Under the pieces are notes generated by a model. It saw only the letters and a list, made by a program, of their open reading frames with translations, made no database searches and had not been told where the DNA came from. The translations under genes were made by a program, and so were the position numbers. This document shows positions 1 to 64,000 of a stretch of 64,000 nt of DNA, in pieces (the stretch's first letter is position 1; each line of letters opens with the position of its first letter). This DNA is from Cyanobacteria bacterium P01_A01_bin.123 (GTDB taxonomy: Bacteria; Cyanobacteriota; Cyanobacteriia; Phormidesmidales; Phormidesmidaceae). The stretch covers positions 43,336 through 107,335 of the forward strand of contig JBCBZT010000027.1 of NCBI GenBank assembly GCA_039815185.1. The letters are read 5' to 3'.

Positions 1-1
1 A

Positions 2-2041
2 GATGTTAACCTGCGCCAGGTCAATTTTGCCCAGGCAGAATTTGCCCAAACTGCCTTTGCCCAAACCTTTAGCAGTATTTTAGCGATCGCTTTTAGCCCC
101 GATGGTGAGCTAATAGCGACAGGAGATAACAATCTTGAAATTCGCCTATGGCGGGTAGTCGATGGTCAACTCCTGTTAACGTTGCAAGGACATATGGACT
201 GGGTGCGGACTGTCGCGTTTAGTCCCGATGGGCAGACGCTGGCCAGTGGCAGTGATGACAACACGATACGCCTATGGGATGTGCAAACCGGGAAATCTCT
301 TAAAACCCTGGAAGCCCATACAGGCCGAGTCTGTGCCGTCATGTTTAGTCCGAATGGCCTTACCCTAGCCAGCAGCAGCGAAGATCAAACCCTGCGCTTG
401 TGGGATATCCGTAGCGGTGAGTGCCTGAATGTGTTGACAGGCCATACTCAACAGATCTGGTCTGTTCAGTTTGACGCTGAAGGCAAACGACTGGTCAGCG
501 CAGGGGAAGATAATACTATCAAGCTCTGGGATGTGCAGACTGGCCATGGTCTCAAAACCCTGAAAGGGCATACCAATTGGATCGGGTCGGTTGCTTTTAG
601 CCCGGATGGGCAACTGGTAGCAAGCGGCAGTCATGATCAAACAGTGCGTCTTTGGGATGTTGGGACTGGGCAATGCCTTAAAACCTTGAGCGGTCACACC
701 AACTGGATTTGGACTGTAGCTTTCAGCCCAGATGGGCAGATCCTCGCTAGTGGCAGTGAAGATCGTGCAGTGCGGCTGTGGGATGTTGATACGGGCCAAT
801 GTCTCAAGATTCTAGAAGGGCATACCCATCGAGTATGGGCCATTGCTTTCAGTCCTAATAATGCAATGCTGGCCAGTGGTGGCGGCGATCAGACCGTGCG
901 CTTTTGGGAGATATCTCAATTAGGGGCGGTGCTGTCCTATCCAGGAGTTGGTTCAGATAGCGGTTCAACTAAGCCACAACTCATTTCTGGTCAGTGCTTG
1001 AGAACACTGCAAGGCTATACCCGTCAGGTGTGGACGGTGACCTTTAGTCCCGATGGGCAGTCTCTTGCCAGTGGCGGTGACGAAACGTTTATTCGGCTCT
1101 GGCAGGTTGATAACAGCCAATGCTACAAAACCTTAACCGGTCATACCCATCGCGTCACTGCCGTTGCCTGGAGCCCCGATGGTACGATGCTGGCTAGTTG
1201 TGGGGAAGATCAAACCATTCGACTCTGGAATGCGCACACCGGGCAATGCCTTAAAACCTTGAGCGGGCATACCAAGCAACTCTGGTCCGTGGCCTTTAGC
1301 CCCGATGGTGCCCTCCTGGCCAGTGGGGGGGAAGATCAAACAATCAAATTGTGGCAGGTTGAAACAGGAGACTGCTTAAGAACCATTGAAGGGCATACCA
1401 ACTGGATCTGGACCCTCGAATTCAGTCCTACTGCCCCATTGTTGGTCAGCAGTAGTTTTGACCACACCGTGAAACTCTGGGATATCCAAACCGGCGATTG
1501 TGTCAGAATCCTGGCAGGTCACCAGGGCTCGGTAATGGGCGTGGCTTTTAGCCCCGATGGCACCCGCCTGGCCAGTGGCAGCATGTACGATCAGACCGTC
1601 CGAATGTGGGATGTGCAGACAGGAGATTGCTTAAACGTTTTGACGGATCAGCTGGTTATGTGTCTTGCCTTCTCTCCACCAAACAGCGCATCATCCTCAA
1701 CGCAAGCCTCCATTCTCGCCGTAGGGGGGGTGGATCAGAGCTTAAAGTTTTTGCATCCTGACACTGGCAAAGGGATCAGCCTGCCGCAAGCCCACCAGCG
1801 TTGGCTCTTTGACCTGGGATTTAGTCCAGATGGTCAAACCCTGGCCAGTAGTAGTGCCGATGAGACAATTAAGTTGTGGGATGTGAATACAGGAGAGTGC
1901 CTGAAAACCCTCAGACCCGATCGCCCCTACGAAGGTATGAACATCACTGGGGCAATTGGTTTAACCCAAGCCCAAAAGGCGGCTTTACAAAGCTTGGGAG
2001 CAATCGATCAAGACGAAAATGCAGGTGCTGTCCTCCAATAA
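2..2041 (+). CDS. WD40 repeat protein, 5'-truncated by the window edge (probably the C-terminal part of an NB-ARC/NACHT-WD40 protein)
   Basis: Many GH..W..V.FSPDG..LASGS.D.T..LWD repeats. The frame is open from position 2 ([23 protein letters not shown], pentapeptide-like linker). The C-terminal [20 protein letters not shown] tail is typical of cyanobacterial NB-ARC-WD40 proteins. Confidence 0.9.
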
Positions 2042-2089
2042 TCTTGTTAAAGAAACAATCTTTCAGCGACCACTTATGCTTGCTTTTGT

Positions 2090-5000
2090 TTACTCCCAAA
2101 GCAACACGGAAGGCAGTTCATCCTGGGCTAACCGCAACAGTTCATAACCAATCCCAGTGGTGCCTTGGAAAAAGCCAGGGTTAAAGACAGAATTGGGCAG
2201 GTTAGCAAACAATTGGTATGCGCCGGATTGGTTGGCGCGGGCAACCACGGCAGCAGCTTTTTGTGAAGCAGCTTGTCGCCAATCTGGGCGATTGCAGCGT
2301 TGGGCTCCTACTAAAAGGACTTCAGCCACACCCAAATTACCGCAACAGAGATGATCAATGCCTTTTAGGCCTTGTTGTTGGGTAGTTTCTAGGGCAATTT
2401 GCAGGTCTTGCACCAGGGCTTCTGTCGGCCAAACATCCAGGCTACCCAGGCGTCCTAAGCCAATGCCAGCCGCGCCGTGGCACCATTGCACCGGAAAGGT
2501 AGGGCGACTTTCTGGATTGAGGTCGCGCAGGTCAGGCCAGTTTGCCTGAGTAGGAGAAAACACACTGCGTTCGTAGGCCATCCCCTCTAGGGCGGCTTCT
2601 CGATAGTCTGGGTCATCGGTAATGGCGTAGAGGCGCAAGAGGGCGTAGGCAATCCCAGTGGCCCCATGGGAGAAACCCGTCAGGGGTTTTTCGGCCAAGT
2701 TTTTCCAGGCTTTGGGGCCTGACGCTGGGTGGGTTTGTTGGCTGAGCAGGTGTTGTCCACAGGCGATGGCTTTTTCTAAAACGGTGATCTCTCCTGTCAC
2801 CTGATAGAGCGACAGCGATCCTAAAATGCTGCCCGCCGCACCGCTGATGATGTCCAAGGCTTGGTCAGCGGCAATCATCTCTGGTGTGATCATGGTTGCC
2901 AGGGTTTGCGCCTCCGTCAGGAAGGTTTCATCTTCTAAAAACTGACCCACCTTCACAAAGGTATAGATCATCGCAGTGATGCCAGTGGCAATGCCGATGC
3001 CCATCCGTCGCGCAAAGCGTTGGCGCGCGTCTGAAGTCATGCTGTTCAACTGTCGCCGTAGGGGGTGCAACACTCGCAGGGTCAGATCGCGGTAATGGGG
3101 CTCCTGGGTAACGTGGTACAGCCCCGCCAGGAACAGCGCTACGCCACAGCGCCCATCGTAGAGACTGTCATTGAGGAGCTGGAGTTGATAGCGATTAGCT
3201 TGGGGGACAAACCCCAGGCTGATCCAGTTGAGGCTGCCGTCGGTATCTTGCAAGGCTCTGACCTCAAGGTCGGCTGCGATCGCACGGGCAGCCTGGATGA
3301 GTTGTTCGCGACTGAGCAGGGGCAGCTCGTTTGCCTGCCAGGGCCGGGCCTCATCGACGGACGGTTGGGCCACCCTGGCATAAAAGGCTCCCTGGATAAT
3401 AGCCACCTGCTGGGCCAGGTTGGTTTCATTCAGGGCCTGGATTTGTGAGATGACATAGTCATAGCTGGGGCGCTTAAAATACTGAGAAATGGTCTGGATG
3501 TTTCTCAAAATCAAAGCATCGTTGCTGGTATTGGCGGTAAAAAAAGGAATATCCAGCTGCTCCATAGCCCGCAGCTCAGCCTGGACAATGGGCCAGGCAT
3601 TGGGCTGTTGTTGAGCTAACACAAAAGCCCGACTGAGGTAGTCCAACTCAATGCTATAGTCCACCCCATGCTTGAGATGATCTGGTGTCCAGGCTTTATT
3701 TAACAGAATGTAGTAGATGCGAGTGGCGCGCATAATAAACCGCACCTGCTGATTTTGTAACCCTGCCAATGGCCCCCCGGCGGCCAGCAGCAGACTTTGC
3801 TGCTGCATCAGGAACCGATACATGCACTCAAACCCGGTCACAATATGGACTTGATAGTCGTTGGGTGACAGGGGCGTATCGCCCAAATGGGGCACATTCT
3901 TGGCAATGGGTGCGGTGACTGTCTCGGCGCGCAAATGCATGTCGTCGGTATTCACCGCCTGCCAGCGGAGCACCTTGCAGGGGGCGGGTTGTGGGTCAGT
4001 ACTGCCCAGGCCACTGATGTCAAAGGCAAGCCGCTGATCGGGGCTAAAATCCCACTGGGGCAGCAACCCTGTACGCAAGACAGAGTCGCCAAACAGCTGG
4101 GTAGATTCTGTCTCTAGGGCCAGGGCATCCGGTGAATTTTCGATCAGGTGGACATCGTGTTGCAGCAGAGATTCTATATCAATCAGCACTAAATGCTCAC
4201 CGCTGGCGATCAGGTTTTCATGGTGGCAGTCGGTGCCCCGCAACACATAGATTAAGCACGACAACATGCCTGCCCGTTGGTAAAAGCGCTCAACGGCGGC
4301 TTCATCATGGCAGGGCAACTGTTCAACATATTCGACCCAGCCATATCCATCGCGATTAAGCACCTGGATGACTTTGAAATCGAGCAGTTGATTGTGTTGA
4401 TTACACCAGGTCAGTAGATGATTCCAGGCCACCTCTAAACCGGAATCTTTGGGTTTGTAGACCAGTGTGAGGCCCGACTCAAAGGTGAGCAGCAGCACCG
4501 TACGCCCCTGGTTGTGCGGGTCAGACAGGGATGCCTGGAGGTCAGTCACTTTGCCCAGGGGCGCATTCTGACACTCAGAGTTAGATGCTTGAGCCCCCCC
4601 TACCCCCCAATATGGGGTGTTGTTGAGGCTAAAATCTCCTGAGCTTGGAGAAAATCGCTGCTGAATGTCAGTTTGGTCTTGGGCCAGCCGCTGGATGAAT
4701 TCAGCCGTGGCATCGACCCACAGATCAACCGCCACCGCAATCAGCCGCCCCAGGACAGGATAGGTTTGCAAGAAACTGAGCAATCCATCTGCCAGTAAGT
4801 CCGTCACAAATTGATGGTACTGGGTTTGGCTATGACCTGTTTCAGCCTCTTCGATACCCAAAAGATTCAGTAAGTTTTGCCCCAGAGATCGTCCTTTAGA
4901 AAACTCAAAATCGAGGGTTTTGTTAGAAATTTGGGTGAGCCGTTGCAACAGGCTACGTTCTAGCGTGGTGTAAGCTTTCTCTGAAAGCAGAGAAAGCGAC

Positions 5001-5482
5001 AGGATCTTGCCAGTGAGTTGGGTCACTCCCAGGCGCGTGAGCAAGTTTTGTCTGGCGACTTGCAGGGTGGGGAGCCAGATGTCTTCAAAGGGAGTGGGAT
5101 GGTCAGGATCGCTCAGCCAGACCAGATCAGGGTTGGGGGTGAACCCTGCGCCAGTTTGGATCATTTGTCGCAGGGTCTCGGCCCAGGCGGGTAATGGCTG
5201 CCCCGCTGCAAACTTCACGGTACCCAGATAAGGCCGAACTTCGTCCAGGCTGAGTCCGTCCCATTCTAAGCGTTTCTGCAAAATCTCTAGCCTGTTTTCA
5301 TGGGCGACGGTTTGACACCACCGCTCGCAGCGGCGATCCATGGCTGATGGGTTGCTCTGGTGGGGAGCAACCGTAAAGCGATCAGCATCGAGTCGCTCCC
5401 ACAGGAAGCTAGCCTCGGCAACGATCGTGGCTAAATCGCCGTCGGTGAGTTGAGGGGATTTTGCAATTAGGGTTGTAGACAT
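2090..5482 (-). CDS. lanM: Class II lanthipeptide synthetase (LanM, ProcM-like)
   Basis: Dehydratase motifs YKPK, TDCHHENLIA, LIDIESL, RATRIY. LanC-like cyclase motifs LYDGRCG, GFSHG, WCHGAAG, HLCCG. 1130 aa. Confidence 0.93.
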   Translation of the reverse strand: MSTTLIAKSPQLTDGDLATIVAEASFLWERLDADRFTVAPHQSNPSAMDRRCERWCQTVAHENRLEILQKRLEWDGLSLDEVRPYLGTVKFAAGQPLPAWAETLRQMIQTGAGFTPNPDLVWLSDPDHPTPFEDIWLPTLQVARQNLLTRLGVTQLTGKILSLSLLSEKAYTTLERSLLQRLTQISNKTLDFEFSKGRSLGQNLLNLLGIEEAETGHSQTQYHQFVTDLLADGLLSFLQTYPVLGRLIAVAVDLWVDATAEFIQRLAQDQTDIQQRFSPSSGDFSLNNTPYWGVGGAQASNSECQNAPLGKVTDLQASLSDPHNQGRTVLLLTFESGLTLVYKPKDSGLEVAWNHLLTWCNQHNQLLDFKVIQVLNRDGYGWVEYVEQLPCHDEAAVERFYQRAGMLSCLIYVLRGTDCHHENLIASGEHLVLIDIESLLQHDVHLIENSPDALALETESTQLFGDSVLRTGLLPQWDFSPDQRLAFDISGLGSTDPQPAPCKVLRWQAVNTDDMHLRAETVTAPIAKNVPHLGDTPLSPNDYQVHIVTGFECMYRFLMQQQSLLLAAGGPLAGLQNQQVRFIMRATRIYYILLNKAWTPDHLKHGVDYSIELDYLSRAFVLAQQQPNAWPIVQAELRAMEQLDIPFFTANTSNDALILRNIQTISQYFKRPSYDYVISQIQALNETNLAQQVAIIQGAFYARVAQPSVDEARPWQANELPLLSREQLIQAARAIAADLEVRALQDTDGSLNWISLGFVPQANRYQLQLLNDSLYDGRCGVALFLAGLYHVTQEPHYRDLTLRVLHPLRRQLNSMTSDARQRFARRMGIGIATGITAMIYTFVKVGQFLEDETFLTEAQTLATMITPEMIAADQALDIISGAAGSILGSLSLYQVTGEITVLEKAIACGQHLLSQQTHPASGPKAWKNLAEKPLTGFSHGATGIAYALLRLYAITDDPDYREAALEGMAYERSVFSPTQANWPDLRDLNPESRPTFPVQWCHGAAGIGLGRLGSLDVWPTEALVQDLQIALETTQQQGLKGIDHLCCGNLGVAEVLLVGAQRCNRPDWRQAASQKAAAVVARANQSGAYQLFANLPNSVFNPGFFQGTTGIGYELLRLAQDELPSVLLWE

Positions 5483-6531
5483 GGGGGCGACGCTGAAGGT
5501 GTTGGGGGCGGTTGATTCTGGAGGGGAGGGGGCGACAGAGGTCGCTTCTGTCCTCGGTAAAGTCGCTGTAGTCGTTTGCGATATTCCACTAGAATTTGGT
5601 CAAAACGGCCAAGGCACATGCCAGTCAAATCCACCCGCAGATCGGCAATTTTTTCCAGCATTTGCTTGTCGCGTTTCACCTCATGATCGAGTACCCATCG
5701 CAAAATATGCTTCTGCACTAGATGGAAGATCAAACGCCCCCAGCGAGGGTTGGCTAGGTAATGCAACGAGATGCACTGGGTTTGATGGTCATTGATCGGG
5801 TTGAAGAAAAAGACTGAGCGTAACCGTTCCTGACGAGGTTGACCGGTTTTGGAATTTTCCCAATACATTTCGTAGGTGTGGTAAACCGGGGAGAAGTGCA
5901 TGGTCAGGTGATTGAAAAAGCGATCGCCGCCGTACATCCCAAATAACTTTTCTAGGAGCCAAGGGAGGGGGCGTTGGGGCACAATCGACAATAGCTGGAT
6001 ACGATCCTCATGGCTAAAGTCAAAGATCGGCTCGACTACAGCCGTGTCGGCCAGGTTATACCCAAAGAAGGTATGGCTGGTGGGGGCATGCTCCATCTCG
6101 GCAAAGATATCCACCACCAGCTCCAGGGGCACATCAATCCGATGCTCTAGGGTGCAGCTAAACTCATATTCAGGAAAATTTAGCTCGGGGAGTTGGGCCT
6201 TGCTGTCTGATGCTTTAACCCAGATCCACCTATACTGCTCTGTTGTTTCCAGGCTATGGGCACAAGGCCTGAGGTTAGGGGTACTCAGACTCTGGCCCTG
6301 ACCATTGGGGGCATAGCACCAGCCATGGAAAGGACACACTAAGCGATCGCCCTCGACCCAGCCTTGACTCAGGCGCATCCGACGGTGGGGGCAGCTATCC
6401 TTGAGGGCACCAATCTCACCAGTCTGGGTGCGAAACAGAACAAATTCTTGTCCGCAGAGCTGGATGGCAACCGGCTGCTGCGTTAACGCCTGACTTTGCA
6501 GGACAGGATGCCAGTGATCGAGTTCAGTCAT
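5467..6531 (-). CDS. Rieske [2Fe-2S] non-heme iron oxygenase
   Basis: CPHR...CPFHGW Rieske motif; EMEHAPTSH and a downstream Asp (RDKQ) as likely mononuclear-iron ligands. Stop overlaps the lanM start. Confidence 0.88.
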   Translation of the reverse strand: MTELDHWHPVLQSQALTQQPVAIQLCGQEFVLFRTQTGEIGALKDSCPHRRMRLSQGWVEGDRLVCPFHGWCYAPNGQGQSLSTPNLRPCAHSLETTEQYRWIWVKASDSKAQLPELNFPEYEFSCTLEHRIDVPLELVVDIFAEMEHAPTSHTFFGYNLADTAVVEPIFDFSHEDRIQLLSIVPQRPLPWLLEKLFGMYGGDRFFNHLTMHFSPVYHTYEMYWENSKTGQPRQERLRSVFFFNPINDHQTQCISLHYLANPRWGRLIFHLVQKHILRWVLDHEVKRDKQMLEKIADLRVDLTGMCLGRFDQILVEYRKRLQRLYRGQKRPLSPPPLQNQPPPTPSASPPCLQP

Positions 6532-8204
6532 GAGATCCCTCCTAGGGTTAAATACTGGGAGTTGGAACGGTCTGGGGTGGTTTGGTATAGATCATCAATC
6601 GCGGTCTGAAAATAAGCCTGAATTGCAGTACGGCGCAGCTTGCCATTGGCGGTGAGCAAGCCATTGGCCTGACTGAAGGGCTCACGGGTGAGGTAGAATT
6701 TGCGAATTTTTTGATAGTGGGGAACGGTCTCGTTGAAGTGGTGAATGGCGATCGCTAACGTAGACTCATCGACTGAACCCGTAAGAATGGCACAGAGAAA
6801 GGGTCGCCCATGACCCACCAGCACAGCTTGTTCCATGCCGTCACAAGCCTCGATCAGTCGTTGTTCTAAGGGTTCTGGGGCAATGTTGTGGCCTGAGGTC
6901 GGCACCAAGAGATGTTTGAGACGACCAATGATCCGCCAATGACCTGAGGCACTGACTTCGGCTTGATCACCGGTATGGAACCAGCCCTCGCGGATGACTT
7001 GAGCCGTTGCTGCTGGATTGTTCCAGTACCCGGCAAAGATATTGGGCCCCCGGCAAACCAGTTCGCCTTGCGGCGTTAAGCGCACTTCACAGTCTTGAAT
7101 AGCATGACCGACGTAGCCCGGTATGGGTGATTGAAGGGGATCGAGGGTAACCAGACCTGTGGTTTCAGTGAGGCCATAGCCCTGGTAGATCGGGATGCCA
7201 ATCATGGCAAACCAGCGTTGGGTTTCGATCCGCAAGGGGGCCGAGCCACAGATAATCAGTTGGAGATGGGGGGCGATCGCCCGTTTGATTTGGGCCAATA
7301 GGGTTAGGCTCACGCCTTTAAAGATCAAGGCGTCAACCCAGCGGTGTCCTGTCAGCGAGCGGTCATAAGCCTGCTGGCCAACTGTAAACAGCCATTGGGC
7401 AATACGCCCCTGCTGTTTTAAGGCTTGCTCAATGCCACTGCGGAACCGCTCCAGCACCATGGGCACGGTCAAAAAGAACGCCGGATCGGCATAGCGGAGA
7501 TCCGCTGCCAGATTGTCTAACTGGGTGCATAGGGTTAACGGACGCCCTTGATACAGCTGGGCCCAAAGGATGAGATGGGCGGGGGCAAAGCAAAAGGGTA
7601 AAAAGTGAAAGGCACCGCCTTTGTCGGTTGACGGCTGGGTTGCAGCTTCAAGCCGCTGGCTGATTAAGGGAATCATGTAGTCAAAGTTGGCGCGGGTGAG
7701 CATCACCCCCTTAGATGCCCCGCTAGTGCCCGAGGTATAGATCAAGGCGATCACTGCATCCGCTGGAATGGGGTAAGGCGCTGCCTGGGTGGGTTCAGCG
7801 TCAAATGCGTCATCGACTAAGGCGATCGCACCGGGAGTAAGCCAGATCTCCGTCATTGCTTCCCCAAGCGCTGAATCCCCGACCAGTAGCAATTTGGGTT
7901 GGCAGTCTGCCAGCATTTTGGCTAGTTCTGGCAGACTCTGGCGGCTATATAGCGGTACTACAATTGCCCCTTCTGCCAAAATCGCCAGCTCCAGGGCAAC
8001 CCAGCGAGCTGAGTTGGGGGCCAGTAATGCCACGCGATCGCCGGGACATACCCCCTGATTTGCAATAAAGGTACGGGCACGACGAATCTGCAGCGCTAAC
8101 GCTGCCGCTGAGATATCGACCCATTGTTGATCATGGATTTCCCTGAGAATCGGTTGATTCTGCAGCTGATGTAAGTTTTGGACAATCGTTTCCAGAAAGT
8201 TCAT
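6528..8204 (-). CDS. AMP-dependent long-chain acyl-CoA ligase-like adenylating enzyme
   Basis: YTSGTSGASKG, YQGYGLTET, WFHTGD, GRLK and NGKLRR motifs. Likely start MNFLETIV at 8204; the ORF extends to 8264. Confidence 0.88.
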   Translation of the reverse strand: MNFLETIVQNLHQLQNQPILREIHDQQWVDISAAALALQIRRARTFIANQGVCPGDRVALLAPNSARWVALELAILAEGAIVVPLYSRQSLPELAKMLADCQPKLLLVGDSALGEAMTEIWLTPGAIALVDDAFDAEPTQAAPYPIPADAVIALIYTSGTSGASKGVMLTRANFDYMIPLISQRLEAATQPSTDKGGAFHFLPFCFAPAHLILWAQLYQGRPLTLCTQLDNLAADLRYADPAFFLTVPMVLERFRSGIEQALKQQGRIAQWLFTVGQQAYDRSLTGHRWVDALIFKGVSLTLLAQIKRAIAPHLQLIICGSAPLRIETQRWFAMIGIPIYQGYGLTETTGLVTLDPLQSPIPGYVGHAIQDCEVRLTPQGELVCRGPNIFAGYWNNPAATAQVIREGWFHTGDQAEVSASGHWRIIGRLKHLLVPTSGHNIAPEPLEQRLIEACDGMEQAVLVGHGRPFLCAILTGSVDESTLAIAIHHFNETVPHYQKIRKFYLTREPFSQANGLLTANGKLRRTAIQAYFQTAIDDLYQTTPDRSNSQYLTLGGIS

Positions 8205-8256
8205 GGGTTGTTCTCCGAGTAGGCGGTTCTCTGGGTCTCCAACCAAATAGAAAGAC

Positions 8257-9684
8257 CTAGGCATATTGCATCAGCAACTGAGTCGTGGTTGCCGATAGTG
8301 GGGGCAAATAGGCGTACCAAGCAGGCGATCGCTCAATTTGAGGAAAATCTGGATACACACGAGCCACTTCGCCCATAAAGTCGCGCCCCATTTGTCCCAT
8401 CAACCGCAGTTGCCGAACCACGGTTTGGGCAATCCTTTGGGCAATCGCTTCCCGGTCTTGATCCAGGCGATGCAGCATAGGTAGCAATTTCTCTCCCAGA
8501 CCGGGATCGTCAACCTCCAGCAGTAGGTCGAGATGGTGGCGATCGCTCATCAAATTGCGAATGCGTTCATCCATCGTCACGCCTACAGAGGGCACCAGCC
8601 CCGGCATAGAGGTAACAATCGCGTGGAAACGGGAACTCACAAGAAATGCGCTCTGGCGCAAAATACCGACCAGTTCATGCAGGGTGTATTGATCACTGAT
8701 GAAACAGGGCGCTGGTGATGAAAGCTGGGCATTGAGGTCATAGCAAGCCCGTCGATCCAGGCGCTCCATACCCACCACCACGGTGAAAATATCCCGCTGC
8801 TGGCTAAAGGCATTCACGGCCTGGGCCAACCCCTGAATATAGGTGCGATATTGACGATCCGCTGTGGCTGAATGGTGGTGAAAATAAAGGGATTTGTAAT
8901 GCTGTTCCCGATATTTGCCAGTCAAACCCTGGTGAATAAACTTGCGCAGACTGGGCTTGATTGGCCACCAAAAGGGATTGATGGGACAAAGGGTTAGAAC
9001 CGGACGAGTTCCATCCCAACCAGCCTGTTTGAGTAAATCGACGCCCCGTTGCGGCAAGTCGGGTTCAAACGTCCAGGCGGTGTCGGCTCCCGCCGTGCTG
9101 CGAATCCTTAACTGTTGACTGAGTAAGGTTTGAGAGGGCTGATTTCGGCAAAGGATGAGCGAATTTTGGCATTGGCGGCGAACGAAATGTTGCAAACTGG
9201 CATTCATCGCCCCTGCTTCGGCCCCGTAACCAACGCTGAGTTTTTCCTCAATGGCAGCCAACCCCAAGGCGGCTGACATCATTGTGGACAAACTATCGGC
9301 AAATTTTGATTTAAACATCGAGCCCTCACAAGCAATCACCCCATGGTGTTGAGGGCACTCGCGAGCAAGAAACTGCGGAAAAATATGGGGCAATCGCACC
9401 TGCTTGGCACCCTGAAAATAGTCTGCCGTTAGAGTCGGATCAAGGGTTGTCACCGTTAGGTCTGTGGATTGACCCAGGAGGTGCTGGAGTTGCCGCACAA
9501 TCTCACTAACCCGCACATCAGCCCCGGTATTACGAGCCCCGTTGTAACCTGCTAGCAAGAGTTTGAGTGGTTTTCCCGGTCGCCATTGTTCTTGGGGCCA
9601 TCCCAGGGTGCGCTTGATGCGAGTCGCTTGGGTATAGCCTGTGCAGAGGAGTTGTAGGGTTTGGTCAAGGTCAAGGGGGTTCAT
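8257..9684 (-). CDS. Polysaccharide pyruvyltransferase-family (GT-B-like) protein
   Basis: LLAGYNGARNTGAD, LCRNQPS, GADTAW and VSSRFHAIV resemble the GYYG..N.GD / R / DxA / RxH pattern of the family. Likely start MNPLDLDQ at 9684. Confidence 0.65.
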   Translation of the reverse strand: MNPLDLDQTLQLLCTGYTQATRIKRTLGWPQEQWRPGKPLKLLLAGYNGARNTGADVRVSEIVRQLQHLLGQSTDLTVTTLDPTLTADYFQGAKQVRLPHIFPQFLARECPQHHGVIACEGSMFKSKFADSLSTMMSAALGLAAIEEKLSVGYGAEAGAMNASLQHFVRRQCQNSLILCRNQPSQTLLSQQLRIRSTAGADTAWTFEPDLPQRGVDLLKQAGWDGTRPVLTLCPINPFWWPIKPSLRKFIHQGLTGKYREQHYKSLYFHHHSATADRQYRTYIQGLAQAVNAFSQQRDIFTVVVGMERLDRRACYDLNAQLSSPAPCFISDQYTLHELVGILRQSAFLVSSRFHAIVTSMPGLVPSVGVTMDERIRNLMSDRHHLDLLLEVDDPGLGEKLLPMLHRLDQDREAIAQRIAQTVVRQLRLMGQMGRDFMGEVARVYPDFPQIERSPAWYAYLPPLSATTTQLLMQYA

Positions 9685-9689
9685 TGTGG

Positions 9690-9793
9690 GGGAGGGGGGG
9701 ATGGAGATGAGGGGGAGCAATAGTGGCAGGAGGGACGGGGGAGCGAGTCGTAAACGGCAACAAAGATAGCTTGCTCCCCCGCTCCCCTTGCCC
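9690..9793. repeat. GGGGAGC/GCTCCCC short-repeat hairpin within the operon
   Basis: gggggagcaa and gggggagcga are answered by ttgctcccccgctcccc about 60 bp later. Confidence 0.5.
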
Positions 9794-9803
9794 AAAAACA
9801 CGC

Positions 9804-10946
9804 TCAATCGACCAAAGCATAACCAGTGTCAGTTTCAGGCCAGGGCTGATAAGGGAACTGGCAGTTGTGTTCTACTAAAAAGCGATGGAGGGGGGCTGCG
9901 TAGGTAATGAAGGGGGATGGAGCGGTTCCGAGTTCTTGGGTAATGCGGGTGTTGTCAAAAACGGTATTGAACGTCAAGTAGGGCATAAATACTTTGAGTC
10001 GGGTGGCTGATCGGGCGATTCCCCACTGACGGGGAGTGGCGGCTAAGGCTTGGAGTAACCATGTCAAAGGCGATCGTAGTGGTGGCAAAAATAGGGGGGA
10101 TACCCCTTGGGTGGCCGTGGCTAGACATTGGACAATCTGTTGGTAGGTGGGAGAGTGTATGCCTGCACTCAGGTGATAAATGGTGTGGGAGAGTTGTGCT
10201 TTTTGATGCAGGGTGGCGATCGCTTGGCCGACATAATCGGCAGGCACAATGTCAATTTGCCAGTCTGGCTGTAGCGGTATCACCCCAACTTGGTTGAGTA
10301 GGGCAAAGGCTCTGGCTGTGTCGAACTGAGTTGTTTGGGGAAAGCGGCTATCCCCGAGGACTGTACTAGGGCGAAAGATGACATGGGGAACATCTGGCAA
10401 TAATTCTTGGATGAGGTGCTCACAGAGTTTTTTGGTGGCGCCGTAGGGGTCGTAGTCTGGTCTGTCCCATTGAATCGCGTCAGTCTCGGTCACGACTTCG
10501 TTTTGGCGAATTCCAGCAACGGAGGTAGTGGAGATAGCACTGAAGCGGCGGAGGCCATGATCGCAGTGAGCGGCGCGGGCCAATTTCAAGACGGCAAGCG
10601 TACCGCGCACATTTACGTTGTGACACGCTTGAAGTGATTTGCGATTCAAGATCGCGGCGGCATGAATCACAGACTCTGTGGAACCGACTAGTCGATCCCA
10701 GTTCTGCAGGGACAATCCCAAGCGGGGTTGGGTCATGTCTCCTAAATAGAGATCTATACGGTTGAGTGCCTGATGAAATTGCGTCGGGGTCATGTGCAAT
10801 TGGAAGGCCTGCCACAACCGCGATCGCGCTGCATCAGTAGAGGTTGCCCGGACTAATAGGGCCAGGCGATCGCAGGTCGTATTTAAGAGTTCATTGGCAA
10901 CGTAGGCACCGATATAGCCCGTTGCACCGGTCAATACAATCGTCAT
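9804..10946 (-). CDS. Extended SDR / fatty acyl reductase (male-sterility-like) oxidoreductase
   Basis: TGATGYIG Rossmann motif, HAAA, NVRGT, catalytic YGATK, FRPS. Confidence 0.85.
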   Translation of the reverse strand: MTIVLTGATGYIGAYVANELLNTTCDRLALLVRATSTDAARSRLWQAFQLHMTPTQFHQALNRIDLYLGDMTQPRLGLSLQNWDRLVGSTESVIHAAAILNRKSLQACHNVNVRGTLAVLKLARAAHCDHGLRRFSAISTTSVAGIRQNEVVTETDAIQWDRPDYDPYGATKKLCEHLIQELLPDVPHVIFRPSTVLGDSRFPQTTQFDTARAFALLNQVGVIPLQPDWQIDIVPADYVGQAIATLHQKAQLSHTIYHLSAGIHSPTYQQIVQCLATATQGVSPLFLPPLRSPLTWLLQALAATPRQWGIARSATRLKVFMPYLTFNTVFDNTRITQELGTAPSPFITYAAPLHRFLVEHNCQFPYQPWPETDTGYALVD

Positions 10947-10959
10947 GGGATGCTCACAT

Positions 10960-12417
10960 CTATAGCTCAGGCTGTAAGGCGTTCAATAAAGTCCGTTTGG
11001 GCAAGGTGCATTTGAGCTGCTGCCGAGTATCAACCAAAAACCCTGTCCGCAGAAAATACGCGAAATAGGTGTGTAGGAGCTGCTCATTAACGCTGGGACA
11101 GTAGATAGCCGCTCTATCTAGGACGGTTTGGGTCTGTTGGCTATCGAATTTGGGGCGTCTAGCCTGCTGATATAACTCTGGTAAGGTCAGATCTGTGTCT
11201 GGCAGTTGCCGTCGAAAGAATGGCCGCAGCGGCACTAGGGGATTGTCCTGGGAATAGAGTTGGTGGAGCTGATCGAGCCAGTCATGGTAAGCAATTTGCT
11301 TCACAGCAAACCCAAAGGATTGTATCCAGCTAACCAACTGATGCCAGGGGTAGGGTTTGGGATTGGTGAGATGGAAGGTTTGACCGATGGCGTCTGGCTG
11401 CTGTGACAGATAAATAATGCTGCGGCTGACATAGTCTACCGGGGCTAAATCGAGCTGGTAATCCAGGTCAGGGGCAGTGCCCATCTGCAGACAACCCTTG
11501 ATCAGGCGACAGATCAGATCATCGGTGTTGACGACCCCTGTTTGGCTGTGGCCAGAAATAAAAGGCGCTCGGTAAATGCAGACGGGCAAGCCGCGATCGC
11601 GGGCGCTGATCATTAGTTTTTCGGCGACCCACTTACTTTGGGAATAGCCCAGGCCAATGCCCTCGCTATGGATTAACGGGTCTGACTCCAGGATTTGTTT
11701 GTGGGCATAGGCCGGGGAGTCAAACACCGCAACGCTGGAAACATAGTGAACGGGTGCGTCCTGACTGCAACTCGCCAACCGTAAGACTTCCTGGGTACCT
11801 TGAACATTCACTGATCGCAAGCGGGCGTAATCATAAACGTAGTTCAACAATGCGCCACTGTGGTAAATGCAGCCAATTTGATCCGCGAGGTGCTGAAATT
11901 GCTCGGGTGAGAGTCCGAAGTAGGGCTGACCTAAATCGCCAATGACGGGCATAATGCGATCGCAATTAGTCTCATGCCAGAGACCATAGGCTTGGAGATT
12001 AGTCTGAATACGCTGCTTTCCTGAAGACACATCAGCAGCTCTCACCAGGCAGTAACAGTTAGCCTGAGTCCGCTGCAGCAGCTCTTGGAGGATAAAAGCC
12101 CCTAAGAACCCAGTAGCTCCGGTCAAGAAAATTGCCGATGGGCGGTGCTGCGAGTCTGGGGGCGTTGCTTTGGGTTGAATACTGGAATCCAGCACAACTT
12201 CTGAGGTTAAATCTCCCAGGAAAAAACCGTCTGATTCGGTTGCAATGGCAGACTGCTGTTGAACTAATGCCAAAAGTGTGGGTTTATGTTGGCGTAGCGT
12301 CTGTTGCAGCTTTGGGGTTAAAACCCCTTTGGGGGCTTTAATGTGGAGCTGATCCTGCTTAGCCCAGAGCGTTGCCCCCCGTTGGCGGAGAGCACTTAGC
12401 AATTGATCAGGGGTCAT
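10960..12417 (-). CDS. Stand-alone thioester reductase (R domain) with N-terminal TubC-type docking domain
   Basis: FLTGATGFLGA, GDLGQPYFGL, NVQGT, GYSQSKWVAE. The N-terminal LSALRQRGATLWAKQDQLHIKAPKGVLT..LRQHK resembles TubC_N. Confidence 0.87.
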   Translation of the reverse strand: MTPDQLLSALRQRGATLWAKQDQLHIKAPKGVLTPKLQQTLRQHKPTLLALVQQQSAIATESDGFFLGDLTSEVVLDSSIQPKATPPDSQHRPSAIFLTGATGFLGAFILQELLQRTQANCYCLVRAADVSSGKQRIQTNLQAYGLWHETNCDRIMPVIGDLGQPYFGLSPEQFQHLADQIGCIYHSGALLNYVYDYARLRSVNVQGTQEVLRLASCSQDAPVHYVSSVAVFDSPAYAHKQILESDPLIHSEGIGLGYSQSKWVAEKLMISARDRGLPVCIYRAPFISGHSQTGVVNTDDLICRLIKGCLQMGTAPDLDYQLDLAPVDYVSRSIIYLSQQPDAIGQTFHLTNPKPYPWHQLVSWIQSFGFAVKQIAYHDWLDQLHQLYSQDNPLVPLRPFFRRQLPDTDLTLPELYQQARRPKFDSQQTQTVLDRAAIYCPSVNEQLLHTYFAYFLRTGFLVDTRQQLKCTLPKRTLLNALQPEL

Positions 12418-12752
12418 AGGACGATTTCCTCCTCCTCCATTTCCCTAGCGTTGCCACAATATTGTGCTAGGGCCGCGATCGTGGGATAGGTGTAGGGTAG
12501 GGTGGGCTCTAGTTTATGGCCTAGCCAGTTTTCTAAATCTCCGGCCATACCAAAAACCACGACTGAATCCAAGCCATAACTGTCAAAGGTGGCATGACTG
12601 TCGATGTCATCGTTGGTCACCTCCAAAAGTTCAGCCAGGTAGGCAACTAACCACTTCTGAATGTCATCGGGTGTTTGAGACGGGAGACTAGCACGATGGT
12701 TGTTAGCCAGCGGAGAAACCTGTTGAGGACTTTGAAGTTGTAAGCGATTCAT
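12414..12752 (-). CDS. Acyl carrier protein
   Basis: IQKWLVAYLAELL...FDSYGLDSV...YPTIAALA phosphopantetheine motif. Likely start MNRLQ at 12752. Stop overlaps the next ATG (ATGA). Confidence 0.9.
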   Translation of the reverse strand: MNRLQLQSPQQVSPLANNHRASLPSQTPDDIQKWLVAYLAELLEVTNDDIDSHATFDSYGLDSVVVFGMAGDLENWLGHKLEPTLPYTYPTIAALAQYCGNAREMEEEEIVL

Positions 12753-12822
12753 GATCTTAATGTTTGGAGCATTGGGTCTAGACAATGAAAATTGGGTATT
12801 GTGGTTGCGAATTCGTTGGTTA

Positions 12823-15492
12823 TCAGACTCGGCATTTCGCAGTTTCCACGGTTGCCGCCGAAGGCACTTTGACATCCCACACCAGACCTAACCGAGTTAA
12901 TGCCCGAATCAGCCAACCGCCAATGTCAATTTGCCACCATGCCAGTCCGAAAAGTGCTGAATAGGCAAAGGCGTGATGATTGTTGTGCCATGCTTCTCCC
13001 AGCGTAGGGATTGCCAGCCAGACATTGTTAGTACTCTGCTCTCGGGTCACAAAAGGACGTTGACCGAAGCAATGACAAATAGAATTGATGCTGAACGTGG
13101 ATTGTTGCACAAGCCAGATACGAACTAGCCCACCCCATAAAAATCCTTCCCATGCCCCCGACCATGAGACACTGAGTCCACCCCCGAGGAGGGTAGGGAT
13201 AATCAGCCCTAATGCCGTCCAGAGATAGTATCTGCTACTCAGCCAATTGACTAAGGCATCTTGCATCAGATCCTTAGCAAAGGCATGAGTATTGGTGATT
13301 TCTGGAATTAGAATCCACCCACTATGCGCATGCCATAAACCCTGGATCAATCCTCGCAATCCTGGCCCACTGAGATGGGGAGAATGGGGATCACCAGGAC
13401 TATCCGTATAGCTATGGTGCCGCCGATGCTGCGCAACCCAATAAATCAAAGGGGCTTGGGCTGCCATTGATCCGAGAATGGCCAAGCTGGTTTTGACCGA
13501 CCGATGGGCTTTGAACGCTCTGTGGGCAAAGTATCGGTGGAAACCTACCGTGATGCCAACCATGGTGGCCAGATACATGCTGCCTAAAAGACTCAGGTCT
13601 AAACCGCTAACGCCCCACTTCCAGCTCCACGCCAATGCCACGATGCAGCCCAGTAAGGGCAGCAAATTCGTAACCATGAGGTGATGCCGCTGGCGCTGTA
13701 CGAGATGGCTATGCTTAAACGTGAGGGGTGCTTTTTTGGGTGATGTCTGTAAAGCGCCTGGTGCTCCAGCAATGCTCCGTAAGTCATTGGTCAAGAAGGC
13801 GGCCCGACAAGCCCGTCGCTGAATTTTGCCGCTCGATGTCTTGGGAATACTGCCGGGTCGCACCAAGACAGCACGGTGCAAATCTAGGGCATGGTGAGTT
13901 GCGATCGCCTGCCGGATTGCAACCATCACTGCCTTGACATCCAGTTTCCTCAAGTGGCTACGTTCTATTTCTTGGACAACCACTAACCGCTCTGCCCCCT
14001 CAACATCAATGGCAAAGGCTGCACCTGCATTGGCTTGCAAAGCTGGATGACTGGCCGCTACTGTGTGCTCAATATCCTGGGGATAGTGGTTTTGCCCCCG
14101 GATGATGATCAAATCTTTGAGTCGCCCCGTTACGAAGAGTTGGCCATTGAGCTCAAACCCTAAATCGCCGGTGCGGAGGAAGGGGCCAACGCCCGTATCC
14201 GCGAGATCAGCCTGGAAGGTTTGGGCCGTGGCTTCAGGCTGTTGCCAATACCCCTGAGCCACACTCGGCCCTGAAATCCAGATCTCACCGACTTGGCCGA
14301 TAGAACATGGGGTTAGGGTTTCGGGATGCACAATGTAAAGTTGATGGTCAGGGGTAGTTTGGCCACAGCTAACAATGGTGCGATCGCTAGCGGATACTTC
14401 AACCGCCGGCACCACCTGATGCTGCTCTAAGGCAGCTCCATCAACCGGTTGCACAATCGGCTGGGTGCCCTTGTGGCCACCAGCTATCAGCAGCGTAGCC
14501 TCCGCCATGCCATAACACGGATAAAAAGCCGTCTGTCGAAAACCATAGGGGGCAAAGGTTTGACTAAATTGCGATAACGTCTCTGGCCGAATGAGCTCGG
14601 CTCCCGTAAAGGCAATATCCCAATTACTCAAATCGAGATCGGCCATCTGGTCAGGTCGAATTTTACGGACGCAGAGGTCATAGGCAAAATTAGGCCCACC
14701 ACTGATGGTGGCTCGATGCTGAGAAATTGCATGCAGCCAGCGCATCGGTTTTTGCAAAAACATTACTGGCGACATTAGCGTTATCGGGAAACCCGCGTAG
14801 AGGGGTTGGAGCACGCCGCCAATCAGCCCCATGTCGTGATACGGTGGCAACCAAATGACACCCCGGCTTTCCGAGGTATGTCCAAAGGCTTGCTGAATTC
14901 CCTGCAAGTTGTTGAGCAAATTGCCATGACTCACCATAACGCCCTTGGGTTTGCCAGTGGACCCAGAGGTATACTGCAGAAACGCTAAGGTGTCGCTGGT
15001 GATCGGCGGCGCTTGCCAATTAATTGCTTGCTCAAGGGCCAGCTGATCCGTGGAGAACCATGCCAGGGTGGCAAGATCAGGAACCTGAGCGGCTTGGTGA
15101 CTCATGGTGGCCCAGGCTGCGGTAGTCGTCAAGGCCACTGCCGCTTCAGCGTCGGCTGCGATCGCCCTAAGTCTTTCCAGGGTTTGATTGCGGCGTGGAG
15201 GATAGGCTGGCACCGGGATCAGGTTGGCGTATAAGCAGCCAAAGAAGGCGGCAATGAATGCTAACCCTGGCGGATAAATCAACAATGCCCGAGTCCCGGC
15301 TGGGTATTGAGATTGGAGTTGAGCTGCGATCGTTCGGGCTTGCAGATCCAGTGCTTGATAGGTCAAAGATTCAGACTTTGCTTCCCCATCTGTCAAAAAG
15401 GTATAGGCAATTTGATCGGGTTGGTGCAAAGCGCGATCGCTCAAAAGTTCAATTAAGGTTGAGTAATGCATAAGATCAAACTCGCTATCCAA
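12823..15492 (-). CDS. Fatty acyl-AMP ligase (FAAL) fused to a C-terminal membrane desaturase (JamB/delta-9-like)
   Basis: FLQYTSGSTGKPKG, WLPPYHDMGL, YGMAEAT, RTGDLG, KTSSGKIQR, followed by His boxes HRYFAH, HRRHH, HNNHH with hydrophobic segments. Start may be the ATG at 15471. Confidence 0.92.
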   Translation of the reverse strand: MDSEFDLMHYSTLIELLSDRALHQPDQIAYTFLTDGEAKSESLTYQALDLQARTIAAQLQSQYPAGTRALLIYPPGLAFIAAFFGCLYANLIPVPAYPPRRNQTLERLRAIAADAEAAVALTTTAAWATMSHQAAQVPDLATLAWFSTDQLALEQAINWQAPPITSDTLAFLQYTSGSTGKPKGVMVSHGNLLNNLQGIQQAFGHTSESRGVIWLPPYHDMGLIGGVLQPLYAGFPITLMSPVMFLQKPMRWLHAISQHRATISGGPNFAYDLCVRKIRPDQMADLDLSNWDIAFTGAELIRPETLSQFSQTFAPYGFRQTAFYPCYGMAEATLLIAGGHKGTQPIVQPVDGAALEQHQVVPAVEVSASDRTIVSCGQTTPDHQLYIVHPETLTPCSIGQVGEIWISGPSVAQGYWQQPEATAQTFQADLADTGVGPFLRTGDLGFELNGQLFVTGRLKDLIIIRGQNHYPQDIEHTVAASHPALQANAGAAFAIDVEGAERLVVVQEIERSHLRKLDVKAVMVAIRQAIATHHALDLHRAVLVRPGSIPKTSSGKIQRRACRAAFLTNDLRSIAGAPGALQTSPKKAPLTFKHSHLVQRQRHHLMVTNLLPLLGCIVALAWSWKWGVSGLDLSLLGSMYLATMVGITVGFHRYFAHRAFKAHRSVKTSLAILGSMAAQAPLIYWVAQHRRHHSYTDSPGDPHSPHLSGPGLRGLIQGLWHAHSGWILIPEITNTHAFAKDLMQDALVNWLSSRYYLWTALGLIIPTLLGGGLSVSWSGAWEGFLWGGLVRIWLVQQSTFSINSICHCFGQRPFVTREQSTNNVWLAIPTLGEAWHNNHHAFAYSALFGLAWWQIDIGGWLIRALTRLGLVWDVKVPSAATVETAKCRV

Positions 15493-15769
15493 AATCTGGC
15501 AGTTATCTCATCATCAAATTCAATCCAGCCAGCAAAATTGTGTTGCTAAAGATATGCACTATGAGGCTAGGGTCGAAAGATTTGTAGTCGCAAAAATCAT
15601 AAAGAAGATGGCGTTGTATAGCTGTTAATGTATGAGGAAATCGAGAAGAAGTCGGGAAGGATATAGATTCCTATCTTCTCAGCTCTATCATTTATTTGAA
15701 TCTTGAAAGGGGGGTGACATTTAAGCCAGGAAACCTGTTAATTAAAAGAGATTAGAATGATACTTTCTC

Positions 15770-16016
15770 TGTGAATGACGTCATCAATCTCTGGTTCGCC
15801 TGGGGAAAACTCATGTATTGTAGCTGCTTGATCGTACTCACGATACGACTGGACGTAAGCTGCCCGCCCGCGAATACGTCCATCGAAGTCAGGCGGCGCG
15901 ATCACAGCCTGCTCGGAGACCCCGATATCATCATCCTATTGACTTAACCAGAGTTCATTGATCCGCCGAACCATACGCCGAATAACCGCTTCATCGGACG
16001 CTTCTTGATGACGCAT
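15770..16016 (-). pseudogene. SnoaL/NTF2-like protein remnant
   Basis: Manual translation MRHQEASDEAVIRRMVRRINELWLSQ*DDDIG..VIAPPDFDGRIRGRAAYVQSYREY..HEFSPGEPEID has an in-frame TAG at 15936-15938. Fold call is by resemblance only. Confidence 0.5.
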
Positions 16017-16214
16017 GATGTTCTCCACGACCGACTAACTATGATTAGATTGAATCTGTCTGCCTAGTATCCCCAACGGGCCAAGCATTCAACGCGATCA
16101 CCTTGGACTGTTTGCAGAAATCGCAACTATGCAGGGGTATGAGACTACCCAAACTATGCAAAGACATAAGGTTACTCAGGACTCATAAAGGTGATTCTGA
16201 GACGATCCCTAAAA

Positions 16215-16265
16215 TGCCAGGAGGCGGACTTGAATCGCCGACACGAGGATTTTCAGTCCCCCTGC
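16215..16265 (-). pseudogene. 3' fragment of tRNA-Phe(GAA), probable island attachment site
   Basis: Minus strand GGACTGAAAATCCTCGTGTCGGCGATTCAAGTCCGCCTCCTGGCA gives a GAA anticodon arm, T arm and 3' acceptor strand. The D arm and 5' acceptor strand are absent. Confidence 0.85.
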
Positions 16266-16297
16266 GCAGAAGATTTTGAATCGTAATTAATGGATCG

Positions 16298-16612
16298 CTA
16301 AGCCACTTGCAGCGCCAAAGTCTCTGAGAAGTCTGGCTCGGGAAGCTCAGGATGAGAAAGCAGGTGAATCGCGAGGGGCGTTTTTAAATTTACCCAGGCA
16401 ACGTAGCGATGCTTAGAGGCTGTGATCACCATATCTGATGCACTCGAATTAAATCGATCAAATTGTTCGAAGAACCCTGCCCTTTCCTCCGCTGGAGAGA
16501 CTAGCACCTGCACGAATAGTTCATTGCGGAAACGCATCCCGGTGGTAATTTGGCTATCGTGCCAAAAACTAAAGGGTTTGATGAAAGCTTCTGTAATGAC
16601 TAAGGTATCCAT
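16298..16612 (-). CDS. Small hypothetical protein of a recurring cyanobacterial type
   Basis: ATG-started 104-aa ORF; PFSFW...GM...YVAWVNLK pattern recalled from cyanobacterial hypotheticals. Confidence 0.6.
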   Translation of the reverse strand: MDTLVITEAFIKPFSFWHDSQITTGMRFRNELFVQVLVSPAEERAGFFEQFDRFNSSASDMVITASKHRYVAWVNLKTPLAIHLLSHPELPEPDFSETLALQVA

Positions 16613-17020
16613 CTGTATCTATATCTCGCTGTTCACATCGGACTGGGTAAACGCGGCTGTTAAAACAGCTCCCCTTACTTGATATAACTCATGTGAGCAA
16701 AGCTCTTATGCCTTAAAGTTAAGGTTGTTCAGAAGCTTAAAAAATAATGCGTTCTTAGCACCAATGACTTTATAAGGCTAGGTGATCTTACAGGTTTTCT
16801 GGACTAGGTTTCTATCTGTAATTGTCTACGCTTGGTCGTTAACGCGTAGTTGCAGAGGTGAATCCAGCGCCTATTGATACTTTGTACCGAGTGCTGCGGA
16901 TTAATTGCTTAGTTGATTGTGCAGGGAGTCGGTATTGAAATTAGATGCGTTATTTACCCTGGCTGCATTTTCAAGCAAGCGACTCAGTAAAAGACTGAGA
17001 ATCACTAGCAGAAATAGCTG

Positions 17021-17200
17021 ATGGATACGAGCGGGCTCTGTTGCAAAAACAGGGTATCGATCGTTATCAAAGACGAGCAGCGCGGCCCTGACTTTCGGTG
17101 GTGCAACATTCCCCAACTCAAAGCGATCGCGTCGCTGTACCGAGTGCCAAAGTACAACCGCCTGCGTAAGGCCGAACTGGTGGCAGCACTGAGCGGGTGA
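17021..17200 (+). CDS. 59-aa protein with a Rho-N/HeH-like nucleic-acid-binding domain (not in the ORF track)
   Basis: MDTSGLCCKNRVSIVIKDEQRGPDFRWCNIPQLKAIASLYRVPKYNRLRKAELVAALSG; LK.IA....P.Y..LRKAELV..L matches the Rho N-terminal pattern. Confidence 0.6.
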   Translation: MDTSGLCCKNRVSIVIKDEQRGPDFRWCNIPQLKAIASLYRVPKYNRLRKAELVAALSG

Positions 17201-17235
17201 GTCTACCGGGGTGGGCAAGTGGCGCAGTTAAACCC

Positions 17236-17285
17236 CGTGACCGATGCCAGTACATCCAATCGTGACCGATACCAGTACATCTAAT
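17236..17285. repeat. 25-bp tandem duplication
   Basis: cgtgaccgatgccagtacatccaat followed by cgtgaccgataccagtacatctaat (2 mismatches). Confidence 0.85.
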
Positions 17286-17530
17286 AACGAGGACTAGAAA
17301 TGACTTCAACAACCCACAAGCAACCTACATAATCCAGGGGCAACCACAGCACTGAGCTGAGGACCATGACGGTTCAGAGTTACTGCGGCTCTACCACGTG
17401 CATCGAATTCGAGGGGCGTCTTATCAGTATCGATTAAGGGCCAAGCCGAAGCCTAACCCCATTTGAAAACGGCGATCGCGCCACGCGACCAAACGAACGC
17501 GATCGCCATCACGCACTAAGGATTCTAGCC

Positions 17531-18130
17531 ATGATTTCCATTCAACAGAAACCATCCCCTCTGCATCTAGCAAAGGTTGAGGTAGCTCAGTTACGGAGAG
17601 AGTTACAGCTAGTTAGGCTGAGAAACAAGGAATTAGAGGAACAAGCAGGGTTAGACCCCCTCACCCAAATTGCTAACCGGGGCACCTTCGATCGGTTTTT
17701 AAGTCGGGAATGGTCACGGGCAATGCGAGATGGTCACCCCATCTCGATATTGATGATCGACATTGACCATTTCAAACGGTTTAACGACACCCACGGTCAT
17801 ATCGAAGGCGATCGTTTGCTCAAGAGACTAGCTAAGGCGTGGTCGTCGGTACCAGAGCGGGCGTGTGACTTGGTAGCTCGGTATGGCGTTGAAGAGTTCG
17901 CAGTCATCCTCCCTGGGACAACTAGCCGGGGTGGCCGCAAAGTTGCCAGGGACATCCTGGCGGTTACAAGGCGCATCATTGACCCCATGGGCCAATCCCT
18001 CACCTGTTCGATTGGCGTGGCTGCGTGCGTACCCATTAAAGAGATTCAGCCAAAATCCCTCGTTAGCCTTGCAGACCAACGCTTGCACCGGGCAAAGGCA
18101 AAAGGGCGCGATCGCGTGTGGGCCAACTAA
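17531..18130 (+). CDS. GGDEF-domain protein with a degenerate active site (GVEEF)
   Basis: Coiled coil, then DPLTQIANR, DIDHFKRFNDTHGH, RACD I-site, RYGVEEF, AK.KGRDR. Confidence 0.9.
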   Translation: MISIQQKPSPLHLAKVEVAQLRRELQLVRLRNKELEEQAGLDPLTQIANRGTFDRFLSREWSRAMRDGHPISILMIDIDHFKRFNDTHGHIEGDRLLKRLAKAWSSVPERACDLVARYGVEEFAVILPGTTSRGGRKVARDILAVTRRIIDPMGQSLTCSIGVAACVPIKEIQPKSLVSLADQRLHRAKAKGRDRVWAN

Positions 18131-18152
18131 ACAATTCCCTGGGTGCCTCTAT
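18106..18152 (+). repeat. 47-bp direct repeat, copy 1
   Basis: gcgcgatcgcgtgtgggccaactaaacaattccctgggtgcctctat, identical to 18942-18988. Confidence 0.95.
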
Positions 18153-18336
18153 TTAATAGTTATTAATAGTTAGCCCTCCAATTCTCGGTTAGGGCAGTGC
18201 ATCAAGTTTTCCTTTTCGATTTTGAACTCATTGGGTCGCAAAGTTATCTCTAGCACGCAGTTTGCCTCAAGTCGAAAGTAGTCAGAATTCATATTTGTTC
18301 CTGATAGTATGTACAGGCGTGCATACTATAATTGAG

Positions 18337-18603
18337 ATGGTCTACCAATGGAATAGTGATAAGGCAGTCGCTAACCTGCGTAAACATGGTGTTGACTTCG
18401 CTGATGCGGTGTCAGTTTTCTCAGATGACCTGGCAATTACCATTCCAGATGAGCGATTTGATGAAGAGCGGTTTGTCACTATCGGTCTTGATGTTTTTGG
18501 CAGGGCCTTGGTGGTTGTCTACACGCTACGTGGGGACGAAATTCGAGTCATCTCAGCTCGCAAAGCAACTCGACAAGAGCGCCGACAATACGAGGAGGGG
18601 TAG
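18337..18603 (+). CDS. BrnT-family toxin
   Basis: YQWNSDKAVANLRKHGVDFADA...EERFVTIG...IRVISARKAT..ERRQY. Likely start MVYQW. Confidence 0.88.
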   Translation: MVYQWNSDKAVANLRKHGVDFADAVSVFSDDLAITIPDERFDEERFVTIGLDVFGRALVVVYTLRGDEIRVISARKATRQERRQYEEG

Positions 18604-18605
18604 TT

Positions 18606-18863
18606 ATGGAAGCAGAATATGATTTCAGCCAAGGCAGGCGAGGAGCAATCGATTCAACGCCATCAGGTAAAACCCGCATCACTATTCGGCTAGATGATGA
18701 AGTTCTGGCGTGGTTTCGTGAGCAAGTTCATATTGCTGGCGGAGGAAACTACCAGACCTTGATCAATGAAGCCCTGCGCCAGCATATTCAGGCAAGTCGT
18801 GAACCCCTTGAGGAAATCCTACGAAAAGTTGTTCGTGAAGAGCTTGAACGTATTGAAAGGTAA
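18606..18863 (+). CDS. BrnA-family antitoxin
   Basis: EYDFSQG...ITIRLDDEVLAWFR...YQTLINEALR; directly follows the toxin. Confidence 0.88.
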   Translation: MEAEYDFSQGRRGAIDSTPSGKTRITIRLDDEVLAWFREQVHIAGGGNYQTLINEALRQHIQASREPLEEILRKVVREELERIER

Positions 18864-18941
18864 GGCGTTTGCTAAGGGCTATGAAATGTCAAGCGTTTAG
18901 CGTGACGCGACAGCTAGATAGTCGAGTTGCCATCTTTGTGA

Positions 18942-18988
18942 GCGCGATCGCGTGTGGGCCAACTAAACAATTCCCTGGGTGCCTCTAT
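18942..18988 (+). repeat. 47-bp direct repeat, copy 2
   Basis: Identical to 18106-18152. Confidence 0.95.
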
Positions 18989-19203
18989 CGTTCCGAAAAT
19001 CAATCACTAAGGTAAACGCTATGACGATTCTGAGTAGACGCGGCGACATGCACCTTAACCGCAAGATGGGGAGAAATGTCTCAATTTCTAGAACTCCCAT
19101 CTCATTGGGATGACGCTTGTTATGAAAAGACCACCAGCAAGGATGATAAACAAACCGTAAGCAATTCCAGGCGTGCAACGGCGGGATGATTATACTGATC
19201 TCG

Positions 19204-19347
19204 TCTACCTAATCACCCATATAGGGGTATTAGGCTGACGTATTTCCACCTAAACGCCCAAATCAGGGAATTAGGCTGAAAAGTTTCTACCTAAACACCT
19301 ATTTAAGGGAGTTATATGGGACAGTTCTATCTAATTAATAGTTAGGC
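19204..19347 (+). repeat. Degenerate ~41-bp tandem array ending in TAATA|GTTAGGC (attI-like leader)
   Basis: TCYAYCTAA starts at 19204, 19245, 19286 and 19326. The first two units have CCTAA...TTAGG inverted ends. Confidence 0.65.
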
Positions 19348-19417
19348 GCACGCCCTGCGATACTTTTTGGCTGAGTTAGAATGCTGATAATTATCCGTTT
19401 TAGTCTGATAATTTCAA

Positions 19418-20713
19418 ATGTCTAGAGAAAACTCCAAAAATACAGAAAAGTCTGACTCTGAATGCAAACGTGAAATCTTTAATGAGCTTGATGCTACCAT
19501 TGGTATTCAAAGTATCTGGGGAGTTTATGGATATACCTATGGTGGGAATGACATGGTCAGCAGTCACTTTGAAGCATTAGGTATTTTTTTGAATAGGGTT
19601 CTAGATAGTGGGTTAGCGACTTCAAAGTTTCATCGTGAAGAAATAGATGTACATTCTATCCTTAACACCGAGCAAGAGATTAGAAATATAATTCAAGCGA
19701 ATAAGAAGGCAGATGAGCTATTTCTTGCTGCCCTGAGGCAGGAAATGTTATTTGTCGATCACATATATGTGCCAGATATAGAATACTCGACTTTACTCAA
19801 TGAAGGGATAGAAGAACTTTCTACCCTCCATGATGAGGGAATTATAAAATTAGCAACACTTGGGGATGTCGATCAATCAGAATACTCTTTGCAGGATGAT
19901 GGAATACTAAGAGTAACCAGCACTTTCTCTATGGACGGCCATGAATTATATGAGGCTGTCCAAAAAGCTGATGATGAGATGATGGATTATCAGTATTGCT
20001 TGATGATGCTCCTTTTAGGTCTGAGCGAAGAAAATATTAGAACAGAATATAGAAATGAAAGGAAAAAGGAAATATTCCGAAACATGAAATCCTGGGGTAT
20101 TCCAAGAGCAACCAAAGAGTATCTCAATGCTGGCAGTCTTATGCATGATCTTCAAACAAGATTATGGTGCCAACTAGCGTTTGATCGATATGGAGTAATG
20201 CCTATTCCGCTCGTCAATACATTTTCACAATATGACAAGCTCCCTAAAAAGATTAAAGGTAAACAGGTAGGATATCAAGATGTTGTTCACTTAGTCTTAA
20301 AACAGATTCCAATGCCTAGTCTTGAGATGCCTCTTGATGAGTTCATTGACTTTCGAAGATCTGCTGAGCATAGAAATAGTTTTTATTCCTTGAAAAGATG
20401 GATGCGAAAAATCGGGAAAAGTAACATTACTCTTATTGAGTTGGAAGAAGAGTTAGAATACCTAATTTCAGAATATGAATCTTTTATGAGGCTTCAGAAA
20501 CTAAAAATAGAAACTGGAGCTTTTCAGACGATCCTTACGACCGGAGGAGATATCGTTGAGAATATAATTAAGCTCAACTTTAGTAAAGCAGCAAAAGGCG
20601 CCTTTGATCTGAAAAGAAGAAAAATTGCACTAATGGAAGTAGAAAAAGAAGCGCCGGGAAGAGAAGTTTCCTACATTGTTAATTCTCAGGAAAAGTTAAT
20701 AGATGACTTGTGA
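19418..20713 (+). CDS. AT-rich hypothetical protein carried as a gene cassette
   Basis: 431-aa ORF with foreign composition, bounded by GTTAGGC (19341) and an attC (20795). No confident family. Confidence 0.8.
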   Translation: MSRENSKNTEKSDSECKREIFNELDATIGIQSIWGVYGYTYGGNDMVSSHFEALGIFLNRVLDSGLATSKFHREEIDVHSILNTEQEIRNIIQANKKADELFLAALRQEMLFVDHIYVPDIEYSTLLNEGIEELSTLHDEGIIKLATLGDVDQSEYSLQDDGILRVTSTFSMDGHELYEAVQKADDEMMDYQYCLMMLLLGLSEENIRTEYRNERKKEIFRNMKSWGIPRATKEYLNAGSLMHDLQTRLWCQLAFDRYGVMPIPLVNTFSQYDKLPKKIKGKQVGYQDVVHLVLKQIPMPSLEMPLDEFIDFRRSAEHRNSFYSLKRWMRKIGKSNITLIELEEELEYLISEYESFMRLQKLKIETGAFQTILTTGGDIVENIIKLNFSKAAKGAFDLKRRKIALMEVEKEAPGREVSYIVNSQEKLIDDL

Positions 20714-20794
20714 AAATGAATGAGTGAAACCTTTTGGAAATGCGATTATGCTGATCTTTTAGGTGTGAATTTTTGAGGTTTAGCTTGGTAGCGT

Positions 20795-20879
20795 GCCTAA
20801 CATAACGCAGGAGCAGACGGAATTTATGATCTAGACATTGATGCAAAAATATCGACCGCCGCTCAGCTCTACGTTAGGC
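20795..20879 (+). mobile_element. Integron attC-like recombination site
   Basis: R'' GCCTAAC and R' GTTAGGC, 85 bp, with inner partial inverted repeat gcaggagc..gacgg / ccgccgctcagc. Confidence 0.75.
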
Positions 20880-20914
20880 TGCTTGCTACCTAGGACTTTA
20901 ACTCTTTAGCTACT

Positions 20915-21574
20915 ATGATTACCTCTCCTAGCATTTTCATAAGTTATGCAAAAGAAGATGCAATTGTGGCTAGACGGTTGGCTAATACTCTAAGCACTAA
21001 AAATGTGAAATTGTGGATTGATACGGATAGCCTTCTTCCAGGAGAAGAGTGGGACAGAGAAATTCGAAAAGCAATACGTAGTAGTGATTTTTTTATTGCA
21101 CTCCTTTCTAAAAAATCCGTTAATAAGAAAGGCTATGTACAAAAAGAAATTCGAGAGGCAATTGAAGTGCGCAACGAACTACCTGAAGGGAAACGTTTTA
21201 TCCTCCCTGCACGTGTTGATGATTGCCAAACTCCCTTTGAAATCCTCAAAAAATTGCATTGGGTAGATTTATTTCCTGAATGGGATGTGGGGGTAAATAA
21301 ACTACTTTTAGCCATTGGTGTGCAGCAGAGTATTAACGACACAGTAACTAGTAATGCTGCAAAATGTGAGAAGCAGAAGCGGCCAAAGCTAAAAGTTAAT
21401 CTTTCTAACGATTCAGTTGATTTGCTTAAGAAACTTCATGATGAATCTGGGATTTCACAAGCAGAAGCTGTCAGGAGATCGCTTGCATTGCTAGAATTTT
21501 CATCCTCGAAATCAACATCAGACTTGGAGATAGTGGATGATGATGGGGAAATATCCCGAATTATTTTTATTTAA
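20915..21574 (+). CDS. TIR domain protein with C-terminal ribbon-helix-helix (CopG-like) domain
   Basis: IFISYAKED, WID..SLLPGEEW, FIALLS..SV, YVQKEI (catalytic-position Glu). C-terminal LKVNLSNDSVDLLKKL..ESGISQAEAVRRSLALL. Confidence 0.85.
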   Translation: MITSPSIFISYAKEDAIVARRLANTLSTKNVKLWIDTDSLLPGEEWDREIRKAIRSSDFFIALLSKKSVNKKGYVQKEIREAIEVRNELPEGKRFILPARVDDCQTPFEILKKLHWVDLFPEWDVGVNKLLLAIGVQQSINDTVTSNAAKCEKQKRPKLKVNLSNDSVDLLKKLHDESGISQAEAVRRSLALLEFSSSKSTSDLEIVDDDGEISRIIFI

Positions 21575-21788
21575 TTATTTAGCTATATCTTTATATATGC
21601 AAGGAGTATTATACATTAGCTAAACCTCGATTCCAAATGCAAATAATTTGCATGTAACGCCAAAGTTTGAGTAGTACATTTTTATTTCGGTTTTTTCTTG
21701 CTTCATTTCTAACTTATATTGCAAGGGATGTTCAGTTCACACATTATCTATTTTAATTTTAGATGACCTTTCGCGCTCTTGAGCAAAT

Positions 21789-22535
21789 ATGCCAGAAGTT
21801 TTTATCAGCTATGCTAGCGAGGATAGATCAAAGTGTGAGCAGCTCTATCGTGATCTGAGAGCTGAAGGATACGACGTATGGCTCGATTCCCAAGACCTTG
21901 TGGCTGGCTCAAATTGGTCAATTGAGATAAGAAAAGCCATTCGAGGAGCTCAATACTTTATTATTGTGCTCTCCTCAAATAGTGTTTCGAAGCGAGGGTA
22001 TGTTCAAAAGGAAATAAGAGAAGCCTTAGATGTCTTAGACGAGTTTCCTGAATCCGAAACTTTTATTGTTCCTATTAGACTGGAGCCATGTAATGAAGGA
22101 TTTGAGCGCCTTAAAACAATTCAGCGAGTTGATATGTTCCCAAACTGGGATGATGGAGTGGCTCGTATAATCCGAGCATTGAAGAGAAGAAATCTCAACC
22201 CTGGTGAGCTAGTCAATCTTGTACAAAATACTAATCCAACTGCGAGGTTAAGGGGAGATACAATTCGCCTTCCACATAGAGAGACAAATCCAGTAGCTTT
22301 CGTAGCATTCAGTCGAGATTTTATTTGCGAGATGGCCAGAAAGCTTATAGAAAAAGATATAAATGGATTCTTTGAGATTATTAAAAACGAATATGGGACA
22401 CTGGTTCCTGCAGGTACTCTTGTTGAGGTTATTGAATGGCAAGACTATAAGAATTTCAAGATTGTGAGAATAAAATGCCTTGAAGGTGAACTCATTGATA
22501 AAATTCTCTGGACAGTTTCATTGTGTATCCCGTAA
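21789..22535 (+). CDS. TIR domain protein with an uncharacterised C-terminal domain
   Basis: VFISYASED, WLDSQDLVAGSNW, IIVLSSNSV, YVQKEI, VPIRLEPC. Confidence 0.87.
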   Translation: MPEVFISYASEDRSKCEQLYRDLRAEGYDVWLDSQDLVAGSNWSIEIRKAIRGAQYFIIVLSSNSVSKRGYVQKEIREALDVLDEFPESETFIVPIRLEPCNEGFERLKTIQRVDMFPNWDDGVARIIRALKRRNLNPGELVNLVQNTNPTARLRGDTIRLPHRETNPVAFVAFSRDFICEMARKLIEKDINGFFEIIKNEYGTLVPAGTLVEVIEWQDYKNFKIVRIKCLEGELIDKILWTVSLCIP

Positions 22536-22652
22536 TATAATCGATCATCGCTGTAGTGCAGTCACTTATCGTCGTAGGCTAGGTTGACTTAAGGGAGTAC
22601 TTTGCATTTTCAAATAATCAGGATTGTAATCATTGTGGTCGTGTTGAGCTAA

Positions 22653-22737
22653 GCCTAACTATCCGGTTGCACCCAACTGTAGTAAGAGCATCAGATAGCT
22701 TGAGAAATTCTGCAGCGGGTGAACCAAATCGTTAGAC
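22653..22737 (+). mobile_element. Integron attC-like recombination site
   Basis: R'' GCCTAAC, L'' GGTTGCACCC, L' GGGTGAACC (complementary except one extra G), R' GTTAGAC; 85 bp. Confidence 0.85.
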
Positions 22738-22825
22738 CTCATGGATTAAGGCTTTAGCTATAAATACTGCTGCGGTTAGACACTCTGCTGTAGAGTCTGA
22801 GGTGTGGGTTATTTATGAATCGTTG

Positions 22826-23788
22826 ATGGCTTCTCTGCAAATCTTCCTCGATGATCTCTACGACCGCTATCGCGACCTCGATGAGGGCCATGTTGCCAGC
22901 TACATCCCAGAATTAGCTAAAGCTGACCCCAACTGGTTTGGCATCAGCATTATTACCACCGATGGCGAAGTCTTTGAAGTCGGGGATGTAGCGCAAAATT
23001 TCACCATCCAATCGATTTCTAAAGTCTTTGCCTATGGCTTAGCCCTTGAAGACCATGGTCAAGATGAACTGTTTGAGAAAGTCGGCGTAGAACCCACGGG
23101 CGACCCCTTTAACTCCCTCATTCGCCTGGACGAAGACTCTAAGCGGCCCTACAACCCGATGATCAATGCCGGGGCGATCGCGACCAGCAGCCTAATCAAC
23201 GGTACCGATCCCACCGACAAACTCAACCGCCTACTGGCCATGTTTGAACGTTACCTGGGCCATGAGGTTTTCATCGACATGTCTACATTTATGTCTGAAT
23301 ACTCTACGGGGCATCGCAATCGGGCCATGGCTCACTTGATGCTCAACTTCGGCATGATCGATCAAAATATCGACGCTGCCCTCACCCTCTATTTTCAGCA
23401 GTGTGCCGCCATGGTGACCTGTCACGATTTGGCGGTGATGGCCGCTACCCTGGCCAATCAAGGCAAGCAGCCTATCACGCACAAACAGGCTGTGAATCCT
23501 GACTATGTGCGCGATATTCTCAGCATCATGTACACCTGCGGCATGTATAACCGAGCGGGAGAGTGGGCTTACCGCGTCGGCATCCCCGCCAAAAGCGGCG
23601 TCTCCGGCGGCATCATCGCCGTTGTTCCCGGTAAAGCCGGGATCGCCACCTTCTCTCCCCCGATTGACGCCAACGGCAACAGCGTCAGGGGCCTCAAAGT
23701 GTTTGAAGAACTCTCCCGCAAATACGGCCTCCACCTATTCGATCTCTCCATGGGCCGCTGCGTCTTCACCGAAGCCCTCAAATCATAG
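22826..23788 (+). CDS. glsA: Glutaminase A
   Basis: [21 protein letters not shown] (SxxK), [27 protein letters not shown]. Confidence 0.93.
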
Positions 23789-23819
23789 GTGATTCCTAAA
23801 GCCTGAGTCCCCTCCTGAA

Positions 23820-23973
23820 TTTTAGATTTTGGATTTTAGATTTTGGGTTGTCAAAGATCCGCGCCTACCTCCCCATCTCCCCATCTCCCTACCTCCCCAT
23901 CTGTATCACACGCTAATACCCATCCTCCCCAACCTGATTACAATCAAACCCATTCCCCAATCCAAAATCCAAA
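23820..23973. repeat. STRR-like short tandem repeats
   Basis: ATTTTAG/ATTTTGG heptamers, CTCCCCAT octamers and inverted CCAAAAT heptamers. Confidence 0.7.
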
Positions 23974-25239
23974 ATGGTCTCCCAGCTCACTAGCCCTGCC
24001 GGAACACCTGCTTTATCTAGCTGGCGCATCAATCGCGATCGCCTCTTGAGTTGCCTCGATCAGCTCGCTCAAATCGGTGCCATTGACGGCGGCGGTGTTT
24101 GTCGACTCGCCCTGAGTGACGAAGACAAAGCCGGACGTGACTGGGTCGTGAGCTGGATGAAAGATCTGGGGCTAGCCATCACCATTGATCAACTGGGCAA
24201 CGTTGTCGCTACCCGACCTGGCCTAGAAGATGGCCCCCCAGTCATGACGGGATCACATATCGATACAGTGGCCACTGGGGGCCGCTATGACGGCAACCTA
24301 GGCGTACTAGCCGGGTTAGAGGTGATCGAAATCCTCAATGAGAACAACATCCAGACCCGCCATCCGGTAGCCGTAGCGTTTTTCACCAATGAAGAAGGGG
24401 CCAGGTTTCACCCGGATATGATGGGCAGTTGGGTGTTTCGTGGGGACTTTCCGGTGGAGGAGGCACTAGCAACCGTTGGCATCGACGGCACCACCGTGGG
24501 CGAAAACCTAGAACGCATTGGCTATGCCGGAACCGTGCCCTGCGGCAGTCAGCCCGTCAAAGCGTTTGTCGAGTTGCACGTTGAACAAGGCCCTGTACTA
24601 GAGCTGGAAGGCATTCAAATTGGTGCGGTGACTGGAGTTCAAGGCATGTCTTGGAAGGAGTATACCGTCAAAGGAGTATCGAACCATGCGGGGACTACGC
24701 CGATGCATTTGCGTAGAGATGCGGGGTACGGTTCTAGCGCGATCGCAGTGGCCGCCCGCAACTTAGCCCTAGAGATGGGTGGTAATCAGGTGGCCACCAT
24801 CGGATCCATTCAGCTCAAACCCAGTCTAGTCAACGTGATTGCTAAGGAAGCGCGGCTTACGGTCGATCTACGCAACACCGACGAAGCCCTATTACAGCAG
24901 GCTGAAGCGCAGATGAGTGCCAAAATCGACGCGATCGCAGCGGCGGAAAATCTTGAGATTAACAGTCGTTCCCTGGCCCGTTTTGAACCCGTTGAGTTTG
25001 ACTCAAAGCTTGTGAATCAGGTGGCGCAAACGGCCCAGGAACTTGGATTGTCAGTCAAGCGGATGCCCAGCGGTGCAGGTCATGATGCCGGATTGATTGC
25101 TCCCATGGCGCCTACGGCAATGATTTTTGTCCCCAGCGTCAACGGCATTAGCCACAACGTCAAGGAATACACGGCCCCCGAAGATTTAGAAAATGGGGCA
25201 AATGTGCTGCTACAGGTGTTATTACAACTCGCAATGTAG
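23974..25239 (+). CDS. M20 Zn-dependent amidohydrolase (allantoate amidohydrolase / N-carbamoylase family)
   Basis: GSHIDTV, GRYDG, NEEG, ELHVEQG, NHAGTTPM, SGAGHDA, GISH. Confidence 0.9.
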   Translation: MVSQLTSPAGTPALSSWRINRDRLLSCLDQLAQIGAIDGGGVCRLALSDEDKAGRDWVVSWMKDLGLAITIDQLGNVVATRPGLEDGPPVMTGSHIDTVATGGRYDGNLGVLAGLEVIEILNENNIQTRHPVAVAFFTNEEGARFHPDMMGSWVFRGDFPVEEALATVGIDGTTVGENLERIGYAGTVPCGSQPVKAFVELHVEQGPVLELEGIQIGAVTGVQGMSWKEYTVKGVSNHAGTTPMHLRRDAGYGSSAIAVAARNLALEMGGNQVATIGSIQLKPSLVNVIAKEARLTVDLRNTDEALLQQAEAQMSAKIDAIAAAENLEINSRSLARFEPVEFDSKLVNQVAQTAQELGLSVKRMPSGAGHDAGLIAPMAPTAMIFVPSVNGISHNVKEYTAPEDLENGANVLLQVLLQLAM

Positions 25240-25255
25240 CCACCATCCCTCATCC

Positions 25256-26728
25256 ATGACAGAGATTCACTCCCCGCCCCAACTGCCCAAAGACTTTGCA
25301 CCCGAAGATTTTTGGGCAATGCCACCCCTGCTGCCTGATGCAGAAGAGCGGCTGCATCACCTCGCCCAAGCTGTCTACGCTGACCTGGAAGTGTTGAGCT
25401 ATCCCAGTCGAACTTGGGACTACAGTCGCAACCCTGACATCCTCGAAGTGGCGATTCTAGGGGCCGGACACGGCGGTAAGTCTGCGGCGTTTGGCCTCCG
25501 ACGGCATGGGATTAGCAATGTTCGCATCTTTGACCGCCGCCCTGCGGGCAAAGAAGGCCCGTGGTACACCTTTGCCCGCAACGCCACCCTGAGGACCCCA
25601 AAGGAAGTGACTGGCGGACTGGACTGGGAGATCGCCAATCTGAATTTTCGCCGCTGGTGTGCCGCTCGCCACGGGGATGACTATTGGCAACGCATTCACT
25701 ACATTCCCCGATTGCTTTGGGCCACCTATTTGGACTGGTACGGTCAAGTGCTGGACTTACCGATCCAAAACGATACGGACATTCAAGACATTACTTGGAA
25801 CACAGCGGAACGGTGTTTTGAGTTGCAGGCCTACTATCAGGGCAAGCCAGAACGCTACAAAACCCGCTTCATTATTTTTGCTACGGGGATGGAGTGTGCG
25901 GGCGGTAAAAACGTACCAGATATTGTGCGCGATCGCCTGCCTGCCCACTGCTACCATCACACGATGGACGACCTCGATTTCCCCAGCTTTGCCGATCAGC
26001 GGGTGATGATCATTGGCGGTGGGGCGAGCGCTTTCGACAATGCCATTTTGCTGTTGAAGGCCGGGGCACAATCGGTGGACATTGCCATCCGCCGCCCCAA
26101 GCTGCCTAACCTCAACCGTATTCGCTGGAGTGAGTGGAACGGCTACCATCGCCACTTCATTGACCTGCCGGATGCCATGAAATGGACTTACAGCTTGGCA
26201 GAATTTCGCCTGGGGCAACTGCCGCCGCCCCACACCTATTACCAGGCTATCAGCCACCCCCGCTTAACCCTCTACACCAACGCACCCGTCAAACAGCTTG
26301 ACTATAAACAGGGTGAAATTGTCGGGCTGTATGGCGATCGCACTCTCCACCACGACACCCTGATCTGCGGCACTGGCTTCATCACCAACCTCGATCACCA
26401 AAACGAACTGGGGACTCTAGCACCCCAGATTGCTCGCTGGCGCGATCGCTTTAACCCACTCCCTGGTGATGAACAGGCCGAAATGGCTAACTATCCCTAC
26501 CTCAACACAACCCTGGGGTTTACCCCCAAGTCTCCCGACCATGGGTATCTGAGCCGCTGCTACTACCTCTCGTCAGGGGCTGCCCTGCTCAGCGGCTTCC
26601 GCGCTAATCTCTCCGGCTTACAGTTTGCCCTACCCCGAATCGCCTATGACATTGGACGACAGCTCTTTATTGAGCACCAAGACGAGATTCGAGCCGCCTT
26701 TGACGCCTACGATGTCAAAGAGTATTGA
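25256..26728 (+). CDS. FAD/NAD(P)-dependent oxidoreductase, HpyO (urate hydroxylase)-like
   Basis: ILGAGHGG FAD motif, GPWYTFAR..TLRTPK, FATG, IGGGASAFDNA, ICGTGF. Likely start MTEIH at 25256. Confidence 0.7.
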   Translation: MTEIHSPPQLPKDFAPEDFWAMPPLLPDAEERLHHLAQAVYADLEVLSYPSRTWDYSRNPDILEVAILGAGHGGKSAAFGLRRHGISNVRIFDRRPAGKEGPWYTFARNATLRTPKEVTGGLDWEIANLNFRRWCAARHGDDYWQRIHYIPRLLWATYLDWYGQVLDLPIQNDTDIQDITWNTAERCFELQAYYQGKPERYKTRFIIFATGMECAGGKNVPDIVRDRLPAHCYHHTMDDLDFPSFADQRVMIIGGGASAFDNAILLLKAGAQSVDIAIRRPKLPNLNRIRWSEWNGYHRHFIDLPDAMKWTYSLAEFRLGQLPPPHTYYQAISHPRLTLYTNAPVKQLDYKQGEIVGLYGDRTLHHDTLICGTGFITNLDHQNELGTLAPQIARWRDRFNPLPGDEQAEMANYPYLNTTLGFTPKSPDHGYLSRCYYLSSGAALLSGFRANLSGLQFALPRIAYDIGRQLFIEHQDEIRAAFDAYDVKEY

Positions 26729-26733
26729 ATGCT

Positions 26734-27816
26734 ATGAAAATTGACGTTTTCAAGATCCCCCAAAGTGGCCCTGATGATTTGACCGGGTTGGTCGATCTGA
26801 TTGAACAGCAAAAGCTAGCGCCTCAAAATATTGTCGCCATCATGGGTAAAACCGAAGGTAATGGTTGCGTCAATGATTTCACTCGGGGGTTTGCCGTTGC
26901 AACGCTGAAGGGATACTTACAATCTCGCATCGGTGAAGTCTTAACTAGCCAGATTGTATTTGTCATGTCAGGCGGCACTGAGGGAGTGTTGAGTCCCCAT
27001 TTAACGGTCTTCACACGACAACTGGAAGACTTGGCAGGGCCGACTCATCTAGGTTTAGCATTGGGGATTTGCCACACCCGAGATTTCTCTGTAGACGAAA
27101 TCGGCACCCTGACGATGGTGCAAGTGGTGGCGAATGGGGTGAAGACTGCGATCGCCACCGCTGGCCTAACGCCCGAGAATGTTCACTTTGTGCAAATCAA
27201 ATGTCCCCTAATTACTGCCGCCCGTAATTTTCAAAGTGAGGTAGTTACTCAAAATAAAACAGCTATCACCCAGGACAGCTACAAATCTATGGCCTATTCC
27301 CGAGGGGCTTCTGCCCTGGGAGTAGCGTTAGCGCTAGGGGAACTCCAACCGGATCAGCTCACCGCTGACGATATCTGCTCAAATTACACCCTGTATTCAT
27401 CTGTCGCTTCGACCTCTGCGGGCGTTGAACTTCAAAACTGCGAGATTCTAGTGTTGGGCAATACGCCTCATTCCCACAGCAACTATCGCATCGGTCATAG
27501 CGTGATGGAACATGCCCTGGATACTGCGGCGGTGCAGCAAGCGATCGCGAGTGCCCAAGGTTCCCTCAATCCATCCCGCATTATTAATGTCTTTGCCAAA
27601 GCGGAAGCTGATCCCACGGGTCAGGTGCTGGGCTGTCGCCATACCATGCTGGATGACTCCGATATTAATCACACTCGCATGGCGAGAGCGGTTGTCGGGG
27701 CAATGGTTGCGTCTGTCGTACAAGACCCGATGATTTATGTGTCAGGGGGTAGTGAACATCAGGGCCCGGCGGGTGGCGGCCCCATCGCAGTGATTAGCCG
27801 TTGCGCTATGGGGTAA
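26734..27816 (+). CDS. atzD: Cyanuric acid hydrolase / ring-opening amidohydrolase (AtzD/barbiturase family)
   Basis: GKTEGNGCVNDFTRG, MSGGTEG..SPH, QIKCPL, SRGASALGVA, STSAG, YVSGGSEHQGP.GGGP. QIKCP/SRG is the cyanuric-acid-hydrolase-type pattern. Confidence 0.85.
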   Translation: MKIDVFKIPQSGPDDLTGLVDLIEQQKLAPQNIVAIMGKTEGNGCVNDFTRGFAVATLKGYLQSRIGEVLTSQIVFVMSGGTEGVLSPHLTVFTRQLEDLAGPTHLGLALGICHTRDFSVDEIGTLTMVQVVANGVKTAIATAGLTPENVHFVQIKCPLITAARNFQSEVVTQNKTAITQDSYKSMAYSRGASALGVALALGELQPDQLTADDICSNYTLYSSVASTSAGVELQNCEILVLGNTPHSHSNYRIGHSVMEHALDTAAVQQAIASAQGSLNPSRIINVFAKAEADPTGQVLGCRHTMLDDSDINHTRMARAVVGAMVASVVQDPMIYVSGGSEHQGPAGGGPIAVISRCAMG

Positions 27817-28043
27817 CCCACACATGTTGATACACCGGGCTTTTGACTGGGGTTGAGGGATAGCGATCGCGTTAATGCCACACTTCACCAGGTCTTGATA
27901 AACTCGGCAACTTTTTGGCACCTTTTTCATACAGTGGGGTCTATTGTTTATATGGCTACTTTCTTTAAGCCAAATTAGGCAATCTATTAGGGACATTCCC
28001 GGTTACGATCTGACACAGCTAGCGATATGCACTAAACAAATCC

Positions 28044-29693
28044 ATGGTTGAGATGGCCCCCCGCTTCCCTGGCCCAAACCCCTTCCAGTTTGATTTCCTT
28101 TCTAATCGTCCGAAACGCGATCGCATTTTGGCAGCTATCGACGTCGGCACCAATTCTATTCACATGGTGGTGGCTAAAATTCAGCCCGCGATCCCCGCGT
28201 TTTCGATTATCGATAAAGAAAAGGATACGGTACGCCTGGGCAACTTTAGCGCCAGCGATAGCCTGACCGAAGATGCCATGGAACGGGCGATCGCAGCCCT
28301 GAAACGCTGCCAAAAAATTGCCCATAGCCTCGATGCCGAAGATATTGTCGCCGTGGCCACCAGCGCCGTTCGCGAAGCCAGAAACGGCAATGAGTTTCTC
28401 GAACGGGTTGAACGAGAAACTGGCTTAGCGATCAATCTAATCTCGGGTACAGAAGAAGCTCGTCGGATTTATTTGGGTGTGCTTTCTGGCATGGAACTGC
28501 ACGGGCAACCCCACACCATTATTGACATTGGTGGCGGTTCCACCGAGCTGATTTTAGGCACCGGACAACCCCATCGCTTCCTCAGCAGCACCAAGGTTGG
28601 GGCAGTGAGGCTAACGGCTCAGTTCATCACGACCAATCCTGTGAGCGACGAAGAGTTCACCTACTTAAAAGCCTATGTGCGGGGTAGGTTAGAGCGTACC
28701 GTAGACGAACTCAAAACTCATGTGAAACCGGGTGAATCCCTGAACTTGATTGGCACCTCAGGTACGATCGAATGTTTGGCAGAGCTAGACGCCATCGATC
28801 GCCTGGGCTTAGTGCCAGATCCCCTCAATGGCTATGAAATGCAGTTGGAAGATTTGCGCACCCTGGTAGAGCGTTTGCGCAAGTCGAGCTACAGTGAGCG
28901 TCTAGCAATGCCCGGTATGTTGGCCCGTCGGGCTGAAATCATTGTCGCCGGGGCGGTGATTTTGCAAGAAGCCATGGAACTGCTAGGGATAGACCAACTC
29001 ACCATCTGCGAACGCGCCCTGCGGGAAGGGGTCGTGGTGAACTGGATGTTGACCCATGGGTTAATTGAAGACCGGATGCAGTTTCAAGAGTCCGTGCGGC
29101 AACGCAGTGTCATGCGGACGGCCCAAAAATATCAAGTGGATATCCCCCACAGCGATCGCACGGCTCGCTTCGCCCTGGCCCTATTTGATCAAACCCATGA
29201 CCATCTGCACGAGTGGGGTGCCCAAGAGCGACAGTTACTTTGGGCCGCTGCCATGCTCCACAATAGTGGCCATTATGTCAGCCACACGTCCCATCACAAA
29301 CATTCTTACTATTTGATTCGTAATGGTGAGCTGTTGGGCTATACCGAAGCTGAAATAGAAACGATTGCCAATATCGCCCGCTATCACCGCAAAAGTGCCC
29401 CTAAGAAAAAGCACGACACCTATCGCAACTTACCCAGCAAGTATCACCGCCAACTGGTCGATCAACTGAGTGCGGTTTTACGGTTGGCAGCCGCCCTCGA
29501 TCGGCGACAAATCGGCGCGATCGCAGGGCTAAGCTGTCACTACGATGCAGAAAACCGCAAACTTTTGCTCAATCTGACCCCTGCCAATACCCAAGACGAC
29601 TGCTCGATTGAATTGTGGAACCTCGACTACAAAAAAGATTGCTTTGAAGCCGAGTTTGACGTCAAACTTCTGGTCAATCTAGTTCGGAGTTGA
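28044..29693 (+). CDS. ppx: Exopolyphosphatase Ppx/GppA with HD domain
   Basis: AAIDVGTNSIH, ATSAVREA, EEARRIYLG, DIGGGSTE, ALREG, RYHRKS. Confidence 0.93.
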   Translation: MVEMAPRFPGPNPFQFDFLSNRPKRDRILAAIDVGTNSIHMVVAKIQPAIPAFSIIDKEKDTVRLGNFSASDSLTEDAMERAIAALKRCQKIAHSLDAEDIVAVATSAVREARNGNEFLERVERETGLAINLISGTEEARRIYLGVLSGMELHGQPHTIIDIGGGSTELILGTGQPHRFLSSTKVGAVRLTAQFITTNPVSDEEFTYLKAYVRGRLERTVDELKTHVKPGESLNLIGTSGTIECLAELDAIDRLGLVPDPLNGYEMQLEDLRTLVERLRKSSYSERLAMPGMLARRAEIIVAGAVILQEAMELLGIDQLTICERALREGVVVNWMLTHGLIEDRMQFQESVRQRSVMRTAQKYQVDIPHSDRTARFALALFDQTHDHLHEWGAQERQLLWAAAMLHNSGHYVSHTSHHKHSYYLIRNGELLGYTEAEIETIANIARYHRKSAPKKKHDTYRNLPSKYHRQLVDQLSAVLRLAAALDRRQIGAIAGLSCHYDAENRKLLLNLTPANTQDDCSIELWNLDYKKDCFEAEFDVKLLVNLVRS

Positions 29694-29957
29694 GGGAAAT
29701 TCTGAGCGAATGGAAGGCTTACTTGTCTCACTAACCAAGTTAGTCTCATATTATTTAGGCTCAGATCCAGATCATCACACTATTTGGGGTGTTATACGGC
29801 ATTTGAGTCGTCTAATCACTGGATTAGTGGGTATAGGCAGGTTTGGACTCGGATAAGATCCTGTTTAGGGGTGTTACACAGCATTTTTGCAGCCTATCTC
29901 CCCTCCATGGGGTTGATATACAACAAGCGATCTGCCTAATCACCCTTATTTAGAAGC

Positions 29958-30131
29958 TTAGCTGGATTAGAGGGGATAAATGCAGATCAAATAATAAGTA
30001 GGAAGGTCCAATTAAATATAAGAAAGCGTAGGTTGTGGTTGAGGAACAAAACCCAACTATTGCCTCTGAGCAATCACTAATAATTTGGGGGTTTAGCCGG
30101 ATTAGAGGAGATAAATGCAGATCAAATAATA
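29958..30131 (+). repeat. 39-bp direct repeat pair (29958-29996 and 30093-30131) ending in TAATA
   Basis: ttagctggattagaggggataaatgcagatcaaataata versus ttagccggattagaggagataaatgcagatcaaataata. Confidence 0.9.
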
Positions 30132-30147
30132 GTTTGCAGATGGATCT

Positions 30148-30582
30148 ATGCCTAAGGACAACCGCATCATAATCCACCATCAGGACGGAACCTGTCCGTT
30201 TAATGTCGCCAACATCAAACTCAGCGTCAAGGACGGCAAACTCGATCTGGAAATCGAGACGCACGAAAACGAAGACTGCGTGCTCGGCTTTTTGCCGTCG
30301 CCGACGCTATATGTTGAAAATACTGAAGTCACGGCAAGAACGCTCGCCGAGCTAACCCGCGAAGAATTGGATGTGCCAATTGGCTGGAACACCGATGACA
30401 ACATCTTCCGAATCTACATCGGACAACATCAAGCTTTAGATCACAACAAGGTGACAATTCGCCGTCGGAATCCGACCGAGATTGAAATCGACTGGAAATC
30501 AGACGCCGTCGATTTCAATTACTACGACGAAAGAGCCAGGCGCAACGTTATTGAGGCGCATTGCGTATACATCGTCGAATGA
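30148..30582 (+). CDS. Hypothetical acidic protein carried as a solo gene cassette
   Basis: 144-aa ORF between GTTTGCAGATG (30132) and CATCTGCATAAC (30601). Confidence 0.7.
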   Translation: MPKDNRIIIHHQDGTCPFNVANIKLSVKDGKLDLEIETHENEDCVLGFLPSPTLYVENTEVTARTLAELTREELDVPIGWNTDDNIFRIYIGQHQALDHNKVTIRRRNPTEIEIDWKSDAVDFNYYDERARRNVIEAHCVYIVE

Positions 30583-30605
30583 CACTGAGCGTTGCCGCAG
30601 CATCT

Positions 30606-30691
30606 GCATAACAAATCGATGCACCGGAACGGATAAGGTTGGTTCGCTCGGTACAATTTGTTATCTGTCCAGTGGTCTCTAATCGTTAAAC
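30606..30691 (+). mobile_element. Integron attC-like site
   Basis: R'' GCATAAC, gatgcaccgga / tccagtggtc partial inverted repeat, R' GTTAAAC; 86 bp. Confidence 0.65.
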
Positions 30692-30749
30692 GCTTGTGAC
30701 TGCATGCCAAAACTAAATGAATAGATGTCCCGCGTAACTCTCAACCCGG

Positions 30750-31411
30750 CTATTTGAGAACTGTTATCAAGGGTTTGTGGTCTGAGCCTCCAGTCATACC
30801 AGTCCAGGTTTTCAGAGACTTAAATCCCCGGGTCATAATGTGGTCGATTGGAATTTTGATATAGCGGGTCTTCAGGGTCTGATTAAAGTACCAGGTGGCC
30901 CAAATCCACTGGCCTCGACCAGTATTTTGTAACTGGCTTTGCCGTTCAAACCGTTCAAAATAGGGCGACCATGGCGCGGTGTTAAAGTCTCCGAGGACGA
31001 TTAATTTGCCATCCAACTTGCGACTGGTACGGATCAGGGTATCAAGTTGGTGATTGCGGATATGGAAAAAATTCCGCCGAATCGGGACGGGTGGGTGAAA
31101 ATCCAAAGATTGTAGGTCATGACTCGGATACCCTCAGAGGGTGTGCCCAGGTTCGGTAGCCCCACCCAGCTAAGAATTGGTGCCCAACATAATACTGATA
31201 GCACCGTTGCCAGAACCAATCGAACACGTTGCTTGCGTAGAATAGGCAACAGCAACACTAACAAGAATCCAAGCAGTGCTATGCTGCTGAAATAGGGTAA
31301 AAGCTCAAGCGAAACAGAAAAGATCCAACGATATTTCGGATAGGGACTATAGTAAAGCAGCACGATTAGTGTGCTGAGCAGTAATGTGATGTTAGAGATT
31401 AATCGCAGCAT
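30750..31411 (-). pseudogene. Membrane-anchored endonuclease/exonuclease/phosphatase-family gene, frameshifted and shortened
   Basis: N-terminal TM part ending IRVMTYNLW (31034-31411) and C-terminal HPP, LGDFNTAPWS, PIDHI, GSDHKP (30750-31106) lie in different frames; the middle of the domain appears deleted. Confidence 0.75.
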
Positions 31412-31659
31412 CGGCTTACTGTTAAATCTACGAATGTATCACCGACTAAGCACTCCTTTAAGAGGAGTTTATGGTTTAGGAGCAAAGGCTGCTTTGCTGA
31501 TGTCTTCTACCAGCTGAACAATTTTTATTCCGTAAGTTACTGGCGATTGCCTGAAGGTGCGATCGCGGGGGAGCGTGTCACCTATGAGCCCTCACCCTAA
31601 ATCCCTCACCCAAGCTTGGGAGAGGGACTTTGAACCACTTACCCCCCTTCTCCCAATGT

Positions 31660-33155
31660 CTATCCATTAGACAGAAAAAGCTAGGATGCTTTCAGGGGGT
31701 AGCTTTTGGAGGCGAGGTGTGCTCCTTCAAGCAAGTGATGGAGCACACCTAAGCCGCGCCACAGCGTTTTCAAACCCGGTTCACCATCACCCTTACGGGC
31801 TAAGAATCCTCCCAATTGGGCAATCCAGCGGACTGCTTGACGGATAGTAGGTGGCTTTTTGGAGCGGTTCTTGGGTTCAAACTTGCGCCGCAACAACCGC
31901 CATTCCCCAGGTTGTAAAATCATCTCACACGAGTCATTGGGAGCCAGTCTGGCATGGTAGGTCATCCACATCAGCCGCCAAGCCACAATCGAGTAAGTGG
32001 CCAGCGATTGAGCAAACGCTGGGCCGTTTCAAGTTGCAACTGCTCAATCCGACAGCCGCTCTTCAGGGTGAAATGAAATCGCTCAATCAACCACCGAAGA
32101 CTATACCAGCGAACACATTGACAGGCTTGTTCGAACGTCTCAATCGGTAATGTGGTCAGCAACAACCAGCGGATGGGTTCGCCCCCATCGACTGGGGCTT
32201 CTTCACTCACCAGCAAAGCATTCATGGGTACTGGTTGGGCCGTCTTGGGATGTTGACCATTGCGGGGCACGGCAATGGTCACGCTGATGGCGCGGATGCT
32301 CAAGGTGGCCTGACGAGCAGGGCGCTTCGGATTCCTTTGCACCTCAAGGCTCAGGTGTCCCAGGATGGGCGCTTGCTCAAGGGTGGGAATCAAATAGCCC
32401 AATTCACCGTCAACTTTGCGATTGTGTTCAGCCCGAATCAACAGCTCGCTGGAAACCCGACGAGGCTGAACAAATAGGTCATAGATGTCGGCTTCGCGGT
32501 CACCCACATGGATCAGGCAAACCGCATCATCGACACCAACCTCAGCCGCCGTCAACGTATCGAGCCATCGTTGACTTTCTTTTTCACGGGTTGGCTTCTG
32601 GCGACGCTGTCCTCGTTTGCCAGCCCGTTCTTTGCGACTCCAGGTGTATTGATGCAACAAACCTAACGGTTCACCCTCACCACTGACAGCCAAACAGCTA
32701 TGCACTTTGATGCCCTGTTGATTCGTCTGACAGAAAAAGCCTAAGCCCGTTGTCTGCTTTAAGCTGCTGAAATCTAAATCGGTGGTGTCCTGGATGGCCA
32801 ACACCACGCTTTGGTCGCTTATCCGCTTGAGGACACTGGGGCGATGACTGTCCAAAATCTGACCGGCTCGAATCCGTTTGTTTGACCAGAAGCGATAAAC
32901 GCTTTGACTCTCGGAGGCAGCTTGAGTCGCTTGTGGGACACTTTCGTTGGGATGCTCACTCAACACCCGCAATAGCTCACGCAGTCGCTTGCCATGGCGA
33001 AAGTCACGAAATGGGGCACTCCTGATTTCTTAGTTAGCCCAATCGCGCATTAGAGGTTCCTCTCAAAAGCTATATATGGACTTAGTAAGATCCCACAGTT
33101 GATGCCTGAAATCTATATCTCGTAATACTTCTATGTATTTGTGCCTAATGGATAG
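31660..33155 (-). mobile_element. IS4-family (IS50/Tn5-like) insertion sequence with 10-bp target duplication
   Basis: Terminal inverted repeats CTATCCATTAGACAGAAA / TTTGTGCCTAATGGATAG. CTCCCAATGT is duplicated at 31650-31659 and 33156-33165. Confidence 0.92.
31681..33050 (-). pseudogene. IS4-family transposase, inactivated
   Basis: IQDTT, GDREAD, Y..RWLIERFH..LKSGC, LGGFLARKGDGEPG. In-frame TAA at codon 7 (MRDWAN*) and a frameshift near 32005. Confidence 0.9.
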
Positions 33156-33293
33156 CTCCCAATGTTGGGAGAAGGGGCTGGGGGATGTAGAGCTTTGCTC
33201 TTCCCAAAGGGTGGGCAATGCAGGATATTTGCAAATATGGCATGCTTCCCGATCGCGGTGGCATAACAATCCGGGCTTGAAAAATTAATAGGC

Positions 33294-33479
33294 TTAGCGA
33301 GGTACCTTGTTAGCTTGCTGACGAGGTTCTTTGATAAATACTCGTTGAAATACAAGCCGAATAGACGATGGGAGAGTTTTCCAATAACGTTTCCACAGCC
33401 GTTGCTGCGCTTGGCATAACTGATAAACCCATTCTAAGCCACTCTCTCGAATCCATCTCGGGGCTGCTTTATTAGTCAT
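33294..33479 (-). pseudogene. C-terminal fragment of a WecB/TagA/CpsF glycosyltransferase
   Basis: APRWIRESGLEWVYQL....RLWKRY is the family's C-terminal motif; the N-terminal part is absent. Confidence 0.7.
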
Positions 33480-33852
33480 GATGTTTTCCTTGAATGGGCA
33501 TCAACTAGAACTGCACTCAGATGACCGTCTTAATGCAGACAACCATAAAGAACCCGCCAAAAGGCCTAAATCAGTTGGATGGGTTCAGACTAATAGTCCC
33601 GTTATTGTTGACTAAGTTCAGTGACTGCTAGCGCTCCCGACTCGTGAGCTCTCTGGCGTTGAGGTGTGACTGGAGTGGGCAATTAAAGTGAGAGAGATCA
33701 CGCCGGATAGCCCATATAATCCGGTTGAACAAAGTCATCGACGATTCAAGTCTCAATACCATCCCAGCCTGGGGTATACAGCGTTTGCAGCAGCCCAGCA
33801 CTTTTATCAGGCGGTTAGGATACCTTAAACTGAAAACCTGATTGATCAGCAC

Positions 33853-34272
33853 TTACTTGCAAATATATTTCTGTTCCATATCAGCAACCACCTTAGCCAT
33901 GAAATTTTCTAGCTTGTTTAAGTCAATTTTAGACAAACTTGTGATGTATAAACACGATTTAGCGGTTTTAACCTTGCCTAATGATTTGAGTTCCTCTGAA
34001 TAGTTTTCAAACCCCTGCATCACATAGATCGTTGAGTTTTGCCGCCTTGGTGAGAACCCTGTCATCATCCACGAATAGGTTCCTTTTGTATTCGTGTACT
34101 CATAACTACCAAAACCTACGATTGAATCACCCCACATCACAGCCTGACGTTGAGTGACTCGCTCAAATAGGTCTAAAAGCTTGTAAGCATCATCTCTACG
34201 TTTTTCATTGTCGATACTTTCCAAAAAATCAAGGACGCTTTTTTCATTCGGTTGAGTTTTGATTTCAGCCAT
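33853..34272 (-). CDS. DUF1801 (YdhG-like) protein
   Basis: KTQPNEKSV.DFL, MWGDSIVGFGSY.Y, GFSPRR, LGK.K.AKSCLYI. Confidence 0.8.
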   Translation of the reverse strand: MAEIKTQPNEKSVLDFLESIDNEKRRDDAYKLLDLFERVTQRQAVMWGDSIVGFGSYEYTNTKGTYSWMMTGFSPRRQNSTIYVMQGFENYSEELKSLGKVKTAKSCLYITSLSKIDLNKLENFMAKVVADMEQKYICK

Positions 34273-34503
34273 TTTTGCTTAGTTTTAATGAGTGCGCTGA
34301 GGCGATCGCCCGTCTGTCTGCTGCACAAGCGCTTCAATTAATCCGCCACACCAGAGTTGCTAAACGGCTCCAGAATAAGGGACTCACTTAGCTGTCAGGA
34401 GCAGACCAACGCCACAGTACTGTAAAGATATCCAATTAAACTTGCAGCTGAGCTTGACTAATCCCGTATTCTTCAAACAGCGTCCGCTTTTAGAGGATTC
34501 AAC

Positions 34504-35298
34504 ATGATCTGGGATTTTCAACGACTACGGGTTGCGAGTGCAGGTCAATTTTTGATCAGCACTGCACTGACTGTCTCATTAACAGCGATCGCGACCTCTG
34601 TACAAGCTGTTACCTTTGTCAGTAATCGGGACGCTCTCAATGAAACCGATCGGGTGGATTGGTCATCAGTAGGCGCTATATTCAATTCGTTTGGGCCACC
34701 CGATCCCGCTGTTTTTTTGCCGAGTACTTTTGGAATTGGCTCTGATGCCGGTTTGGGTGTGCAAGTCTTCATTCCTGAAGACACTACCCCTGGTCTGACA
34801 CCGCCCTTCGTTTTTCAAACCACCCCCGCCCCCGGCATTGAAACGAACTTCGACAATGGTGATTTTATTTTGTTCACAGGGTTTATTCCAGGGCCAGCCC
34901 CTACGACTGGCAATCCAGGGCCGATCACCTTAACCTTTGATCGCCCTATTTTGGGGGCAGGCGTACAGCTTGCAACAGATGATACCTCTAGCTTTACGGG
35001 CACGCTCTCTGCTTTTGATGAGAACGATAATCTACTCGGCACGTTCTCCACACCAGGGACATCTTCATTAGCACTAGATAATACAGCTCAGTTCTTTGGG
35101 GTGCTGGATGAGCGCCCTACTATCTCCAAACTAGAATTTAAGGCCTTGGTGCCGGGGCGAGCGATTGGGATTAACCAGCTGAGTATTGTAACCGCGACAA
35201 CCTCAGTACCCGAACCATCGATGGGTTTTGCACTAGCTTTCTTTGCGGGTCTAGGACTATTGGGGTGTCAATATCAGCGAGAGAATCATCATGCTTAA
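34504..35298 (+). CDS. PEP-CTERM sorting-domain surface protein
   Basis: Signal-like N-terminus (..SVQA); C-terminal VPEPS followed by a hydrophobic stretch. Confidence 0.8.
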   Translation: MIWDFQRLRVASAGQFLISTALTVSLTAIATSVQAVTFVSNRDALNETDRVDWSSVGAIFNSFGPPDPAVFLPSTFGIGSDAGLGVQVFIPEDTTPGLTPPFVFQTTPAPGIETNFDNGDFILFTGFIPGPAPTTGNPGPITLTFDRPILGAGVQLATDDTSSFTGTLSAFDENDNLLGTFSTPGTSSLALDNTAQFFGVLDERPTISKLEFKALVPGRAIGINQLSIVTATTSVPEPSMGFALAFFAGLGLLGCQYQRENHHA

Positions 35299-35860
35299 TA
35301 CCCACAACCTGACGGCAACCATCGGCACTACGCTGGGGGTTGCTTTAGTCACCATGTCTCCCTCAATGGCAGCCACCTTTCGATATACAACGCTCACCAC
35401 CCAAACGGTTTATACAGAAGGCCCGACTGTCATTGCAGGCACACCCTACGACGGTACTTTTGTGAACAATATCTTCAATCCGTTTTCTGGGCTGGCGCAA
35501 ACATTTTCGGGTTTCTACCGGATACAAACTGGAACATTAGGAGAAGCTGTTTCCCTGAGCGCGGTTCAGCAACGCCCCACTGATCGCACCGACCTTGGAG
35601 ATATCGGCATTACCCGCATCGAATACTTCGCAACCCCGCAACCAGTAGCAGCTATCCCTGGTGCATTTACAGTCCCGCCTGGGTTGACTGAATTTGACTT
35701 TCAATTTGTCCCAGCCGCTGTTGCCGGTGCGCCAGTGGTTTTGTCTCAAGGATGGTCTGCTGAAGCGGTGCCCGAGTCGAGCAGTCCTCTAATGTGGGCG
35801 GGATTCGTAGGACTGGGCTTAGGGCTGAAGGGGTTATTGTTCAATGCCACAAAGCCTTGA
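35291..35860 (+). CDS. PEP-CTERM-like surface protein
   Basis: Signal peptide (..PSMA); C-terminal VPESS plus TM segment; overlaps the previous gene. Confidence 0.72.
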   Translation: MLNTHNLTATIGTTLGVALVTMSPSMAATFRYTTLTTQTVYTEGPTVIAGTPYDGTFVNNIFNPFSGLAQTFSGFYRIQTGTLGEAVSLSAVQQRPTDRTDLGDIGITRIEYFATPQPVAAIPGAFTVPPGLTEFDFQFVPAAVAGAPVVLSQGWSAEAVPESSSPLMWAGFVGLGLGLKGLLFNATKP

Positions 35861-35954
35861 AAGGCGATCCATTGATTGTCTCTGATACTTTTCCGTCTTT
35901 GGCTATGCGTGCGAATTCGATTTTGAATTCGTAGCGTAATTTGACAGCCGTTGA

Positions 35955-37406
35955 TCATCCAGAGGTTAGGCTAACCCCCAATCCATCGCTAAGTTCCTGG
36001 GCCAGCCATTTGAATTCTGCTACCGTTAGCCCCAACTTCTGACGGTTTAAGCGGTAGCTAAGCTGAACGCCAAAAATTTTCAGGGAATTTTGGTCTGGGC
36101 TGAATTCTAAACGATCAATCTCTTCCCGCTTAGCCTTGAACAAAACCTGGCGGACACGCGTGAGAATTGTTGATTCTCGATAAAGGGTCAATCCATGGTC
36201 ATCGAGATACAGATGGAGCTGACGCAGCAGGGTGTTGCTAGCAGGTGTTGGGATCAGCGTAACGGCCACGAATCCAGCAGTAACGCTAACGACGCTAGAT
36301 GCTAGCCATAAGATGGGGATAGCCACCACCCAAGCGGTCATATACCCTAAAAGCGCGATCGGCAACCACATAATCGTGCCGCCAAGAGTTGAGGCAATGC
36401 TGAAAATAATGCCCAGCACTAGCAGATTCAACCAAGAGCTGACTTGCTTAGATCGGAAGCCCTTCGGTGGCACAATGATATCCAATGTGTCTTCTCGCCG
36501 ATTGACTAGGATGCGACTTTGGTCAAGGTGATGGTTTGGTAAACCACTCAAGGTTCCAGCATCCAATAAGGTGTTTAACCCCTTGATTGCTTCCATAGCA
36601 GAGGTTGGGCGCTGGGTAATGTCTGGAGTTATGAGCCAACGTAACCACTGACGCAGCGGTTGGCTGATGTGAGTAGCCTTGGCCTCAAACCGAATGCGGA
36701 GATTCTGCTGGGGTAGATCTGCTGGGTGATGCCCTGTTACGAGATAAATGAGCGTTGCGCCTAAGCTGTAGAGATCTGAAGCCGCTTCGGCCCGCCCGCC
36801 AAACTGCTCTGGCGGCATGTAGCCGTAAGTGCCGACGATGGTTAACGTTCCGGTGGGATGGAGAAACGGAGCCTGTACTGAACCAAAGTCTACGAGGTAA
36901 AGCTGGCCTTGACTATGGGCACTGCGATCGCTGAGTAGAATATTGCTGGGTTTCAGATCACGGTGAATAATCGGTGGCGTTTGGTGATGGAGATATTGCA
37001 AGATTTCTAACAACCGTTGAGCAATGTCGATCACATCGGCTTCGGTAAAGGTGCGCCCCGCTTGTAGGTGCTCTTGTAGCGATCGCCCCTCAACGTAACT
37101 TTGCACTAGGGCGTAGCCTTTGGTCTGGGGTAAATCAATTTCAAAATAGTCCAGATAGCCAGGAATCGCCTCATGCGCCAAGGATTTCAGCACTTCCCCT
37201 TCCCGTTCGAATAGGCGCAGATCGGCCCACTCAACATCACTGCCAAAGGTCACTATTTTAATCACAACGGCGCATTGCGCCTGGAGATCGTCGGCCAGCA
37301 ATGTTCTGCGGCCAATGGCTTTGCCTAGCTCCTGGCGAATTTCGTAGCGATCGCGGAGCCGCTTCCCTAACCAATCTGAAGTGGGCTGATCTGTCATCTG
37401 AGGCAC
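35955..37406 (-). CDS. Ser/Thr protein kinase with C-terminal membrane segments
   Basis: VVIK, HRDLKPSNILL, DFG, GTYGYMPPEQ, SDLYSLG; hydrophobic C-terminal region. Confidence 0.92.
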   Translation of the reverse strand: MPQMTDQPTSDWLGKRLRDRYEIRQELGKAIGRRTLLADDLQAQCAVVIKIVTFGSDVEWADLRLFEREGEVLKSLAHEAIPGYLDYFEIDLPQTKGYALVQSYVEGRSLQEHLQAGRTFTEADVIDIAQRLLEILQYLHHQTPPIIHRDLKPSNILLSDRSAHSQGQLYLVDFGSVQAPFLHPTGTLTIVGTYGYMPPEQFGGRAEAASDLYSLGATLIYLVTGHHPADLPQQNLRIRFEAKATHISQPLRQWLRWLITPDITQRPTSAMEAIKGLNTLLDAGTLSGLPNHHLDQSRILVNRREDTLDIIVPPKGFRSKQVSSWLNLLVLGIIFSIASTLGGTIMWLPIALLGYMTAWVVAIPILWLASSVVSVTAGFVAVTLIPTPASNTLLRQLHLYLDDHGLTLYRESTILTRVRQVLFKAKREEIDRLEFSPDQNSLKIFGVQLSYRLNRQKLGLTVAEFKWLAQELSDGLGVSLTSG

Positions 37407-37462
37407 CTCCCAGAGGGGTTATCAATCTTGACTACATCCAGATCGATGGCTTTCCGTAAGGT

Positions 37463-37564
37463 GTAGCCGTAGCCACCAAGCTTTGTGCGCTGCTGTGAGC
37501 CAGATTGCTTACTGCACCGAGTACCGCTGGGATGCTCAGCATACAAGCAATCTGGCCAGCACTA
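37463..37564 (+). repeat. ~100-bp palindromic dispersed repeat, copy 1 (central segment inverted)
   Basis: GCCAGATTGCTT ... AAGCAATCTGGC arms with a TAGC.(G/T)TAGCC leader; related copies near 49595, 56346 and 58782. Confidence 0.85.
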
Positions 37565-37816
37565 TAAAACTCAAGCCTGCCAATCAGATGTGGTTTAGCT
37601 TCTCCAGACTAATCAATTATTTTGAGGAGTTGGTGCGCTTAAGCAACGGCTCTAGCGTGCCGAAGGCTTAGGTTGGGGAGTTATGCCAATGACATTCCCA
37701 AATTGTGGCCCAAATTTTGGAAAGTATAAGTTATTTCATCCCAGGTTGTAATTATACGGAATTTGACTATCTGGCCTGAAGAAAACCATTAGCAATTCAA
37801 CACAACACATAAGCTA

Positions 37817-38554
37817 ATGACAAAACAGCTGCTGACTGCTCTGCTCACGGCTAACATAGTTGTCGGCGGGCTCGCCTCTCCCTTAGTCGCCCAAGACACT
37901 GCCCAAGACAGTGTTAGTTCCCTTATACAAATGCTGGAATCTCTGGGGCAGCGCTGTAACCGAGCGACAGAAGTAAGCTACCAATCCGAGCAACTCAGCA
38001 CTACAGACGGCGGCACTGAAGTTTATGTGGAAGGACTACTGCGAAAAATTGTTGCCCCTAACAGTCCATTGCGGCAAGGTGATTCGGCTGAATATTGCTA
38101 CCCCGATGTGCGCGAGACGGTGATCCGAGAATTGGTGATCAACAACAACGGCGAGACACGTCGGATTACCATGGATGCTTACGATCAGGGATATTTGATC
38201 TATTCCCCCCGCTCCTTTTCGGCTGATGGTCGCTACCTTGTAGCAGACTTACAAATTGCTTACACCGGGGGCGATCCAGGGGCACAGATTGTGCTTTTTG
38301 ATCTAGATAATAGTGAAGTCGTCTCGACCTCGGAAGTTTGTCAAAACTTTGACTTTGAAAACTACATTGGCTTTATCTCACCCACCGAATTTGCGGTTCA
38401 CTGCATGGCTTATGGCGACATGATTGAGGGATTTGAGGTGATTGACGTGCAATCTGGTGAAGTTCGTCAGCTTTCGGCACGACCGACTTCTGTGACCGAC
38501 TACGGCGTTGTTGAGGGTGAGCTTGAAGTCACCAAAACTCAGATTTTCCATTAG
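37817..38554 (+). CDS. Secreted hypothetical protein
   Basis: Signal peptide MTKQLLTALL..PLVA; acidic mature region. Confidence 0.75.
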   Translation: MTKQLLTALLTANIVVGGLASPLVAQDTAQDSVSSLIQMLESLGQRCNRATEVSYQSEQLSTTDGGTEVYVEGLLRKIVAPNSPLRQGDSAEYCYPDVRETVIRELVINNNGETRRITMDAYDQGYLIYSPRSFSADGRYLVADLQIAYTGGDPGAQIVLFDLDNSEVVSTSEVCQNFDFENYIGFISPTEFAVHCMAYGDMIEGFEVIDVQSGEVRQLSARPTSVTDYGVVEGELEVTKTQIFH

Positions 38555-38650
38555 ATTAGGCAACAAAAGGTCTGCTAAGAGGCTGTATTCATGATGGCGG
38601 CTGGTTGATCATCGAGACGCTAACAATACGGCATGATTGTTGCTAAGTTT

Positions 38651-38863
38651 CTAAGTCCCAGATCCACACAGCATCAATCGATCGAAGCCAATTGCAAATC
38701 CTATCCCCTGTTTATAACGCCCACCACCAACGACTTGCTTTTGCGCACCAAGACTCGGCACCAGTATTTCAAAACCATCTTCCACATAGTAAGATAAGCC
38801 TCTCTTGACACTTCTTTCAACGGTGTAGTCATTCGTTTGATATGAAACCATTTGTTCTGCCAT
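38651..38863 (-). pseudogene. Fragment resembling the C-terminal catalytic core of histidyl-tRNA synthetase-like proteins
   Basis: RGLSYY..GFE...LGAQKQVVGGGRY..GIGFAIGFDRL matches HisRS RGL.YY / GGGRY / motif 3; only about 70 aa. Confidence 0.55.
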
Positions 38864-38943
38864 GTTGATGAGCTGATCACATATCTTTCATAGCGCTCCA
38901 ATTAGGTTACAACAGGGATAGTTTTACGAAAGTCTGTACTGCC

Positions 38944-41900
38944 ATGCGCGATCGCCAGTCACGACCCTTTGCCACCTTCGAAGCCCGGTGGGAAAGACTC
39001 AATCACTACTACTGTCAGATTCAAACCGTGATTTTGAGTCGGCAAAACCCGGTCACCGGGTTGCTGCCAGCCAGTACGGCGATTAGCGTCCATGGCGACT
39101 ACACTGACGCCTGGGTGCGCGATAACGTCTACAGCATCTTGGCCGTGTGGGGCTTAGCCCTGGGCTATCGCAAGCTCGACGAAAACCAAGGCCGCACCTA
39201 CGAACTCGAACAAAGCGTCGTTAAGCTGATGCGGGGGTTGCTGTTCGCCATGATGCAACAGTCGCCTAAGGTTGAACGGTTCAAGGAAACCCAAGACCCC
39301 CTTGATGCCCTCCATGCCAAGTACAACACTCGCACCGGCAACACTGTGGTGGGAGATGCGGAGTGGGGTCACCTACAGCTCGACGCGACGGCTTTATTTT
39401 TGCTGATGCTGGCCCAGATGACGGCTTCGGGGTTGCAAATCATCTTCACCCAGGATGAAGTCAACTTTGTGCAAAATCTGGTGTACTACATTGGCCGCGC
39501 TTATCGCACACCAGACTATGGCATTTGGGAACGAGGCAACAAAATTAACCACGGCAAACCCGAGCTCAATGCCAGTTCTGTGGGCATGGCCAAAGCGGCT
39601 TTGGAGGCTTTGGATGGGTTGAATTTATTCGGCGTGCGCGGCGGCCAGACCTCGGTGGTGCATGTATTGCGTGATGAAATTGCCCGTTCGCGCATTACCT
39701 TAGAATCGCTGCTCCCTCGGGAATCTGGTTCAAAAGAAGTGGACGCAGCGGTGCTCAGCGTCATTGGCTATCCAGCCTTTGCTGTGGACGATGCGGAACT
39801 CGCTGAACGAACCCGGCAAAAAATCATCGATAAGCTCCAGGGGAGCTATGGCTGTAAGCGATTTTTGCGCGATGGTCATCAAACGATGATTGAAGATACC
39901 GATCGGCTGCACTATGAACCCCAAGAACTGAAGCAGTTTGAACACATCGAGTGTGAATGGCCGCTGTTCTTTACCTACCTATATTTAGATAGCCTGTTTA
40001 AGGGCAATAGCCACCAGGGGTCAGTCTCTGATCATCGCGATCAGATCCAGTTTTACCAAACGCGCCTCCAAGCCGTGACTGTCGAACAAGCGGGCATGCC
40101 GCTACTGCCCGAACTCTACATTGTGCCAAAGGAGGCGATCGACGCCGAACGGCAAACCCCCCATAGCCAAACCCGCATCCCCAATCACAATGTGCCCCTG
40201 GTGTGGGCACAGAGTCTTTACTATTTAGGGCTGTTCTTGCAAGAAGGGCTGGTTACCCCTGGCGACCTTGATCCGTTGGGTCGCCATCTACGCGTTGGCC
40301 AACACCGCCGCCCGATCGTGCAGGTAACGCTGTTGGCCGAAGACCATACCCTGCAAACCCAATTGGCAACCTATGGTGTTTCGACCCAAACCTTAGAGCA
40401 GCTAGAGCCCCTGCAAGTGCATCAGTCGATTGAACTATCCTCGGTCTATGCTCAAATTGGCTGTAACCCTAAGCTTGCGCTCAGTGGTCGGCCCGTGCGG
40501 CGACTGCGGAGTCTAACCACGGCTCGGATCTTTCGCATCCACGGCGAAACCAGGGTGTTTCTCCCTTCTCACCTAGACCAGCAGCAGTTTTATCTCACTT
40601 TGGACTACCACTTCCTAGTGGCCCAAATTCGTGGAGAACTGGCCTACATCTTTGAGCACTGGAATGAACCGGGACGGCCCACGGTTACCCTGTTGCTGAC
40701 CCACGCCATGTTTGAAATTGACGATCAACCGATCCATGAATCCCCCTTGTTAGAGTTGCTCAAAGCGCTGATTGACGGTGCCTGTGGTGATATTCCGGTG
40801 AAAGTGGGGCCACTCTATCAGCTGATGCTGACGGCTGCTAGCGAACGCATTGACGATATGCACAGCTTGCAGTTTGATCCTTCCTTAACCCGATATATCC
40901 AGCCGGTATCGGCCTATCTCACCCTCAATCCAGAACACACCCGCCCCCTGACGGTGATTCAAGAGTTTGATTTAGAGCGAGAAAACAATGTGGACTTGCT
41001 GCTGCAAAAGCTGCACCAATCTGACAACCTGTATGAGCAAATTGAACTGCTTAGCACCCTGCGACGGTTACAGGACTTAAGGTTTGAAACTGATTTTGAT
41101 GGCGATCAGGGAATCATTAGCGTCGGCGATTTGCTCAACGAGATTTACATTAAGGCGGGCAAGCTTAAACTCTGGACGATCGTGCGGCGGGCTGCTGGAC
41201 TGTTGGAAAAAAGTGATGTCAGCCTCACCGATGCCTTGACTGAAATCTTAGTGCGGCAATTGCAAATTTCTGTCGGCAAAGCCTACAGCGAGGCGTCGCT
41301 GATTACTGACCCCATGCCCCACGTGGAGATTGTGGAGAAAATCCGCACCTTTTGTGGTGAAGACGTGCGCGATCGCATGCTGACCCAAGAAATCTTGATT
41401 TACCTGAGCATACTCATTCAATCTGATCCGCAACTGTTTGACGGGGTACTCACCCTGCGCATTGGCTACTTAATTCTGTTGATCACCAGTGAGCTGGCGC
41501 GGGAACTCAACCTCACCCAAGACGAGGCCCACGAAGCCCTCATGACCCTCAGCCCCTTTGACATCAAATTGCGACTGCGTCAGGTTTTAGCTGGGTATGC
41601 AGGCCTAAATCGCAACCTTTTCCGTCAAGAATCGCTGCGGTTGCGACCCCAACAATCTGTCAATTGGGCGGTGTTGCCTTCAGGCCCAGAGTTTGACATT
41701 GAAGCTGCTCCCCAAGAAGACTGGTGGCGCAAGCGGCAAATCGACGGTGAACTCAATCGTCTCCCCGAAAAGTTTTACACCCAAGTTTGGGAGCTACTGC
41801 GCCACTGTCAGGGGATTGTCATTGGCGATAAGCTAGAACGCCGCAATCGCATCACCAGCGAGCTGGTGTTGTCGGAAATGACGCCAGGGGAGCAGAATTT

Positions 41901-42258
41901 TGCCCTGATGCTGAACCATTTACTCAGCAAAATTGAAGCCCCAGAGTATCGTCATCTGAATGTGGAAGCCTTAGCAGAACTGTCTGAACTCTTAATGACC
42001 AACCCCGAGCTCCACTTCGATGACTTGATTGTGATGGACGTGTTGATCGGCCATGCCGTGCGCATTGCCTGGTTAGATGACCACAGCGATCGCCGCGATC
42101 GCTATGACGAAGATAAAGCCGCCGCCTGGCGCGCCTTCTATCAAAAATCCCCGCGCTACTGCGCCACCTACATTGCCAAAGCCCTCCAGTTCTTGAGCGA
42201 GCTGGGTGATTCTGAAGGTGCTCATTTATCAGAAACGCCAGCGATGGAAGCAACGTGA
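38944..42258 (+). CDS. Glycoside hydrolase family 15 / phosphorylase kinase alpha-beta-like protein
   Basis: RQNPVTGLLPAS, AWVRDNVY, GHLQLDA, PDYGIWERG, RFLRDG, ECEWPLF, PLVWAQSL. Confidence 0.9.
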   Translation: MRDRQSRPFATFEARWERLNHYYCQIQTVILSRQNPVTGLLPASTAISVHGDYTDAWVRDNVYSILAVWGLALGYRKLDENQGRTYELEQSVVKLMRGLLFAMMQQSPKVERFKETQDPLDALHAKYNTRTGNTVVGDAEWGHLQLDATALFLLMLAQMTASGLQIIFTQDEVNFVQNLVYYIGRAYRTPDYGIWERGNKINHGKPELNASSVGMAKAALEALDGLNLFGVRGGQTSVVHVLRDEIARSRITLESLLPRESGSKEVDAAVLSVIGYPAFAVDDAELAERTRQKIIDKLQGSYGCKRFLRDGHQTMIEDTDRLHYEPQELKQFEHIECEWPLFFTYLYLDSLFKGNSHQGSVSDHRDQIQFYQTRLQAVTVEQAGMPLLPELYIVPKEAIDAERQTPHSQTRIPNHNVPLVWAQSLYYLGLFLQEGLVTPGDLDPLGRHLRVGQHRRPIVQVTLLAEDHTLQTQLATYGVSTQTLEQLEPLQVHQSIELSSVYAQIGCNPKLALSGRPVRRLRSLTTARIFRIHGETRVFLPSHLDQQQFYLTLDYHFLVAQIRGELAYIFEHWNEPGRPTVTLLLTHAMFEIDDQPIHESPLLELLKALIDGACGDIPVKVGPLYQLMLTAASERIDDMHSLQFDPSLTRYIQPVSAYLTLNPEHTRPLTVIQEFDLERENNVDLLLQKLHQSDNLYEQIELLSTLRRLQDLRFETDFDGDQGIISVGDLLNEIYIKAGKLKLWTIVRRAAGLLEKSDVSLTDALTEILVRQLQISVGKAYSEASLITDPMPHVEIVEKIRTFCGEDVRDRMLTQEILIYLSILIQSDPQLFDGVLTLRIGYLILLITSELARELNLTQDEAHEALMTLSPFDIKLRLRQVLAGYAGLNRNLFRQESLRLRPQQSVNWAVLPSGPEFDIEAAPQEDWWRKRQIDGELNRLPEKFYTQVWELLRHCQGIVIGDKLERRNRITSELVLSEMTPGEQNFALMLNHLLSKIEAPEYRHLNVEALAELSELLMTNPELHFDDLIVMDVLIGHAVRIAWLDDHSDRRDRYDEDKAAAWRAFYQKSPRYCATYIAKALQFLSELGDSEGAHLSETPAMEAT

Positions 42259-42306
42259 TCGCCGCACTCAAATCCCCGGTGCTCAATCTTACAGATTATG
42301 GGCAGA

Positions 42307-42735
42307 TTATGGGGCACTTTCAGCCTTGTGCTTAAGACCCATGGCAAACTGCTCGAAGGCCGGGGTCAAGTCTGGGATCGAACGGGTGATCAAAGGAGCC
42401 ATCAACCCTGTAAAGTCTTCTTGCATATGGAACTCAACTGACTCGCCGCGATCGCTTGACAAGGTGAATGTTCGAGTCCCCGTGAACAGCCCCAACGGCA
42501 TACCGCCACGCCAAACCATTTTTTGACTGGGTACAAATTCCACAACTTTTACCGGAAAGGCTTGCTGACTGTTTTTTGCGTGAACCGTGATTTTTTCGTT
42601 GGGGCCGATATTACCGTCAATCTTTTCAACACTTTCATTCCATTCAGGGTATTTTGAGCCGTCAATGAGTATTGACCAGATGGTATCTGCGTCGGCATTA
42701 ATCGTTTGGGTGACACTGTAGGTTTTCACACCCAC
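42307..42735 (-). CDS. SRPBCC (polyketide cyclase/dehydrase-like) protein
   Basis: TINA..DTIWSIL.D..KYPEWN, WRGG..LGLFTG.R.F, MQEDFTGL, LKHKAE. Confidence 0.82.
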   Translation of the reverse strand: MGVKTYSVTQTINADADTIWSILIDGSKYPEWNESVEKIDGNIGPNEKITVHAKNSQQAFPVKVVEFVPSQKMVWRGGMPLGLFTGTRTFTLSSDRGESVEFHMQEDFTGLMAPLITRSIPDLTPAFEQFAMGLKHKAESAP

Positions 42736-42915
42736 TCCTTCATGGTTTGATAGTTCGGTTAACCAACGATAGCTTAGGGTTTGATCAGGCAGATCGCAAG
42801 TTGGCTGAGTCCAGGTTGATCATCAGACCGTTGTCGCGATACCAACTCAGCAAAAAGCTAGCTCGATCGATACCGAGCAGTTGCGCAGCAAGCCCAGATA
42901 AAATACGCTTCATAT

Positions 42916-42929
42916 AGTTCTTTTGTACT
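42916..42929 (+). promoter_or_regulatory. Possible LexA box upstream of the topoisomerase gene
   Basis: AGTTCTTTTGTACT differs by one base from the cyanobacterial AGWAC-N4-GTWCT consensus; about 65 bp before the start. Confidence 0.35.
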
Positions 42930-42994
42930 AAAATAAGCTTACTTAGAAAGCTTGCCTGATATTTCTAAGCGACTTATATCAGTACAAGGGCATC

Positions 42995-45232
42995 GTGATG
43001 ACCAATCTCCTGCTGATTGAAAGCCCCGGTAAATTGAAGAAGCTCAGCCAAATTCTTGGCCCTGGTTGGATCGTCAAAGCCAGTATGGGGCATATTCGGG
43101 AGCTGACGAATGATGGCGAAGATGCCCTGGGGTTTGACCTAGACGACAACCAAATCCACTGTCGCTATGCACCCAGGAACGATCGCGCCAAGCAGACCAT
43201 TACATCCCTACGGAAAGCTGTCAAACAAGCCCATACCGTTTACATCGCCACCGACCCAGACCGCGAAGGCGAAACCATTGGCTGGCATTTACAGCAGGCC
43301 CTGCGGCTGAAAAATCCTCGGCGGGTCGTCTACAGCGAAATTACCCCTGTGGCTGTCCGGCAGGCGATCGCCCATCCCCGCACCCTCGATCAGACGCTGA
43401 TCGCTGCTGGCCGGGCTCGTGATTGCCTAGACAAACTGGTGGGATACAAAGGCAGTCGTCATGTGGTGTGGCCCCTCAACAATGGTGCCAAGTCTATGGG
43501 CCGAGTTCAAAGCGCCACACTCCACCTGCTTTGCTTGCGAGAGCGGGAGATCCAAGCCTTTACACCCCAAGATTATTGGAGTGTCTGGGTCAGCTATCAA
43601 GCAGGGTTTAAGGCCTTTTACCGGCGTAAACCAACGGCCAGTCGTCGCAATTCAGAGACCACAAAGGATGATGCCGCGGCTAAAAAGGACGCCCCTGAGT
43701 CCGATCGAGTCATCACCCAAGCCGAAGCCGACCGCCTAGTCGCGATCGCCCGCACCAACCCCCACCAAGTGGTGACCGTCGAAGGCAAAATCAAACATCA
43801 GTCGCCCCCGCCCCCCTTCATCACCTCAACGCTGCAACAGTCAGCTGGTGCCAAACTGCGCTTCAACCCAGATAAGACAATGAAGGTGGCCCAGTCCCTC
43901 TATGAGGCAGGCCACATCACCTACATGCGCACTGATTCGGTTGTGCTGTCAGCGCCCTTTCGAGCCGCAGTACAAGATTATCTCAGCCAACATGATCCCA
44001 CTAATCTCCCCAAGCAAACGGCCAAGCATCGATCAGCCAAAGGTGCCCAAGCGGCCCATGAAGCGATTCGTCCCACAGATGTCAACCGCACGCCACAAGA
44101 GCTTAAAGGCAGGCTCTCCGCAGATGCCGCCCAACTCTATGACCTGATTTGGAACCGGGCTGTCGCCTCTCAATGCTGCCCAGCCCGACTGCGAAAGACG
44201 CGAATTGTCACCCAATCTGGAGAAGCCTTTTGGGAAGCCCGAGGCCAGGTCGTGGCGTTTGCCGGCTATACCTGCTATTGGCATAACCTGAGTGCGGAGT
44301 CTCAACTACCGACCCTCCAGCAGGGTCAACCGCTGCAGTTGCAGCAGGCCCAAGCAGACCAAAAGCAGACCCAACCCCCACCCCGATACACCGAGCCCAA
44401 ACTCGTGCAGTTGATGGAACGTCAGGGCATTGGTCGTCCGAGTACCTACGCGCCAACGATTAAGACGCTGCGGGAACGAACCTATGTCCAGTTAGTCAAG
44501 GGCAAACTCCAGCCAACCGAATTGGGGCTAGCTTTAGATGCTGCTTTGGAAAAATTGCTGCCCGATTTAATCCAGCCTGCGTTTACGGCACAAATGGAGG
44601 CGGAATTAGATGCGATCGCGACGGGTAAAAAAGACTGGCAAGCCTATCTCACCCATTGGTATCGGGAGTATTTTGCCCCAGCGTTAGATCAGGCCCGGAC
44701 GCAACTCAGAACGAGTGAAATCAGCAAAGTTGCGATCGCCAGTTCTACGCAGACGCCACCCCAGAAAAGTGAATTCCTGATCGATCAGCAACCCTTAACC
44801 CCCGCTCGCCCCAATGCCAAATCAGCAACTCTGAAGGGTACAAGCCAAAAAAGTAACGTCACGTGTCCTAAATGCGAGCAGGCCATGGACAAAATCTCTT
44901 CGCGCTCTAAAAAACTCAAGGCAAACCACTTTCTCAAATGCAGCGATCTGAGCTGCGGCACCGTGATGTTTTGGAACGCCAAAAAGAAAAGCTATGAACT
45001 GCCCTATAGCCAACAGTCTCAAGACCCAGACTCCTTCACTAATTATCCTTGCCCTAGCTGTGGCGCCTTACTAGAGCGTCATGCTTATCAAAAAGACGGC
45101 AAAGACAAAGTGATGCTGCGCTGCGCTCTGTTAGAAAATCGCCGAGGCAAATGTAAGGAGGTCGCCTTCTTTCAAAGTCGTGATGGTTTCTGGTCACCCA
45201 AGTTCGGCAACCTAAAAGTTCTAAAGACATAA
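42995..45232 (+). CDS. topA: Type IA DNA topoisomerase with C-terminal zinc-ribbon motifs
   Basis: IESPGK, ATDPDREGE (TOPRIM), GRVQS, HITYMRTDS (catalytic Tyr), AHEAIRPT, GIGRPSTYA; CPKC and CPSC zinc ribbons. Confidence 0.92.
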   Translation: MMTNLLLIESPGKLKKLSQILGPGWIVKASMGHIRELTNDGEDALGFDLDDNQIHCRYAPRNDRAKQTITSLRKAVKQAHTVYIATDPDREGETIGWHLQQALRLKNPRRVVYSEITPVAVRQAIAHPRTLDQTLIAAGRARDCLDKLVGYKGSRHVVWPLNNGAKSMGRVQSATLHLLCLREREIQAFTPQDYWSVWVSYQAGFKAFYRRKPTASRRNSETTKDDAAAKKDAPESDRVITQAEADRLVAIARTNPHQVVTVEGKIKHQSPPPPFITSTLQQSAGAKLRFNPDKTMKVAQSLYEAGHITYMRTDSVVLSAPFRAAVQDYLSQHDPTNLPKQTAKHRSAKGAQAAHEAIRPTDVNRTPQELKGRLSADAAQLYDLIWNRAVASQCCPARLRKTRIVTQSGEAFWEARGQVVAFAGYTCYWHNLSAESQLPTLQQGQPLQLQQAQADQKQTQPPPRYTEPKLVQLMERQGIGRPSTYAPTIKTLRERTYVQLVKGKLQPTELGLALDAALEKLLPDLIQPAFTAQMEAELDAIATGKKDWQAYLTHWYREYFAPALDQARTQLRTSEISKVAIASSTQTPPQKSEFLIDQQPLTPARPNAKSATLKGTSQKSNVTCPKCEQAMDKISSRSKKLKANHFLKCSDLSCGTVMFWNAKKKSYELPYSQQSQDPDSFTNYPCPSCGALLERHAYQKDGKDKVMLRCALLENRRGKCKEVAFFQSRDGFWSPKFGNLKVLKT

Positions 45233-45282
45233 CACCTTTAGCCCGTAATTTTTATGCCCTGCCAACCTGCGGAACGTTAGCT

Positions 45283-46503
45283 TTAGGGCCGGACAAGATG
45301 TTTTTGAATCATATCTAATAACGTTTGGGGCAGTGGCGGTTTCGCTAGGAACTCAGTGGCCCCTGCCATACGAGCCCGCGCCCGATCAATCGGAGTATTT
45401 TGTCCGGTCAGGATAATGATGGGTATTTTTTCAAATACAGGGGTATCGCGCAAAAATTTGCAAACACTGTAGCCGTCTGCATTAGGCAATAGCAAATCGA
45501 GCAAAATCAGGTTCGGTTTGTGCTCAATCAGCTGAGAAAAGCCCCGCATGGGCTCTTGAATCGTCAACACGCGATAGCCAGCTGAGACTAAAGTTTTTTT
45601 GAGGCTGTAGGCCAACACGGGGCTATCGTCAATGCAGGCGATTAGCGATTGAAGGGGAGATGTCGGGGGGCCTGGGGGCGGGGCCTGGGGGGTAGCCTGA
45701 GCAGCAGACTGGGGGGCAGCGGATCGAGGGGCAGTGGGTTGGGTGGCCTGAGTGCTAACCGGGGGGGCACCCGTTGGCGCGGGGGGCACCGACACAAGCG
45801 GGGACTTTAATACTAAATCAGGGATGGTTTTCAACACCAAGATTCCTTGCTCAGTCAATGGCATGAGGGATTGAGCGATGTCGGTGACGGATTTGTCGAG
45901 TTGTCCGGCAATATCCCAAAGCGTGAAGTCACCACTGAGGTATTGGCGATCAATGGGTAGCGAGTGGGCGGCGGCGGGGTTATTTAAGGTCGGTGCCAGC
46001 ATTGGGCTGAGCTGTTCTAAGCCCGCATCTTGCCATTGCTGGCGGAGGTGATTAACCCGATTTAAGGTCATTTGGATTTCCCATCCAGAGAGCCCGACAC
46101 TCTGATAGCTCAAGGAGATCGGCATGGGGCTGGGTTGCCAATTGTGTTTGAAGTTAGTGCAGGGGCTCAGCTCAAATAGACACTCTTGAGCAATCATCCG
46201 CACCACGAGTTTGACTCGGATCAAACTCAATTTCTGTTGATTAATACCCTGATCTAGCAAATGGACTTGCCAAGACTGGAGATCGACAGTCTGGAGCGGA
46301 TCGATCTGCCACTGCCAGTTTGGGAAATACTTTTTTAAGAGCCGATGCCAGCGTCGAACGGCATGGTGTTCATCCACGGCATACATGAGTTGACCCTGAA
46401 CAAAGTTGAGCGTCCAAGTCGTTTGGTCGCCCTCAATCATAAGATGTCCATTAAAGCGTTTGTCGGGGGGTGCTAAGAGGTCGGTCAATTCTGTAAGTTT
46501 CAT
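45283..46503 (-). CDS. PatA-family response regulator (PATAN + receiver)
   Basis: N-terminal FNGHL..WTLNF..GQL...RRWHR, Pro-rich linker, receiver domain IACIDDS, LLDLLLP, LTG, KP. Confidence 0.87.
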   Translation of the reverse strand: MKLTELTDLLAPPDKRFNGHLMIEGDQTTWTLNFVQGQLMYAVDEHHAVRRWHRLLKKYFPNWQWQIDPLQTVDLQSWQVHLLDQGINQQKLSLIRVKLVVRMIAQECLFELSPCTNFKHNWQPSPMPISLSYQSVGLSGWEIQMTLNRVNHLRQQWQDAGLEQLSPMLAPTLNNPAAAHSLPIDRQYLSGDFTLWDIAGQLDKSVTDIAQSLMPLTEQGILVLKTIPDLVLKSPLVSVPPAPTGAPPVSTQATQPTAPRSAAPQSAAQATPQAPPPGPPTSPLQSLIACIDDSPVLAYSLKKTLVSAGYRVLTIQEPMRGFSQLIEHKPNLILLDLLLPNADGYSVCKFLRDTPVFEKIPIIILTGQNTPIDRARARMAGATEFLAKPPLPQTLLDMIQKHLVRP

Positions 46504-47707
46504 CTTCGATAATTAAGATGTTTGGCAACTTTAAGGGATTTAAAAATTTTCGTTTTGGGTCAGTTTGAGCATCTGCTTTTGATCAAGCTTGCCAGACTTA
46601 AACCACATCCGATTTGCAACTTGAAGTTTTAGCTTAAAGAAAATCGTGGAGCTGGGTGTAGATGCGGTTTATAATTTGCCCGATTTATAAAATGAATGCA
46701 CCGATCAAGCGGGGCGAATAAACTATCCCGTTATGTCCAACTTTCAGGTGCTTTCAGAGAGATCAGGATGTATTTTGGGTAGGGTTTGTGACTGGGGCTT
46801 GAGCGTAATCACCTCAGTGTTTGAGTACTAGCGGAAGCTTTCAATGATCATTTTGATACCAACAACCTGGTTCGAGTGATTAATATAATTTGAGGCTTTA
46901 ACGCTTGTCCTAGGATCGATACACCGATTTTGTCGTGAGCCCTATCCAAATTAATCGCGACCAATGTTTAAACTAATAACCTTTAAACTAATAAACTAAA
47001 CGTATTTTTCTAGACAGCGTGTCTACATGGAAGCAAGTTTAATGCTGATTACAACTTCTTTAAAGGTATTATGAAGTTGTGGTTAGATTGATTTTGTTCC
47101 CTGCGATCGCCCCTTAAGCTAGTGGATGATTTAGAAGCTGCCAATTAACTTCTGGCATTCTAGAGTGGCGGTGCATATTGTGAGGAGAAATCATGGAGAT
47201 TCGCTGCATCTAGCCTTGATTTTTGTAAATCTGCCCTGATCCTCAACGAGCACCCAGGAAAGTGGTCTGGGTCATCTTGATTCCCTGGATGTTACTAATA
47301 TTTTTTCATTGTGGAGCAAGGTTTTTGGGGTGACAACCCATGCTCAATTCTTTTGATGCTTCCCTCGTCTCATGGTCTGGTTTCATGGTTAGACTCGGCT
47401 GATTTGATTTGAGGCTTGGGAAAGCGCATACACTTCCAGACTTTTGTGATTTTTTTGTAAACGCAGTCATCAGCCAGCAACTTGCTTAAGTGGTATTTAC
47501 CACTTTAGTGCGGTTTCGGTAGCTAAATTTTTTGTTGAATTGAGCACGTAGGATCTGAGGCTTAACGTTTCAACCTGTGACTCAAATTTTGGCATAACCC
47601 CTGATACAAGGGCTCGGCTTTTATTGCTGTCTTTTTGTCTTTAAACCCACACTCTAACGTCGGTGAGGGATTCGGTCTAATATCTAATCTTAGAAAGGTG
47701 AATTTTC

Positions 47708-49597
47708 ATGGGTTTCAACTTATTCGGTGGTTTTCAGAAGCTCAAGATTCAGCATCAACTCATTCTGCTTGTTTTTTTGAGTGCGCTCATTCCTGCTTCA
47801 ACAGTAGGTTTACTCGGTACAATTTCTGCGAGCAATTCCCTCTCAACCAACGCTGTTGATTCTCTTCAAAATAAAGCAGAACGTGGCATAAATGAAATCG
47901 ATAATTTTCTAAGCGGCCTCAATGAGGATATTTTGTTTATTAGCAAAATGCCCCCGGTTCAGGGAATAGTTCGAGCACAAGCCAATGGTGGAACGGATCC
48001 TGAAGATAATTCTTCCTATGACGAGTGGGTTGAGCGATTGGAAGTACTCTTTGTCAGCATGATTGAGGAAAAGTCCTACTACATGCAACTACGGTATTTG
48101 GATGAAGACGGTAATGAGCTGGTGCGGGTTGACTCAGATGGCAGCACGGTCGAAGTCATTCCAACCTCCGAGCTGCAAAATAAAGGGGATCGCAGCTATT
48201 TTATTGAGACAGTGGCGTTATCTTCTGGGAGTGTCTATGTCTCCCCCATAGAACTTAACCAGGAACAAGGGATGATTGAAGAACCCTATAACCCCGTTAT
48301 GCGATACGCAACACCGATCGTAGATTCGGCGGGTCAGCAAAGGGGGATGGTCATCGCCAATATCTTTGCAGAGCAGATTTTAGGTGAATTGGCCAAAACC
48401 GCAGGTGAATTTCAAGGTGAGGAACTGCTGCTAGTTAATCAAGATGGATACTATCTTACCCACCCCAACCCAGACAAACTTTGGGGGTTTGATTTAGGCA
48501 AGGAAGAAACCCTGGCGAATGATTTTTCCTCAGCCATTGCTGATCAAATTCTCAATAATGAAGCGGGTACCATTGATACGGGTCACAATATTCTGGCGCA
48601 TCAAAAGTTTGTGCCAAACTCAGAACAATCTCATGCTGTATTTGCGATTACCCAAGTGCCAAAAGGAAGCGTTTTTAGTTCAGTTAACGCATTCAAGCTC
48701 TTTGCTAGCCTAACGGTTTTAATCTCCTTGGGATTAGTGATTCCGGTTGCAATTTTGCGGGGACGACAATTGATTGTGTTGCTGGAAAGACTTGCAGCTA
48801 ACATTTCGACCTCCAGCCAAGAGATAGCCTCTGCAGTCGATGAACAGGAACACATTGCCAGCCAGCAGGCCGCTTCGGTAAACGAAACTACCACCACCAT
48901 GAATGAGCTAGAAGCTTCATCTCGCCATGCGGCAGAACAGGCAGCAGCAGCAGTTGAAGCGGCTAAAAAAGCAGCAGCCTCATCAGACAAAGGCTCCCTA
49001 ACCGTGGGTGAAAGCTTGGAGGGGATGTTTACCTTAGAGCAAAAGGTTGATTCAATTGCCGATCAAATTGTCACCCTCAGCGGCCAGGCCAATCAAATTG
49101 GCAGCATCTCGCAATTGGTGATTGACTTTGCTAACCAAACCAACATGCTGGCGCTCAACTCTTCAGTTGAGGCGGTGCGGGCTGGGGAACATGGTAAGGG
49201 TTTTGCGGTGGTGGCTAATGAGATTCGTAAATTGGCAGACCAAAGCCAACAGTCTGCCGACAAAATCAACACCCTGGTATCTGAGATTCAAAAGGCCATC
49301 AATGAAACCGTGATGGTGACCGAAGAAGGCACCAAAACGGTAAAAGCAGGTGTGCAAGTTGCCAAACGCACTGAGGAAGCTTTTGGTGAAGTCAAGGAGG
49401 CGGTCAATCAGGTGGTGCTGAACAATCAACAGGTCTCCCTCAATCTAAAACAACAGGTAAACGCCATCGAACAGGTGGTGGTGGCGATGGAAGTGATCGA
49501 CCGGGGGGCGAAGGAGACCGCCAGTGGTATGGGCCAAACTAAGGCAGGGACACAGCAACTGAATGAAGCGGCCCAGGGCTTACAGCAAATGGTATAG
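47708..49597 (+). CDS. Methyl-accepting chemotaxis protein with periplasmic Cache domain
   Basis: Two TM segments; [45 protein letters not shown] signalling hairpin. Confidence 0.93.
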
Positions 49598-49696
49598 CGT
49601 TAGCCACAAGGTTTTGTGCGCTAACGAGAGCCAGATTGCTTGTGGACTCAGCATCCCAACGATACTGGGTGCGTTCAGCAATCTGGCCAGCGCTAC
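49595..49696 (+). repeat. ~100-bp palindromic dispersed repeat, copy 2
   Basis: tagcgttagcc...gccagattgctt...cagcaatctggccagcgcta. Confidence 0.85.
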
Positions 49697-49735
49697 ATAG
49701 GCCAACGGTAATCTCACCCCTGATGGTTCAACAGC

Positions 49736-52700
49736 ATGATCATTGAAGATGAAGCGCTGCGCAGCCTCTACCAGGCGACGGGCATAGAGCGACTGCAAAA
49801 GCTCCAAACCGGGCTGCTAAAGTTAGAACAAGATCCCCATAGTCCAGCCACGCTGGCGGATTTACAGCGAGAATTGCACAGCCTCAAAGGCGACTCTAAC
49901 AGCGTCGGGTTAGACGCCATTGCCCAACTCGCCCAGCAGCTTGAGGCAATTATCAACGCCGTTGAAGTACGAACAATTGCGTTTAGCTTAGAAGTCAGCG
50001 ATCGCCTCTATCAAGGGCTGTACACGATCGAGCAGCTGGTGCATGCCGCCGTCTCGGGTGAAGCCGATGGGGTTGAGGTCGATCAAACGCTGGCGCTGCT
50101 GCAGGGCGTGCTGGATGGGGCCATACCGACTGCACCAACGGTGCCTTTGACGGCCTCGGCTCCCCTCTATATCGACGATGACGAACTGCGGGAGATCTAT
50201 CGCACCACCAGCGAAAGTCGATTGCAAACCCTGGAGTTTAGTCTGACCCAACTCGAACAAGGGCCAGATGATGCCGCCACATTAGAAGTGCTGCGGCGAG
50301 AAACCCACAGTCTCAAAGGCGACTCTAGAGCCGTCGGTCTTGAATCCGTGGCGGGGCTGACCCAGTCGATTGAAACCCTGATTAAGGATCTCAAAAGTGA
50401 AGTAATGCCCTTCACGGCTGAGGTTAGCGATTGTCTAGCCCAGGGGGTGGGGGCAATTCGCCAACTGGTGGCCGAAGCCGTCTCGGGGGAAGCCAGCGGC
50501 GTAGATATTGCCCAAGTCAGCGATCGCTTGTTTGCAGTCGCGGCGACAGCGACCCTGCCATCCTCTGTTGCCCCGGCATTGCCCCCAGATCTCCCGGTCA
50601 ATCTCCCCGTCGCTCTCTCCGTATCCCCAACGGCAAAACCTGTCGTCAGCGACAGCGAAGATGCTGAGCTATTGGCGATCTATCGCACCACCAGCGAAGA
50701 ACGGCTGCAGCGGTTGGAGGCCAGTTTGCTGCACCTGGAGAAACATCCCCATGACGAGGCAACCCTAGCCGCCCTAATGCGGGAGGCCCATAGCCTGAAG
50801 GGAGACGCCGGTAGTACAGGCATTAATGCAGTCAAATCACTGGCTCACGCGGTTGAAGATATTCTGATTGGCATTCAGCGACGGACGCTTGAGCTAGACT
50901 CAACCATCAGCGATCGCCTCTATCAAGGCCTAGATGCAATCGGGCAATTGGTGCAAGCCGCTACGACTGGGGTAGCGGTTAACGTTGATACCGATCAGCA
51001 CTTACAAGCCTTGAGGGAAATTGCCCCGACTCCGACTGAGGACGCCCCCCAGCCCGCCCCAATCGCTGCCGAAACCGTTGCTCAAGTCGCGCCTACCCCC
51101 GGACGCCAAGAAGTGGGCGGGTTGGAACGGGAGACGGTGCGGGTTGAAACCCGAGAGCTAGACGCGTTGATGGCGCAAGCCGAAGATTTGGCGGTCACCC
51201 GAATTCAAATTTCCCAGACCGCGACCCAAACCCAGCAGTTAACGGCCCTGTGGGAAGAGTGGCAGGCCAACAAGCATAAACCCCAAACCGCAGAGCCGCC
51301 AGATCCGCCCTACGAAGAACGGTTGGCCGATTTGCTGCTCAACCTGAGAGCAACCGTTCAAGACAACAGCAGCAAACTCGAACGGGTGGCTGAAGACTTG
51401 AGGGAGCGCATTCGCAAACTCCAGCTTTTGCCCCTGTCTACGCTGTTTCAGCCCTTGCCGAGGGTGGTGCGCGATCTGGCCAAACAACAATCCAAGGCCG
51501 TCAACCTGATTCTCGAAGGCGAAGATACCCTGGCCGACAAGCGCATTCTCGAAGGCATTAAAGACTCGCTGATGCACTTGGTTCGCAATGCGATCGACCA
51601 CGGCATCGAAGGCCCAGATGAGCGGGAAGCCGCCGGTAAATCTCCCATTGCGACCCTGCGGGTGAGGGCCTACCAGACCGCCGTCAGCCTGACGATTGAA
51701 ATTCAAGACGACGGCCAGGGCCTGGATATTGAAAAGATTAAGCGAACGGCACTTAAGCAGGGGCTCTATGCCCGCGAAGATCTGGCAACCATGTCCGTCA
51801 GCCAAATTCAGCGGCTAATCTTAGCACCGGGATTTTCGACCCGCAGCTTTATTACTGAGATTTCCGGTCGGGGGGTCGGGTTAGATGTGGTGCAAACCCA
51901 AGTCGAACGACTGAAGGGGAGTATCCAAATTGAATCGACGCCAGGGGCAGGATCGATATTCCGCCTACAGCTCAGCACCAGCCTGAGCACTGCCAATGTG
52001 GTGCTCGTCGAAGCGCAGGGAATGAAATTTGCCGTGCCGATCGAATTCCTGCAAATGACGTTACTGGTTGCCCCCGATCAAATTAATACCGTTGAAGGGC
52101 AAGACACCCTCACCCTAGATGGACAAACGATTCCGGTGACGAACTTGGTTGATGGTCTAGAGTTAGCCCAGTCTCCGACCTATAGCTGGGTGGCGCGATC
52201 GCATCAGCGCGTGGGCGATCGCCGGCCTTGTATCTTGCTCAAAGTGGGCAATGAACAGGCTGGGTTTTTCGTTGATCAACTGATTGATCAGCTAGAGGTG
52301 GTGAGTAAACCCCTGAGTCCTATGCTGAAGCGGGTCCGCAATGTCACCGGAGCCACCATTCTGGGTACGGGGGAGATCTGTATGATTCTCAACCCCCCAG
52401 ATATGCTCAAGTCGCTGCAGCAGCGGCCCAACTCTGCCATCCCAACATCAGCCCAGCAAACTGCACAACGCAAACCCATCATTCTTTTGGTAGAAGACTC
52501 GCCACCCGTGCGGATTCAGGAAAAACGTCTGTTTGAAGGGGCAGGGTATGAGGTTGTCACCGCCACAAATGGGCTGGAGGGCTATAACACGCTTCAAACC
52601 CGCGCCTTTGACGCGGTCGTGTCTGATGTCGAAATGCCCTACCTGGATGGATTCTCCCTGGTGGCGAAAATTCGTCAGCATCCCGAGCACAATGACTTAC

Positions 52701-52834
52701 CGATCATCTTGGTGACCACCCTAGACTCCGATGCCGATCGAAAACGCGGGGCGGATGCCGGTGCAAATGCTCACATTCTCAAAGGTCGATTCAATCAAGA
52801 AGCCCTATTAGAAACCTTGGAAAGACTTATTTAA
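49736..52834 (+). CDS. cheA: Hybrid CheA histidine kinase (3 Hpt, HATPase, CheW, receiver)
   Basis: HSLKG three times; HLVRNAIDHGIE, DDGQG, GFST, SGRGVGLDVV; C-terminal receiver LVEDS..VSDVEMP. Confidence 0.93.
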   Translation: MIIEDEALRSLYQATGIERLQKLQTGLLKLEQDPHSPATLADLQRELHSLKGDSNSVGLDAIAQLAQQLEAIINAVEVRTIAFSLEVSDRLYQGLYTIEQLVHAAVSGEADGVEVDQTLALLQGVLDGAIPTAPTVPLTASAPLYIDDDELREIYRTTSESRLQTLEFSLTQLEQGPDDAATLEVLRRETHSLKGDSRAVGLESVAGLTQSIETLIKDLKSEVMPFTAEVSDCLAQGVGAIRQLVAEAVSGEASGVDIAQVSDRLFAVAATATLPSSVAPALPPDLPVNLPVALSVSPTAKPVVSDSEDAELLAIYRTTSEERLQRLEASLLHLEKHPHDEATLAALMREAHSLKGDAGSTGINAVKSLAHAVEDILIGIQRRTLELDSTISDRLYQGLDAIGQLVQAATTGVAVNVDTDQHLQALREIAPTPTEDAPQPAPIAAETVAQVAPTPGRQEVGGLERETVRVETRELDALMAQAEDLAVTRIQISQTATQTQQLTALWEEWQANKHKPQTAEPPDPPYEERLADLLLNLRATVQDNSSKLERVAEDLRERIRKLQLLPLSTLFQPLPRVVRDLAKQQSKAVNLILEGEDTLADKRILEGIKDSLMHLVRNAIDHGIEGPDEREAAGKSPIATLRVRAYQTAVSLTIEIQDDGQGLDIEKIKRTALKQGLYAREDLATMSVSQIQRLILAPGFSTRSFITEISGRGVGLDVVQTQVERLKGSIQIESTPGAGSIFRLQLSTSLSTANVVLVEAQGMKFAVPIEFLQMTLLVAPDQINTVEGQDTLTLDGQTIPVTNLVDGLELAQSPTYSWVARSHQRVGDRRPCILLKVGNEQAGFFVDQLIDQLEVVSKPLSPMLKRVRNVTGATILGTGEICMILNPPDMLKSLQQRPNSAIPTSAQQTAQRKPIILLVEDSPPVRIQEKRLFEGAGYEVVTATNGLEGYNTLQTRAFDAVVSDVEMPYLDGFSLVAKIRQHPEHNDLPIILVTTLDSDADRKRGADAGANAHILKGRFNQEALLETLERLI

Positions 52835-52872
52835 GTTATTTGTGGCTGATTCGCTTTTGTATTTTATAACCC

Positions 52873-53973
52873 ATGCCTATTCGCGTTCTGTTAGTTGAAG
52901 ATTCACCGATCGCACTGACGATTCTCAAACGGATTTTAGCAACATCACCTGAGATCGAAATTGTCGGCACAGCTCAAACGGGGATAGAAGCGCTGGCGTT
53001 AGTGCCCAATATTAAACCAGATGTGATCTGCACCGACCTGCATATGCCCCAGATGAATGGCCTAGAATTCACATCCCAAATCATGGCCCACCATCCCCTA
53101 CCGATCTTGGTGGTTAGTGCTTCAGTGCAAGAAGACGACAGCCATCATATTTTCCAATTGTTAGAAGCGGGGGCAGTGGATATTTTGCCAAAGCCGACCG
53201 CTGGATTTGATGCCGAGAACCTATTGCTCCAACAATCCTTGATTAATAAGGTTAGGGTGATCTCCGGGGTCAAAGTTTTCAAGCGTAAGCCCAAACAACA
53301 CCCGTTATCGACAGCCCGTCAGCAGTTTAGGCAACGGGGCGACTCCGTACTCCCACCACTGGGGGCCGCGCTGCCATTGACCATGAACTGCAAGCCTAAA
53401 ATTCTAGCGGTGGGCACCTCAACTGGGGGGCCTTTAGCCTTGCAAGAGATTTTTGCCGAGCTCCCCAAGGATTTCCCCCTGCCGATTGTCTGCATTCAGC
53501 ATATTAGTTTAGGGTTTCTCCAGGGGTTGATTGACTGGTTAGCCGATAACTGTGCGTTGTCAATCCAGATTGCCCCAGCCGGAGAGCGGCCCCAACCAGG
53601 CACCATTTACTTTCCCCCAGAACGTCAGCATCTCACCTTTGATCGAGACGGTCGGTTTGTCCATTCTCAGGATCCCCCCGTGGATGGACATTGCCCTTCT
53701 GTGACGGCAACCTTTACATCGGCCGCTCAATATTATGGTCGCAGAACCCTCGGTATTTTACTCACCGGCATGGGTCGGGATGGGGCAGACGGCATGAAAG
53801 CGATCGCCGATGCCGGGGGCCTGACCATTGCTCAAGATGAAGCCACATCCGTCGTCTTTGGCATGCCGCAGGAAGCGATCGCCCTTGGAGCAGCCCATCG
53901 AGTGTTACCAATCCAAGCGATCGCGCCGGCAATCCTCAAGCTTGTCCAATCTCATCCTCTTGGAAAGAAATAA
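52873..53973 (+). CDS. cheB: Chemotaxis methylesterase CheB
   Basis: Receiver domain plus GTSTGGP, IQHI, LTGMGRDGA, SVVFGMP. Confidence 0.94.
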   Translation: MPIRVLLVEDSPIALTILKRILATSPEIEIVGTAQTGIEALALVPNIKPDVICTDLHMPQMNGLEFTSQIMAHHPLPILVVSASVQEDDSHHIFQLLEAGAVDILPKPTAGFDAENLLLQQSLINKVRVISGVKVFKRKPKQHPLSTARQQFRQRGDSVLPPLGAALPLTMNCKPKILAVGTSTGGPLALQEIFAELPKDFPLPIVCIQHISLGFLQGLIDWLADNCALSIQIAPAGERPQPGTIYFPPERQHLTFDRDGRFVHSQDPPVDGHCPSVTATFTSAAQYYGRRTLGILLTGMGRDGADGMKAIADAGGLTIAQDEATSVVFGMPQEAIALGAAHRVLPIQAIAPAILKLVQSHPLGKK

Positions 53974-53974
53974 A

Positions 53975-55075
53975 GTGTCATCACCAGAATTACTCAGGTC
54001 ATGGTTAAGGCAGGCTTTTATCCGATTGGTTGCCGATCAGACGGGCTTAAAAATCAGAGATAATAACCAAGCACTTTTTGGTGAGATTATTGTCAAAAGA
54101 ACGCAAGGCGCTGGGCTACTTTTCCCAGAAAACTACTATGAGCTCCTAGACTCAGAAACCGATAAAAGCCGCAAAGAATGGAAAATCCTAATTTCAGAAC
54201 TGACTAATTCCGAGACTTTCTTTTTCCGGGATAAGGGGCAAATTAATCTGCTGAGACAACGGATTTTGCCGACTCTATTAGCTCAAAAGCAAAGCAATAA
54301 AATTCTCCGTATCTGTAGCGCCGGATGCTCAACGGGAGAAGAACCCTACTCTATCGCGATGCTGCTGAGAGAATTAATTCCAGATCTAGACCCGTGGGAT
54401 TTAACCATTTTAGGGATTGATATTAACTCAGCCTCAGTTAACAAGGCCAGGGCTGGTGTTTATCGGGCTTGGTCACTCAGGGGCATTGATAAAAATATTA
54501 AGCGCCGCTTTTTTCAGGAAAAAGATGACCAGTACCATGTTAACAAAGCCATCCGAGACATGGTCAGGTTTCAGACGGTCAACCTACTCAATGACTCCTT
54601 CTCAGATCCAGCTTTCGACATTCAAGAGATGGATTTAATTATATGTCGCAATGTTTTTATCTATTTTGGCGATGCTGCAATCAAGACAGTCTTAGACAAA
54701 TTCTATAATGCGCTGCAACCTTCCGGCTATCTTCTGGTCGGTCATGCAGAACTTCATAGCCAAAATCCAACCCAGTTTCAGATGAAAGTCTTTGAAGAAT
54801 CGATTGCCTACCAGCGCCCCAGCGATCGTCATATTGCTGCTGATATTTTAATGCAATCGTTCCCGGCAGAGTCCCTCCCCGACTCAGATTTTTCAGAAGC
54901 GGCTAAGCTTCGGAATTTTGAAAATCTATTTGCCGGGCATGACAGCAAAATGCAAGAAGTAGCCCTAAACCTGCTGCGATCGCTCCCGGCAGACGCCAAA
55001 ATATCCAGATTAGGTAATCGCACTGCGTCTGAGTTAATTCTACAGCTCCAAGCAAAACTCCAGGAAACTGATTAA
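53975..55075 (+). CDS. cheR: Chemotaxis methyltransferase CheR
   Basis: ETFFFRD, SAGCSTGEEPYS, GIDIN, CRNVFIYF, GHAE. Likely GTG start at 53975. Confidence 0.93.
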   Translation: MSSPELLRSWLRQAFIRLVADQTGLKIRDNNQALFGEIIVKRTQGAGLLFPENYYELLDSETDKSRKEWKILISELTNSETFFFRDKGQINLLRQRILPTLLAQKQSNKILRICSAGCSTGEEPYSIAMLLRELIPDLDPWDLTILGIDINSASVNKARAGVYRAWSLRGIDKNIKRRFFQEKDDQYHVNKAIRDMVRFQTVNLLNDSFSDPAFDIQEMDLIICRNVFIYFGDAAIKTVLDKFYNALQPSGYLLVGHAELHSQNPTQFQMKVFEESIAYQRPSDRHIAADILMQSFPAESLPDSDFSEAAKLRNFENLFAGHDSKMQEVALNLLRSLPADAKISRLGNRTASELILQLQAKLQETD

Positions 55076-55086
55076 GGATAGTCGCT

Positions 55087-56235
55087 ATGGAAACCGCTTA
55101 TTTTCTGTTTCATGTTAATCAGCACCTGAGTGCGATTAAGGCTGAGTATGTTGCAGAAGTTTTTGCCCTGCCAGAACTGATTCTCATTCCAGATTCGCCC
55201 CTCAATATCGTGGGCTTACTTAACCTGAGAGGAGAAGTCTTGCCCATACTTGATTTTCAGGTTGGGGGTGAATCTGGTGCAGCGTCTGACAGGGGCGATC
55301 GCCCCCAACCCTATCGGTTGACGGATAGTATTATCGTTCTCAGCCAGGATCAACTCAAGATCGGTCTGGTGGTGAATGCCGTCCAAGGCATGAGAGAGCT
55401 GTCGAGCCAGGACATCACCTCTGAAATTGCCGATCTCCAAGCTGGAATCAGCCCGGCTTTAGCCAAGATAGTTTCTGGCACAATAGCCGATAAAGATGCC
55501 AACGAAGGCCCCATTTTGGTCTTCAACGAACCCAATGCCTGGTTTAGCGGGGGTGAGATTCAGCAGTTTATATCCGTTACCAGTTTTTTAATTAATGACA
55601 GTCGCAATGACCCTGATGGGAGGTTACTTCAGTCTGAAAAGCAGCCGTCTAATCCGCTCTCTAATCCAGGCGGTTTAGCCTCTGAGGACAGCTTCTGCCC
55701 CACTGCAACGCCAGAGGAGCGGATCAGGTTTCGGCAGCGGGCTGATAATTTGAAGCGATCGCTGGACGCAGATCAACCGATTGAGGGGACAAAAACGCTA
55801 GTTGTGATTACCCTAAATGATCAACTCTTCGGCATTGATTCCCAAAACGTCCGAGAATTTATCACCATTCGTCAAGCCACACCTATCCCTTGCTGCCCAA
55901 CCCATATTATCGGGAATATCAATTTTCGAGGTGAGATTCTAACTGTTGTTGATATTTGCAAATCTCTAAATATTTCGCCGAAAGATCTTTCTAGAACACC
56001 TAAAGCAATTGTTGTCGAGTGCGGAGATATGATTGTAGGGGTAGTTGTCGAAGAAATTCTCGATGCTATGTTTTCGATCAATGAACACGATATAAAAGAA
56101 ATATCCGATACGCCTACCTCAATGTTGAATAAATATATTCAGGGGACAGCTTTATACAATAGCCAGATGATACATATTCTGGATTTAGAAACACTTTTTA
56201 TCAGTGATGAGTTAGTGGTTAACGAGATGGTTTAG
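55087..56235 (+). CDS. cheW: Tandem CheW-CheW coupling protein
   Basis: GLLNLRGEVLPILD and GNINFRGEILTVVD. Confidence 0.9.
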   Translation: METAYFLFHVNQHLSAIKAEYVAEVFALPELILIPDSPLNIVGLLNLRGEVLPILDFQVGGESGAASDRGDRPQPYRLTDSIIVLSQDQLKIGLVVNAVQGMRELSSQDITSEIADLQAGISPALAKIVSGTIADKDANEGPILVFNEPNAWFSGGEIQQFISVTSFLINDSRNDPDGRLLQSEKQPSNPLSNPGGLASEDSFCPTATPEERIRFRQRADNLKRSLDADQPIEGTKTLVVITLNDQLFGIDSQNVREFITIRQATPIPCCPTHIIGNINFRGEILTVVDICKSLNISPKDLSRTPKAIVVECGDMIVGVVVEEILDAMFSINEHDIKEISDTPTSMLNKYIQGTALYNSQMIHILDLETLFISDELVVNEMV

Positions 56236-56345
56236 CGCCATAGCAACACGGGCAAAACCACTTTGTGCTTGATCTAATCAGACAGGCGATGACTATCTAT
56301 TTTAATTGACCCAAACACAACATTACTTAACTGGGTGGCTGTATA

Positions 56346-56437
56346 TAGCGGTAGCCACTGCGCTACCGCGAGCCAGATTGCTTGTATACTTAGCATCCTG
56401 GCGATACTCGGTGCCTTAAGCAATCTGGCCAGCGCTA
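56346..56437 (+). repeat. ~100-bp palindromic dispersed repeat, copy 3
   Basis: tagcggtagcc...gccagattgctt...aagcaatctggccagcgcta. Confidence 0.85.
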
Positions 56438-56586
56438 GGTATCCTGATTAACCGCTTAAATAGAGTCATAACCTCTCCATTGATGACGTCACCTGTCTGG
56501 AACGCATCGCTGGTTATCTCTGCATCAGAGTTATCTGATTGACCTATATCGTCACACCCATGAGTCAGTGGTTAGATCAAAGTTAG

Positions 56587-57243
56587 ATGATGGCTATGCC
56601 CTTAAATATTTTGATTGTTGAAGACGACCCCATGATGCGATTGGGCTTGACCCATACCTTGGGCAAACAGCCCACTCTCCAAATCGCGGCTGAAGCGAAC
56701 GATGGCTATCAAGGGGTGACATTGGCAAAATCGCTAAAGCCCGATTTGATTTTGATGGATGTCGGCATGCCTCGCATAGACGGCATTGCCGCAACCCAAC
56801 AGATTAAGCAGGCAATCCCCCAAATGCGGATTGTCATGCTGACCTCCCACACAGACCAAACCGAGGTGATTGCCGCACTCTCCAGTGGTGCCGATGCCTA
56901 TTGCATCAAAGGCACCCGTATCGATACGCTGATGTGTGCCATTGAAGTCGCCGCTAGCGGCGGCATCTATTTAGATCCCAAAATTGCTCAACAGGTGATC
57001 ACCTGCTTAACACCAGAACAGCAAATCCGGCCCGCGAGTCCCCCCGAACATCCCCTTTCAGAGCGTGAACTAGCGGTGCTGAAGTTGATTGTGGAGGGCT
57101 ACAGCAACCCCGAAATCGGGGCCAAGTTGTTCATTAGCACCAACACGGTGAAGACCTATGTCAAAGGCATTATGAACAAGCTATTGGTCAACGATCGGGT
57201 GCAAGCAGCGGTGGTTGCCCTACGACGCGGATGGGTTGAGTAG
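56587..57243 (+). CDS. NarL/LuxR-family response regulator
   Basis: VEDD, LMDVGMP, LTS, then LSERE..VL.LIVEG.SN.EI...L.IS.NTVK HTH. Confidence 0.93.
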   Translation: MMAMPLNILIVEDDPMMRLGLTHTLGKQPTLQIAAEANDGYQGVTLAKSLKPDLILMDVGMPRIDGIAATQQIKQAIPQMRIVMLTSHTDQTEVIAALSSGADAYCIKGTRIDTLMCAIEVAASGGIYLDPKIAQQVITCLTPEQQIRPASPPEHPLSERELAVLKLIVEGYSNPEIGAKLFISTNTVKTYVKGIMNKLLVNDRVQAAVVALRRGWVE

Positions 57244-57273
57244 GGTAAAGGGTAACAGGTCGTTCAATTGGAG

Positions 57274-58692
57274 CTATAACTCAGGGGATGGCATGCTCGC
57301 AATCGGTAGGGTTAACCAAAACCGACAGCCTTGGTTGGGTTTTGACTCAACCCCAAGCTTGCCCCCATGGGCTTCGATAATTTGTCGCGCAATGTACAAG
57401 CCTAGGCCCACACTCAAATGACGGCGGTGATGGCGGCCTTGGGCGTAGAGGTCAAACAGATACTCACATTCTTCAGCATCCATCCCGATACCATCGTCGC
57501 TGACGGTGCAGTAAATCTGGGGTTTAGCCGACATTGCGACTGCGGCTTGAATGCGAATGGTGACTTCCGGTAGGTTGTGCTGCACCGCATTGGCGATCAG
57601 GTTTTGAAAGACGCGCCAGAGCTGAGCGCGATCGCCATAAACAGCAGGCAGTTTAGCGCTGACTTGATTGAGCAACGTGGCTTGTGAGGTTTGCAAGAGC
57701 GGGTTTAAGTCTTGATGGAGATCATCGATCAAGGGTTGTAATGGTATCGCCTCCCATGTCAGAGCAATCGTGTTGAGCGTATTGCCATGGGCTTCTAGCA
57801 AGCTATTGATTAGGCTAAGCTGACGGTCACCGCCTTGCAGCATTTGGTCGATCGATGATCGAGGAATGGTTATCGCGTCAGCTTTGGTTTGGTCAGCTTG
57901 CTCAATTAAACTTTTGAGAAACAGCTGCATCCCGGTGACAGGGTTACGCAGGTCGTGGGATACCGCATGTAAGAAGGTTTGAATCGTTTGACGGGCTTCA
58001 AACTCGCTGTAGCGCAGCCGCTCGTAAAGATAGACCGCTAGGTCAGCAATAAAACAAAGCCAAAGTAAATAAACATATAAAACTGCTATGCCGATGATCA
58101 GCGCGTAGCGGTTGACCCCCTCGTCGCTAGAGAGTAAGGCTACTGCAAACAGCAACGTCAGTGGAACTATCAAAATTAGCTGCGATCGCAGGTGTAGCTG
58201 CCAACGCACGGGAACTAGAGTGGCTTGAGATAAAAACACTAACGTCCAAACCGCAATATCCCTTTCGTTAACCGACTCATGGACAACAAGACTTTCCAAA
58301 AAAGAAACTAGGGTAATAGCGGCTGATACAAACAAAAAAATAAACCCGGCGTGGCGTTTCCCCCACCGGGTTTTTCTTAGCCCGAGCGCCAACAACAAGC
58401 TACTGGCAATGATGACGTTACCGACGAACTCATTAGGCGTATATCTAAATTCTTCAAGGGGGCCATTTTTAGGAATGCCAAAGACCCGAAAAAGCTCAAC
58501 GACGGTTAAGCTAGCGAGCACCAGTAGAAACATTTCTATCAACAGCCCCAACCGCTGATAAAAAAATTGCTGCTGCCAACGTTGATAGGCTGCCATTACC
58601 CCCGGAGACGTCTTTCGCCGCTGGGGCCAAAGTTCTCGCAGTCGTTTACTGATCCGAACGGGTAAACGCTTTAACACCAGTTGCCATCCCAA
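57274..58692 (-). CDS. Membrane sensor histidine kinase
   Basis: Several TM helices; VSHDLRNP, NLIANA, DDGIG, GLGLYI, HGG. Confidence 0.9.
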   Translation of the reverse strand: MGWQLVLKRLPVRISKRLRELWPQRRKTSPGVMAAYQRWQQQFFYQRLGLLIEMFLLVLASLTVVELFRVFGIPKNGPLEEFRYTPNEFVGNVIIASSLLLALGLRKTRWGKRHAGFIFLFVSAAITLVSFLESLVVHESVNERDIAVWTLVFLSQATLVPVRWQLHLRSQLILIVPLTLLFAVALLSSDEGVNRYALIIGIAVLYVYLLWLCFIADLAVYLYERLRYSEFEARQTIQTFLHAVSHDLRNPVTGMQLFLKSLIEQADQTKADAITIPRSSIDQMLQGGDRQLSLINSLLEAHGNTLNTIALTWEAIPLQPLIDDLHQDLNPLLQTSQATLLNQVSAKLPAVYGDRAQLWRVFQNLIANAVQHNLPEVTIRIQAAVAMSAKPQIYCTVSDDGIGMDAEECEYLFDLYAQGRHHRRHLSVGLGLYIARQIIEAHGGKLGVESKPNQGCRFWLTLPIASMPSPEL

Positions 58693-58781
58693 CCGTTCTA
58701 CTAGCCGCTGCTCTGCCTCTAAAGAGACACGCCATCGTTAACACCGATGGTATATGTCATGGAGGTTTGAGCCTACACATA

Positions 58782-58882
58782 TGGTGCTGGCCAGATTGCT
58801 GAATGCACCGAGTATCGCTGGGATGCTCAACATACAAGCCATCTGGCTCGCCGTAGCACCCAAAGCTTTGGGGCTACGGCTA
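58782..58882 (-). repeat. ~100-bp palindromic dispersed repeat, copy 4 (reverse orientation)
   Basis: Reverse complement reads tagccgtagcc...gccagatggctt...cagcaatctggccagcacca. Confidence 0.85.
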
Positions 58883-58886
58883 TATT

Positions 58887-59480
58887 TCACAGTAGCTCAA
58901 AGGAATCCATAAACTGATCGATGGCTGCTGTTTCCATATCTGTACCCACAACCAGATAGACGCGCTCCCCTGCCAGATACAGGCGCATGTCAACCGCGAA
59001 AAATGCGTTGCTGTAAACATATTGCCGCCCCGGATGGCTCCCTAATTGCACCGCTACTTCTGAAGCTTTTAGGGCATTAGCCAGGGAGGCATCAGCCATG
59101 CCGTCTATCATGCGATCGCGGATGCCATTCAGTACGGTTTCGGTGCCGCGACTCACATAGGCTGCCGGTAAATCGGTATAAAAAATAGAGTAGCTGCTCG
59201 TGTCAGTCTTGGCAGCAAACTCATAAATTTCGATCGGTTCTCCTTCAATTTCGTCCGTATCGGTCGTCATCGTTGGCTGGTTAGGCATCGTTACAGCAAA
59301 CCGTCCCGTTTCGGACGTAAAGCTAGACCACTGTGCCTGGGCCAGTAGTTGAGGCATATCTGAGTGATGGCTGGCTTCATCGGCGTGAGTCAGTGAATAT
59401 GGCATCGTCACAATGCCGCCCAAAATTGTGAAGGCAGCAGTTAGCAGACTCGACTGCCACAGTTGCTTGTGCATTGGCAA
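58887..59480 (-). CDS. Exported hypothetical protein (PsbP/DcrB-like fold suspected)
   Basis: Signal-like N-terminus; W..F.S..GRF.V.MP and C-terminal F.DSFELL patterns. Confidence 0.65.
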   Translation of the reverse strand: MPMHKQLWQSSLLTAAFTILGGIVTMPYSLTHADEASHHSDMPQLLAQAQWSSFTSETGRFAVTMPNQPTMTTDTDEIEGEPIEIYEFAAKTDTSSYSIFYTDLPAAYVSRGTETVLNGIRDRMIDGMADASLANALKASEVAVQLGSHPGRQYVYSNAFFAVDMRLYLAGERVYLVVGTDMETAAIDQFMDSFELL

Positions 59481-59870
59481 CTCTCCTAATCGGTCGAAAT
59501 TACATCCCTACCCTAGGACCGTCAACGTTGTGCCACTACACCCAATCGCCTCACCCAACTGGGTAATCATGGATAATTTACCGCCATAAGTTTTTCTTTC
59601 ACCTCCCATCAAAAAAAAATTCCTTAAGGGGGGCTTCCCTTGAGTCCCGTTAATGGTTAGACTTTACTCAATGTTAATAAGTTTTTTCATCGACTAGAGT
59701 CTATTAAACGATCAATCTCTGGGTAGGCAAGGCCTTGTAATCCCTATGGAATCTACCTTGAGCTTATCGCCTTATTTTTTAGAGGGTTTGTTGGGGTTTG
59801 GTGTTTGTGAGGGCTCTAGTATCTGTGCCGTGAAGCCCGAACCCAATTTATTCAGCTAGGTGGTCTAAGT

Positions 59871-61565
59871 ATGCAAATTACCAATCGAATCCATTTCCGA
59901 AATTTACGCGGTGACATCTTTGGGGGTGTTACCGCGGCCGTTATCGCCTTGCCGATGGCTTTAGCCTTTGGGGTTGCCTCTGGAGCAGGACCAGCCGCTG
60001 GTTTGTGGGGGGCTGTTTTGGTCGGGTTCTTCGCCGCTCTCTTTGGCGGCACACCCACCCTGATTTCTGAGCCAACTGGCCCGATGACCGTGATCATGAC
60101 GGCTGTGATCGCCAACTTGACGGCTGCTGATCCTGAAAACGGGATGGCTATGGCCTTCACCGTAGTGATGATGGCCGGGGTTTTCCAGATTATTTTTGGG
60201 GCTTTGCGGTTAGGCAGATACGTGACAATGATGCCTTATACCGTGATTTCAGGCTTTATGTCTGGAATTGGTATTATTCTTGTCATTCTACAATTAGCGC
60301 CATTTTTGGGTCAGGCAAGTCCTCCAGGGGGGGTCGTCGGTACGCTTCGAGCAATCCCTGACCTATTGAGTAACATTCAACCGGGAGAGACCATGCTGGC
60401 CGCGATCACAGTCGCGATCATTTGGTTGATGCCCTCAAAGTTCAAGCGGATTTTGCCGCCCCAACTGGTGGCTTTGGTGGCCGGTACGGTTTTGGCATTA
60501 ATCCTGTTCCCAGAGCCTGAGAGTATCCGTCGAATTGGTGAGATTACGGCTGGCTTCCCTGCTATGCAGATGCCAACCTTTAGCGCTGACCGACTTCAAC
60601 TGATGTTTGTGGATGCTGCTGTTTTGGGGATGTTGGGCTGCATTGACGCGCTGTTAACCTCGTTGGTGGCAGACAGCTTGACTCGGACGGAGCACAATTC
60701 CAACAAAGAGTTGATTGGACAAGGCCTAGGCAACTTAATGTCCGGATTGTTTGGCGGCATTGCTGGGGCCGGGGCGACGATGGGGACGGTAGTCAATATT
60801 CAAACCGGGGGCAGAACGGCCCTATCAGGTTTGACCCGTGCCGGAGTTTTGCTCGTGGTGATTCTAGGGGCGGCAAACTTAGCAGCAACCATTCCCTTAG
60901 CGGTTCTAGCAGGGATTGCATTCAAGGTCGGGGTTGACATCATTGACTGGGGTTTCCTGAAGCGGGCCCATCACGTTTCAGTCAAGGCTGCCCTGATCAT
61001 GTACGGGGTGATTTTGCTAACGGTCTTGGTCGATCTAATTGCAGCCGTGGGGATTGGCGTCTTTGTCGCTAACGTTCTGACCATTGAACGTATGAGCAAG
61101 TTGCAGTCAGAGTCTGTGCTGACGATTAGCGATGCTGACGATACTGTTTTGCTCAATGCTGAAGAGAGACGCTGGTTGGATGAAGCCAATGGTCGTGTCT
61201 TACTGTTTCAGCTGAGTGGACCGATGATCTTTGGGGTGGCCAAAGCGATCGCCCGTGAACATAATGCCATCGGCGAGTGCGATGCTATTGTCTTTGACCT
61301 TAGCGACGTTCCCCATTTAGGGGTCACGGCCTCTTTAACGCTAGAAAACGCTGTTAAGGAAGCGGTTGAGCAGGGTCGCCAGGTGTTCATGGTTGGGGCG
61401 GCTGGCCAAACTAAGCGTCGCCTTGGCAAATTAGAAGTCTTCAATTTGATTCCACCTGAAAACCTCTATACGGATCGGGCAGAAGCTTTAAGGAGTGCGG
61501 CCTCCACCGTCTATACGTCAGCCCATGGGCAACCCTCTGATTTAGAGACCTCAACCACCATCTAG
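59871..61565 (+). CDS. bicA: Na+-dependent bicarbonate transporter BicA (SulP family, STAS domain)
   Basis: MQITNRIHFRNLRGDIFGG, ISEPTGPMT, NSNKELIGQG, GATMGTVVN, STAS GPMIFG; followed by nhaS3 and mnhC. Confidence 0.92.
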   Translation: MQITNRIHFRNLRGDIFGGVTAAVIALPMALAFGVASGAGPAAGLWGAVLVGFFAALFGGTPTLISEPTGPMTVIMTAVIANLTAADPENGMAMAFTVVMMAGVFQIIFGALRLGRYVTMMPYTVISGFMSGIGIILVILQLAPFLGQASPPGGVVGTLRAIPDLLSNIQPGETMLAAITVAIIWLMPSKFKRILPPQLVALVAGTVLALILFPEPESIRRIGEITAGFPAMQMPTFSADRLQLMFVDAAVLGMLGCIDALLTSLVADSLTRTEHNSNKELIGQGLGNLMSGLFGGIAGAGATMGTVVNIQTGGRTALSGLTRAGVLLVVILGAANLAATIPLAVLAGIAFKVGVDIIDWGFLKRAHHVSVKAALIMYGVILLTVLVDLIAAVGIGVFVANVLTIERMSKLQSESVLTISDADDTVLLNAEERRWLDEANGRVLLFQLSGPMIFGVAKAIAREHNAIGECDAIVFDLSDVPHLGVTASLTLENAVKEAVEQGRQVFMVGAAGQTKRRLGKLEVFNLIPPENLYTDRAEALRSAASTVYTSAHGQPSDLETSTTI

Positions 61566-61586
61566 CCCTAGCGGAGAGAACACATC

Positions 61587-61796
61587 ATGCCGTGGTTACT
61601 ATTGCTCGTCGTTGCACTGCTCTTTACAACCCTAGGTAAAGCTTTGAGACTTGCCGATGAGGTTTATGTGATTGCGATTTTCAGTACTGGAATTTTAAGT
61701 GCCTGCTGGGGCTTTATCACAGCCCCCAGTACGGTTCAACTCGGACTCGGCATGGTGGCCCTAGGTTGGCTGCAAGTCAGTTCTCGCCTAACTTAG
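61587..61796 (+). CDS. Small hydrophobic membrane protein
   Basis: 69-aa ORF with an upstream GGAG and three hydrophobic stretches, in operon orientation. Confidence 0.6.
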   Translation: MPWLLLLVVALLFTTLGKALRLADEVYVIAIFSTGILSACWGFITAPSTVQLGLGMVALGWLQVSSRLT

Positions 61797-61835
61797 ACCC
61801 GATTAAAAAACGCTGTAATATACACGCTGAGAAAG

Positions 61836-63257
61836 TTGGTTATGCTATCAAATTTTGGATTTAGTCTCCCGCCTTTAACTTTCGTAGATGTTTGGCCTTC
61901 AATGCCTTTTGTGTTTGCGACAACCCCAGAAACAGACTATAAACCGTTTGTCCTTGCCGGTGTGTTGCTGACCCTGGTTGTGGTTTACCTCGCTAGCAAA
62001 CTGGGGGGCGAACTCTCCAAACGCTTTGATTTACCGCCAGTGTTGGGCGAATTGGTGGGTGGTGTGGTGGTTGGGATTTCGGCCCTCCACTTTATAGTGT
62101 TTCCCGAAAACGGTTCAATAGCATCCGATTCGATGATCATGACGGTTTTGGGAGGGTTGGGCAATCTAGATGCCGAAGCCTTGACTCACATCTTCCAAAG
62201 TCAGAGTGAGGTGATCTCTGTTTTGGCTGAGTTAGGGGTGATTGTCCTGCTGTTTGAAATTGGCCTGGAATCTGATTTGCGGGAACTGACCAAAGTCGGG
62301 TATCAAGCAGCTGTCGTTGCAGTAGTTGGGGTTGCGGCTCCGTTTATCTTGGGCACGGTTGGCCTAGTGATGCTGTTTAACGTTCCGATCATTCCGGCTA
62401 TTTTTGCTGGCGCTGCCCTAACGGCAACCAGCATTGGCATTACCTCAAAAGTTTTATCAGAGCTGGGACACCTTAAATCTACAGAAGGGCAGATCATTGT
62501 TGGGGCGGCGGTAATCGACGATGTCCTGGGCATTATCGTTTTAGCCGTTGTCGCTAGCCTGGCGAAAACGGGTGAAGTTGATTTGCTAAATGTGGTTTAT
62601 CTGATCATCAGCGCCAGTGCGTTTTTGATTGGAGCAATTTTGCTGGGTAAGTTTTTTAATCAAAGTTTCGTCGCGATCGCAGACAAGTTGCAAACCCGGG
62701 GTGCACTGGTAATTCCGGCAATCACCTTTGCGCTAATCATGGCGTTTTTGGCCAACATTATTCATCTAGAAGCGATTTTGGGGGCATTTGCCGCTGGGTT
62801 AGTGCTGGATGAAACCGATAAACGCAAGGAGCTTGATCAGCAGATCATGCCAATCGCGGATATTTTGGTGCCCATCTTTTTTGTCACCGTCGGTGCCAAA
62901 GCAGACCTGAGCGTTTTGAACCCAGCTATTGCTGCCAATCGAGAGGGATTGATCATTGCCACCTTCTTAATTGCAGTTGCCATTATCGGCAAAGTGGTCA
63001 CCGGCTGGGCCGTGTTTGGGCAGGCGGGCGTAAATCGTTTGGCCATTGGCGTAGGCATGATTCCACGGGGTGAAGTTGGTTTGGTATTCGCAGGCATTGG
63101 GTCGGCCAGTGGCGTGTTGAGTAAGCCCTTAGAGGCGGCCATCATCGTCATGGTGATTCTGACTACATTTTTAGCGCCGCCGCTACTGCAGTTGACGCTG
63201 AAAGGCCAGGAAGCCGTGACGCTCGATGCAGAAGCAACAGTGCCGGTTGTTAAGTGA
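61836..63257 (+). CDS. nhaS3: CPA2 Na+/H+ antiporter (NhaS3-like)
   Basis: PPVLGEL, LFEIGLESDL, TATSIGIT, GAAVIDDVLG, GMIPRGEVGL. Start uncertain. Confidence 0.85.
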   Translation: MVMLSNFGFSLPPLTFVDVWPSMPFVFATTPETDYKPFVLAGVLLTLVVVYLASKLGGELSKRFDLPPVLGELVGGVVVGISALHFIVFPENGSIASDSMIMTVLGGLGNLDAEALTHIFQSQSEVISVLAELGVIVLLFEIGLESDLRELTKVGYQAAVVAVVGVAAPFILGTVGLVMLFNVPIIPAIFAGAALTATSIGITSKVLSELGHLKSTEGQIIVGAAVIDDVLGIIVLAVVASLAKTGEVDLLNVVYLIISASAFLIGAILLGKFFNQSFVAIADKLQTRGALVIPAITFALIMAFLANIIHLEAILGAFAAGLVLDETDKRKELDQQIMPIADILVPIFFVTVGAKADLSVLNPAIAANREGLIIATFLIAVAIIGKVVTGWAVFGQAGVNRLAIGVGMIPRGEVGLVFAGIGSASGVLSKPLEAAIIVMVILTTFLAPPLLQLTLKGQEAVTLDAEATVPVVK

Positions 63258-63294
63258 TGTTTGGTGTGTAGGGGTATGGCAGATTGCTGTCGCA

Positions 63295-63595
63295 GATCCC
63301 CCCAATCCCCCTCAAAAAGGTAAGGCTGATTCTCTGACAAAAGAAAATCCTGGTAGCAGGTTTTTGTAGAGGAGTTCAAAGGTTATCCAAGCCCCCCTAG
63401 CCCCCTAATCCTGGATGGAACAAGACTCAAAGCCCCCAAACTTGGGGTTTGGGGGCCTTAAAACCTTTAACGATTTTGACAGTCGCTTTCTCTCAGAAAT
63501 ATCTTTTTGCTAAAAGATCAACCCTACCGTCAAAAACGGGAGCGCAATGCCCAGAACCTGGTATTCCGCTCTTTAAGGGAGACGAAGGGGGATCG
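63295..63595. repeat. Cluster of C/G-run palindromic dispersed repeats
   Basis: atccccccaatccccctc...gaagggggat enclosing gcccccctagccccc...gcccccaaacttggggtttgggggc. Confidence 0.55.
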
Positions 63596-63646
63596 TTAAC
63601 CAAACAGTATTGCCTCCTCGCTCTTCTCCTTCTCCTCCAATCTGCT

Positions 63647-63988
63647 ATGTCCCTTTTAGAAGCCTGTATCTTTGCAACCGTCCTGTGCGGTTTTTTTGGC
63701 ATCATCTTGAAAAAGAATCTGATGATGAAAATCATCGCCATGGATGTGATGAGCACTGGCGTCATTGGCTATTACGTTTTGGTGGCATCACGGGGCGGTT
63801 TGATGACGCCGATTGCCTCAACGGCTGAAGCAGTTGATTATGCTGATCCGGTACCCCAAGCGGTGATTTTGACGGCGATTGTGATTGGCTTTTCAATCCA
63901 GGCCTTGATGCTGGTGGGCGTGATGAAGCTATCTCGCGATAATCCCACCCTGGAGACCCGCGAGATCGAGAAGAGCAATACGCCATGA
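63647..63988 (+). CDS. mnhC: Multisubunit Na+/H+ antiporter subunit C
   Basis: KKNLMMKIIAMDVM, ADPVPQAVILTAIVIG; start MSLLEAC. Confidence 0.9.
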   Translation: MSLLEACIFATVLCGFFGIILKKNLMMKIIAMDVMSTGVIGYYVLVASRGGLMTPIASTAEAVDYADPVPQAVILTAIVIGFSIQALMLVGVMKLSRDNPTLETREIEKSNTP

Positions 63989-64000
63989 GTTTGATTACCC
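63985..64000 (+). CDS. Start of the next operon gene (probably mnhD), truncated by the window edge
   Basis: ATG overlaps the mnhC stop (ATGA). Identity inferred from usual gene order only. Confidence 0.45.

What the first reader, a model, noticed from the sequence alone, without database searches (positions are those of the whole stretch)
2090..15492. Fatty-acid tailoring line in one operon with a class II lanthipeptide synthetase: candidate new lipo-RiPP system
Seen: eight co-oriented genes (FAAL-desaturase, ACP, reductase, SDR, pyruvyltransferase-like, acyl-CoA ligase, Rieske, LanM) with short gaps or overlaps (ATGA at 12414-12417 and 6528-6531; the Rieske stop overlaps the lanM start by 16 bp). 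Known: characterised lipolanthines use class III LanKC enzymes with PKS/NRPS, and FAAL/ACP/desaturase sets normally feed PKS. There is no KS or condensation domain here. Inference: a desaturated, reductively released and oxidised lipid is made and may be joined to, or co-produced with, a LanM-cyclised peptide. I do not recognise this architecture from a described pathway.
Basis: partly seen in the sequence, partly recalled or inferred. Interest (0 to 1): 0.9.

Follow-up and report, generated by a model that had tools for sequence, protein, structure and literature searches.

The report
Ether-lipid cassette beside ordinary lanthipeptide enzyme
The eight genes are real and tightly packed, but in close relatives the peptide-cyclising gene and the seven lipid genes occur apart, so this is likely two pathways pushed together: an ordinary cyanobacterial lanthipeptide enzyme and an undescribed gene set predicted to join a fatty alcohol to a three-carbon unit as an ether.

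Summary
The eight minus-strand genes, their intact catalytic motifs and the overlaps are confirmed. The lipo-lanthipeptide reading is poorly supported. lanM is an ordinary ProcM-type enzyme (CCG motif). Two Nif11-type precursor genes lie 6 and 25 kb downstream, outside the window. In 3 of 3 other genomes with this lanM orthologue a precursor gene sits directly upstream, and 2 of those 3 lack the lipid genes (97% and 100% complete). The Rieske gene is followed by lanM in only 1 of 4 lineages. No GNAT or condensation domain was found on the island. The SDR, pyruvyltransferase-like and acyl-CoA ligase genes come from an elb-like lipid operon of Myxococcota and Acidobacteriota (no lanM in 80 loci); this scan noted that operon before on other DNA. 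New here: a FAAL(-desaturase)/ACP/reductase front end replaces its fatty acyl reductase, and a Rieske oxygenase replaces the phospholipid genes. I infer a small free alkyl-C3 ether lipid. In favour of a link: the cassette and lanM share one island with Leptothoe spongobia, and lanM here has lost its own ribosome-binding site. Lipo-RiPP about 10%.

The parts
12823..15468 (-). Fatty acyl-AMP ligase fused to a membrane desaturase (His boxes at residues 652, 689 and 836 of the 889-aa ORF that starts at TTG 15492). The desaturase half is missing in two related strains.
   Evidence: joints 13711/13709 to 12682 in runs X2 and X5
12414..12752 (-). Acyl carrier protein with an acidic C-terminal tail (EEEEIVL), a likely docking motif
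   Evidence: start matched to L089/L090; weak complex pass
10960..12417 (-). TubC_N docking domain + NRPS-type thioester reductase
   Evidence: 45% to an NRPS reductase domain on contig C104
9804..10946 (-). Fatty-acyl-reductase-like SDR, orthologue of the elb-like operon gene
   Evidence: hit in 78 of 80 loci, mostly 45-56%; 67% in L017
8257..9684 (-). Pyruvyltransferase-family protein (PF04230), GT-B fold, CsaB-like motifs GYNG..N.G.D and SSRFH
6528..8204 (-). Long-chain acyl-CoA ligase-like adenylating enzyme, orthologue of the elb-like operon gene
5467..6531 (-). Rieske non-heme iron oxygenase; its C-terminal tail differs between lineages
2090..5482 (-). Class II lanthipeptide synthetase LanM, ProcM type (CCG motif), catalytic motifs intact, the orthologues' ribosome-binding site absent
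182..2041 (+). WD40 end of a convergent 1258-aa NB-ARC-like/WD40 gene that separates lanM from its nearest precursor gene

Best explanation
The eight genes lie head to tail on one strand but likely belong to two separate pathways, brought into contact by a likely loss or move of the precursor genes that lie between Rieske and lanM in Leptothoe spongobia. (A) LanM likely dehydrates and cyclises the two Nif11-type precursors encoded 6 and 25 kb downstream (core WSGSPRCLEG, one predicted ring), as ProcM-type enzymes do; no lipid is attached. (B) The seven upstream genes are predicted to make a small free ether lipid. FAAL loads a fatty acid on the ACP. The optional desaturase adds a double or triple bond. 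The ACP docks by its acidic tail on the TubC_N domain, and the reductase releases a fatty alcohol. The PF04230 enzyme joins a PEP-derived three-carbon unit to that alcohol as an ether. The ligase activates the new carboxyl as a CoA thioester, the SDR reduces it, and the Rieske enzyme oxygenates the product. Shown: gene content, motifs, distribution, gene order in relatives. Inferred: the deletion, every reaction and the product. Confidence 0.65 is for the two-pathway reading; the ether chemistry itself is about 0.35.
For: lanM without the lipid genes: G477 (100% complete) and G468 (97%) carry orthologues 69% and 67% identical, directly behind Nif11-type precursors, with no transferase hit at E 1e-5, no Rieske orthologue and no SDR hit. 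Lipid genes without adjacent lanM: L090 continues into DUF2515 and L089 into an IS1-like gene; a contig of run X5, 96% identical over 1099 bases, leaves the window sequence at 5486, four bases before the lanM start, and runs on for 800 unlike bases; L. spongobia has 8.9 kb with 12 precursor-like ORFs in between. The cassette has 74-86% identical relatives, while no LanM between 72% and 99% identity was among the 120 listed of 671. SDR and transferase sit in a lipid operon with HAD-fatty acyl reductase (65 of 80 loci), enoyl-CoA hydratase (65), second ligase (55), YegS kinase (52), PlsC (43) and CDP-alcohol transferase (29), lanM 0 of 80. The FAAL/ACP/reductase trio stands where that operon has its fatty acyl reductase, so both front ends would supply a fatty alcohol. 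No GNAT on contig C70 (0 of 60 genome hits); no condensation or PapA hit on C70:1-62000. The three orthologous lanM genes share the upstream signal ATTTAGAGGACAGCTAAAATG, which the window lacks. ACP tail with TubC_N: weak pass, 0.37 against best control 0.01 (mark reached by 51 of 78 solved and 2 of 108 mismatched pairs, but at 0.60 or under by 5 solved and by all 4 mismatches that passed; runs agree in at least 90% of contacts; partner pLDDT 76; a textbook pair that may pass from memory).
Against: The physical link is old. The only other genome with the cassette among 173 has an orthologous lanM 8.9 kb away on the same strand, inside an island of about 55-60 kb shared with this genome, and both LanMs fall in one six-member clade (FastTree support 1.0). 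G477 looks like a deletion form of the same island (menD, menE, precursor, lanM), so the ancestor probably had both parts. The overlap recurs in three more samples and probably in two NCBI contigs (equal contig lengths of partial Rieske and LanM), and lanM would now depend on the upstream genes for translation. L089/L090 and the X5 contig are too short to exclude a lanM further on. Only four lineages hold the cassette, two with a damaged front end. The fold is plain GT-B: best match PimA (Z 21.5, rmsd 3.4, 326 aligned), Pvg1p only rank 31 (Z 16.6, rmsd 3.4, 257 aligned), so PEP as donor rests on sequence family alone. The hydratase of the parent operon is absent.
Confidence: 0.65

Rival explanations
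1. One lipo-RiPP pathway: the lipid, perhaps an alkyl-ether acid, is activated by the acyl-CoA-ligase-like enzyme and joined as an amide to the N-terminus of a LanM-cyclised core after leader removal.
For: 16-bp overlap and loss of lanM's own ribosome-binding site; cassette and lanM on one island in 2 of 2 genomes with long contigs; precursors directly behind the Rieske gene in L. spongobia; some adenylating enzymes form amides directly (recalled: NovL type).
Against: Orthologous lanM without cassette in 2 of 3 other genomes; Rieske followed by lanM in 1 of 4 lineages; the ligase is the orthologue of a gene of peptide-free lipid operons; no GNAT or condensation domain; an ACP docked to a reductase would release the chain, not hand it on; the cores share no acylation site and the local core has no Lys.
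Confidence: 0.1
2. The lipid cassette works with the second menaquinone gene set and DUF2515 of the same island and makes a naphthoquinone-lipid hybrid; lanM is a bystander.
For: DUF2515 abuts the cassette in 2 of 3 lineages with known neighbours; menB is a second copy on the island in both genomes; menG/F/D/B/E/A are 67-94% identical between the two islands.
Against: G411 has DUF2515 next to a menH-like gene without SDR, transferase or lanM hits (1840 contigs, 90% complete); in this genome the men block is on the other strand and 10 kb from the Rieske gene; no linking enzyme identified.
Confidence: 0.12
3. The GT-B enzyme transfers a sugar, not a pyruvyl unit, and the cassette makes an alkyl glycoside; lanM is separate.
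For: Glycosyltransferases and UDP-GlcNAc epimerases lead both fold searches; the Pfam score is only 2 bits over the cut-off.
Against: Whole-length profile match to the genome's own CsaB (95.7%, E 8.5e-9) with both motifs aligned; nearest Atlas clusters are 88-96% PF04230 and CsaB models align at TM 0.70; a CoA ligase next door fits a product with a free carboxyl.
Confidence: 0.06
4. The cassette is a decaying remnant with no current product.
For: FAAL-desaturase is reduced to a 183-bp stump in L089/L090; FAAL-desaturase, ACP and TubC_N are missing at the L. spongobia locus; desaturase missing in X2 and X5.
Against: All eight frames are open with catalytic motifs intact in the window; the X2/X5 joints keep FAAL and ACP in frame by coordinate arithmetic; the five core genes are whole in all three fully seen lineages.
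Confidence: 0.07

Closest known systems
Prochlorosin/cyanotin systems (ProcM, SyncM with Nif11 precursors; PMC10783134 and bioRxiv 10.1101/2020.03.13.990614, passages read)
   Same: LanM with CCG motif, Nif11-type leaders ending in GG, diverse Ser/Thr/Cys cores, precursors away from lanM
   Different: Only two precursor genes with one core found here; lanM overlaps a lipid gene set
Selidamides (kamptornamide, phaeornamide, nostolysamides; PMC8784127 and PMC13647313, passages read)
   Same: Cyanobacterial LanM plus Nif11/NHLP precursor; the known class II lipo-lanthipeptides
   Different: They use a GNAT on Lys/Orn side chains and fatty acids from the primary pool; no GNAT on this contig and no Lys in the local core
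Lipolanthines, goadvionins, lipoavitides (PMC8784127, PMC13647313, bioRxiv 10.1101/2023.10.25.564083, passages read)
   Same: Dedicated lipid genes inside a RiPP cluster
   Different: PKS or FabH machinery and a GNAT-type acyltransferase at the N-terminus; none here, and the chain would be released by a reductase
Myxococcus xanthus elb ether-lipid operon and elb-like clusters (as described in PMC10087280 and bioRxiv 10.64898/2026.06.23.733905, passages read; Lorenzen 2014 seen only as cited)
   Same: Adenylating enzymes and reductases for an ether lipid; the window's SDR, transferase and ligase are orthologues of genes in an uncharacterised look-alike operon of Myxococcota and Acidobacteriota
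   Different: No ElbD fusion, acyltransferase, HAD phosphatase, kinase or head-group transferase; adds FAAL-desaturase, docked reductase and Rieske oxygenase; no pyruvyltransferase is mentioned in the two papers
JamABC terminal-alkyne starter (PMC10088813 and PMC9828172, passages read)
   Same: FAAL, membrane desaturase and ACP in a row
   Different: FAAL and desaturase are fused; the ACP feeds a stand-alone reductase, not a PKS; alkyne formation untested

Membership tests
ProcM-type class II lanthipeptide system | LanM with dehydratase and cyclase motifs | tested here: met
   TIGR03897 995 bits; YKPKD, DCHHEN, IDIE, RFIMRAT, SHG, WCHG; full-length match to LicM2
ProcM-type class II lanthipeptide system | CCG zinc motif | tested here: met
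   residue 1046; motif as stated in PMC10783134
ProcM-type class II lanthipeptide system | Nif11-type precursor with GG and a Ser/Thr/Cys core | tested here: met
   two genes at C70:39160-39399 and 20543-20782; TIGR03798 E 2e-5 and 7e-4, below cut-off
ProcM-type class II lanthipeptide system | Lanthionine formation on these cores | not testable with these tools
   needs co-expression and MS
Selidamides | GNAT acyltransferase in the cluster | tested here: not met
   0 of 60 PF00583 hits lie on C70
Selidamides | Lys or Arg-to-Orn acylation site with arginase | tested here: inconclusive
   core has one Arg and no Lys; no arginase among the genes scanned, but no arginase family search was run
Lipolanthines / goadvionins / lipoavitides | KS or FabH chain builder plus acyltransferase, with a class III or AviCys-type maturase | tested here: not met
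   no such domain in the eight genes; enzyme is LanM; no condensation hit on C70:1-62000
elb / elb-like lipid operon | SDR, PF04230 protein and ligase in a row | tested here: met
   the three cyanobacterial transferases form one clade (100/100) among Myxococcota and Planctomycetota rows, placement weak (82/92)
elb / elb-like lipid operon | HAD-reductase, hydratase, kinase, PlsC and head-group transferase | tested here: not met
   none in L017; in G000 only distant hits of 27-28% for hydratase and second ligase
elb / elb-like lipid operon | Ether lipid product | not testable with these tools
   no chemistry known for the parent operon
Ketal pyruvyltransferases (CsaB, Pvg1p, WcaK) | PF04230 membership and CsaB motifs | tested here: met
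Ketal pyruvyltransferases (CsaB, Pvg1p, WcaK) | Fold closer to pyruvyltransferases than to other GT-B enzymes | tested here: inconclusive
   model pLDDT 91.8; Pvg1p Z 16.6, rmsd 3.4, 257 aligned, against PimA Z 21.5, rmsd 3.4, 326 aligned
JamB-type acetylenase | ACP-dependent triple-bond formation | not testable with these tools
   three His boxes present; nearest relatives are other FAAL-desaturase fusions at 47-54%; no named JamB sequence was on hand

The most novel reading that the evidence does not exclude
A class II lipo-lanthipeptide made without any GNAT or condensation domain: a pyruvyltransferase builds an alkyl-ether acid from a thiotemplate-derived fatty alcohol and PEP, and the acyl-CoA-ligase-like enzyme amidates it onto LanM-cyclised Nif11 cores, with the Rieske-lanM overlap fixing co-expression.
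Probability: 0.1. Interest if true: 0.88.

Novelty: new variant of a known kind. Interest (0 to 1): 0.42.

Why it matters
The lipo-RiPP claim is probably a juxtaposition, a caution for calling hybrid pathways from overlaps alone. The seven-gene cassette still matters. It is a small, mostly soluble offshoot of a widespread lipid operon of Acidobacteriota and Myxococcota whose product is unknown, and it brings its own fatty-alcohol supply. It could be expressed in E. coli or a model cyanobacterium to ask whether a pyruvyltransferase-family enzyme makes an ether bond from PEP and a fatty alcohol. That bears on how Acidobacteria make ether lipids, which the papers read (PMC10087280; bioRxiv 10.64898/2026.06.23.733905) treat as unresolved.

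Tried and rejected
Pfam Nif11 search of the genome found one unrelated gene and missed the real precursors; a profile from 11 L. spongobia precursors found them. Promoter and terminator scan: 8 and 20 sites against 12.6 and 16.7 expected, none at the Rieske-lanM joint; uninformative. No RNA holder listed. Lack of lanM cover in run X5 is not used as evidence, only its contig that runs on. The 800 bases after the Rieske gene in X5 gave no listed joint to DUF2515 or other DNA of C70:30001-49900 (21 joints not shown), so they remain unknown. Transferase: no plasmid match, no PDB sequence match alone or as a profile. No pyruvyltransferase among the Foldseek rows shown. ARAGORN and Rfam found nothing in the window. 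The precursor profile run on proteins of 150 aa or more could not find precursors and is void. The Rieske scan of metagenomes gave 4 full-length relatives among the 80 loci kept of 437; the rest match the Rieske domain only. Literature searches without a description of this layout; the library lacks most subscription papers and no supplements were opened (the selidamide and lanthipeptide mining supplements may list such clusters). Assembly chimera rejected. The tree used 40 rows (window, L089 and 38 of the 80 loci); the tree used 34 rows (window plus 33 of the 120 listed).

Full report
1. Observation. The reductase also carries an N-terminal TubC_N docking domain. Overlaps are 4, 4 and 16 bp as stated. 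With the starts that homologues support, the other gaps are 70, 13, 119 and 52 bp. Catalytic motifs are intact in all eight. Contigs from three other samples of one study bridge the Rieske-lanM joint. The host is a cyanobacterium by its relatives; the window is G000:C70:43336-107335.

2. LanM is ordinary. It is the only PF13575 gene of the genome, has the CCG motif that PMC10783134 gives for ProcM-like enzymes, and has 671 relatives at E 1e-200 or better. A profile built from 11 Leptothoe spongobia precursors finds two strong hits on the same contig, 6.0 and 24.6 kb past the lanM stop, both with the core WSGSPRCLEG after GG. C39 peptidase-transporters lie on other contigs (C92, C128). Among 173 genomes of the order, 9 have a LanM. 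Three besides G000 have the orthologue (67-69%): G478 (L. spongobia, 75% complete), G477 (100%) and G468 (97%), all of genus g158. In all three a Nif11-type precursor gene lies directly upstream. G477 and G468 have no transferase hit, no Rieske orthologue and no SDR hit.

3. The lipid genes have another history. A scan with the transferase confirmed 167 relatives and kept the best 80 loci; by record title one is a cyanobacterium (L017) and most are Myxococcota or Acidobacteriota. The SDR has a hit in 78 and the ligase in 74 of the 80; lanM in none (54 loci are 20 kb or longer; in L017 lanM lies just beyond the edge). Their usual neighbours are a HAD-fatty acyl reductase fusion (65 of 80), enoyl-CoA hydratase (65), second ligase (55), YegS kinase (52), PlsC (43) and CDP-alcohol transferase (29): a membrane-lipid operon. 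Earlier notes of this scan describe it on other DNA as elb-like (e1-2980717, e1-2108594, e1-3306763). In cyanobacteria the genes are rare: transferase 1 of 401 sampled genomes, SDR 2 of 173. The three cyanobacterial transferases form one clade (100/100) among Myxococcota and Planctomycetota rows, with weak support for the exact place; transfer from such a donor is inferred. FAAL and reductase are of cyanobacterial type (49% and 45% to other genes of this genome). The cassette is therefore a mosaic.

4. Gene order in four lineages. After the Rieske gene comes lanM in the window's lineage; 8.9 kb with 12 precursor-like ORFs, a methyltransferase, an aldo-keto reductase and a PpiC gene, and then lanM, in L. 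spongobia; DUF2515 or an IS1-like gene in metagenome contigs L090 and L089, whose cassette is 74-86% identical (a 99% identical Rieske carries a Pleurocapsa label); and 800 unknown bases in a 96%-identical contig of run X5, which leaves the window sequence four bases before the lanM start. The three g158 lanM genes share an upstream ribosome-binding signal that the window lacks. This fits a recent join, though divergence could also have erased it. The front end varies too: L089/L090 keep a 183-bp stump of the FAAL gene, L. spongobia has neither FAAL-desaturase, ACP nor TubC_N at the locus, and runs X2 and X5 of two studies skip the desaturase and join FAAL to ACP in frame.

5. What speaks for a link. 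G000 C70:4.5-59 kb and L. spongobia C7:38-99 kb share an island: GRAS fusion, ScyB-like dehydrogenase, NHNET-repeat precursors, a second men gene set, DUF2515, the five core lipid genes, Nif11 precursors, lanM and a TPR gene, at 61-94% identity for the enzymes. The two LanMs are in one clade of six (support 1.0). G477 reads like the same island with everything between menE and the last precursor removed. So linkage is old, but the parts are kept or lost independently. The short contigs of L089/L090 and X5 cannot exclude a lanM further on.

6. Mechanism. No enzyme of the kinds known to join lipid and RiPP is present. Selidamides, goadvionins and lipoavitides use GNATs (passages of PMC8784127, PMC13647313 and bioRxiv 10.1101/2023.10.25.564083). 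None of 60 GNAT hits lies on this contig, and no condensation domain was hit. An ACP tail that binds a beta-hairpin domain of the TubC type is an established hand-over (PMC13324335). Here that domain is fused to a reductase, so the chain would be released as aldehyde or alcohol. The predicted complex passes weakly (0.37 against 0.01) and may do so from memory. FAAL/ACP/reductase stand where the parent operon has its fatty acyl reductase, which suggests that the next three enzymes act on a fatty alcohol. The transferase aligns with the genome's own CsaB over both motifs and folds as GT-B; the fold does not fix the donor. From the known chemistry of PEP transfer to hydroxyls (recalled: MurA, EPSP synthase, ketal pyruvyltransferases) I infer an alkyl-enolpyruvate ether, activated by the ligase, reduced by the SDR and oxygenated by the Rieske enzyme, which may stand in for the missing hydratase. 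A 44% relative of this Rieske lies between two PapA5-like acyltransferases in L111, another lipid setting. Whether the desaturase makes an alkene or an alkyne is open; FAAL-desaturase fusions are a family of their own. All reactions are inferred.

7. Known and new. LanM and precursors are new members of the prochlorosin/cyanotin kind. The cassette is an undescribed variant of an operon that is itself uncharacterised. Searches for lanthipeptide with polysaccharide pyruvyl transferase, ether lipid with pyruvyl transferase and LanM with FAAL in cyanobacteria gave only unrelated listings, which I did not open; PMC8225149 notes only that L. spongobia has a lanthipeptide cluster. All papers cited were seen as search passages, not in full; the nostolysamide preprint only as a listed abstract. 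Walker et al. mention in one sentence that some clusters of all four lanthipeptide classes encode fatty-acid machinery; their supplement was not seen and may list this one.

8. Verdict. Observation confirmed. Two pathways side by side 0.65 (ether chemistry about 0.35), link to the men/DUF2515 block 0.12, true lipo-lanthipeptide 0.10, decay 0.07, glycolipid 0.06. Interest 0.42, carried by the cassette as a compact test case for pyruvyltransferase-made ether bonds.

Noticed in passing
G000:C70:1-43336 (left of the window; L169-L171): Large RiPP island: many NHNET-repeat and short GG-leader precursors, three haem-oxygenase-like (PF14518) enzymes, a GRAS fusion, a ScyB-like dehydrogenase, an MvdC/D-like ATP-grasp gene and three long WD40 genes. 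Earlier scan notes cover the NHNET and GRAS parts.
   Followed up: partly
G000:C70:29235-38620; L017:1-7471 and L178:1-4545: A second men gene set (menG, F, D, B, E, GST, menA) with DUF2515 inside the island in both genomes, besides the housekeeping menB; DUF2515 in 3 of 173 genomes, in G411 next to a menH-like gene. Possibly a separate naphthoquinone product.
   Followed up: partly
window 12683-13710: The desaturase domain is a variable module: absent in runs X2 and X5, where FAAL joins ACP in frame.
   Followed up: partly
L086:6371-12703 and L206:8149-14451: A two-module NRPS with a terminal reductase follows lanM directly in L. spongobia and G468 (79% identical): another lanM neighbour, absent here and in G477.
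   Followed up: no
window 16203-16263: About 55 bases 90% identical to the 3' part of the genome's tRNA-Phe gene, with further copies on C112 and C71; a possible integration scar upstream of the cassette.
   Followed up: partly
window 15740-16020 (-): Broken small ORF with an internal stop upstream of the FAAL gene, read by eye; family not tested.
   Followed up: no
window 17531-22535 (+): Low-GC stretch (38-44%) with a GGDEF gene, a BrnT toxin gene, a 431-aa protein without family and two TIR-domain genes; possible defence island.
   Followed up: no
window 22802-27816 (+): Glutaminase, M20 peptidase, flavin monooxygenase and AtzD-like ring-opening amidohydrolase in a row.
   Followed up: no
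L111:1451-5286: A 44% relative of the Rieske gene between two PapA5-like acyltransferase genes in a metagenome contig.
   Followed up: partly

Follow-up and report, generated by a model that had tools for sequence, protein, structure and literature searches.

Dispersed attI platforms, most of them without an integrase gene, in a cyanobacterial genome and their probable loading in trans

Integrase-less cassette clusters such as CALINs are defined by their attC sites only, and the attI of most integrons is unknown and not searchable (Cury et al. 2016, PMC4889954). Because attI is usually unrecognisable, the origin and activity of such clusters are left open in that account, where a nearby intI pseudogene is reported to be absent for 95% of CALINs. 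The loss of intI is one of the origins listed for CALIN and SALIN elements (PMC4889954; 10.1101/2022.09.11.507474), and the integrase has been reported to be costly (PMC3510236). Here we analyse a stretch of 64,000 nucleotides (the window) from Cyanobacteria bacterium P01_A01_bin.123, whose genome (G000) is an assembly of 133 contigs with 5.99% contamination. Three junctions that a preliminary description had treated as separate insertions are attI cores at two loci, junctions 1 and 2 belonging to one of them, among about 19 attI docks in this genome. We give a probability of roughly 0.68 to the reading that the docks were left by integrons that lost intI and are still loaded by an integrase encoded elsewhere. 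The attI concerned is long and conserved enough to be mapped, which allows decay, orthology and cassette turnover to be counted dock by dock. The flanking genes, cassettes, junctions, copies of segment X, and the ladder at the second locus with its repeat fragment all lie on the plus strand.

The units of the window are integron gene cassettes, each closed by an attC site. The three sites reported earlier lie at 20795-20879, 22653-22737 and 30606-30691 (85, 85 and 86 bp), and a covariance model built on 27 other attC sites of this genome and none from the window, with compensatory changes in 9 of its 15 pairs, accepts them on the bottom strand at 47.0, 58.9 and 34.6 bits. The next-best matches score 18 bits (the opposite strand of one of the sites) and 13.8 bits, and all three sites have R''-L''/L'-R' arms with a bottom-strand fold. 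This model was used for counts because a position-weight scan overlapped the null below about 30 bits; a plain pattern scan was too noisy for counting. Each cassette start is complementary to its own end, as had been described, with a 2-nt insertion at the start of cassette A and one A missing at the start of cassette C. Cassette A (19341-20872; 37.5% GC) carries a gene (19418-20713) for a 431-aa protein of no known family, which has no Pfam or PADLOC match and two relatives besides itself, and cassette B (20873-22730; 38.5% GC) carries two TIR-domain genes (20915-21574 and 21789-22535; PF13676). Neither was found as a whole cassette at other att junctions. Cassette C (30132-30684) encodes 144 aa of no known family (30148-30582); its homologue in L296, 50% identical, is likewise the first cassette behind a ladder-type attI, and for the DNA of cassette C 200 other genomes gave a single match, of 28 nt. 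The remaining unit (18169-18881) encodes a BrnT/BrnA toxin-antitoxin pair (BrnT 18337-18603, BrnA 18606-18863; Pfam PF04365, PF14384), and its attC breaks off five letters into R''. Cassettes homologous to it in G044 and G005, at other att junctions and with identical ends, match exactly 18169-18881 and then continue into a full attC, which this cassette also has in G010 and G069, and in sequencing runs X3 and X4 of sister strains the letters ACAACC... after 18881 complete R''.

The junctions TAATAG|TT are present at the three reported places, with G at 18169, 19341 and 30132, and a fourth copy occurs 10 bp before the first, inside a 10-bp tandem repeat (18153-18172). The 8-mer TAATA|GTT (TAATAGTT) is not specific alone, with 148 copies in the genome. 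Eight of these lie less than 3 kb upstream of an attC site, compared with about 0.9 expected and one to three such copies for each of nine shuffled spacers; four of the eight are within this window. The 8-mer is enriched before attC and TAATA is the commonest attI spacer, present, however, in only 32 of 118 platforms. What is conserved is a unit of about 160 bp consisting of 41-bp palindromic repeats, which we call a ladder, and an L box. Ladder and L box were matched at E < 0.01 upstream of all 47 cyanobacterial intI loci whose flank measured 300 nt or more, and upstream of five of nine intI loci from other or unnamed taxa. The L box TCTAAT is kept in 73 of 118 sites, and the G, T and T of the crossover in 90, 90 and 91 of the 93 sites with a five-nucleotide spacer; spacers of 4 nt occur at the C68 dock and the second C24 dock. 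Complete attI platforms such as precede intact intI genes are present at junctions 2 and 3, junction 1 being a core only, which supports the earlier view of attI-like, dispersed docking sites but not the proposal that an 8-bp motif in ordinary chromosomal sequence is the target.

Locus 1 lies between a GGDEF gene (17531-18130; Pfam PF00990, E 6.5e-41) and a glutaminase gene (22802-23788; PF04960). The 3' end of the GGDEF gene includes the first copy of a 47-bp segment, X (18106-18152), which has HIP1 at its start and CTCTAT at its end and is repeated in direct orientation with 100% identity at 18942-18988. Junction 1 (18147-18172) is a bare attI core without 41-bp repeats; 17 nt are identical to the core of the platform at C24:3979-4142, and its sequence is identical in runs X3 and X4. 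The attC of the toxin-antitoxin cassette that follows is interrupted within R'' by the end of an IS21-family element (18882-18950), which is 89-90% identical to multi-copy IS ends of G036 that adjoin an IstB gene (PF01695, E 1.4e-46). A 65-bp piece in this position was also considered as a group II intron end and rejected, having no group II intron match in Rfam and corresponding in relatives to an IS21-family end. The last 9 nt of the IS end overlap the second copy of segment X at HIP1, and another IS21-family copy, in run X2, is followed by a near-HIP1 sequence at the same point. Beyond segment X are an integrase remnant, a retained intI leader region (19128-19188) that is common to the C5 and C24 platforms and resembles the leaders of intact integrons, and junction 2 (19189-19347). 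The latter is a full platform with three palindromic units of 41 bp (19204-19326), an L box TCTAAT (19330-19335), the spacer TAATA and the crossover G at 19341, matching the platform profile at E 3.1e-41 with the site itself in the training set. A scan of the platform for a Pc promoter gave no sigma-70-type site; a candidate -10 element is the conserved TATACT at 19192.

Two alleles of a single locus, joined at a HIP1 site, probably account for junctions 1 and 2. A bare-core allele (junction 1 and the toxin-antitoxin cassette, later hit by the IS21-family element) would have joined a full-platform allele (junction 2) by a crossover over 9-10 nt at HIP1, duplicating segment X. Contigs of run X1, possibly the source run, contain both joints of segment X. 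The sister strains of runs X3 and X4 differ in array content: they keep junction 1 with an intact attC, and 1,205 other bases replace 18882-22761 before the sequences rejoin at 22762 (joint 18881-22762), just before the glutaminase gene. A pure junction-2 allele (18152-18989 joint) was not seen in these data, in which the 47-bp repeat hides such a joint from 31-letter contigs. The GGDEF-flank locus was not found in relatives, where only a tRNA fragment and short stretches of GGDEF sequence matched, and therefore no empty locus 1 site was seen; neither a dock nor an attC site was found within about 1.5 kb of the relatives' 19 glutaminase loci.

Locus 2 is situated behind a ppx/gppA gene (28044-29693; PF02541). 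A long, degenerate 41-bp ladder with a first core (29740-29996) belongs to a second attI subtype; it matches at E about 1e-7 a profile made without this site, its half-sites are in 41-bp phase, and the same subtype precedes intI in L371, L366, L314 and L063. The first core contains a fragment of a short, dispersed MITE-like repeat (29995-30057; 94-98% matches on five other contigs), and junction 3 (30062-30134), with a crossover G at 30132, is an incomplete second copy of the platform end that includes the core (a 49-bp repeat, 88%) and aligns with cores of this subtype. Twenty-nine relatives have no platform behind ppx, the only dock at their ppx loci being in G005, upstream and not downstream of the gene. 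Cover of the junction-3 cassette and of the gene after it does not exceed background in runs X3 and X4, and no contig joins across them, which does not imply absence.

The window holds no intact intI, as had been stated, but it does contain a frameshifted remnant on the minus strand (19026-19128, codons about 39-73), recognised by an intI nucleotide profile (E 1.1e-21) and by tblastn (E 0.003) and 93% identical over 100 nt to a truncated intI on C24. These 103 nt are the only trace of intI at junction 2, which to judge from its sequence is a decayed integron; the nucleotide profile found none next to junctions 1 and 3, and neither locus has an intact intI beside its attI and array. The integrase that had been expected elsewhere in the genome is encoded at C36:697-1659 by the one intact intI of this genome and scores 476 bits with TIGR02249 (cut-off 265). 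It keeps R, K, H-x-x-R, H and Y, which we take to be the expected IntI motif set. The attI of the C36 integron differs in subtype from junctions 2 and 3, whose recognition by this IntI is assumed here.

The profile search yielded 19 distinct platforms in this genome (lowest null match E 0.48) and matches in 57 of 60 genomes of the family. In the closed genome G005, 13 distinct platform positions and 48 attC matches are spread round the chromosome, so that the dispersal is not an effect of assembly. Fifteen platforms of this genome could be scored for intI (one full gene, five remnants, nine without a trace), as could 90 platforms of relatives picked by platform score (three full, 21 remnants, 63 without a trace, three with too little flank). 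The end points of the remnants fall at many different positions, and with 63 docks lacking any trace of intI only a minority are demonstrably decayed integrons. A single clade for 12 platforms of this genome was rejected (p-AU 1.2e-5). The 72 orphan docks make up 55 flank groups. In six of eight flank groups integrase-less docks have upstream DNA clearly in common (76-94% over 150 nt), the other two, L158's group and the link of C26 to its group, having been left out as non-orthologous (no shared dock-adjacent DNA). No pair of these shared-flank docks has the first 200 downstream bases in common (51-61%, background). The docks on C121 and C68, of different subtypes, carry the same first cassette (98% along about 250 nt, including a 141-nt contig-end repeat). 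For 21 of the 33 attC groups of this genome no platform occurs within 4 kb; 11 of the 21 are close to a contig start (3.5 kb at most) and 10 are not.

The different first cassettes of orthologous integrase-less docks are most probably explained by loading in trans. Integrons would have arrived repeatedly from other cyanobacteria, a step suggested by docks that do not form one clade; intI would then have been deleted at varied breakpoints while attI was retained, and an IntI acting in trans would recombine incoming attC hairpins at G|TT. The preliminary description's proposal of a trans-acting integrase that uses several sites and not one array thus keeps its core, with an intact IntI elsewhere and dispersed docks, and loses the short-motif target and the three separate insertions; the integron is likely spread over the genome. 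Neither an empty dock nor an excised circle was seen in the contigs of four runs, and homologous exchange within the ladder, or the brief presence of an incoming integrase, could also have produced the different cassettes at shared docks.

The docks might instead be the dead remains of integrons whose arrays change only when a whole locus is replaced by homologous or HIP1-aided exchange with transforming DNA, with no integrase in trans. The only strain difference seen directly is a block swap of this kind (18882-22761 for 1,205 bases), whose right end at 22762, 31 nt past the last attC crossover, shows that it is not an IntI product, and both the first core of junction 3 and the attC of the toxin-antitoxin cassette are broken, by a repeat fragment and an IS respectively. 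Such an origin is nevertheless unlikely, since cores remain well conserved in integrase-less docks (the 73/118 and 90, 90 and 91/93 given above) and orthologous orphan docks diverge exactly at G|TT. We consider slightly less probable still that the platform is a mobile, integrase-free module, copied via HIP1 or other short matches and never accompanied by intI at these places. Of 72 orphan docks, 15 have HIP1 in the 100 nt upstream, as against 10.4% of background windows (27/260; p about 0.006, kin not being independent), none of 16 intact docks and one of 27 with a remnant; one subfamily of eight orphan docks has HIP1 at a fixed 32-34 nt and follows unrelated genes, docks cluster within several relatives' genomes, and junction 3 lies about 50 nt behind ppx with no trace of intI, at a site where the same-genus genome G001 has no dock. 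These observations are set against the 57 of 72 orphans with no near HIP1, the varied breakpoints of the many docks that keep an intI leader or gene pieces, and left boundaries that vary from dock to dock, with no terminal repeats or target duplication. Least credible, and for junctions 2 and 3 largely refuted, is that IntI acted in trans three independent times at an attG-like, 8-bp secondary site in ordinary chromosomal DNA. The frequency of TAATA (32/118), the enrichment of the 8-mer before attC (8/148) and the missing ladder of junction 1 would suit such a site, whereas 140 of 148 genomic copies lie more than 3 kb from any attC, full platforms are present at junctions 2 and 3, the former with an intI remnant, and junction 1, at the same locus as junction 2, matches 17 nt of another dock's core.

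If the preferred reading of integrase-less docks loaded in trans is correct, many docks would lift the classical integron's limit of a single first position while needing few integrase copies, and a dock and integrase pair could be used to integrate DNA at several sites in cyanobacteria. A broader scheme that we offer tentatively is a distributed integron, in which one or a few integrases serve 10-20 long, laddered attI docks round the chromosome while docks and arrays spread and fuse without integrase through HIP1 crossovers during transformation. Each dock would then offer a new toxin-antitoxin or defence cassette a place at the front, and HIP1, whose function has long been debated (PMC4390886; 10.1101/2024.09.10.611283; PMC13756078), would gain a traceable natural role, the fusion at locus 1 providing a natural HIP1 junction.

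In comparison with the systems described so far, the loci resemble CALIN and SALIN elements as these are outlined in PMC4889954 and 10.1101/2022.09.11.507474, having few attC cassettes (two attC at locus 1 and one at locus 2) with no intact intI near and an IntI encoded elsewhere; they differ from CALINs in an attI that is recognisable in about 19 copies and in an intI remnant at 5 of 15 scored docks of this genome. Insertion at attG, as presented in 10.1101/2022.09.11.507474, likewise gives dispersed chromosomal cassettes with a G|WT crossover and an integrase in trans, whereas attG is there characterised by the consensus GWT only and the present sites have an L box 4-6 nt upstream and, at two of three junctions, a long attI-type ladder. 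The L box, short spacer, R box and upstream repeats recall attI1 and delta-attI in the description of PMC12901181, and truncated attI copies, known there for delta-attI, have counterparts in junction 1 and in the second copy at junction 3. The attI1 site of that description measures 65 bp with two direct repeats, whereas the palindromic units found here, a putative binding ladder for IntI, recur every 41 bp over some 160 bp or more; according to a study of Vibrio, most attI sites do not share such repeats (10.1101/2020.11.24.395434). Chromosomal integrons of Xanthomonas, according to 10.1101/2025.06.18.660453, have also lost intI frequently and have additional CALINs elsewhere that are said to be mobilisable in trans, but they represent an ancestral platform at one locus (ilvD), whereas the docks described here occupy many unrelated loci and do not form one clade per genome.

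The junctions, their end complementarities and the three 85–86-bp sites lie in the window at the positions given in the preliminary description. An attC covariance model was trained on 27 attC-like sites from elsewhere in this genome (G000), the window sites being excluded, and contains compensatory changes in nine of its 15 pairs. The model accepts the three window sites on the bottom strand (58.9, 47.0 and 34.6 bits, with everything else at 18 or below), and finds at least 47 attC sites genome-wide at E < 0.01 among the 150 of 1,317 candidates that were scored.

The integration target is larger than the TAATA motif that had been put forward for this role. Upstream of junction 2 (crossover G at 19341), a ladder of three 41-bp palindromic units is followed by TCTAAT (the L box), a 5-nt spacer and the core G|TT, a build that recurs in front of the intact integrase gene (intI) on contig C36, which is the one full-length intI of the genome. 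Named records among the closest integrases include Leptolyngbya, Nodosilinea and Phormidesmis. A profile of this attI platform identifies 19 distinct copies in G000, while null hits all stay at E 0.48 or above. The platform is found at E < 0.01 upstream of all 47 cyanobacterial intI loci whose flank measured 300 nt or more, as well as 5/9 intI loci from other or unnamed taxa. The L box reads TCTAAT in 73 of 118 distinct platforms; TAATA is the commonest spacer, yet is present in only 32 of the 118. The predicted enrichment of the TAATA|GTT octamer ahead of attC does exist (8 of 148 copies versus ~0.9 expected), but the other 140 lack an attC within 3 kb. The refutation test named in the preliminary description is thus only half passed, the enrichment being a by-product of attI.

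Junction 2 is a decayed integron with an unknown 431-aa gene and a cassette encoding two TIR-domain proteins. A frameshifted intI piece spanning codons ~39–73 in the usual divergent orientation (19026–19128, E 1.1e-21) is located between the second copy of a 47-bp repeat and the ladder, with the intI leader next to it. The two TIR-domain genes lie within one cassette (20915–22535), for which the top PADLOC hits are the TIR parts of several defence systems; PADLOC reported no complete system there.

Junction 1 (18169) is a core without a ladder, with 17 nt identical to the core of another dock. Its BrnT/BrnA toxin-antitoxin unit is a true cassette, as the copies in two relatives (G044 and G005) start and stop at the same base and possess a full attC. 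In the window, the end of an IS21-family element interrupts this attC within R″ and continues, at HIP1, into a second copy of the 3′-end of the GGDEF gene; HIP1 is abundant in this cyanobacterial host, with 18,252 octamer hits when both strands are counted. In X3 and X4, sequencing runs of two related samples from one study (~98.5% alike), a contig reads from junction 1 through the toxin-antitoxin cassette and its attC into 1,205 other bases before rejoining the window at 22762, and the X4 contig covers the entire stretch from the GGDEF gene onward. In a further run, X2, another IS copy reads on into a near-HIP1 sequence at the fusion point. We infer that the simplest history is a fusion, in which junctions 1 and 2 would represent two alleles of one locus extending from the GGDEF gene to the glutaminase gene, joined on the left by a 9–10-nt crossover at HIP1 and on the right by homology. 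The run contigs, whose 31-letter construction cannot phase the 47-bp repeat, showed no pure junction-2 allele. Junctions 1 and 2 have a counterpart in the closed genome G005, where two docks in tandem (C1:1648934 and 1652810) share one orientation and are separated by 3.9 kb.

At junction 3 (30132), the ladder belongs to a second subtype, which also precedes intI at four other loci; this ladder is longer and degenerate, and starts ~50 nt behind ppx. The first core is interrupted by a short dispersed repeat, and the cassette is borne by a second, partial platform copy. The dock behind ppx is absent from a same-genus genome and 28 other relatives. The 144-aa gene of junction 3 has a distant homologue that is also the first cassette behind a ladder-type attI. 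Directly after the cassette lies a gene in two overlapping frames (30750–31411, minus strand), over which coverage by X3 and X4 is down to background, and a transposase in two frames (Tnp_DNA_bind, DDE_Tnp_1) occupies 31681–32972 (minus strand).

Matches to the platform model, for which the palindromic ladder is counted on each strand, occur in 57 of the 60 family genomes and are numerous in most. In G005, docks occupy 13 distinct positions, three of them with a full-length intI (one copy with an internal stop), and attC hits number 48. Among the 90 best-scoring of ~800 matches in relatives, intI is full-length beside three, a remnant beside 21 and absent from 63, with too little flank at three. 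The remnants at these sampled docks have many different end points, the pattern expected from independent deletions. A single clade for the G000 docks was rejected (p-AU 1.2e-5; 12 docks, 111 rows, one long row omitted). In the dock tree, which is rough because its rows are short and repeat-rich, junction 2 clusters with two other decayed docks and the intact G047 integron, not with the resident C36 integron.

Comparison of these docks gives indirect support for IntI acting in trans on those lacking an integrase. First cassettes differ among integrase-less docks sharing upstream DNA (6/6 groups with clear orthology), cores remain conserved in such docks, and the same cassette start (98%) is found behind docks of different subtype at C121:1-258 and C68:1-258 of G000. 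Both contigs terminate in a 141-nt repeat. Cassette turnover could also be imitated by replacement through the ladder, and the single difference between strains that was observed directly, a block swap, is not an expected IntI product and argues against loading in trans. Some docks may also travel without intI: an upstream HIP1 is found no more than 100 nt from 15 of 72 orphan docks versus 27 of 260 background windows, and eight of these docks have it at a fixed distance and follow unrelated genes. These eight (L101 on contig C26 of G000, L170, L181, L217, L225, L227, L232 and L242) form an integrase-free subfamily with HIP1 32–34 nt upstream and a shared leader; by ORF appearance, the genes ahead of them encode putative transcription regulators, a transposase and a membrane subunit.

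Elsewhere in the window, a weak attI-core-like site (16030–16080, minus strand; TCTAAT, 4-nt spacer, G|TTAG; E 0.4–0.5) precedes a short ORF, with no attC found behind it. Approximately 50 nt at 16210–16262 (minus strand), 94–98% conserved in most family genomes, resemble a tRNA 3′ half, presumably that of tRNA-Phe; ARAGORN detects no whole tRNA there, and the piece may thus lie at the edge of an integrated island. The 390 nt at 17065–17455, which include a 25-bp tandem repeat, recur at 96% on C16:90142-90531. Genes for a glutaminase, an M20 amidohydrolase, a flavin monooxygenase-like protein and an AtzD/TrzD-family protein run in one direction (22802–27816), possibly as a nitrogen-scavenging cluster.

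In the literature, mostly that outside subscription journals, we found no description of a multi-copy, repeat-laddered attI in cyanobacteria. By definition, the locus holding junctions 1 and 2 is a CALIN and that behind ppx a SALIN; neither qualifies as a complete integron or as an attG insertion.
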